A DNA stretch of 64,000 nt from Heterodontus francisci (lineage: Eukaryota): positions 32,132,432 through 32,196,431 of the forward strand of contig NC_090411.1 of NCBI RefSeq assembly GCF_036365525.1, in the 5' to 3' direction. Both the position numbers and the translations under genes were made by a program. Under the pieces are notes generated by a model, which saw nothing but the letters and a program-made list of their open reading frames with translations, was not told where the DNA came from and ran no database searches. Each line of letters begins with the position of its first letter. The first letter of the stretch is position 1. Positions 1 through 64,000 of the stretch are shown here, in pieces.

Positions 1-109
1 GCATCTCTTTCCACACTTGCTTTGCAAAGACACATTCCAAGAGGAGGTGGGCGACCGTCTCTTCCCCACCACAGCCACTGCGGGGGCATTGTGCGGAGGG
101 GGCGAGACT

Positions 110-3100
110 TCAGGTGTGCATGAAGGATCTGACAGGGAGGGCCCTTCTCACCACCAGCCAAGCTACGTCTTGGTGCTTGTTTGAAAATTCTGGTGATGAG
201 GCATTCCGCCAAATTACTTTGACGGTCTGCTCGGGGAACCATCCGACAGGATCCACCGTCTCCTTTTCCCGTAGGGCCTTGAGGACATTCCGTGCAGACC
301 ACTGCCTGATGGACCGGTGGTCAAAGGTGTTTTCCCGCAGAAACGGCTCCACGAAGGATAGGTGGTACGGCACGGCCCAACTGCATGGAGCGTTCCGCGG
401 CAATGTGACCAGGCCCATCCTTCGCAACACCGGGGACAGATAGAACCTCAGCACGTAGTGACACTTGGAGTTTGCATACTGGAGGTATACACACAGCTTG
501 ATACAGCCGCACACGAAGGTGGTCATCAGGATGAGGGCCACGTTGGGGACATTTTTCCCGCCCTTGTCCAGAGATTTGAACATCGTGTCCCTCCGGACCC
601 GGTCCATTTTAGATCCCCAGATGAAGCGGAAAATGGCTCGGGTGACTGCCACGGCGCAGGAGTGGGGTATGGGCCAGACCTGTGCCACGTAGAGCAACAA
701 CGTGAGCGCCTCGCACCTGATGACCAGGTTCTTATCCACAATGGAGAAAGATCGCTGCCCCCACATGCCCAACTTTTGTCGTACCTTGGCTACTCGCTCC
801 TCCCAGGTTTTGGTGCACGCCCCAGCCCTTCCGAACCATATCCCCAGCACCTTCAGGTAATCTGACCTGACGGTGAAGGGGACAAAGGATCGGTCAGCCC
901 AGTTCCCAAAGAACATGGCCTCGCTCTTGCCGTGGTTAACTTTGGCTCCCGAGGCCAGTTCGAACTGGTCGCAGATGCTCATCAGTCTGCGCACGGACAG
1001 CGGAACCGAGCAGAAGACGGCGACGTCATCCATGTACAGGGAGGTTTTAACCTGAGTGCCTCCGCCACCTGGGATTGTCACCTCTCTTATGCTCGCATCC
1101 TTCCTAATAGACTCAGCAAAGGGTTCAATACAGCAAACAAACAAGACCGGGGAGAGAGGACAGCCCTGTCTGACTCCAGATTTGATCGGGAAACTTTCCG
1201 ATTCCCACCCGTTGATTGAGACTGCGCTACTGATGTTTGTGTGGAGCAGTTGGATCCAATTGCAGATTCCCTCCCCAAACCCCATTTTGGAAAGCACGTC
1301 CATCATGTAGGTGTGCGATATCCTGTCAAAAGCCTTCTCCTGGTCCAGGCTGATGAGGCAGGTGTCCACCCTCCTGTCCCGCACGTAGGCGATCGTATCC
1401 CTGAGTAGCGCGAGGCTATCAGAGATCTCCCTGCCGGGTACAGTACAGGTCTGATCGGGGTGAATCACCAACTCCAGAGCAGACTTGACTCGACTGGCTA
1501 TGACTTTGGACAGAATCTTGTAATCAACATTAAGCAGTGAGATGGGCCGCCAATTTCTGATTTCTGCCCTCTCCCCCTTCCGCTTGTAAATGAGGGTGAT
1601 GAAGCCTTTCCTCATGGATTCTGACATGCTGCTGGCCAGGAGCATACTCTCGTATACTTCCAGCAGGTCCGGGCCGACCCAGTCCCACACGGCCGAGTAC
1701 AACTCGACCGGTAAGCCGTCGCTCCCGGGAGTTTTACTCGTCTCGAAGGACTCGACGGCTTTTGTCAGCTCGTCCAGAGTTAGCGGCTTGTCCAATCTCT
1801 CCCTCCTGCTGTCATCTAAGACCTCTGTGATAGATGACAGGAAGGACTGGGAGGCTCTGCTGTCTGTGGGCTTCGCGTCATACAGCCCAGCATAAAAGGA
1901 TTTGCTGATCCTTAGTATGTCGGACTGCGAAGACGTTACCGAGCCATCTTCTTCCTTCAGGCTGCTGATAACAGAGCTCTCTCTGTGTACCTTTTGGAAG
2001 AAGTATCGCGAGCACGTCTCATCCTGCTCGATGGAGCGGACTCTGGACCGGAAGATGATCTTGGAGGCCTCCTTGGCAAAGAGCGAGGCCTGCTGGCTCT
2101 TCACCTCTTGGAGGTCCTCCTTGACCTCGACCCCCATTGACTGCAACCGGAGTAGATTTTGCATAATTTTCTGGAGTCGGGACATTTCCCTCTGTCTCTC
2201 TCTCGCCTTCTGAACACCTTTGTGGATGAAGAACCTCTTGATGTTCTCCTTGATCGCTTCCCACCAGTGAACTGGAGACTCAAAGAGGGGTTTCACGGTC
2301 CTCCAACCTTTGTAATCCCTTTTGAGTTCCTCAACGTTCTCTGGGGTCAGCAATGTAGCATTGAGCTTCCATGCCCCTCTGCCAACCCGCTGGTCATCCT
2401 GTAAGTGACAGTCGGCCAGTAAGAGGCAGTGGTCGGAGAAGAACACCGGCTTGACGTCGGTGGATCCGACCATGACAGCACGGGACACAAACAGGAAGTC
2501 AATCCTGGAACAGGCAGACCCGTCCGATCTTGACCATGTGGATCTGCGCTGCGCTCCGTCTGCAGTTTTGCTGAAGACGTCGTGCAGTTTGGCATCTTTA
2601 ACTGTTTCCATTCGGAATCTGGACGTAGCGTCCAGTTTGCTGTCGTCACTGCCGGATCGTCCAGCCGCATCGATGATGCAGTTGAAGTCACCGCCTAGGA
2701 TGACCAGCCTGGACGTCGCCAGCAGCAGTGGGAGCTGCTGGAAGACGGTCAGCCGCTCGCTGCGTTGTACCGGGGCGTACACGTTGATCAACCGGAGCGG
2801 AGCGTTGTTGTACATCACGTCTGCTACGAGGAGGCGACCGCCCACCACCTCCTTAACTTCGGAGATGGTGAAGTTACCTCCCCGCAGCAGAATACCCAGG
2901 CCGGAGGAACGGCAATCTTTACCCCCCGACCAGATCGATGGCCCGTGGGACCACCATCGCGACCACTGCCTGTAGGTGCTGAGGTGTGGTATTCCACACT
3001 CCTGCAGAAACAGTAGGTCGGCTTTGACCTTGGCAAGGTAATCCAAGGTTGAAACACATCGCGTAGTAGATTTAATACTACGCACATTAATGGAAGCAAT

Positions 3101-3112
3101 TCTTACACCCAT
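110..3112 (-). CDS. Tx1 ORF2: AP-endonuclease plus reverse transcriptase, prematurely terminated
   Basis: 1000 aa with EN motifs (SINVRS, LQE, GDFN, SRID, SDH) and RT motifs (WRPISLLNVDYKI, DQEKAFD, GVRQGCPLSP, YMDD). After the TGA at 110-112 the same frame continues into a C-terminal zinc knuckle (CPRSGCGGEETVAHLLLEC), so the stop is a nonsense mutation. Confidence 0.92.
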   Translation of the reverse strand: MGVRIASINVRSIKSTTRCVSTLDYLAKVKADLLFLQECGIPHLSTYRQWSRWWSHGPSIWSGGKDCRSSGLGILLRGGNFTISEVKEVVGGRLLVADVMYNNAPLRLINVYAPVQRSERLTVFQQLPLLLATSRLVILGGDFNCIIDAAGRSGSDDSKLDATSRFRMETVKDAKLHDVFSKTADGAQRRSTWSRSDGSACSRIDFLFVSRAVMVGSTDVKPVFFSDHCLLLADCHLQDDQRVGRGAWKLNATLLTPENVEELKRDYKGWRTVKPLFESPVHWWEAIKENIKRFFIHKGVQKARERQREMSRLQKIMQNLLRLQSMGVEVKEDLQEVKSQQASLFAKEASKIIFRSRVRSIEQDETCSRYFFQKVHRESSVISSLKEEDGSVTSSQSDILRISKSFYAGLYDAKPTDSRASQSFLSSITEVLDDSRRERLDKPLTLDELTKAVESFETSKTPGSDGLPVELYSAVWDWVGPDLLEVYESMLLASSMSESMRKGFITLIYKRKGERAEIRNWRPISLLNVDYKILSKVIASRVKSALELVIHPDQTCTVPGREISDSLALLRDTIAYVRDRRVDTCLISLDQEKAFDRISHTYMMDVLSKMGFGEGICNWIQLLHTNISSAVSINGWESESFPIKSGVRQGCPLSPVLFVCCIEPFAESIRKDASIREVTIPGGGGTQVKTSLYMDDVAVFCSVPLSVRRLMSICDQFELASGAKVNHGKSEAMFFGNWADRSFVPFTVRSDYLKVLGIWFGRAGACTKTWEERVAKVRQKLGMWGQRSFSIVDKNLVIRCEALTLLLYVAQVWPIPHSCAVAVTRAIFRFIWGSKMDRVRRDTMFKSLDKGGKNVPNVALILMTTFVCGCIKLCVYLQYANSKCHYVLRFYLSPVLRRMGLVTLPRNAPCSWAVPYHLSFVEPFLRENTFDHRSIRQWSARNVLKALREKETVDPVGWFPEQTVKVIWRNASSPEFSNKHQDVAWLVVRRALPVRSFMHT

Positions 3113-3125
3113 TTTTTACTAAAAA

Positions 3126-4655
3126 TTAGTTGTTGCTTCCCATACCATTTGTCCTCGCTAGTCCCAGTCCTTCCCCTTCGGGATGTTCCTGCATACCCAT
3201 CGTGTGCGCAAGCAGTTTCACATTGGTTGGGCTCAGAAACCCCTCCTGCTTTTTCATGCAGTGTTTGTTCTGCTCGGGTGACATCGGGGGGGTCTTGTAG
3301 GCAGAGAGGATTGGGTTGTCCTCAGCTGCTTCCATCTGTTCCTCCTCGAAAACATCACTGCTCCCGGCTTCCCGGAGCTGAGGTGCGCCAGACGTGTCTT
3401 TGCTCCCGGTGTCCCGGAGCTGAGATGCGTTGGCCACGTCGTTACGTGTGGCGGGTTGGGGCACGCCGGGCCCATCACAGCTTCCAGTGCCCGGGGGCTG
3501 GGATGCTTTATCATCCATCTCGGAGTTCTGCCACCTCTTTTGAAGGGGCTGTCGTTCCAGCATTTCCCCGTCCAGTGAAGAGGAGTTGTTGCAGTCTGAT
3601 TCAGAAGATAGCCTCCTCTTGCCACTGGTTTGGGTGGTGGCCTGTTCCGGTTAGTGTTGTTTTTTCTTTGTGGTTTTCCTCCGGACCACTTGCCACTGAC
3701 CTGTTTGTCCATCTGCTGCCTCCTCCTCCATTGATTCTGTCTGTGGAGGAGGGGTTTCCGGCCGCTGGGTAGGTGCTGGGTCGCTGGTTTCAGCTGCCTC
3801 TCCTTCTTTCTCAGGTTGAAGTTCCTCGCTGCGGAGAAGGTTGCTGGTCTCCTTTCGAACACCGGACGCCTTCGTCGAACCTTCTCCCGGCCTTTCCTTG
3901 GACCTTGCTGCCTGAGCATAACTGAGGCAGCGTTTGGGGCAGGTTTTGTAGAGATGGCCTGCCGCACCACACAAGTTGCAACACTTAGTCTGCTTACAGT
4001 CCTTGGTCTGATGGCCTTCCTTCTTGCAGTTCTTGCAAACAACCGTGCTGCAGTTGGCTGCCATGTGACCAGATTTGCCACAGGTGTCGCAAACTCTGGG
4101 CTGCCCAGCGAAGACCAAGAAGCCTCGCCTTCCCCCGATAGCGAAGCTGGAGGGAGGGTGGATGATGGCTCCACTGGGATCTACCTTCAAGGTCACCTTG
4201 ACCTGCCGCTTGCTGGTCCAAATCCCAAAGGGGTCCTTGACATCAGTGCTGCTGCCAGCCACCTCGACGTACCTGGCGAGAAAGGTGAGTACATCCACCA
4301 CCGGAACATGGGGGTTGTAGAGGTGAATCGTCACCACCCGGTCCCGTTGTGACGGAAGCGTGAAGAGCGGCTCCGCTGTGAGGATTGACAGTGGAGCCCG
4401 GTCCCCTTTCTCCTTGAACGCCTTCAGGAACTTGATGCATCCCGCCACGTTCCGGAACGTCACGTCGAAGTAGCCACTGCTGGGGAAATCCTGCAGGCAG
4501 AAGACGTCCGTCGCTTGAAATCCGCAGCAATCAAAGAGAATTTTCTTGATGAAGAAGGTGCGATCGACCGGTGCATCTCCTTCCTTGTCCTTCACGACCA
4601 CCCGAACGGTGTTGCGCACTCCCTGGCCTGAAGCTCAAAGATTGGTTATAGCCAT
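3126..4655 (-). pseudogene. Tx1 ORF1 (zinc-knuckle, ZCCHC3-like nucleic-acid-binding protein), disrupted
   Basis: ORF 3651-4619 has three CX2CX4HX4C knuckles. An in-frame ATG at 4655 is followed by TGA at codon 7. A frameshift near the A-run at about 3660 separates the C-terminal part, which ends at 3126, 13 bp before the ORF2 ATG. Confidence 0.8.
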
Positions 4656-4718
4656 TTTACTCAAAGCCTACCCAGGATCAAAAGGCAATGATCATGGTCT
4701 CTTCTCAATCAAATAAGC

Positions 4719-4769
4719 ACTGATAAGAACAGATACTACACTTGATCTTAGCCAAAAGGCCGAGAAGCG
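4719..4769 (-). ncRNA. RNU2: U2 snRNA 5' fragment (nt 3-53), fused to the 5' end of the Tx1 element; not a complete gene
   Basis: Reverse complement reads CGCTTCTCGGCCTTTTGGCTAAGATCAAGTGTAGTATCTGTTCTTATCAGT, matching vertebrate U2 including the branch-point recognition sequence GTAGTA. Confidence 0.95.
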
Positions 4770-5690
4770 TCTCCATTTGTGACAGTGATTTTTGGGGCAG
4801 GCTTGATGGACCAGTTGGTCATTTCCTGCCCATCAATTCTTTCTGTTAGATGAATCCTTTTATGGTCAACTTTCAATGTGACTAAAGATTATTTGAAGCT
4901 GATTAAAATGATGATACTCGGATGTTCTCTAACAGTCTGGCTTATCATGGGTTCATTGAGCAGAGAAAGTGGCCACTCAGCCTATCGTGCCTGTGCTGGC
5001 TCTTTGAAAGAGGTATTCAATTATACCCAGATACATTTTCTGTTCAGGTGGGTCAACTGTGCCCATTGGTGGCATCTCTCCCAAGAGGCTCGCGACTGTA
5101 GTGTGATGTGAATCACTGCCACCCTGTCTTGCCCATCTAAAACAGAGATTTAATCCAAGACAACACATCTCATCACCTAATCTAGGACTGGACCACTTCT
5201 GGAATGAAACTAGATGTCAACACATTGGATCTCGGAGAAACACCAATGTGAGGCAAAAGATCCAGTGGACAGATGATGAGAATTATTTTTAAGCAACGAG
5301 TTTTGAAGATCTGGAATGCACTAACTGAACGGGTGGTGGAACAGGTTCAATAATAACATTGAAGAGGGAATTGGACTTCTACATGAAAAGTAAATAAATT
5401 ACAGGACTCTGGGGAAAGAGCAGGGGAGTGGAACTAATTGAATAGCTCTTTCAAAGAGCCAGCAGAGGCACGATAGGCTGAGTGGCCACTTTCTCTGCTC
5501 TATGAACCCATGATAAGACAGACTGTTAGAGAACATCCGAGTATCATCATTTTAATCAGCTTTAAATATTCTTTAGCCACATTGAAAGTTGACCATAAAA
5601 GGATTCAGCTAACATAAAGAATTGATGGGCAGGAAATGACCAATTGGTCCATCAAGCCTGCCCCAAAACACACTGTAGCAAATGGAGACG
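4768..5690. repeat. Inverted repeat: arms 4768-5023 and 5435-5690, spacer about 410 bp
   Basis: Arms are reverse complements (cgtctccatttg...caatta versus taattg...caaatggagacg), with about 14 mismatches in 255 bp by eye. Confidence 0.9.
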
Positions 5691-5955
5691 TGTCTGTGGG
5701 TGACACTGTGTTCAGTAATGTTCACTCCCTCACTCTCACATTTCCATTTCTCTGTGGAGTGGTTGGTTTGCAAATTCACTCAAGCCCACTTGATTGCTTT
5801 CAATATTGTATCAGCTCCACGGTTCCTTGCAAGTTACAAACTGGGTCAACTTATGAAAAGCCACTTCAGCGAAAGTAACAATCATTTAATTTGAATGAGA
5901 GCATTAAACAATAAGACATTTTCAGATTTGAAGACGGTTAAGGAGCCCTAAAGTA

Positions 5956-6150
5956 ATGACATCATCGAGACTAATCTCCAAAGCCTGCCTGCGTTCCAAA
6001 GCTCTGATTGGCTCTGGGTTTCAGCCCCTCCCCCACACCCCCTCTCCTTTGTTAATTGGTGCCTGGATTCATGGGAGATTCCTGACTGATTACCATTATT
6101 GGTGATGTCATTTCTTGTTTGAATGTAGGCTGACCCAGTAGTATAAATAC
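5956..6150 (+). promoter_or_regulatory. Ferritin copy 1 proximal promoter
   Basis: ATGACATCA block, inverted CCAAT (ATTGG 6007-6011), GGGAGATTCC (6073-6082), TGATGTCA, TATAAA (6142-6147). The same ordered blocks precede all 8 genes. Confidence 0.75.
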
Positions 6151-6245
6151 AACAGCTTGGGTCAGGTAGTGTATGTTCTAAAGCTGCTTTTTTTTTTTAA
6201 AAAAAAGGTGATATTGAGTAGTAATAGTATATAGAAGTAGTGAAA

Positions 6246-12183
<5,938 letters not shown>

Positions 12184-13779
12184 CTGAACTGACTGCAGGG
12201 ATCAAAGCTGTTTTGTACTGAGATTGTGCAAGACACTCCTTCCCTTTCTGGTCGTTGTAGGGAATGATGGCTAATGACCTGGAGACCTCATCTCATGATG
12301 TGTAATGTTAACTAAATAAACTGCTCATTATTGGACTGAGTTTTGTCTCCCTGTTTGGTTCATTTTTTAACCAACATTCTTGCATTGAACAACAAAAATT
12401 ACACTAGGCTGTGTAACAGCTTTATCATGGGGATTCAGTCCTCTGAAATTGAAATCCTTTCAATTTGTGATAATTCTTTGCTTTTTGTGTATTCAGGATC
12501 ACATTGAAGGGTTAACTTGAATTGTGTAATTAGTAATTTTAATGACTATTGTAATTTAGATGAAGAAATGTAATACAATAATGGTTTATATAATACCTTC
12601 AGCATTGCATAATGCTTCACTGAAGCATTCACAGACAATAGTGACACCCTCTGAGAAGGCTGATGCCACAGCTTAGCCATAGAGGTGTTGAGGATTGTTT
12701 TAAAAGGCAGATTCCTTTCAGGGAGGGAACTCTAGAGCTTGGGGCCTAGGTTGATTAAAACCAAGTGAATGTCACCACTGATGCATGCTCTTGTTCTTGT
12801 GCTGCCTAACAAACTCTACACATTGGTAACCTATGTTCCTGTCATGTCCTACAAAGGTCTGCAGACAGTCAATGTTGATGAAAACTGATCTGTAAATATT
12901 AAAATAAACTTCAAAAACTGGGGGGGAAAAAAAGCTGTTTGCTAAAATATGAAGGATGTTTTCCAGTGACTTAATATTCCACCATTTTAGTCTTGATCAA
13001 TCCTATTTAAGGATAGTATCTGTCCTGGCCTGAGCAGTTCCAGTATCGAGAAAGCTTCTACCAATCCAGTCAGAATTCTGTATGTAAAATACACCTAGGG
13101 TAGCTCTCCTGTCCAAATTTATAACTCCAGACTTCCTGGTAAGCTCTGGACAAAAAGGCCATTTAGAGCTTAATGATTTCCCATAAGTACAAAAGGGAAT
13201 TACAACTGCATGACTAGGAAGTCAGTTGGAAATGCTATAATTTTACTGGCCTTGAAGTGTTTGGCAGGGGGCTTATGAAGAGGGAAAAAAAATATGGATT
13301 TATTTTTAGGACATGATTGAATTTAGTTTAGAACGTCTTGCACATTCTGGAGTAATCTAAGAAACTGGGTATGGTATTAAAGGCAGAGGAATAGCTGGAG
13401 CTCTACTCCAATCCCCTCATTCTGGAAGGAATGAATATATTTCATTAACTGCATGAAGCGAATTAAACACTGAGCTATTTCTCTGCTCAATCTATTCTTG
13501 TCCTTCAATTTACAAATTGAACACCTGCAACTGCTCTATATAAATTTGTGTTTAGTTCCCATTGTACACTTCATTCCAAATAAAAATTATCCATTCCAAA
13601 TCCCAATGGATCTCCATTTATTTTCTTCAGCCCATGGATGGGTTCAAATCTTCATACTGTAATTAGCCCAGATTTAACTTTAGGAACATAGTTAAGAACT
13701 GCAATGAGGATAATGAAATTCCAGTCTTTAACATGGAATGACTGAAGTCTTTCCATTTCTTAAAGAAGCTTCCAGTAAC

Positions 13780-14300
13780 CTTATTTGATCGCTAGTGTGA
13801 AAATTCACAAGTAGCAAAGGATGTTTCTCATCACCTTGAGCTTTTTCCACTGATCGACATTCCTAGTCCCTACAGGTAGTGACACTGAATTCAAAGCTGT
13901 CATGTGGAAAGGATCAATCAATAGTTCCCTCAGAACCAGAAAACACAGGTTTTAATCAAAGTCTCTGTTACCCACAGGGTGGCCACGTGATGTCCATTAG
14001 TTTGGTCAAAACCCTTTGCGACCATAGGACATTCACTGCATCTCAGATCCTTTTTGACCAGAACAGATGTAAACACCTGGAAACTTTTTCTGTTCAGGTG
14101 GGTCAACTGTGCCCATTGGTGGCATCTGTCCTGAGAGACTTGTGTCTGTAGTGTGATTGTTGGCTCTGGATGTGAATCACTGCCACCCTGTCTGGCCCAT
14201 CTAAAACAGATTTAATCCAAGGAAACACATCTCATCAGCTAATCCAGGACTGAACCACTTCTGCAATGAAACCAGATGTCAACGCTTTAGATTGCAGAGG
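13780..14300. repeat. Unclassified about 500-bp block present in every intergenic unit (also about 5024-5260, 23010-23520, 28410-28520, 38010-38540, 44390-44910, 52920-53450, 61520-62050)
   Basis: Shared sequence such as cctgtggaaaggatca, tttttgaccagaacaggtgtaaatacc and catctcatcacctaatccaggactgaaccacttctg. Confidence 0.7.
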
Positions 14301-14500
14301 AACACCATGAGGCAAAAGAACCAGAGGGCGAGATGAGAATTATTTTTATACAGATCATGCAAATAGTAAACTTGGTCAGATTATAAAAAGATGCTTTAGC
14401 AAAAATAGCAAATTATCATTTAATTTGAAATTGTGATGCTAGAACATTAAACCACGAAACACTTTCAGATTTGAGGAATGTCAAGGAACATTTAGGAAGG

Positions 14501-16078
14501 TGTGATGGAATATAGGTATAATAGACTTAATTAGGTAGAATTTAGATATTGTTAATATTTTATACCTTTTAGAATTAAAGATTGAATAAATGGTCAGTTT
14601 TCAAGACGTACTGACATTCCCATTAAGAAGGTAGAGTTAACAATTTCAAGGTCTTTCAAGTTCCCTGTCGCAATAGAATGTGAACCAGAAACAACTGTTA
14701 AGTTGGGAAATCCACTTCAGTGTCTCTGTTGCCAAGGTCTTGGAGGATAAACACACATTGAAATATTGTGTGTGACATCAGTAAGAGGTAGCAATAAACT
14801 TAATTGATAGTATTGGTGATGTAGGCAGAACGGCTCAAAAGGTTTAGTTTTTTAGTTTTAGAGATACAGCACTGAAACAGGCCCTTCGGCCCACCGAGTC
14901 TGTGCCGACCATCAACCACCCATTTATACTAATCCTACTAATTCCATATTCCTACCACATCCCCACCTGTCCCTATATTTCCCTACCACCTACCTATACT
15001 AGGGGCAATTTATAATGGCCAATTAACCTATCAACCTGCAAGTCTTTGGCATGTGGGAGGAAAACGGAGTACCCGGAAGAAACCCATGCAGACACAGGGA
15101 GAACTTGCAAACTCCACACAGGCAGTACCCAGAATTGAACCCAGGTCAGTGGAGCTGTGAGGCTGCGGTGCTAACCACTGCGCCACTGTGCCAAGGTACC
15201 ATAAAAACACAATTATAGATAATAAAACAATAAATGGAATAGTACTTACAGGAACAAGAGGTCAAGTATACACAATTATAAATATTTTGACCAGATAAAT
15301 GCTCACAACTTTAAGAGCAGGGGAATTCCAACAAAACATTAAGTTGAGATGTTAGTTAATGATATTATCAAATATGGATTTCAAAAGCAAGAAAAACATG
15401 CACAGAAAGGTAACACCTAAATGCTAAAAGGTCAGGTGATACCTTAGAAACAGTATAAACATGAGAGTTTCTGAAGCAAAAATTAGGAGTGTTGAATCCT
15501 CATCAATACTTCTCACCCCATGGCTTACTGGGGGAATTCAAGGTAAAAGTTTGCTTTAAATTTTGATGGATATTCTAAGATATTTTGCTGTAACATTAGC
15601 AAAGTTAAACTTTTGGATTCTATGTTAGAAATAAGATTATGTGTTACATCTCTTCATAATATTTGATATTGTGATATACTTATCCACTTACAAGTGTATT
15701 GCATGGTAAATTCTTTATTATTAATAAATATTTAAAAGTTAATAAATTGTCTCATGTAGTATTCTGTATACAACTACAAGAACCCCCTCTCTGTGTCTCT
15801 TTCAGTGGAGAGATATGTATTGAAGATGGTTTCCCAGACCCTTATAATATCTGGGATATTTATGACTTCGCTATAATTATTAAAAAATAGGCTATCCAAA
15901 AGATGGTAATATTCTCTGTTAGTTTTCTTTCTTTGAGGGAAAACTAGTTCAATTCTTTGGACCCAAATAAGTGTCTATCGGAATTTGTCTAGTTTGAACT
16001 TAATTAAAGGAGATTCATAGGGATGTATGCCTGATTTGGTTTAGTCCCTATAAGGGGTTAAAGTCATAAATCACTTCA
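14501..16078 (+). repeat. 5' LTR (about 1.23 kb without the SINE insertion)
   Basis: Starts TG and ends CA (tcacttca) 2 nt before the PBS-like TGGCG. TATAAA at about 15454, AAG|GTAAAA donor at about 15542, AATAAA at 15723 and 15741. The first about 650 bp match the 3' LTR. Confidence 0.8.
14845..15192 (-). mobile_element. tRNA-derived V-SINE (HE1-like) inserted in the 5' LTR
   Basis: tRNA-like head GGCACAGTGGCGCAGTGGTTAGCACCGCAGCCTCACAGCTCC, V-domain-like core and CR1-like tail ending in short repeats. Absent from the 3' LTR. Confidence 0.85.
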
Positions 16079-16080
16079 GT

Positions 16081-16095
16081 TGGCGTCCAAATACG
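16081..16095 (+). promoter_or_regulatory. Degenerate primer-binding site (tRNA-Lys type)
   Basis: TGGCGTCCAA directly after the LTR-terminal CA resembles the Lys1,2 PBS TGGCGCCCAA used by foamy viruses. The 3' half is diverged. Confidence 0.6.
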
Positions 16096-16408
16096 TGTCT
16101 TGTTGTTAACAGAATCCTGTACTTATATGTTAATCTTTAATGTTTGTTTTAGATTTGTAAGTACAGAAGGAGTGTTTACTGTCAGTGGTATTAAGATCCA
16201 GATTTAAGAATCTAGAGACAGCAAATTCTTGATCATGGTTTGTTGATCTTAAATCAGAACTCCCTCATTCAACTTTTGTGTTTTGGTTCACTTTAAATCC
16301 TAGTTGAGATTAGGTCCTGATGTATTTTAATTCCTAGTTCAGGTTCCGTTAAGATATAATGGCTTATGTTGAAGTGGTTCTTACTCTTTCTATCCAGAAG
16401 AATTACTG

Positions 16409-17840
16409 TCCATACCCCTAGTCCAATAGACAGCATGGTATGCTGAAGCTGCAGCATTACGGTATGCTTTAGAAAAGGCAGACCCTATTCAGCCCACATT
16501 AATCTGTACAGATAGTGATTATTGTAAAAGGGCTTACAACCAAGACCTAAAACACAAATCATTGTGGGAAGATAATCTCCATTTGCGAAATGAGAAATGT
16601 AATTGTCAGGTAATTCAGGTACCCGGGCATACCACTGGTTCAGTACATTCAAAGGGCAACAGTCTTGCAGTTGGACAGGCAAAACATTCAGCCTGCATGA
16701 CACCCCCTCGAGAGGGGCCTGCCATAGTTAGTGTAATCACTAGGGCAGAACGGGCAGTTAATCAGGATGAGGAACTGATAGCTATAAGACCCGATGAAAG
16801 AGAATCCCAAAGAATATTCATCAAAGTACTTCTGTTCGGAGACCCCAACTGGTATTGTACTGGTTAAGTTGCCCAAGGGTGCCCAGGGAGTACTCCCGAC
16901 TCACAAAGGAGAACAGCTTGTAAAAGAAGCTCACGAGGGTATAGGTCAGGCACATAGTTGTGCCTGAAAAGCATTCTGCAAATTGACTCCTTTATATTGG
17001 TGGCCAGGCAGGCTTAAAGCCTGTAAAACATATGTGGCAAATTGTGAGCCATGTAATTTGATCAACAAATCATCACTTAGTAAACTGCCACCGTTGGCTC
17101 CTGTGAAGCCTAATAAATCAATGGAGAATTTTTTTGTTGATTTCATTGGACCACTACCCCCATCAATGTGGTGTAAACATGTTCTTGTTTGTGTTGATGG
17201 CTGTACTTCTTTCTGCTGGCTGGTCCCCACAAAAATTGTTTCAGAAACGGCACTTGTCAACGACATTATTACCATAGCTGGTACACCCAAAATCCTACAC
17301 TCTGATCAAGGCAGAGCCTTTGTTTCCAAGGTTTTCAAAGACTATTGTGTGCAAAGGGGGATTAGGTTAGAGCACAGCACACCACGTCATCCACAGTCAG
17401 CGGGACTGGCGGAACGTAAAAACCAGGAAGTAAAAAAAGCTATTGACCAAACTGTTGAGAATCAGAGGGAATAAGTGGACCGCCATCATTCCAGAGGTAC
17501 AGTTTACTCACGGTTCTTTTATTACCTCTACGCTTTCTGACTTCTTGACCCGACAGCAACAATTAGATTTGAAACAAGAAATAAAAAATCAAATTTCTGA
17601 AATTGATCAGAAGATTAGAGAGAAGAATAGATAAAAACAGATAACTAACAAAGCTTGGCAACCTGTAACCGGGGAGTGGGTTCAGGAGAGAAAGTTTGAA
17701 CAGAAACCTGGTTTGAGAACTAAGTGGAAGAAACCTGTTCAAATTCATTCTGTTATTAATGACAGAACTGTCAAAATGTTTGCTAACCAGCCGAATGGCA
17801 AGCACTCTCTTAAAATTGTCTCCGACCTGAAGAGGTGTTC
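16409..17840 (+). pseudogene. pol: Foamy-like pol remnant (RNase H C-terminal part plus integrase)
   Basis: RNase H: SIPLVQ*TAWYAEAAAL...TLICTDSDY...LKHKSLW...GH...SVHSKGNSLA. Integrase: AH..AH..LYWWP..CEPC (HHCC), FFVDFIGPLPPS, HSDQG, STPRHPQSAGLAERKN, frameshifted LTKLL..KW..IPEVQ, and C-terminal GEWVQER..LRTKWKKP..VINDRTV. Several stops and frameshifts. Confidence 0.9.
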
Positions 17841-18518
17841 TGAAGGGTACAGGAATGGAGGAACAGTACAAGGTGCGGTCGTACACTATCTTTCAGGACC
17901 CAGCCTGGAGGATGGCATCGGAAACAACACTAATCGAACTGCAACCAACTGCATCAATAACTGTTCCTCCACCACGCAGGACCTCGCAGTGCCTCAAAGG
18001 TTGGTTTCACAGGGAACCACACTCGGTGCAACGAGCGATAGTCAAGTCACAACAACAGAAGAAGGAAATACTGTGGGAAAGGAACGAAGCACTGAAGACT
18101 CTCAGTGATGGGGCTTACTCTTGTGTAAAGCAAGGATAAAGGACTTTATCGGTTCAAGATCAAGCGGCAGCTAGGCAACCTTACTTCTCTACCTCATCAC
18201 ATGGTTTTGTCGATTGATCATTGATGTTCAACATGTCAAGATACAATCATCTCAATAGACATTTTGTGACTTCAGATCACCGACACTTTGTATCGTTTTA
18301 TTCTGAACTTTGTGATAAAGTTAAAAGATCCATTTTTGGAGAATTTAGATGATCCATGTGAAAACGTGGACTATGATTGCTGTCAATGTAATCTTTTGTA
18401 TTACTGCACGATTTTACATAATGGGTAATGACACTTTATTGAATGTTTACATTTTAGACATTACTTAGTTAAAACAATCTATTTTTGTTGTTCGCCTTAA
18501 TACTGGTCAAGAGGGGGG

Positions 18519-19173
18519 TGTGATGGAATATAGGTATAATAGACTTAATTAGGTAGAATTTAGATATAGTTAATATATTATACCTTTTAGAATTAAAGAC
18601 TGAATAAATGGTCAGTTTTCAAGACTCACTGAAATTCCCCTTTAAGAAGGTAGAGTTAGAAATTTCAAGGTCTTTCAAGGTCACTGTTACAATAGAATGT
18701 GAACCAGAAACAACTTTTAAGTTGGGAAATCCATTTCAGTGTCTCTGTTGCCAAGGACTTGGAGGATAAACACACATTGAAATATCATGTGTGACGTCAG
18801 TAAGAGGTAGCAATAAACGTAATTGATAGTGTTGGTTGATGATGTAGGCAGATCGGCTCAAAAGGTTGTTACAAGGTACCATAAAAAACACAATTATAGA
18901 TAATAAAACAATAATAGAACTTACAGGAACAAGAGGTCAAGTAAACACAATTATAAATATTTTGACCAGATAAATGCTCACAACTTTAAGAGCAGGGGAA
19001 TTCCAGCAAAACATTAAGTGGAGATGTTAGTTAATGATACAATCAAATATGGATTTCAAAAGCAGGAAAAACACACACAGAAAAGTAACACATATATGTT
19101 AAAAGGTCAGATGATACCTTAGAAACAGTATAAACAGGAGAGTTTCTGAAGCAAAAATTAGGAGTGTTGAATC
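18519..19173 (+). repeat. 3' LTR, truncated just after its TATA box
   Basis: Follows the PPT and matches 14501-15498 (minus the SINE), then switches at gttgAATCtgcatgtacttc into ferritin promoter sequence. Confidence 0.88.
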
Positions 19174-19350
19174 TGCATGTACTTCACAGCTCTGATTGAC
19201 TCTGGGTCTCACCCCCTCCCTAATAGCCCTTACGCTTTGTTAATTGGTGCCTGGATTCATGGGAGATTCCTGACTGGCTATCAGGGATGTCAATCATCGT
19301 TGGTGATGTCATTCCCTGTTTGAAATCAGGCTGTCTCAGTGGTATAAATA
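19174..19350 (+). promoter_or_regulatory. Ferritin copy 2 promoter, 5'-truncated and fused to the LTR
   Basis: The CCAAT site reads ctgattgac instead of ctgattggc. GGGAGATTCC at 19261-19270, TATAAA at 19343. Confidence 0.7.
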
Positions 19351-19430
19351 CAAGAAATTTTGGTAGAAAGGGTTATTGCTGGAATTTACTAGGTGATATT
19401 GAGTAGTAATAGTATATAGTAATAACTAAG

Positions 19431-21371
<1,941 letters not shown>

Positions 21372-23885
21372 ATGAACTGACTGCAGGGTTCAAGCTTGCT
21401 GTGTTTAGTGCTCATGTTTTCTCTAATTGTGGATGTAAGAGTTTGTGGAATTGAAACCTGGTGTCTGTGTGTAGTGCAATGTTAACTGTAAATAAACTAC
21501 TCAATATTGGACTGGGTTTTGCCTCCATTGTGTTGTATTTTGCAGATTAACAGTTCACATTGGATAAAAAGAATTAAACTACTGGTTAAGCAGCATCTCA
21601 TTAGGTTAATCTGATAAATAGATCTGGAATGTCTTTCTCCACAGCTGCTGACCTGAGTATTTCCAGCATTTTCTATTGTCTTTTCAGTATCCAGTGGTTT
21701 TTCATTCAAATTACACCTGGCCTGTGCAATAGCTTTTATTACCAGTCAACCCTATGACTTTCATTTACTCCCTTCCCAATTATGATTAATGCTCGACTTG
21801 TAATGATCAGGGTCACATGTTGAAGGTCTTTGCTCAATTGTGTACTGAGTTGTAATTAGCAACTGCAATGACTACTGCAGCCATATGTAAGAAATTCTAA
21901 TACTATAATGTGTTTATATAGCACCTTTTTTAATGTTAGTAATGCTCCCATGAAGCACTTTGCAAACAGAAGTGACTCTCCTCCACATAAGGAGAGAAGG
22001 CAGCTGACCAAACTCTTCACCAAAGAGATGGTGAGAGTTGTTCTCAAATGCAATGACATTTTGGGGAGGGAACTCCAGAGCTTAGAGCCCAAGTGAATGG
22101 TACCACTGGTGCTCAGTCACTCTCTGCTTTAATGACACCTAACCTTCAATGCATGAAATATCAGCTATTACAACTGTTGGCTTAAATTACAAATAATGCG
22201 TTGTGATGTAATGTCTCTCTATTTCCATCCAAGGCTCAATTTAAGATTAGTATTGGCCTTGGGCAGAGCTACTTCAGAATCTACCAATCCCACTGGGATA
22301 GCTAGGGTGGCTCTTGACAAAATCTATAACTTTAGATTTCCTAATGAGCTTTGTGGGCAAAAAGGCCATTCAGCATTTGAGGTGAGTTCCCTGAACTCCC
22401 TACTAAATAGAATTAGTTGGGTGACTTGGGAAATCAATCTGAACTTCTGTAATTACAGTGGGCTTTTAGGAGTTGGGGGAGGGGTGGAGAAAGTATGGAT
22501 TCATTATTGGGAAAGGATTGAACTTCAGTTCTGAAAGTCTTGCACTTGTTTCCTCTACTAAACAATATATCTAGGTGCTCGCTCCTTCAGATTTTTTTTT
22601 AAAAAGGGTTTCATTGAAGCCAGAGGGATATGTGTGGAGCTCACTTAAATTCAATCCTTCCAGAAAGATTAGATTGGATTTCATTAAATGCACGAAGCAA
22701 AAGTAGTCAAGAACTAAATAGCTATTTTCTCCTGTCAATTTATAAAGTAACTACTAGCAGCTCCTTCACTAATATATCAAATAGTATTTAGGTACATTGT
22801 ACATTACATACCAAATAAGAATCATCCTTTCCAAATCCTACTGGATCTCCAATTGTCTCCTTCACCCCTATAGATGGATTTAAACAATGCTGCAACTATA
22901 ATTATCTAAAGTTTACAAGTTAACTTTAGGAATTTAATTGAGAATTGCAATGAAATTGTCTTCAGACATTTGAAGTTTCCTGTCACTTTATTTGGCCTTT
23001 ACTATTTATGAAAATTCACAAATGCCAAAGGATACTTTTCATCACCTTAAGCTTTTTGTAATCAACATTTCTACTTCCTACAGCTACTGTGATAATTCAA
23101 AGTGGTCCTGTGGAAAGGATCAATCAATAGTTTCCTCAAAACCAGTAACCACAGGCCTTAATCAAAGTCTCGGGTGGCCATTGAGTGACCACATGGTGGC
23201 CATTGGTTTTTAGTCAAAACCCTTTGCGACTGCAGGACATTCACTGCATCTCGGATCCTTTTTGACCAGAACAGGTGTAAATACCCGGATACATTTTCAG
23301 GTCAGGTGGGTCAACTGTGCCCATTGGTGGCATCTCTCCTGAGAGGCTCGTGCCTTTAGCGTGACTGCTGGCTCCAGATGTGACTCACTGCCACCCGGTT
23401 TGGTCCATCTAAAAAGAGATTTAATCCAAGGCAACACATCTCATCACCTAATTCAAGACTAAACCACTTCTGCAATGAAACCAGATGTCACAGCTTTAGA
23501 TCTCAGAGGAACACAAACTTGAGGCAAAAGAACCAATGGGGGAGATGAGGAGAATTATTTTTACACAGATCCTTACAAGTAGTAAACTTGGTCAGATTAT
23601 AAAAAGCTACTTTAGCAAAAGTAGCAAATTATCATTTAATTTGAAGTTGTGATGCTGGAATGTTAAACCACGAGGTACTGTCAGATGTATAGAGTGTCAA
23701 GGAATCTTCAGGAAGGTTGCAAAGGAGGTTTACCTGGAATTTACCAGGGATGAGGGACTTCAGCTGTGAGGAGAAGTTGCAAAAGTTAAGACTGTTCTCC
23801 ATGGAACAGAGAAGGTTAAGAGGTGACTGAACAGAGATCTTCAAAGTGATGAGAGGGTTTGATAGAACAGATAGAGAACAAAAGC

Positions 23886-24095
23886 AGTGACATCATCGAG
23901 ACTAAGCTCCCAAATCTGCCTGTACTTCAAAGCTCTGATTGGCTCTGGGTCTCTGCCCCTCCCTAATAGCCCCTCCCCTATGTTAATTGGTACCTGGGTT
24001 CATGGGAGATTCCTGACTGGCTATCAGGGATGTCAATCGTCGTTGGTGATGTCATTCCCTGTTTGAAATCAGGCTGTGCCAGTGGTATAAAACAA
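23886..24095 (+). promoter_or_regulatory. Ferritin copy 3 promoter
   Basis: Same blocks; GGGAGATTCC at 24004, TATAAA at 24086. Confidence 0.7.
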
Positions 24096-24171
24096 GAGAT
24101 TGTGTTAGAAAAGGTAAGTGTAAGTTGTGGAACTTTCTAGGTGGTAGTAATAGTGTATAGTAAAAGTGAAG

Positions 24172-26348
<2,177 letters not shown>

Positions 26349-27272
26349 CTCAGTCACTGCAGTCAGTTCATTGTGTTTGGCATTCCTGTTAATGTAATAG
26401 TGTGCAAGATTTGCCCTATTCTTTGGGGAGTTGTCTTTTGTACAATGTGTTGAGTCTCTTGTGGAAGTGTCATGTTAATTGTAAATAAACTGCTCAATAT
26501 TGGACTGAATTTTGCCTCTTTATGTTAATTTGGAATAATGGAAATGTTTAACTTTATAATGTGGTTTGCATCAGACAGGAATTCCACTGGGTTATAGCAC
26601 AGCTGTGTTGTGGGGTTCAGTTTAAGGTTATCTAATATTCCAATCTGTAATAACACTTTTTGTTTTTTTGTTTTGGTTTTTTTTTTTTAAAAGATGTGCA
26701 GTTTCCTTCGATCCTTTCAATGATTATTGCATTTTGAGAGCAGCCTGCACTTACACATTGTAAAACATTCCAAAATTGTTAAACAAAATATGACATTGAG
26801 ATACAAGAAGAGAAGACAGTGACCAAAAGCTTAGTCAAAGAAGTGTGTGCTTTTTTTTTCTTTAAAGGGATGTTAGGAAGAGGTTTGAGAGAACACTAGA
26901 AGCTTATGTACAAAGAACTCTTCCCACTGGTGCTGAATATTCTCTGCTTCACTGACAAATTTCACTAATGCCTAAATACACAAATATTAACTGCAACTCC
27001 TTTTAAAATGGAAAAGGATGCTTTGGAATGAGTTAATGTTGTACTATTTCAGTCCCAGTATCTGCCCTAGGAATGAGCAGTTCTGGTATTTAATGAGCTA
27101 CCAGTCTCAGTCTGAGTTCTGACGGTGGGATATACCTGCTCTAGCTCACTCAAATTCATAACTGCTGCTTCAGCCTTCCTGCTATGGCTGTTGTATTCAC
27201 AAAATCTGAATTCCAAATATTGGGATGCATTACAATTGTGTGACTTGGAAATTAACCCAAACTGCCATAATT

Positions 27273-27575
27273 GGGTGGCGCAGTGGTTAGTACCGCAGCC
27301 TCACAGCTCCAGGGACCCGGGTTCGATTCTGGGTACTGCCTGTGCGGAGTTTGCAAGTTCTCCCTGTGTCTGCGTGGGTTTTTGCTGGGTGCTCCGGTTT
27401 CCTCCCACAGCCAAAGACTTGCAGGTGATAGGTAAATTGGCCATTATAAATTGCCGCTAGTGTCGGTAGGGAATATGGGATTACTGTAGGGTTAGTACAA
27501 ATGGGTGGTGGTTGGTCGGCACAGACTCGGGCCAAAGGGCCTGTTTCAGTGCTGTATCTCGAAATAAAAATAAAT
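27273..27575 (+). mobile_element. V-SINE (HE1-like)
   Basis: GGGTGGCGCAGTGGTTAG...GGTTCGATTC (A and B boxes), V-domain-like core, tail gggcctgtttcagtgctgtatctc followed by an A-rich end. Confidence 0.85.
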
Positions 27576-27949
27576 CTCACCCTCCTATCAGGAGGGAGAA
27601 GGTATGGATTCTGGGGTAGAGGAGGGACTTTATTTTGAAAATCTTGTACCTCTCTATTGAATAAATTTATCTAGGCTCTCATTCCCCTTCCAAAAAAGTT
27701 TGGATAAGGTGGTGCAGTCAGAGGAGAGTGTGTGGAAATGTACCCCAATCTAATGCTGCTGGAAGCAGTGAACATATTTCATTAAATGCATGAAGCTGAA
27801 ACTACATGTTGGCATCCTTCCATCTATGAAAGATGATGGACATGAAGTGAACAAACCATTTAGTTATTTACAGCACAGAAGGAGCCCATTGAGTCCATAT
27901 CAGCTCTCCACGGAGCTATGCTGTCAGTCCCAGTCCCTGGCTTGATCCC

Positions 27950-28410
27950 TATCATTGGGGTGTCTTCTCTTGGTGCACCTTTGCTGATGGCTATGAAGGG
28001 CAATCCTTGATTGGCACATTCTGCCACAAGTGCTGCACCTGAAGTTACCAAGTGATGCTGAGTTGTTTTTGGCATTGGCACCTGTGTCAATCTACTCTGG
28101 CCATTTGTTGGCATGGTAGTGCACGCCAGTCCAGAGGATAAGTCACCATTTCCCTCTTGTGCCAGCTGGTGCCTCCCAGGTGTGATATTCGACCTTTAGG
28201 GTCTTCATATCATGCTTACAAGCATCCTTGAAGTGGAGTTTTGGCTGCCCCACTGATCTGCCTCTGGCTATCTCACCAGACCTTGGGTATGTGACCATCT
28301 TCCATCCTGCAGACATGTCCGATCCACCAAAGCTGCCTCTGTTTGATCGGCGCCAACACATTTGGGAGCTCTGCCTTTGAGAGGACTGCCACATTTGTGA
28401 TTTTGTCCTG
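27950..28410 (-). mobile_element. Old RTE LINE 3' fragment, co-duplicated with the gene units
   Basis: Remnant frames WQDKITNVAVL..WIGHVCRMEDGHIPK and PKLHFKDACKHDMK. Confidence 0.75.
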
Positions 28411-28951
28411 CCATCTAAAACACAGATTTAATCCAAGACAACACATCTCATCACCTAATCCAGGACTCAACCACTTTTGCAACGAAACCAGATGTCAACA
28501 CATTGGATCTCAGACAAACACCAATGTGAGACAAAAGAACCAAAGGGGAGAGATGAGAATTACTTTTAAGCAGCGAGCTGATATGATCTGGAATGCACTG
28601 TCTGAAAGGGTGCTGGAAACAGATTCAATAATAACTTTGAAGAGGAAGTTGGATATATACTCGAAAAGGAACTAAATTGCAGGGCCATGGGGAAAGTCCA
28701 AGCCAATGCGACTGATTGGATAGCTGTTTCAATGAGCCAGCATAGGCACGGTGGGCTGATTGGCCTCCTTCTGTACTGTATAAACCTACTATAAGTCAGA
28801 GTATCATCATTTTAATCTGATTCAAATATTCTTTAGCCTCATGGAAAGTTAACCATAAAAGGACTCATCTAACATACAGAATTAATGGGCAGGAAAAGAC
28901 AGCTGGCCCATAAAGCCTGCCCCAAAACACACTACAGCAAATGGAGACGGG

Positions 28952-29879
28952 GCTTATTTTTTTCTTTCATGGGTTGTGGATGTCGCTGGCAAGGCCAGCA
29001 TTTGTTACTCATTCCTAATTGCCCTTGAGAAGGTGCTGGTGAGCCACCTTCTTGAACCTCTGCAGTCCGTGTGAGGTACACCCACAGTGCTGTTAGGGAT
29101 GGAGTTTCAGGATTTTGACCCAGCGACAGTGAAGGAACGATGATATAGTTCCAAGACAGGATGGTGTGTGACTTGGAGGGGAACTTGCAGGTGGTGCTGT
29201 TCCCATGTGTCTGCTGCCTTTATCCTTCTCGGCGGTAGGGGTCACGTGTTTCGAAGCTGCTGTTCAAGGAGCCTTGGTGAGTTGCTGCAGTGCATCTTAC
29301 AGATGGTACACACTGCTGCCACTGTGTGGACAGAGTGTGGATGGGGTGCCAATCAATGGGGCTGCTTTGTCCTGGATGGAATTAAGCTTCTTGAGTATTG
29401 TTGGAGCTGCGCTCATCCAGGCAAGTGGAGAGTATTCCATCACACTCCTGACTCGTGCCTTGTAGATGGTTGACCAGTTTGGGAGTCAGAAGGAGAATTA
29501 CTCACCACAGAATTCCTAGCATCTGGCCCACTTTTGTAGTTACGGTATTTATATGGCTGGTTCAGGCAAGTTTCTCTTCAATGGTAATCTCCAGGATGCT
29601 GATGGTGGAACATTCAGTGATGATAGTACCGTTGAATGTCAAGAGGAGATGGTTAGGTTTTCTCGTGTTGGATTGTCATTGCCTGGCACCTGTGAATGTT
29701 ACTTGCCAATTATCAACTCAATCCTAAATGTTGTCCAGGTCTTGCTGCTTGTCGACACTGGGAGTTTCAGTATCTGAGGAGTTGCGAATGGTACTGAACA
29801 CTGTGCAATCATCAGTGAACATCCCCACTTCTCAATTTATGATGGAGGGAAGATCATTGATGAAGCAGCTGAAGATGAT
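28952..29879 (-). mobile_element. CR1/L2-group LINE 3' fragment
   Basis: Minus strand encodes STIYKARVRSVMEYSPLAW (RT C-terminal region) with a T-rich tail at the left end. It interrupts sequence that is contiguous in unit 1 (aatggagacg|tgtctgtgggtgac). Confidence 0.7.
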
Positions 29880-30146
29880 CTGTGGGTGACACTGTATTCA
29901 GTAATGTTCACTCCCTCTCATTCTCTCATTTCCATTTCTCTGTCCAATGGTTGGTTTGCAAATTCACTCAAGACGACTTGATTGCTTTCAATATTGTATC
30001 AGCTCCACAGTTCCTTGCAAGTAATAAACTGGGCCCGATTATGAAAAGCCACCTCAGTGAAAGTAACAAATTATCATTTAATTCAAATGAAAGCGTTAAA
30101 CAACAAGACATTTTCAGATTTGAAGGTGGTCAAGGAACCCAAAAGT

Positions 30147-30352
30147 AATGACATCATCGAGACTAATCTGTCAAACCTGCTTCTATTTCAAAGCTCTGAT
30201 TGGCTCTGGGCATCACCCCCCTGCCCCACAACTCCTCTCCTTTGTTTATTGGTCCCTGGATTTATGGAAGATTCCTGACTGGCTATCAGGGATTGTCAAT
30301 CATTGGTGATGTCATTCCCTGTTTGAATGCAGTCTGACCAAGAATATAAATC
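30147..30352 (+). promoter_or_regulatory. Ferritin copy 4 promoter
   Basis: ATGACATCA, ATTGG, GGAAGATTCC variant, TGATGTCA, TATAAA at 30345. Confidence 0.7.
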
Positions 30353-30409
30353 CAAGAGCTTGTATGAGAAAGGTTTAGTTTCAGATAATAGTGTATAGAG
30401 ATAGTGAAG

Positions 30410-33400
30410 ATGGCTTCTCAAGTGTGTCAGAACTACCACAAGGACTGTGAGGATGCTGTTAACAAGCAGATCAACATGGAGCTCTATTCCTCCTATGTTT
30501 ACCTGTCCATGGTGAGTCTTGTGTTCTTTGTTATTGTACTATCAAAAGTGTGAATTTCTCCAGTTCACTGTTTAAAGCTTTAGTTCTCTTTCCTTTCTCT
30601 GTTGGGAGAAGAAACCTTTTGGGAAGTGAATGTTTTGAAGTGTGTAATACAAGGGGATGATAAGTTAATGGACTGTTCCTTTTAGTAGCTGCTCTCTATT
30701 GAGGTTTAATATATGAAACAAGCTCAGCTGCTGCCTGTGTAACTGATGAGCACAAACCTGGTCAAATGTTTGTGAATTTTGACAAATGTCAACAATGAGG
30801 TGATTGTAGTTGGTGAACTGTTGGTTGGTTCTCTCTAGTTTGCTTTCCTCTTTGTGTGGATAAGAACTACTGAGAATCCTGGGGTTGAAATCTTGTTTAC
30901 TATTGAACTATATTGTGTAAAACTACTGGAATTAGAGGTTTGTTCCATGCCCAATATTTAGTTTAGTATGGATCAATATTAATTACTGTCTTTTTTTGCT
31001 ACCTTGATGGTTCAAAGTGCTTTGCAACCAATGAAGTATTTTTGTTCCTTTCAGTGTTGCCATTGTAACAAAACAGCCAATTTGTGCACAATGGAATCTT
31101 GCCAAGTGAGGTAATCAGATTATCTCTTGGTGGTTTTGGCTGTGAAATAAATATTGGCCTGGACCCTGGGGAGAACTCTCTTCTTTGAAATAGTGCTGTG
31201 TTATTTCCCATCCCAAGAGGACAAATGGGAACCTTGCTTTAACATCCTATCTGAATGGTGGAAAGTAGGAGGTTCCACTTATCCAGCACTAAGGTTATAG
31301 AGTTGTACAACATAGAAACAGGCCCTTTGGCCCACTGTGTCCATGCTGACCATAATGCCTATCTATACTAATCCTGTCTGAATTAATTCCATATCCCTCT
31401 ATGCCTTGCTCATTCAAGTACCTGTCCAGATGCCTCTTAAATGTTGCTACTGTTCCTGCCTCCACCACCTCCTCTGGCAGCTCATTCCAGATACCCACTA
31501 TTCTTTGTGAAAAATTTACCCCTTTTGATCCCCTTTAAACCTCCTCCCCCTCACCTTAAATCTATGCCCTCTAGTTTTAGTCACCCCTACCATGGGAAAC
31601 AGACTCTGGCTATCTACCCTATCTATGCCTCTCATAATTTTATATACCTCTATCATGTCCCCTCTCTGCCTCCTTCACTCCAGGGAAAACAGACCCAGCC
31701 TATCCAATCTCTCTCTTTATAACTCAAGCCCTCCAAACCAGGCAACATCCTTGAATCTTTTCTGCACCCTCTCTAGCTTAATCACATCTTTCCTGTAGTG
31801 TGGTGACCAGAACTGCACACAGTACTCCAAATGCGGCCTAACCAATGCTATGTACAACTGTAACATGACGTCCCAACTCTTGTACTCAATGCCTCGGACT
31901 GATGAAGGCAAGCAAGCCATAGGCCTTCTTCACCACCCTGCCTACCTGTGTTGCCACTTTCAGGACACTATGTACTTGCAACCCAAGGTCTCTCTGCTCA
32001 ACAACACTCCCCAGGGCTCTGCCATTCACTGTATATGTCTTGCCCTGGTTTAACTTTACAAAATACATCACTTTGTACTTGTCTGCATTAAATTCCATTT
32101 GCCACTCTCTTGCCCACTTGCCCAGTTGATCTATATCCTGTTGTAACCTTGGACAACATTCTTCACTGTCCACTATACCACCAATTTTGGTGTCATCTGC
32201 AAACTTACTAATCATGCCCCTTACATTCACATCCAAGTCATTAATACATATGACAAACAGAGGGCCCAGCACCTATCCCTGCTGCACACCACTGGTCACC
32301 AGCCTTCAATCTGAAAAACAACCCTCCAATACCACCCTCTGCCTCCTATCACCAAGCCAATTTTGTATCCAATCTGCTAGTGCACCCTGGATCCCATGTG
32401 TTCGAACCTTCTGGACCAGCCTACCATGCAGAACCTTGTCAAAGGCCTTGCTAAAATCCATGTAGACAGCATCCATTGCCCTGCCCTCATCAATCCTCTT
32501 GGTCACCTCAAACTCAATCAAATTTGAGACATGATGTCCCACGCACAAAGCCATGCTGACTATCCCTAATCAGACCATGCCTTTCCAGATGCATATAAAT
32601 CCTGTCTCTCTGAATCCCTTCCAATAACTTTCCCACCACTGATGTAAGGCTCACCGGCCTGTAGTTCCCTGGTTTATCCCTGCTGCCCTTCTTAAAGGCA
32701 CAACATTAGCTATCTTCCGGTACCTCACCCGTGGCTATCGATGATACAAAAACCTCTGCCAGGGCCCCAGCAATCTCCTCCCTTGTTTCCCATAGCATCC
32801 AAGGATACACCTGGTCAGGCCCTGGGGATTTATCCACCTTAATGTGCTTCAAAACCTCCAACAGCTTCTCCTTTGTAATGTTGATATGCTCCAGGATCTG
32901 TGTTCCCTCCCTTGAACTCACTAGCTTCCATGACCTTCTCCACAGATGAGAAATATTCATTTAAGACCTCGCCCATTTCCCGTGCCTCCACACATAGATT
33001 GCCACACTGATCCTTAAGGGGACCCACACTCTCCCTAGCTACCCTTTTACTCTCTATATATTTATAGAATCCTTTAGGATTCTCCTTTATCTTATCTGTC
33101 AGGGAAATCTCATGGCCCCTTTTTGCCCTCCTAATTTCCTTAAGTGTAGCCCTACGTCCCTATACTCCTCGAGGGACTCTCTCGATCCCAGCTGCCTATA
33201 CCTGACATTCTTCCTCCTTTGTCTTGAACAGACCCTCAATATCCCTTGTCAACCAAGGTTCCCTAAACTTGCCAGCCTCGCCCTTCCATCTAACAGGAAC
33301 ATGCTGGTTGTTTGACTTGACATGAAATGTATTCCCAAACTTCATTTTAATTTGCTGATTTTCTTCTGTAGAGAAAGGAGGAGGGGCTATTAAGCATGTT

Positions 33401-34498
33401 CAATGATTATGAAATGAATTGAGTTTTTTGCTAGTGAACTAATAATGAGATATTAACTTGGCAGGAAATCTTATTGTATAATGAGATCGGGGTCTGGCAT
33501 TAATTCTATGCTTCAAATTCTCTTCACAGTCCTATTATTTTGACCGGGATGATGTTGCCCTGCGTCACTTTGCTGAGTTCTTCAAGGAGCAGTCACATGA
33601 GGAACGGGAGCACGCTGAGAAACTGATGAAATTCCAGAATAAACGTGGAGGCCGAATCATCTTGGAGGATATCAAGGTTGGGTTTAACGAATGTGTGGCC
33701 TCCTGTCTGTAAACTGATGCTTTAGAAAGTATTTGAGAGAATTGATTCCATGGTTTAATGCAGTAATTGTATACTTTGGTGACCCACTGGTTGCTTTTCC
33801 CCATTGTTTACCTTCTACTTTCTCGTTTTTGTTTTTGTTTTAATCCATTGTAAGTGAACTGTCTGACTTTCCTCTTTAGAAGCCAGAGCAGGATGAGTGG
33901 AGCAATGGTCTGGAGGCAATGCAGAGAGCTCTGCAGATGGAGAAGGATGTGAACCAGAGTCTGCTGGATCTGCACAAACTCTCCACTGGCAACACTGACC
34001 CTCATGTAAGTTATTTAATGTGAGCTATTGGCTAAGTTGGAGTTCATGAACCTTGCAGTCCTTGAGCCTGTTCAGAGGATTTCTGTTTGCAATAGGTTTG
34101 TGTTGATGTCAATCCTGGTTTTGGAAAAGGACAGTTGAGAGGGCCGGGAGGCTGATGTACTGTGGACATTGAGTACATGGATCCCAGTGATCCTGGGATT
34201 TAATTTTTTTTTTTTCTTTCATCCCAAAGCTCTCTGGCATCACTTAATTATCCTATAATACCAGAGGACTAAAATTGAACCCTTGAGGGGTGCTCGGATA
34301 TTTCTTGATCTGCTGGACATAACTTGTTTTTCCCCTTTTCAGTTGTGTGACTTCCTGGAGACTCACTACTTGGATGAGCAAGTGAAGATGATCAAGAAGC
34401 TTGGAGATCACATCACCAACCTGAAGAGACTGGGAGCCCCTGACAATGGCATGGGAGTGTACCTGTTTGACACTCTCTCTCTGGGGGAGAGTGACTGA
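30410..34498 (+). CDS. fth1-like: Ferritin copy 4 (176 aa)
   Basis: Exons 30410-30511, 33530-33676, 33880-34005, 34343-34498. C-terminus [20 protein letters not shown] at 34648. Confidence 0.93.
31296..33308 (-). mobile_element. 5'-truncated CR1 LINE in copy 4 intron 1
   Basis: Frameshifted ORF2 pieces: [48 protein letters not shown]1 3' tail at left. Confidence 0.85.
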
Positions 34499-36062
34499 AC
34501 TGACTGCAGAGTTCAAGCTTGCTGTATTTAGTGCTCATGATTCTTATAATTTTGTTAAGGCACTCCTGCTCTGTAGGGAACAATGGCTTGAATCTTTGTA
34601 CAAAGAGTTGGGACCTGGTCTTGATGTGGAGTGTAATGTTAACTGTAAATAAACTGCTCAATGTTGGACTGAATTTTGCCTCATTTTAATGGTTCCCTTT
34701 TTCAGATTAACATGTGCCTTATGTTGGATAGAAATTTATACTGGGCTATACAAGAGCTCTCATTTCCCATTTGATTTTTTTTTTTTGGGGGTATTCAGGG
34801 TGACCTGTTGAAGGGCTAACCTCAATTTGTAGAAATGCTTTAATACACATTGTACATTAGATGATCACCTTTAACATTGTAAAACCATTGCAAGAAGCTT
34901 CACCAGAGCATTACTGAATAAAAGCGACACTAAGCCACAGGAGGAGAGAAAGCAGCTGACCAAACTCTTGGTCTGAGATGGGTATTCAGAGCTTGCTCTA
35001 GACTTCCCTCTGTAAATGTCTCTGCCCTCTAGATATTGAAGTAGGTTACTGAATACAAGAGCATGTTACTAGTGATTATCAATCACACTGCTATAATAAA
35101 TCTGTAAACTTCAATTCATGAATATCAGATAATTCAGTTGTTTAAAATACCAATGTTTTCTAGTGACTTAATAATTAACCATTTTAGTGCCTGGGGTCAA
35201 TATCTGTCCTGGGAAGAGCAGTTTGGTGTTGGGAGATAAAATTAACTAACTGGTCTTGACTTCTTCATGTGAATGTGTTTAGTGTAGCTCTCACATCCAA
35301 TTTTATAACTTTAAACTTTCTGATGGGCTTTGTGGGCAAGTTATGATCATCCCTGAATTGAAAGTACTAAAGGAGATTACAATTGGGGAAATCCAACCTG
35401 AAATACCAAGCACATGCTGAGTTGATTGAGACTCTAGGATGCTTTATGTAGAGAACAAATTGAAATGTGATCCTAATGCTGATTAATGCTTTGTTTGTAG
35501 TTAATTCCAATTTTCTCATTCCATTATAATGGAAATAAAAGTATTCAGCATTGAACTAGTTTGTCTTTGTTCAAATCAACTAATCATTGAACAATCAAAT
35601 CCAACTACATTAGTCTTTACAACATCTGATCACAAAACCATACATAATTTTTGTTTAAAACAAAAAACTCCTGCCCCAGTCCTGCTTACTAAATTGGTTT
35701 TAATATCTACCTGGGATAGTTTTCTCACATTTCTATAGTTAATGAGAAGCCTGTCAGAGACTTCTGGAATATATCCCAATTTCTGCTGCAAAGGGGTTTT
35801 TCTTGTATCTCTCAAAGAAATGCAGAATCTGATAACCACTTCCAGTCGGGTGTTATTCAGTGTGATCAGGGGCAGAGGAGCAACACCTTGTACCATGACC
35901 ATGGTTTTCCTGACGCTTATAGTCAAGGAGAACTAATTAAAGGCACGGGAGAGACAGTCCATGAGTCTTTGTAACTGAATTTCCATGTGAGCTGAATCCA
36001 ATCTACTCCTTCTGGAGAGAGTGAACATATTTCATTAAATGTATAAAATGAATAACCTAACC

Positions 36063-37534
36063 CTGAGGCACAGTGTGGCTTTCGTGCAGAGAGATCGACT
36101 ATTGACATGCTGTTCTCCCTTCGTCAGATACAGGAGAAATGCCGTGAACAACAGATGCCCCTCTACATTGCTTTCATTGATCTCACCAAAGCCTTTGACC
36201 TCGTCAGCAGACGTGGTCTCTTCAGACTACTAGAAAAGATTGGATGTCCACCAAAGCTACTAAGTATCATCACCTCATTCCATGACAATATGAAAGGCAC
36301 AATTCAACATGGTGGCTCCTCATCAGAGCCCTTTCCTATCCTGAGTGGTGTGAAACAGGGCTGTGTTCTCGCACCCACACTTTTTGGGATTTTCTTCTCC
36401 CTGCTGCTTTCACATGCGTTCAAATCCTCTGAAGAAGGAATTTTCCTCCACACAAGATCAGGGGGCAGGTTGTTCAACCTTGCCCGTCTAAGAGCGAAGT
36501 CCAAAGTACGGAAAGTCCTCATCAGAGAACTCCTCTTTGCTGACGATGCTGCTTTAACATCTCACACTGAAGAATGCCTGCAGAGTCTCATCGACAGGTT
36601 TGCGTCTGCCTGCAATGAATTTGGCCTAACCATCAGCCTCAAGAAAACGAACATCATGGGGCAGGATGTCAGAAATGCTCCATCCATCAATATTGGCGAC
36701 CACGCTCTGGAAGTGGTTCAAGAGTTCACCTACCTAGGCTCAACTATCACCAGTAACCTGTCTCTAGATGCAGAAATCAACAAGCGCATGGGTAAGGCTT
36801 CCACTGCTATGTCCAGACTGGCCAAGAGAGTGTGGGAAAATGGCGCACTGACACGGAACACAAAAGTCCGAGTGTATCAGGCCTGTGTCCTCAGTACCTT
36901 GCTCTACGGCAGCGAGGCCTGGACAACGTATGCCAGCCAAGAGCGACGTCTCAATTCATTCCATCTTCGCTGCCTTCGGAGAATACTTGGCATCAGGTGG
37001 CAGGACTATATCTCCAACACAGAAGTCCTTGAAGCGGCCAACATCCCCAGCTTATACACACTACTGAGTCAGCGGCGCTTGAGATGGCTTGGCCATGTGA
37101 GCCGCATGGAAGATGGCAGGATCCCCAAAGACACATTGTACAGCGAGCTCGCCACTGGTATCAGACCCACCGGCCGTCCATGTCTCCGTTATAAAGACGT
37201 CTGCAAACGCGACATGAAATCGTGTGACATTGATCACAAGTCGTGGGAGTCAGTTGCCAGCATTCGCCAGAGCTGGCGGGCAGCCATAAAGACAGGGCTA
37301 AATTGTGGCGAGTCGAAGAGACTTAGTAGTTGGCAGGAAAAAAGACAGAGGCGCAAGGGGAGAGCCAACTGTGCAACAGCCCCAACAAACAAATTTCTCT
37401 GCAGCACCTGTGGAAGAGCCTGTCACTCCAGAATTGGCCTTTATAGCCACTCCAGGCGCTGCTTCACAAACCACTGACCACCTCCAGGCGCGTATCCATT
37501 GTCTCTCGAGATAAGGAGGCCCAAAAGAAAGAAG
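36063..37534 (+). mobile_element. Young 5'-truncated RTE-clade LINE
   Basis: Inserted into aataacctaa|ccacaaag, which is contiguous in paralogous units. Uninterrupted ORF and a short 3' UTR ending aaaagaaagaag. Confidence 0.9.
36107..37477 (+). CDS. RTE reverse transcriptase, C-terminal 456 aa with terminal C2H2-like finger
   Basis: FIDLTKAFD, GVKQGCVLAP, LLFADD, FTYLGS, LLYGSEAW, LRWLGHVSRM, CSTCGRACHSRIGLYSH. Confidence 0.88.
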   Translation: MLFSLRQIQEKCREQQMPLYIAFIDLTKAFDLVSRRGLFRLLEKIGCPPKLLSIITSFHDNMKGTIQHGGSSSEPFPILSGVKQGCVLAPTLFGIFFSLLLSHAFKSSEEGIFLHTRSGGRLFNLARLRAKSKVRKVLIRELLFADDAALTSHTEECLQSLIDRFASACNEFGLTISLKKTNIMGQDVRNAPSINIGDHALEVVQEFTYLGSTITSNLSLDAEINKRMGKASTAMSRLAKRVWENGALTRNTKVRVYQACVLSTLLYGSEAWTTYASQERRLNSFHLRCLRRILGIRWQDYISNTEVLEAANIPSLYTLLSQRRLRWLGHVSRMEDGRIPKDTLYSELATGIRPTGRPCLRYKDVCKRDMKSCDIDHKSWESVASIRQSWRAAIKTGLNCGESKRLSSWQEKRQRRKGRANCATAPTNKFLCSTCGRACHSRIGLYSHSRRCFTNH

Positions 37535-38737
37535 CCACAAAGTGAGTTAAATAGATTTTCTCCTCCCACCACCCCCTTCCTTAACCTCAACATTTTCTCT
37601 CCCTTCAGTTTAGAAACTCAATACCAGCAGCTACTTCATAAATGTATCAATTTGTACTTCGTCACATTGTACATTTCATACCAAATAGGAAGCATCCATT
37701 GCAAATCCTACAAGATCTTCACTTGTCCCCTTCACACTTATCAATAGGTTCATATGTTGATGCTACAATTGTAATTATCCAACGTTTACAAGTTAATTTT
37801 GGGATTGTAGTTGAGAACCGGACGGTATGCAATGACATTGCAGGCTTCAGCAATTGGGAATAGGCCGCACACAAGCAGTAGTACCTTTAAGATGAACAGG
37901 TGAACAGCCAGGTGGAAATCTTAAAGGCAATTAGAGGGAACAGTGATCTTCACTCATTCCATTTGCATCTCTCACCGAGGTTCCCAGTCACCTTATTCAA
38001 CGATCACCATTGTGTGAAAATTCACAAATAGCAAAGGATGCATCTCATCACATTGAGCTTTTCATACTGATCAACATCCCTACTCTCTACAAGTAGTGAT
38101 ACTGAATTCAAAGAGGTCCTGTGGAAATGATCAGTCAATAGTTCCCTCAGAACCAGTAACCACAGGCCTTATACAAAGTCTCTGCTGTCCACCTGGGTGG
38201 CCATTGAGTGACCATGTGATGTCCATCAGTTTGGTCAAAACCCTTTGTGACTGCAGAACGTTCACTGCATCTCGGATACTTTTTGACCAGAACAGGTGTA
38301 AATACCCGGATGCATTTTCTGTTCAGGTGGGTCAACCGTGCCCGTTGGTGGCATCTCTCCCGAGTTGCTTGTGACTGTAGCATGATTGGTGGCTCTGAAT
38401 GTGAATCGCTGCCACCCCGCCTGGCCCATCTAAAACAGAGATTTAATCCAATGCAACACATCTCATCACCTAATCCAGGACTGAACCACTTCTGTAATTA
38501 AACCAGATCTCACAGCTTTAGATTTCAGAGAAACACTAACGTGAGGCAAAAGAACCAGAGGGTAGATAATGAAATTTATCTTTATCAAATTCCTTTGCAA
38601 AGAAACAAACTTGGTCAGATTATAAAAAGCTGCTTTAGCAAAAAATAGCAAATTATCATTTAATTTGAGGTTGTGGTGCTAGAATGTTAAACCACGAGGT
38701 TCTTTCAGATTTGAGGAATGTCAAGGAACCTTTAGGA

Positions 38738-39210
38738 AGGGTGCAGAGGAGGTTTACCAGGAATTTACCAGGGATTAGGGACTTCAGCTATGAGGAGAAG
38801 TTGCAAAAGTTAAGACTGTTCTCCACGGAACAGAAAAGGTTAAGAGGTGATTGAACAGAGATCTTCAAAGTGATGAGAGGGTTTTGATAGAACAGATAGA
38901 GAACAATTATTCCCTCTGGCAAATGGGTCAATAACTGGAGGTCACAGATTCAAAATCATTGACAAAAACTCTAGAGAGAAGATGAGAAATTTTTCATTGA
39001 GAGAGTTCTCGGGATCTGGAACGCTCGACCTGAAAAGGTGCCGGAAGCCGATTTCAGAAATAATTGTAATGGGAGTTGGACAGGTGCCTGAGGATCAGAA
39101 ACTTAATGGGTAATGGACAAAAAGTAGGGCATTAAGTATGACTGCTCCTTCCATTAGCCAGCACAGACACAAAGGGCCAAATGGCCTCCTGCGCTCTAAG
39201 TTTCTATGAC
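38738..39210 (+). mobile_element. Old CR1 3' fragment directly upstream of the promoter (paralogues at about 23712-23880, 45080-45555, 53647-54120, 62246-62718)
   Basis: RVQRRFTR-encoding start and CR1 tail gggccaaatggcctcctg...tttctatga. Confidence 0.7.
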
Positions 39211-39227
39211 ACTGTAACCCAAAAGCA

Positions 39228-39435
39228 GGGACATCATTGAGACTCAGCTCCCAAATCTGCATGTACTTCAAGGCTCTGATTGGCTCTGGGCCTCACTCCC
39301 TCCCCAATACCCCATCCCCATTGTTAATTGGTGCCTGGATTCATGGGAGATTCCAGACTGGTTATCAGGGATGTCAATCATCATTGTTGATGTCATTCCC
39401 TGTTTGAAATCAGGCTGTCCCAGTGGTATAAATAC
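39228..39435 (+). promoter_or_regulatory. Ferritin copy 5 promoter
   Basis: ATTGG, GGGAGATTCC at 39345, TGATGTCA, TATAAA at 39427. Confidence 0.7.
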
Positions 39436-39496
39436 AGGAGACCATGCGAGAAAAAGTCATTGCTCGAATTTTCTAGGTGATAGTGAGCAGTAATAG

Positions 39497-41699
<2,203 letters not shown>

Positions 41700-42989
41700 G
41701 CTTGATCCCTGCAGTCTGTTGTGTAGTACTTGTGTTTATATCATGTGCAAGATCCACCTGTCGTGTAGGGAATTGTGACTTTGTACAATGAGTTGAGACC
41801 TAGGCTGTTGTGGAAGTGCAATGTTAACTGTAAATAAACTGCTTGATATTGGACTGGATTTTGCCTCTCTGTAAAATTAAACAATTCCATTATTCTGAGT
41901 TAACAATTTAGTTTGCATCCAACAAAATTCCACTGGGCTGTGTAACCGCTTCATCATGGGGTTCAGTTCAGAGGGTTATCTAATCTATCTTCTGGAATAA
42001 CACTTTTTTAGTTTCTTAGATGTCAAAATTTGATTTTCCTTCCATGACCTCTGCTTGCTATTCCGTAACACCTTTTTTAAATGTTGTAAAACATTCCACA
42101 GTCACACTCAGAACTATTGAACAAAATAAGCACTAGGGTAGTGGTCTGTCTTTTTGTCCCTCAATGGCATATAAGGCAAGACCAAATCCCAAAAGCTTAT
42201 CCAAGAGCCCTTTTATTTTGGAAGAGTTTTGGGGAGAACCTCAGAAACTAAAATCCAAAGAACTGTTAGCAGTGGTGCTGAATATTCTCTATCCTCACTC
42301 ACAACTCTCTCTATTTCCCCTTTTCTCTGCCCCTCCCACCCCTCCCCACTGGCCCACCACTACTAAATACACAAATATTAGCTGCAACTTAAAGCAAAGG
42401 ATGCTTTGGAGTGGATAAATATTGTACTACATCAGTCCCAGTCTCCCTCCCTAGGGATGAGGAGTTCTGGGATTTAAGCTACCACTTGCAGTCTAAGTTG
42501 TGATGGCAGGATACACCTACTGTAGCTCACTCATTCACATTCATAACTGCTGCTTCAGATGTCCTGCTATGGTTGTTGTAGACACACAGTCTAAGCTCCC
42601 TAAATTCCAAATACTGAAGTGTATTACAATTGGAAATTAGCCTGAAATGCCATAATTTCACTGTCCTTTAAGGGGGAGGAGAGGGACATGGTTTTGAAAG
42701 TCTTACACCTTTTCTCCTTTAAATAATCTATCCTGGCTCTCATTTCCTTCCACTGAAGCCTGCTTACGATGGAGGAAACAGGGAAATGTTCCAATCTAAT
42801 CCTCTTGAAAGCAGTGAACATATTTCCTTACATATGTAAAAGTCATAAACCACATGTTTGTATTCTTCCATCTCTTGAAAGATGATGGGCATTAAGCAAA
42901 CAATCCATTTAGTCATTTACAGCACAGAAGGAGGCCATTAAGTCCATGCCAGCTCTCCACGGAGCTATGCTGTCCGTCCCGATCCCTGC

Positions 42990-43875
42990 TGGTGGGATGT
43001 CTTCTCTCGGTGAACCTTTGCTGATGGCTGTGATGGCCAATCCTTGAGAGGCAGATTCTGCCACATTCTTGCACATGAAGTTACCAAGTGACAATGAGTT
43101 GTTGTTGACCTTGGTGCCTGTGCCAATCTATGGCCATTTGTTGCCATGGTACTGCATGCCAGTCCGCAGCATATGTTGCCAGCTAGTGACTCCCAGATGC
43201 AATAGTCAACGTTTAGGGTCTTCATGTCACGCTTGCAAGCGGCCTTGAAGTGGAGCTTTGGGCACCCCACCCGTCGTCTGGCTCTGGTTACCTCACCGTA
43301 CTTTGGGTATGCGACCATCTTCCATCCTGCAGATGTGTCCGATCCACCGAAGCAGCCTCTGTTTGATTCGTGCCGATACACTTGGGAGCTCTGCCTTTGA
43401 GAGGACTGCTGCATTTGTTATTTTGTCCTGCCAGGACATACCCATAATGCACCACAGACAGCATAGATGGAAATTATTGAGCTTTTTCTGGTAGCTGTAA
43501 GTTTCCCATGTTTCACAGCCGTACAGCAAGGTGTTGAGAACACAGGCTTTATAAACTATCAGCTCGGTGTTATCCCATGCATGTTTTGCAAGTCGGCCAA
43601 AAGGGGGTAGCTGCTTTCCCTATGTGCATCAATCTCTGCATCAAGGGACAGAGTGTCTGTCACCATGGACCCAAATTAGCAGAATCTGATAACCACTTCC
43701 AGTCGGGTGTTATTCAGTGTGATCAGGGGCAGAGGAGCAACACCTCGTCCCATGACTATGGTTTTGTTGACGCTAGTAGTCAAGGAGCACTAGTTACAGG
43801 CACGGGAGGGACAGTCCGTGAGTCTTTGTAACTGAGTTTCCATGTGAGCTGTATCCAATGTAGTCCTTCTGGAGG
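42990..43875 (-). mobile_element. Old degenerate RTE LINE fragment
   Basis: LLYGCETW, WIGHICRMEDGRIPK and ACKRDMK remnants. Paralogous to 51555-52432, 60145-61030 and 35820-36015. Confidence 0.78.
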
Positions 43876-45567
43876 GAGTGAACATATTTCATTAAATGCA
43901 TGAAGCAAATAACCCAAACCACAAAGCGAGTTAAATAGATTTTCTCCTCCCACCACCTCCTTCCATACCCTCAACATTTTCTCTTCCTTCAGTTTAGAAA
44001 CTCAATACCAGCAGCTACTCCATAAATGTATCAATTTGTATTTCAGCACATTGTACATTTCATACCAAGTAGGAATCATCCATTGCAAATCCTACAAGAT
44101 CTTGACTTGTCTCCTTCACACTTATCAACAGATTCATATGTTGATGCTACAATTGTAATTATCCAACGTTTACAAGTTAATCTTGGGATTGGAGTTGAGA
44201 ACCGCACAGTATGCAGAGATTGCCGACTTCAGCAATTGGGAATAGGCCGCACACAAGCAGCAGTGCCTTTAAGATGAACAGGTGAACAGCCAGGTGGAAA
44301 TCTTAAAGGCAATTAGAGGGAACAGTGATCTTCACTCATTCCATTTGCATCTCTCACCGAGGTTCCCAGTCATCTTATTCAATCTTCGCCATTGTGTGAA
44401 AATTCACAAATAGCAAAGGATGCATCTCATCACATTGAGCTTTTAAAACTGATCGACATCCCTACTCCCTACAAGTAGTGATACTGAATTCAAAGAGGTC
44501 CTGTGGAAAGGATCAGGCAATAGTTCCCTCTGAATCTGTAACCACAGGCCTTATCCAAAGTGTCTGCTGTCCACCTGGGTGGCCATTGAGTGACCATGTG
44601 ATGTCCATCAGTTTGGTCAAAACCCTTTGCGACTGCAGGACATTCATTGCATCTCGGATACTTTTTGACCAGAACAGGTGTAAATACCTGGATACATTTT
44701 CTGTTCAGGTGGGTCAACCGTGCCCATTGGTGGCATCTCTCCTGAGTTGCTTGTGATTGGTGGCTCTGGTCGTGAATCACTACCACCCTGTCTGGTCCAT
44801 GTAAAACAGAGATTTAATCCAAGGCATCACATTTCATCACCTAATCCAGGACTGAACCACTTCTGCAATGAAACCAGATGTCACAGCTTTAGATGGCAGA
44901 GGAACACAAACATGAGAAAAAGAACCAGTGGGGGAGATGAGGAGATTTATTTTTACACAGATCCTTACAAGTAACAAACTTGATCAGATTATAAAAAGCT
45001 GCTTTAGCAAAAATAGTTGTGATGCTAGAACGCTAAACCACGAGGCACATTCAGATTTGAGGAATGTCAAGGAACCTTTAGGAAGGGTGCAGAGGAGGTT
45101 TACCAGGAATTTACCAGGATGAGGGACTTCAGCTATGAGGAGAAGTTGCAAAAGTTAAGACTGTTCTCCACGGAACAGAGAAGGTGAAGAGGTGACTGAA
45201 CAGAGATCTTCAAAGTGATGAGAGGGTTTTGATAGAACAGATAGAGAACAATTATTATCTCTGGCAAGTGGATCAATAACCAGAGGTCATAGATTCAAAA
45301 TCATTGACAAAGAATCTAGAGAGAAGATGAGAAATTTTTCATTGAGACAGTTCTCGGGATCTGGAACGCTCGACCTGAAAAGATGCCGGAAGCCGATTCC
45401 AGAAATAATTGTAATGGGATTGGACGGGTGCCTGAGGATCAGAAACGTAATGGGCAATGGACAAAAAATAGGGCAATAAGCATGACTGCTCCTTCCATGA
45501 GCCAGCACAGTCACAAAGGGCCGAATGGCCTCCTGTGCTTTAAGTTTCTATGACTGTAACCCAAAAG

Positions 45568-45768
45568 CAGTGAGACTAAGCTCCCAAATCTGCCTGTACC
45601 TCAAAGCTCTGATTGGCTCTGGGCCTCACTCCCTCCCCAATACCCCATCCCCTTTGTTCATTGGTGCCTAGATTCATGGGCGATTCCAGACTGGTTATTA
45701 GGGATGTCAATCATCATTGGTGATGTCATTGCCTGTCTGAAATCAGGCTGTTCCAGTGGTATAAATAC
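45568..45768 (+). promoter_or_regulatory. Ferritin copy 6 promoter
   Basis: ATTGG, GGGCGATTCC variant, TGATGTCA, TATAAA at 45760. Confidence 0.7.
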
Positions 45769-45847
45769 AGGAGATTGTGGTAGAAAGAGTTAATGCTGGA
45801 ATTTACTAGGTGATAGTGAGTAGTAATAGTATATCGTAATAACTAAG

Positions 45848-48068
<2,221 letters not shown>

Positions 48069-49124
48069 ATGAACTGACTGCAGGGATCAAGCTTGCTGTC
48101 TTTACTGCTCATGTTTTCTATTTGTGTGTGTATGCAAGTTTGTGGAGTTGAGACCTGGTCTCTTTAATGTGAAATGTAATAACTAAATAAACTGCTTAAT
48201 ATTGGACTAGAATTTGCTTCCTTGGAATTGTTTAAATCTGCTTGCTCTTGCATAACAGCATCTTTAAACATTATAAAACATTCAACAATGCTGTACAAGA
48301 CTGAACAAAATATGTTTCTCTGAGGCACAAAAGGAGACCAGGGAAAAGCTTAGTCAAAGTGTCTTGTTTCTAAAGGAGTGATGGGAAAGAACTCCAGAAG
48401 CTAAAGTACAAAGAGCTGTTACCACTGGTGCTGAATATTCTCTGCCTCAATTTCAACTCTCTCGAACCCCCCCTAAATACACAAATATTAGCTGCAACTT
48501 GTGAAAATGCAAAGGATGTTTGGTGTGAATTCATGTGCTTTTTTTTTCAGTCCCAGTCTCTGCCCGAGGGCTGAGCAGTTCTGGTATTTAATAAGCTACC
48601 AATCACAGTCTGAGTTCTTGTGCCATACACCTGGTGAACTTCACTCATGTAAACCATAACTGCTGCTTCTGCCTTCCTGCTATGGCTATTGTACTCACAA
48701 TGTCTGAATTCCAAATACTGAAGGGTATTACAATTGGAAATTAACCTGCTATGCCATAATTTCAGTCTTTCAGGGGGAGGAAGTATGGATTCTGGGGACA
48801 AAGAGGGACTGGTACTGTAAATCTTACACCACCTCTCTTCATCTAGGCTCTTATTTCCTTCCATAAAAGCTTGGATAAGGCGGAGAATGTGTGGAAATGT
48901 CCTCCAATCTAATCCTTTCGGAAGCAGTGAACATATTTCCTTAAATGCATAAAGCTCTTAAACCACATATTGGCATCCCTTCCACCTATGAAAGATGATT
49001 GCCATTAAGCAAACAATCCATTTAGAGTCATTTACAGCACATAAAGAGGCCATTCAGCCCACTGAGTCCATGCCAGCTCTCCACAGAGCTATGCTGTCAG
49101 TCCCAGTCCCTGGCACGATCCATG

Positions 49125-51540
49125 TACAAAGAACAGTACAGGACCAGGCCATTCGGCCCTCCAAGCCTGCGCCGATCTTGATGCTTGCCTAAACTAAAAC
49201 CTTCTGCGCTTCCGGGGTCCGTATCCCTCTATTCCCATTCTATTCATGTATTTGTCAAGATGCCTCTTAAACGTCTCTATGGTACCTGCTTCCACCACCT
49301 CCCCCAGCAACAAGTTCCAGGCACTCACCACCCTCTGTGTAAAGAACTTGCCTCGCACATCCCCTCTAAACTTTGCACCTCTCACCTTAAACGTATGTCC
49401 CCTAGTAACTGACTCTTCCACCCTGGGAAAAAGCTTCTGACTATCCACTCTGTCCATGCCGCTTATAACTTTGTAAACCTCTATCATGTCACCCCTCCAC
49501 CTCCATCGTTCCAGTGAAAACAATCCGAGTTTATCCAACCTCTCCTCATAGCTATTGCCCTCCAGACCAGGCAACATCCCGGTAAACCTCTTCTGTACCC
49601 TCTCCAAAGCCTCCACGTTCTTCTGGTAGTGTGGCGACCAGAATTGCACGCAATATTCTAAGCGTGGCCTAACTAAAGTTCTGTGCAGCTGCAACATGAC
49701 TTGCCTATTTTTATACTCTATGCCCCGACCGATGAAGGCAAGCATGTATCTGCCTTCTTGACTACCTTATCCACCTGCATTGCCACTTTCAGTGACCTGT
49801 GGGCCTGTACGCCCAGATCTCTCTGCCTGTCAATACTCCTAAGGCTTCTGCCATTTACTGTATACCTCCCACCTGTATTAGACCTTCCAAAATGCATTAC
49901 CTCACATTTGTCCGAATTAAACTCCATCTGCCATTTCTCCGCCCAAGTTTCCAACCGATCTATATCCTGCTGTATCATCTGACAATCCTCATCACTGTGC
50001 GCAACTCCACCAACCTTTGTGTCGTCCGCAAACTTACTAATCAGACCAGCTACATTTTCCTCCAAATCATTTATATATACTACAAACAGCAAAGGTCCCA
50101 GCACTGATCCCTGCGGAACACCACTAGTCACATCCCTCCATTCAGAAAAGCACCCTTCCACTGCTACCCTCTGTTTTCTATGACCGAGCCAGTTCTGTAT
50201 CCATCTTGCCAGCTCCCCATGTGACTTCACCTTTTGTATCAGTCTGCCATGAGGGACCTTGTCAAAGGCTTTACTGAAGTCCATATAGATAACATCCACT
50301 GCCCTTCCTTCATCAATCATCTTTGTCACTTCCTCAAAAAACTCAATCAAATTAGTGAGACACAACCTCCCCTTCACAAAGCCATGCTGCTTCTCGCTAA
50401 TAAGTCCATTTGTTTCCAAATGGGAGTAAATCCTGTCCCGAAGAATCCTCTCTCATAATTTCCCCACCACTGACATAAGGCTCACCGGCCCATAATTTCC
50501 TGGATTATCCTTGCTACCCTTTTTAAAGAAAGGAACAACATTGGCTATTCTCCAGTCCTCTGGGACCTCACCCGTAGCCAATGAGGATGCAAAGATTTCT
50601 GTCAAGGCCCCAGCAATTTCTTCCCTTGCCTCCCTCAGTATTCTGGGTAGATCCCATCAGGCCCTGGGGACTTATGTTTAGTTTAGTTTAGTTTAGAAAT
50701 ACAGCACTGAAACAGGCCCTTCGGCCCACCGAGTCTGTGCCGACCATCAACCACCCATTTTATACTAATCCTACACTAATCCCATATTCCTACCACATCC
50801 CCATTTGTCCCTCTATTTCCCTACCACCTACCTATACTAGGGGCAATTTATAATGGCCAATTTACCTACCAACCTGCAAGTCTTTTGGCTTGTGGGAGGA
50901 AACCGGAGCACCCGGAGAAAACCCACGCAGACACAGGGAGAACTTGCAAACTCCACACAGGCTGTACCCAGAAATGAACCCGGGTCGCTGGAGCTGTGAG
51001 GCTGCGGTGCTAACCACTGCGCCACTGTGCCGCCCAACACCTCCTCCTTTTTGATAATGAGATGACTGAGACTATCTAGACTCCCTTCCCTAGGCTCATC
51101 ATCCACCAAGTCCTTCTCCTTGGTGAATACTGATGCAAAGTACTCATTTAGTACCTCGCCCATTTCCTCTGCCTCCACACATAGACTCCCTTCTCTGTCC
51201 TTGAGTGGGCCAACCCTTTCCCTGGTTACCCTCTTGCTCTTTATATACATATAAAAAGCCTTGGGATTTTCCTTAATCCTGTTTGCCAATGACTTCTCAT
51301 AACCCCTTTTAGCCCTCCTGACTCCTTGCTTAAGTTCCTTCCGACTGTCTTTATATTCCTCAAGGGATTCGTCTGTTCCTAGCCTTCCAGCCATTACGAA
51401 TGCTTCCTTTTTCTTTTTTGACTAGGCTCACAATATCCCGCGTTATCCAAGGTTCCCGAAACTTGCCGAACTTATCCTTCTTCCACACAGGAACATGCTG
51501 GTCCTGGATTCTAATCAACTGACGTTTGAAAGACTCCCAC
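49125..51540 (-). mobile_element. 5'-truncated CR1 LINE interrupted by a SINE
   Basis: ORF2 pieces 50837-51394, 49718-50419 ([17 protein letters not shown]) and 49194-49745. Confidence 0.88.
50676..51035 (-). mobile_element. V-SINE (HE1-like) nested in CR1
   Basis: Same family as 14845-15192; (CTAAA)n tail. Confidence 0.85.
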
Positions 51541-51554
51541 TAGGAGTGGGAGGT

Positions 51555-52432
51555 GGGAGGTCTTCTCGGTGCACATTTGCTGATGGCTGTGAAGGCTATT
51601 CCTTGAGAAGCAGATTCTGCCACAAGTGTTGCAAGTGAAGTTACCAAGTGACGCTGCGTTTTTGGCCTTGGCGCCTGTGCCAATCTACTGTGGCCATTTG
51701 TTGTCATGGTACGCCATTTCCCCCTTTTACCAGCTAGTGACTCCCAGATGCAATAGTCAACGTTTAGGGTCTTCATGTCACGCTTGCAAGCGTCCTTGAA
51801 GTGGAGCTTTGGGAGCCCCACTGGATGTCTGGTTCTGGCTACCTCACCATACTTTGGGTATGCGACCATCTTCCATCCTGCAGACGTGTCCGATCCACCG
51901 AAGCTGCCTCTGTTTGATTAGTGCCAACACACTTGGGAGGACTGCCACATTTGTGATTTTGTCCTGCCAGGATATACCCACAATGCACCACAGACAGCAA
52001 GATGGACATTATTGAGCTTCTTTTCCTGGTAGCTGTAAGTTTCCCATGTTTCACAGCCATACAGCAAGGTGCTGAGAACACAGGCCTTATAAACCATCAG
52101 CTTGTTTCTAAGGGTCAGCTTGATGTTATCCCATGAGCGTTTTGTGAGTTGGCCAAAGGGGGTAGCTGCTTTTCCTATGTGTGTATCGAGCTCCGCATCA
52201 AGGGACAGACTGTCTGTCACCATGGACCCAAAGTAGCAGAATCTGCTAACCACTTCCAGTCGGGTGTTATTCAGTGTGATCAGGGGCAGAGAAGCAACAC
52301 CTTGTCCCATGACCATGGTTTTTTTGACGCTTATAGTCAAGAAGAACAAGTTAAAAGCAGAGGAGAGACAGTCCATGAGTCTTTGTAACTGAGTTTCCAT
52401 GTGAGCTGTATCCAATCTAGTCCTTCTGGAGG
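51555..52432 (-). mobile_element. Old RTE LINE fragment
   Basis: LTISVKKT, YFGS, SLDAELDTHIGKA, VYKACVLSTLLYGCETW. Confidence 0.8.
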
Positions 52433-54134
52433 GAGCAAACATCTTTCATTAAACGCATAAAGTGAATAACCTAAACCACAAAGTCAGTTCAATAGATTTT
52501 CTCCTTCCCCACCCCCTTCCTTAACCTCAACATTTTCTCTTCCTTCAGCAGTTGCTCCAAAAGTGTATCAATTTGTATTTCAGCATATTGTACATTTCAT
52601 ACCAAATCCATTGCAAATCCTACAAGATCTTCACTTGTCTCCTTCGCCCTTACCAATAGATTCATATGTTGATGCTACAATTGTAATTATCCAATGTTTA
52701 CAAGTTAATTTTGGGATTGTAGTTGAGAACCGCACAGCATGAAATAACATTGCCGACTTCAACAATGGGAAATAGGCCGCACACAAGCAGCAGTGCCTTT
52801 AAGATGAACAGGTGAACAGCCACGTGGAAATCCTAAAGGGAATTACAGGGAACAGTGATCTTCACTCATTCCATTTGCATCTCTCACAGAGGTTCCCAGT
52901 CACCTTATTCAATTTTTGCCACTGTGTGAAAATTCACAAATAGCAAAGGCTGCATCTCATCACATTGAGATTTTCATACTGATCAACATCCCTACTCCCT
53001 ACAAGTAGTGACACTGATTTCAAAGAGGTCCTGTGGAAAGAATCAGTCAATGGTTCCCTCTGAACCAGTTACCACAGGCCTTATACAAAGTCTCTGCTGT
53101 CCACCTGGGTGGCCATTGAGTGACCATGTGCTGTCCATCAATTTGGTCAAAACCATTCAGGACCGCAGGACATTCACTGCATCTCGGATACTTTTTGACC
53201 AGAACAGGTGTAAATACCCGGATGCATTTTCTGTTCAGGTGGGTCAACCGTGCCCGTTGGTGGCATCTCTCCCGAGTTGCTCATGACTGTAGCACGATTG
53301 GTGGCTCCAGATGTGAATCGCTGCCACCCTGCCTGGCCCATCTAAAACAGAGATTTAATCCAATGCAACACATCTCATCACCTAATCCAGGACTGAACCA
53401 CTTCTGTAATTAAACCAGATCTCACAGCTTTAGATTTCAGAGAAACACGAACATGAGGCAAATGAACCACAGGGTAGATAATGAAATTTATCTTTCCCAA
53501 ATTCCTTTGCAAAGAAACAAACTCGGTCAGATTATAAAAAGCTGCTTTAGAAAAAATAGCAAATTATCATTTAATTTGAGGTTGTGGTGCTGGAATGTTA
53601 AACCACGAGGTACTTTCAGATTTGAGGAATGTCAAGGAACCTTTAGGAAGGGTGCAGAGGAGGTTTACCAGGAATTTACCAGGGATGAGGGACTTCAGCT
53701 ATGAGGAGAAGTTGCAAAAGTTAAGACTGTTCTCCACGGAACAGAGAAGGTGAAGAGGTGACTGAACAGAGATCTTCAAAGTGATGAGAGGGTTTTGATA
53801 GAACAGATAGAGAACAATTATTATCTCTGGCAAGTGGATCAATAACCAGAGGTCATAGATTCAAAATCATTGACAAAGAATCTAGAGAGAAGATGAGAAA
53901 TTTTTCATTGAGAGAGTTCTCGGGATCTGGAACGCTCGACCTGAAAAGGTGCCGGAAGCCGATTCCAGAAATAATTGTAATGGGAGTTGGACAGGTGCCT
54001 GAGGATCAGAAACGTAATGGGCAATGGACAAAAAATAGGGCAATAAGCATGACTGCTCCTTCCATGAGCCAGCACAGTCACAAAGGGCCGAATGGCCTCC
54101 TGTGCTTTAAGTTTCTATGACTGTAACCCAAAAG

Positions 54135-54335
54135 CAGTGAGACTAAGCTCCCAAATCTGCCTGTACCTCAAAGCTCTGATTGGCTCTGGGCCTCACTCCC
54201 TCCCCAATACCCCATCCCCTTTGTTCATTGGTGCCTAGATTCATGGGCGATTCCAGACTGGTTATTAGGGATGTCAATCATCATTGGTGATGTCATTGCC
54301 TGTCTGAAATCAGGCTGTTCCAGTGGTATAAATAC
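54135..54335 (+). promoter_or_regulatory. Ferritin copy 7 promoter
   Basis: Near-identical to the copy 6 promoter; TATAAA at 54327. Confidence 0.7.
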
Positions 54336-54414
54336 AGGAGATTGTGGTAGAAAGAGTTAATGCTGGAATTTACTAGGTGATAGTGAGCAGTAATAGTATA
54401 TAGTAATAACTAAG

Positions 54415-56631
<2,217 letters not shown>

Positions 56632-57703
56632 CTGAACTGACTGCAGGGATCAAGCTTGCTGTCTTTAGTGCTCATGTTTTCTATTTGTGTGCATGCAAGT
56701 TTGTGGAGTTGAGACCTGGTCTCTTTAATGTGAAATGTAATAACTAAATAAACTGCTCAATATTGGACTGGAATTTGCTTCCTTGGAATTGTTTAAATCT
56801 GCTTGCTCTTGCATAACAGCATCTTTAAACATTATAAAACATTCAACAATGCTTTACAAGACTGAACAAAATATGTTTCTCTGAGGCACAAAAGGAGACC
56901 AGGGAAAAGCTTAGTCAAAATGTCTTTTGTTTCTAAAGGAGTGATTGGAAGAGGTTTGGGGAAAGAACTCCAGAAGCTAAAGTACAAAGAGCTGTTACCA
57001 CTGGTGCTGAATATTCTCTGCCTCAATTTCAACTCTCTCGAACCCCCCTAAATACACAAATATTAGCTGAAACTTGTGAAAATGCAAAGGATGTTTGGAG
57101 TGAATTCATGTGCTTTTTTTCAGTCCCAGTCTCTGCCCGAGGGCTGAGCAGTTCTGGTATTTAATAAGGTACCAATCACAGTCTGAGTTCTTGTGCCATA
57201 CACCTGGTGAATTTCACTCATGCAAACCATAACTGCTGCTTCAGCCTTCCTGCTATGGCTATTGTACTCACAATGTCTGAATTCCAAATACTGAAGGGTA
57301 TTACAATTGGAAATTAACCTGCTATGCCATAATTTCAATCTTTCAGGGGGAGGAAGTATGGATTCTGGGGACAAAGAGGGACTGGTATTGTAAATCTTAC
57401 ACCACCTCTCTCCCTCTAGGCTCTTATTTCCTTCCATAAACGCTTGGATAAGGTGAAGAAAGAGGAGAATGTGTGGAAATGTCCTCCAGTCAAATCCTTT
57501 TGGAAGCTGTGAACATATTTCATCAAATGCATAAAGCTCTTAAACCACATGTTGGCATCCTTCCACCGATGAAAGATGATTGCCATGAAGCAAACAATCC
57601 ATTTAGTCATTTACAGCACAGAAAGAGGCCATTCAGCCCATTGAGTCCATGCCAGCTCTCCACAGAGCTATGCTGTCAGTCCCAGTCTCTGGCACGATCC
57701 ATG

Positions 57704-60131
57704 TACAAAGAACAGTACAGCACAGGAACAGGCCATTTGGCCCTCCAAGCCTGCGCCGATCTTGATGCTTGCCTGAACTAAAACCTTCTGCGCTTCTGGG
57801 GTCCGTATCCCTCTATTCCCATTCTATTCATGTATTTGTCAAGATGCCTCTTAAACGTCTCTATGGTACCTGCTTCCACCACCTCCCCCAGCAACAAGTT
57901 CCAGGCACTCACCACCCTCTGTGTAAAGAACTTGCCTCGCACATCCCCTCTAAACTTTGCCCCTCTCACCTTCAACCTATGTCCCCTAGTAACTGTCTCT
58001 TCCACCCTGGGAAAAAGCTTCTGACTATCCACTCTGTCCATGCCGCTTATAACTTCGTAAACCTCTATCATGTCACCCCTCCACCTCCATCGTTCCAGTG
58101 AAAACAATCCGAGTTTATCCAACCTCTCCTCATAGCTATTGCCCTCCAGACCAGGCAACATCCCGGTAAACCTCTTCTGTACCCTCTCCAAAGCCTCAAC
58201 GTCCTCCTGGTAGTGTGGCGACCAGAATTGCACGCAATATTCTAAGTGTGGCCTAACTAAAGTTCTGTACAGCTGCAACATGACTTGCCTATTTTTATAC
58301 TCCATGCCCCGACCGATGAAGGCAAGCATGCCATATGCCTTCTTGAATACCTTATCCACCTGCGTTGCCACTTTCAGTGACCTGTGGGCCTGTACGCCCA
58401 GATCTCTCTGCCTGTCAATACTACTAAGGCTTCTGCCATTTACTGTATACCTCCCACCTGCATTAGACCTTACAAAATGCATTACCCCACATTTGTCCGA
58501 ATTAAACTCCATCTGCCATTTCTCCGCCCAAGTCTCCAACGGATCTATATCCTGCTGTATCATCTGACAATCCTCATCACTGTCCGCAACTCCACCAACC
58601 TTTGTGTCGTCCGCAAACTTACTAATCAGACCAGCTACATTTTCCTCCAAATCATTTATATATACTACAAATAGCAAAGGTCCCAGCACTGATCCCTGTG
58701 GAACACCACTAGTCACATCCCTCCATTCAGAAAAGCACCCTTCCACTGCTACCCTCTGTTTTCTATGACCGAGCCAGTTCTGTATCCATCTTGCCAGCTC
58801 TCCTCTGATCCCATGTGACTTCACCTTTTGTATCAGTCTGCCATGAGGGACCTTGTCAAAGGCTTTACTGAAGTCCATATAGATAACATCCACTGCCCTT
58901 CCTTCATCAATCATCTTTGTCACTTCCTCAAAAAGCTCAATCAAATTAGTGAGACACAACCTCCCCTTCACAAAGCCATGCTGCTTCTCGCTAATAAGTC
59001 CAATTGTTTCCAAATGGGAGTAAATCCTGTCCCGAAGAATCCTCTCTCATAATTTCCCCACCACTGACATAAGGCTCACCGGCCTATAATTTCCTGGATT
59101 ATCCTTGCTACCCTTTTTAAAGAAAGGAACAACATTGGCGATTCTCCAGTCCTCTGGGACCTCACCTGTAGCCAATGAGGATGCAAAGATTTCTGTCAAG
59201 GCCCCAGCAATTTCTTCCCTTGCCTCCCTCAGTATTCTGGGTAGATCCCATCAGGCCCTGGGGACTTATGTTTAGTTTAGTTTAGTTTAGAAATACAGCA
59301 CTGAAACAGGCCCTTCGGCCCACCGAGTCTGTGCCGACCATCAACCACCCATTTTATACTAATCCTACACTAATCCCATATTCCTACCACATCCCCACCT
59401 GTCCCTCTATTTCCCTACCACCTACCTATACTAGGGGCAATTTATAATGGCCAATTTACCTACCAACCTGCAAGTCTTTTGGCTTGTGGGAGGAAACCGG
59501 AGCACCCGGAGAAAACCCACGCAGACACAGGGAGAACTTGCAAACTCCACACAGGCAGTACCCGGAAATGAACCCGGGTCGCTGGAGCTGTGAGGCTGCG
59601 GTGCTAACAACTGCGCCACTGTGCCGCCCAACACCTCCTCCTTTTTGATAATGAGATGACTGAGACTATCTAGACTCCCTTCCCTAAGCTCATCATCCAC
59701 CAAGTCCTTCTCCTTGGTGAATACTGATGCAAAGTACTCATTTAGTACCTCGCCCATTTCCTCTGGCTCCACACATAGACTCCCTTCTCTGTCCTTGAGT
59801 GGGCCAACCCTTTCCCTGGTTACCCTCTTGCTCTTTATATACATATAAAAAGCCTTGGGATTTTCCTTAATACTGTTTGCCAATGACTTCTCATAACCCC
59901 TTTTAGCCCTCCTGACTCCTTGCTTAAGTTCCTTCCGACTGTCTTTATATTCCTCAAGGGATTCGTCTGTTCCTAGCCTTCCAGCCATTCCAAATGCTTC
60001 CTTTTTATTTTTGACTATGCTCACAATATCCCGCGTTATCCAAGGTTCCCGAAACTTGCCGAACTTATCCTTCTTCCGCACAGGAACATGCTGGTCCTGG
60101 ATTCTAATCAACTGACGTTTGAAAGACTCCC
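57704..60131 (-). mobile_element. 5'-truncated CR1 LINE, duplicate of 49125-51540, with a 411-aa RT ORF at 57778-59013
   Basis: [53 protein letters not shown]. Confidence 0.9.
59270..59629 (-). mobile_element. V-SINE (HE1-like) nested in CR1
   Basis: Same junctions as 50676-51035. Confidence 0.85.
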
Positions 60132-60144
60132 ACTAGGAGTGGGA

Positions 60145-61030
60145 GGTGGGAGGTCTTCTCTTGGTGCACATTTGCTGATGGCTGTGAAAGCTATTCCTTG
60201 AGAGGCAGATTCTGCCACAAGTGTTGCACGTGAAGTTACCAAGTGACGCTGAGTTTTTGGCCTTGGCGCCTGTGCCAATCTACTGTGGCCATTTGTTGTC
60301 ATAGTATGCCATTTCCCTCTTTTACCAGCTAGTGACTCCCAGATGCAATAGTCAACGTTCAGGGTCTCCATGTCACGCTTGCAAGCGTCCTTGAAGTGGA
60401 GCTTTGGGAGCCCCACTGGATGTCTGGTTCTGGCTACCTCACCATACTTTGGGTATGCGACCATCTTCCATCCTGCAGACGTGTCCGATCCACCGAAGCT
60501 GCCTCTGTTTGATTAGCACCAATACACTTGGGAGCTCTGCCTTTGAGATGACTGCCACATTTGTGATTTTGTCCTGCCAGGATATACCCACAATGCACCA
60601 CAGACAGCAAGATGGACATTATTAAGCTTCTTTTCCTGGTGGCTGTAAGTTTCCCATATTTCACAGCCATACAGCAAGGTGCTGAGAACACAGGCCTTAT
60701 AAACCATCAGCTTGTTTCTAAGGGTCAGCTTGATGTTATCCCATGAGCGTTTTGTGAGTTGGCCAAAGGGGGTAGCTGCTTTTCCTATGTGTATATCGAG
60801 CTCCGCATCAAAGGACAGACTGTCTGTCACCATGGACCCAAAGTAGCAGAATCTGCTAACCACTTCCAGTCGGGTGTTATTCAGTGTGATCAGGGGCAGA
60901 GAGGCAACACCTTGTCCAATGACCATGCTTTTAGTCAAGAAGAACAAGTTACAGGCACCGGAGAGACAGTCCATGTGTCTTTGTAACTGAGTTTCCATGT
61001 GAGCTGTATCCAATCTAGTCCTTCTGGAGG
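60145..61030 (-). mobile_element. Old RTE LINE fragment
   Basis: Duplicate of 51555-52432. Confidence 0.8.
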
Positions 61031-62736
61031 GAGTGAACATATTTCATTAAACGCATAAAGTGAATAACCTAAACCACAAAGTCAGTTCAATAGATTTTCT
61101 CCTTCCACACCCCCTTCCTTAACCTCAACATTTTCTCTTCCTTCAGCAGTTGCTCCAAAAATGTATCAATTTGTATTTCAGCACATTGTACATTTCATAC
61201 CAAATCCATTGCAAATCCTCCAAGATCTTCACTTGTCTCCTTCGCCCTTACCAATAGATTCATATGTTGATGCTACAATTGTAATTATCCAATGTTTACA
61301 AGTTAATTTTGGGATTGTAGTTGAGAACAGCATAGCATGAAATAACATTGCCGACTTCAACAATGGGGAATAGGCCGCACACAAGCAGCAGTGCCTTTAA
61401 GATGAACAGGTGAACAGCCATGTGGAAATCCTAAAGGGAATAACCGGGAACAGTGATCTTCACTCATTCCATTTGCATCTCTCACAGAGGTTCCCAGTCA
61501 CCTTAAAAATCTTCGCCATTGTGTGAAAATTCACAAATAGCAAAGGCTGCATCTCATCACATTGAGCTTTTCATACTAATCAACGTCCCTACTCCCTACA
61601 AGTAGTGATACTGAATTCAAAGAGGTCCTGTGGAAAGGATCAGTCAATAGTTCCCTCTGAACCAATAACCACAGGCCTTATACAAAGTCTCTGCTGTCCA
61701 CCTGGGTGGCCATTGAGTGACCATGTGCTGTATATCAGTTTGGTCAAATCCCTTTGCGACTGCAGGACATTCACTGCATCTCGGATAGTTTTTGACCAGA
61801 ACAGGTGTAAATACCCGGATACATTTTCTGTTCAGGTGGGTTAACCGTGCCCTTTGGTGGCATCTCTCCCGAGTTGCTCATGACTGTAGCACGATTGGTG
61901 GCTCTGAATGTGAATCGCTGCCACCCTGCCTGGCCCATCTAAAACAGAAATTTAATCCAATGCAACACATCTCATCACCTAATCCAGGACTGAACCACTT
62001 CTGTAATTAAACCAGATCTCACAGCTTTAGATTTCAGAGAAACACAAACATGAGGCAAAAGAACCAGAGGGTAGATAATGAAATTTATCTTTAGCAAATT
62101 CCTTTGCAAAGAAACAAACTTGGTCAGATTATAAAAAGCTGCTTTCGCAGAAATAGCAAATTATCATTTAATTTGAGGTTGTGGTGCTAGAATGTTAAAC
62201 CACGAGGTTCTTTCAGATTTGAGGAATGTCAAGGAACATTTAGGAAGGGTGCAGAGGAGGTTTACCAGGAATTTACCAGGGATGAGGGACTTCAGCTGTG
62301 AGGAGAAGTTGCAAAAGTTAAGACTGTTCTCCACAGAACAGAGAAGGTGAAGAGGTGACTGAACAGAGATCTTCAAAGTCATGAGAGGGTTTTGATAGAA
62401 CAGACAGAGAACAATTATTCCCTCTGACAAATGGGTCAATAACAGGAGGTCACAGATTCAAAATCATTGACAAAAACTCTAGAGAGAAGATGAGAAATTT
62501 TTCATTGAGAGAGTTCTCGGGATCTGGAACGCTCGACCTGAAAAGGTGCCGGAAGCCGATTTCAGAAATAATTGTAATGGGAGTTGGACAGGTGCCTGAG
62601 GATCAGAAACTTAATGGGTAATGGACAAAAAGTAGGGCATTAAGTATGACTGCTCCTTCCATGAGCCAGCACAGACACAAAGGGCCAAATGGCCTCCTGC
62701 GCTCTAAGTTTCTATGACACTGTAACCCAAAAGCAG

Positions 62737-62943
62737 GGACATCGTTGAGACTAAGCTCCCAAATCTGCATGTACTTCAAAGCTCTGATTGGCTCTGAACC
62801 TCACTCCCTCCCCAATACCCCATCCCCATTGTTAATTGGTGCCTGGATTCATGGGAGATTCCAGACTGGTTATCAGGGATGTCAATCATCATTGTTGATG
62901 TCATTCCTTGTTTGAAATCAGGCTGTCCCAGTGGGATAAATAC
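62737..62943 (+). promoter_or_regulatory. Ferritin copy 8 promoter (TATA changed to GATAAA)
   Basis: Near-identical to the copy 5 promoter; GGGAGATTCC at 62853; gtggGATAAA at 62935-62940. Confidence 0.65.
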
Positions 62944-63022
62944 AGGAGACCATAGTAGAAAGGGTCATTGTTGGAAATTTCTAGGTGATAGTGAGCAGTA
63001 ATAGTATATAGCAATAGTGAAG

Positions 63023-63124
63023 ATGGCTTCCCAAGTGTGTCAGAACTACCACAAGGACTGTGAGGATGCTGTTAACAAGCAGATCAACCTGGAGCTCTAT
63101 TCCTCCTATGTTTACCTGTCCATG
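63023..63124 (+). CDS. fth1-like: Ferritin copy 8, exon 1; gene continues past the window end
   Basis: [34 protein letters not shown]|gtgag. The window ends inside the conserved acceptor-proximal motif agcatgaagctgtttaaat just before exon 2. Confidence 0.92.
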
Positions 63125-64000
63125 GTGAGTGTTGTATTCCTTGTTACTGCATTCTGAAAAGTGGGAATTTCTCTAGTGTAGTTAACTAGCTTTAAACAAT
63201 ATTTATCTGTGAAATATTTGGGTGGGGAGGGGAGCAGTGGGATTCTTTGAATAGTGAGTGCTACAAGTGTGCAATATGGGGGGGGGGGGTGGTTCTTGTG
63301 AGTTAATGGACTGCTCCTTGTAGCAGCTGTTCTCTATTGAGTTTTTTTAATATGTAAAACTAGCTTAGTTACTACTTTGGGTTTGTAACTGATCACAAAC
63401 CTGATATTTAGATTGTTTAATTTAATAATTAGCAAAGGTTCAGTCTCCATGGAATGGCTTATTCTCCTCCTACTTTTTAAAAAAAAAAAGAAATCAGTGG
63501 GACAGCTTTTACTGCCTTAGGTCCCAAGTACTTTATAGTCAATGAAATGCTGTTTTTCTAGTGTCAACACTTGTAAAATAAGAAATGCAGTAGCCAATTT
63601 GTACAGAAAACTCTCAATAATGGGATAGTAATTGGACACTCTCTGGTGCATTGATATTTGGTTGTGATAAATGTTGGCATTCTACTGGAGAGAACTTTTA
63701 ACTTCTTTAAAGTAGTGTGATTTACGTTCAGCTGATGGGACCTTGGGTTAATATATCCTCATGTCCCTACCTAAAAATAGGAGGGAAAGCTTGGAGATTA
63801 GCTTGACTGCAATGAAAGGTCATTACAATCCTATTTCCTTTCTTTAGGATAACTTTCCCCTCTTGAACCTTCAAAAACAATAAATTGAATTTTGCTAGTT
63901 AACAAATATCCATTTTCTCCAAGATTGAGACCTTGCGAATTGGGGTATTTGGTCTTGTCTATAATATTATGATCTAGATCTAGCATGAAGCTGTTTAAAT

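Follow-up and report, generated by a model that had tools for sequence, protein, structure and literature searches.

A decayed Keno-lineage element with a U2 snRNA head and a snap-back-type 5′ junction in a shark ferritin cluster

Introduction

Keno is a member of the Tx1 clade that carries an AP endonuclease and is specific for U2 snRNA genes (Kojima and Fujiwara 2004, as cited in passages of PMC4494074, PMC4640811 and PMC6136364). Its 3′ flanks start at U2 nt 39, as do those of Utopia (passages of PMC4640811 and PMC6136364), and weakly specific Utopia families insert off target at U2-like sites (Utopia passages of PMC4640811). The crocodilian Tx1-Mar families cluster with Keno but target a Mariner element, and snRNA heads have been described among them, from U2 in Tx1-11_Crp and from U1 in Tx1-2_Crp, Tx1-2B_Crp and Tx1-4_AMi, with SINEU heads as well (passages of PMC4494074). 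The same passages treat the transcription of Keno-type elements and of the snRNA-headed SINEU and Tx1-Mar elements as an open question. R2 insertions show snap-back junctions, in many cases once the cDNA is full-length; those formed on nearby target DNA are less frequent (passages of PMC11371274).

Here we analyze 64,000 nucleotides of the shark Heterodontus francisci (contig NC_090411.1), referred to below as the window, which contain a Keno-lineage copy that has decayed, lies off target and combines a U2 head with a 5′ junction of the snap-back type. U2-headed Tx1 families have already been published (Tx1-11_Crp), and every ingredient of the window copy has a precedent. Like Keno, the window element has two open reading frames, with zinc knuckles in ORF1 and an AP endonuclease and reverse transcriptase (RT) in ORF2, the 5′ part of U2 stands directly before a short 5′ UTR, and the RT falls among elements that sit at U2 nt 38/39. 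Unlike Keno, it lies outside a U2 gene with no U2 promoter upstream, has a 5′ junction made of inverted flanking DNA and is decayed. It shares with crocodilian Tx1-Mar a Keno-related Tx1 body, a location outside U2 genes and an snRNA-derived 5′ end; however, Tx1-Mar elements mostly target the Mariner transposon (LTR elements for Tx1-4_AMi), whereas the window copy comes from a shark and sits at a U2-like site. The Tx1-Mar heads in those passages of PMC4494074 are a family-level property, and ours belongs to one copy. As with the reptile Utopia families in the passages of PMC4640811, a U2-targeting lineage would have inserted outside U2 genes at a short U2-like sequence, but Utopia is RLE-type and unrelated, and those passages describe no carried U2 heads. 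The junction resembles the snap-back of R2 PRINT (passages of PMC11371274), in which the 3′ end of the cDNA first primes extra synthesis on target DNA close by, using its opposite strand, and is then joined; R2 PRINT is an engineered system of the RLE class, whereas the window junction arose naturally in the germline long ago and includes a copy of 256 nt.

Results

The element carries a U2 head directly before a short 5′ UTR

The sole RNA-family match in the 64-kb window was to U2 (Rfam RF00004, 58.1 bits against a gathering threshold of 46, E = 6.7e-9), and it was restricted to the 5′ 53 positions of the model. The match defines a 51-nt head, U2 nt 3–53, at 4719..4769 on the minus strand. 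The Keno nick position (nt 38/39) falls inside the head, which reaches 15 nt past it. At the first position, nt 3, the head has what we take to be the vertebrate U2 letter, and the Rfam consensus letter differs there; nt 3–4 are equally attributable to the adjoining copy of flanking DNA, with which they form a 2-nt microhomology. The head is followed on the same strand by a 63-nt 5′ UTR (4656..4718) that ends at the ORF1 ATG (4655). The 51-nt head before a short 5′ UTR and the CG microhomology at the upstream joint were both part of the original prediction, and both were borne out.

ORF1 (3126..4655, minus strand) has 509 codons and encodes two RNA-binding domains of the ZCCHC3 type and zinc knuckles (Pfam PF23057, PF23058 and PF00098), with premature stops at codons 7 and 335. 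ORF2 (1..3112, minus strand) starts with an ATG at 3112 and encodes an AP endonuclease and an RT (PF03372 and PF00078); it has a premature stop at 112-110, and its translated frame continues off the window. The 3′ end of the element lies to the left of the window, and no second piece was found elsewhere in the window. An ORF1 with RNA-binding domains and CCHC knuckles together with an ORF2 that joins an AP endonuclease to an RT is the Tx1-clade arrangement, here identified by Pfam. The ten best matches of ORF2 were 41–49% identical, those with names being amphibian, and the best matches included a Danio protein named transposon TX1. The element had been described as full-length, which holds for its 5′ side but not overall, given the stops in both frames and a 3′ end beyond the window.

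Close relatives of ORF1 are present in the same genome. The part of ORF1 that was searched is 97% identical to the H. francisci protein P0121 (95% over 500 aligned residues), and 49–64% identical to the remaining shark and ray proteins that carry a name. Five separate chromosome-scale contigs of H. francisci contain relatives with 85–95% amino-acid identity to the window copy, and the proteins from these other copies begin at or after the ORF1 ATG and so are silent on the head. A search of viral contigs with ORF1 gave no match. A Mustelus protein annotated as PRDM7-like (P0141) has a fragment of this ORF1 family at its end, either by exon capture or by annotation fusion.

The insertion site is a repeated ferritin unit that has no U2 gene

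Translations that are ferritin-like by eye revealed eight copies of ferritin exon 1 and seven each of exons 2 and 3 in the window. The neighboring gene (6246..8090, plus strand), whose exons 1–3 were located from translations and the paralog map, stands head to head with the element, and its coding exon 1 is ~1.2 kb from the insertion breakpoint. The cluster comprises at least eight tandem ferritin units at 6240-64000. Exons 2 and 3 are 96–99% identical between units and the non-coding parts mostly 70–85%, while 42991-55386 and 51552-64000 match at 92%. The element's flank belongs to a unit that is repeated together with the ferritin genes: native flank at 5023..5291 (plus strand) is 81–83% identical to six paralogous units. 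Five of these match from 5023 and the sixth from 5030, which places the insertion breakpoint at 5023/5024. The DNA upstream of the head had been taken for ferritin-cluster intergenic sequence; the ferritin cluster is real, but what adjoins the head is a 256-nt inverted copy of the flank rather than plain flank.

The six paralogous units thus display the empty site, and U2 is present in none of them, which supports an ectopic location. At the empty site, a partial match to U2 nt 39–51 lies 5 nt inside the breakpoint, at 38284..38296 (minus strand) in one paralogous unit, with equivalent matches at 23275, 44678, 53208, 61805 and 14067 in the others; the seventh unit (28xxx) lacks the homologous stretch. 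This match is on the element's strand and agrees at 10 of 13 positions in five paralogs and 11 of 13 in one. A 10/13 match so near the breakpoint is reached at 0.3–1.2% of window positions, depending on the window tried, a post hoc figure for what is one ancestral site. On sequence grounds, the match is suggestive of a target-like site.

As predicted, no obvious snRNA promoter precedes the head: no match to a PSE was found near it, and the window holds five matches where 4.7 are expected, judged by a vertebrate consensus, from which shark PSEs may differ. In place of the promoter-side U2 flank of an on-target Keno copy, the head is joined to an inverted copy of ferritin-unit DNA.

The 5′ junction contains an inverted copy of nearby flank

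The inverted copy, arm A (4768..5023, plus strand), separates the U2 head from the native flank and is 94.5% identical over 256 nt to the reverse complement of arm B (5435..5690, plus strand), 411 nt away. Arm B is native flank, colinear with the paralogous stretch 28715-28949 at 79%, and is the source of the copy; arm A matches the same stretch at 77%, and that unit has one arm only. Given its position, we infer that the inverted copy arose with the insertion, and it was likely templated at that time. On the head side, arm A has 2 nt in common with U2 (5/7 if extended, partly by eye), and on the flank side 1 nt. The unequal overlap points to priming by the cDNA 3′ end on the opposite strand at 5689-5690, followed by extension back toward the site. 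Alternatively, the flank's own 3′ end may have folded back, which would yield the identical sequence.

Between the arms, 14 of 249 positions are different (4775-5023 against 5435-5683), which indicates an old event and not a fold-back of the assembly. Ten of the 14 differences are transversions, and four are clustered in a 15-nt stretch close to the head. The idea that arm A was copied with errors was considered and not retained, as nine changes fall in arm A, three in arm B and two could not be assigned (polarized by eye, P = 0.15). We also rejected the reading of 4768-5690 as a MITE with long terminal inverted repeats, since the paralog is one-armed and six other units match the spacer colinearly. 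The arm end at 5690 coincides with the base at which a LINE-like RT fragment of 930 nt (28949-29879) lies in the paralogous unit; the coincidence may reflect a nick-prone site, a linked deletion or chance.

The RT groups with elements inserted in U2 genes

An ORF2 alignment supplied the best 80 of 485 metagenome loci and 22 loci from a genome collection for comparison. No shark copy was among these 80 and 22 loci (best segments 23–40% identical), and 8 of the 80 metagenome loci (best of 485) and 6 of the 22 genome-collection loci have a poly(A) that runs into U2 at nt 38/39. RT trees were built with FastTree (131 sequences, 10 dropped for short coverage) and with IQ-TREE (60 hand-chosen sequences, rooted on L099). 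In both, the window element is sister to amphibian proteins, and together they join the clade of the on-target element L002 with support of 0.934 (FastTree) and 99.6 (IQ-TREE). Outside this clade, the U1-associated element L001 comes next, followed by the on-target element L021 (97.6). The comparators in these trees are defined by their U2 junctions, the named Repbase Keno and Tx1-Mar sequences being absent. Grouping with U2-inserted elements places the window element in the Keno lineage, and the affinity to Keno foreseen from the U2 head is upheld by an RT nested with L002 and bracketed by L021.

Related elements carry U2, U4 and U1 heads

The 5′ U2 part of nine relatives ends at nt 22, 26, 26, 28, 29, 39, 41, 49 and 51, and since none of them ends at nt 53, which lies near the upper end of this spread, that end point is not diagnostic. 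In six of the nine, the short-leader ones, the leader is 29–127 nt long. These relatives, like the U4-headed loci below, come from short-read assemblies that can mix flanks, so that a 5′ flank is not reliably matched to its 3′ flank. The 5′ side of on-target L021 carries U2 nt 1–51, a 13-nt duplication that is near the 15 nt needed by the window element. On-target coral-type copies have an upstream 70 nt in common with intact U2 genes, indicating that master copies of this kind retain the U2 promoter region. L041 has a head of U2 nt 12–49 (244-282) with non-U2 sequence upstream and no U2 at its 3′ side within the contig, and is possibly another off-target U2-headed copy, from a distant animal.

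The closest parallel to the window copy, a related family of seven near-identical loci (L046, L047, L048, L051, L059, L060 and L063; 96–99.6% to L059), carries a head of U4 nt 1–35. The U4 head begins exactly at +1 in three, at nt 8 in three (probably one locus) and is absent from one, while the 3′ flanks are U4 in two, U5 from nt 39 in two and other DNA in three. In L060, the head begins at exactly U4 +1 directly behind a U5 fragment, which indicates transfer of an snRNA head to a foreign site; in L063, the upstream sequence resembles that of a U4 gene. From their flanks, these loci are a candidate U4/U5-targeting family that would carry its head to new sites.

Three Tx1-clade elements are joined to U1 at one or both ends, namely L001 (9-55 and ~5212-5228), L092 (~70-95 and 6013-6094) and L095 (7282-7404), with the 5′ part of U1 before the UTR and an A-rich tail followed by U1 from ~nt 36–40. 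They fall in two separate branches of the tree and are candidate U1-targeting non-LTR elements. Our literature search found no report of U1-targeting Tx1 elements, and the U1-targeting entry in the passages of PMC4640811 that list targets is Dada-U1 only. The contigs of L081-L091 and L102, filed under a bacterial MAG, are arrays of animal U1, U2 and 5S genes, within or among which several Tx1 elements lie, and are host contamination of the genome collection.

Discussion

We lean, with somewhat better than even confidence, toward the reading that a master copy residing in a U2 gene was transcribed and that this transcript inserted off target. The master copy would lie in a U2 snRNA gene at nt 38/39 with a 15-nt target duplication, and the U2 promoter would yield one RNA consisting of U2 nt 1–53 and the element; the duplication would account for a head that ends at nt 53. 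The endonuclease would then have nicked a degenerate U2-like site upstream of the ferritin gene, and reverse transcription would have proceeded to within 2–4 nt of the RNA 5′ end. Because no upstream U2 DNA was there to match for annealing, the cDNA 3′ end would have paired elsewhere, by 2 nt (5/7 if extended), with the opposite strand ~670 nt away. From there, 256 nt would have been copied back toward the site before joining to the flank with ~1 nt of homology. The new copy would have no snRNA promoter and would be dead on arrival unless read from a neighbor.

Several observations count for read-through from a U2 gene: the U2-less empty paralogs with a 10–11/13 target-like match 5 nt from the breakpoint; the placement of the RT in a clade with on-target L002 and with L021 just outside; the poly(A) joints at U2 nt 38/39 among the metagenome and genome-collection loci; and the 13-nt duplication of L021 together with the coral-type promoter regions and the carried U4 head of L060. 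The R2 snap-back junctions (passages of PMC11371274) and the off-target insertion of Utopia (passages of PMC4640811) add to these. Against it count the amphibian nearest relatives, which have no known target, and the Tx1-Mar families, which are Keno-like yet target Mariner. The ORF1 relatives on five contigs are equally compatible with a dispersed family and with a U2-bound one. The original prediction had gone further and drawn from the head a read-through transcript of a U2 promoter; the ectopic site, the Keno grouping and an nt-53 end as from a target duplication all stand, whereas the U2-promoter origin does not follow, since a fixed family head or a template switch would leave the same sequence. 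Our literature searches, including one on shark Tx1 elements, found no demonstration of U2-promoter transcription, read-through or Keno co-transcription, although subscription papers, Repbase Reports, figures and supplements may hold such data; the passages of PMC8869645 on Tx1 add nothing further on targets.

An alternative that we consider unlikely, but take seriously, is that the U2 head was acquired once and is fixed in a dispersed shark Tx1 family whose active copies are transcribed from flanking promoters. Tx1-11_Crp, in the sister group Tx1-Mar, is a published precedent (passages of PMC4494074), and H. francisci has at least five dispersed loci at 85–95% amino-acid identity. However, the head begins near the exact U2 +1 and is unchanged over 51 nt, a weak point as the probability of no change is ~0.23 at 2.8% divergence, and the empty site still resembles a U2 target.

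It is improbable that the head came from a template switch (or RNA ligation) to free U2 snRNA at nt 53 during insertion, in the manner of U6/L1 chimeras. Such switching is common across several LINE clades and includes U5 chimeras that are 3′-truncated internally (passages of PMC4476161), Kojima prefers it for SINEU heads while also raising flank transcription (passages of PMC4494074), and the junction already records one jump, onto flanking DNA. But the validated chimeras in those passages of PMC4476161 are mostly with U6 or U6atac, on mostly 5′-truncated LINEs and in mammals, whereas here the partner is the snRNA targeted by the lineage, the element is 5′-complete and the join is just past the nick site.

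We give very little credence to an on-target insertion in a U2 gene that was later rearranged into the ferritin cluster, losing its promoter and leaving an inverted duplication; inverted duplications can mark rearrangement breakpoints and the arm end at 5690 is an indel boundary in the paralogous unit, but a random rearrangement predicts neither a breakpoint 5 nt from a U2-like target nor a break in U2 2 nt from the RNA 5′ end. An assembly artefact as the source of the junction or of the inverted copy is hardly credible, because a fold-back would not be expected to leave 14 differences in 249 positions and a fraction of 0.75–0.77 of sampled words of 4400-7400 was present in four DNA runs (one sample, possibly the source of the assembly). 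The runs listed for this stretch included none of RNA, which has no bearing on expression.

If the favored reading of a U2-gene master copy is extended to the lineage, we tentatively propose, at a little under even confidence, that Keno-lineage LINEs are promoterless and are read from the snRNA gene they occupy. They would escape snRNA 3′-end termination and carry a cap-proximal head with an intact target site, off-target copies would record the true RNA 5′ end, and U1, U2 and U4 heads would be target switches among spliceosomal snRNA genes. In addition, the window copy preserves a snap-back 5′ junction of natural origin. A single decayed copy is not enough to decide the promoter question, yet it makes the question testable with existing shark genome and RNA data. 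If the U2 promoter drives the element, the fossil to expect is an off-target copy with a head that begins 2 nt from U2 +1 and stops 15 nt beyond the nick, and such drive, if true, would give snRNA heads a simple origin.
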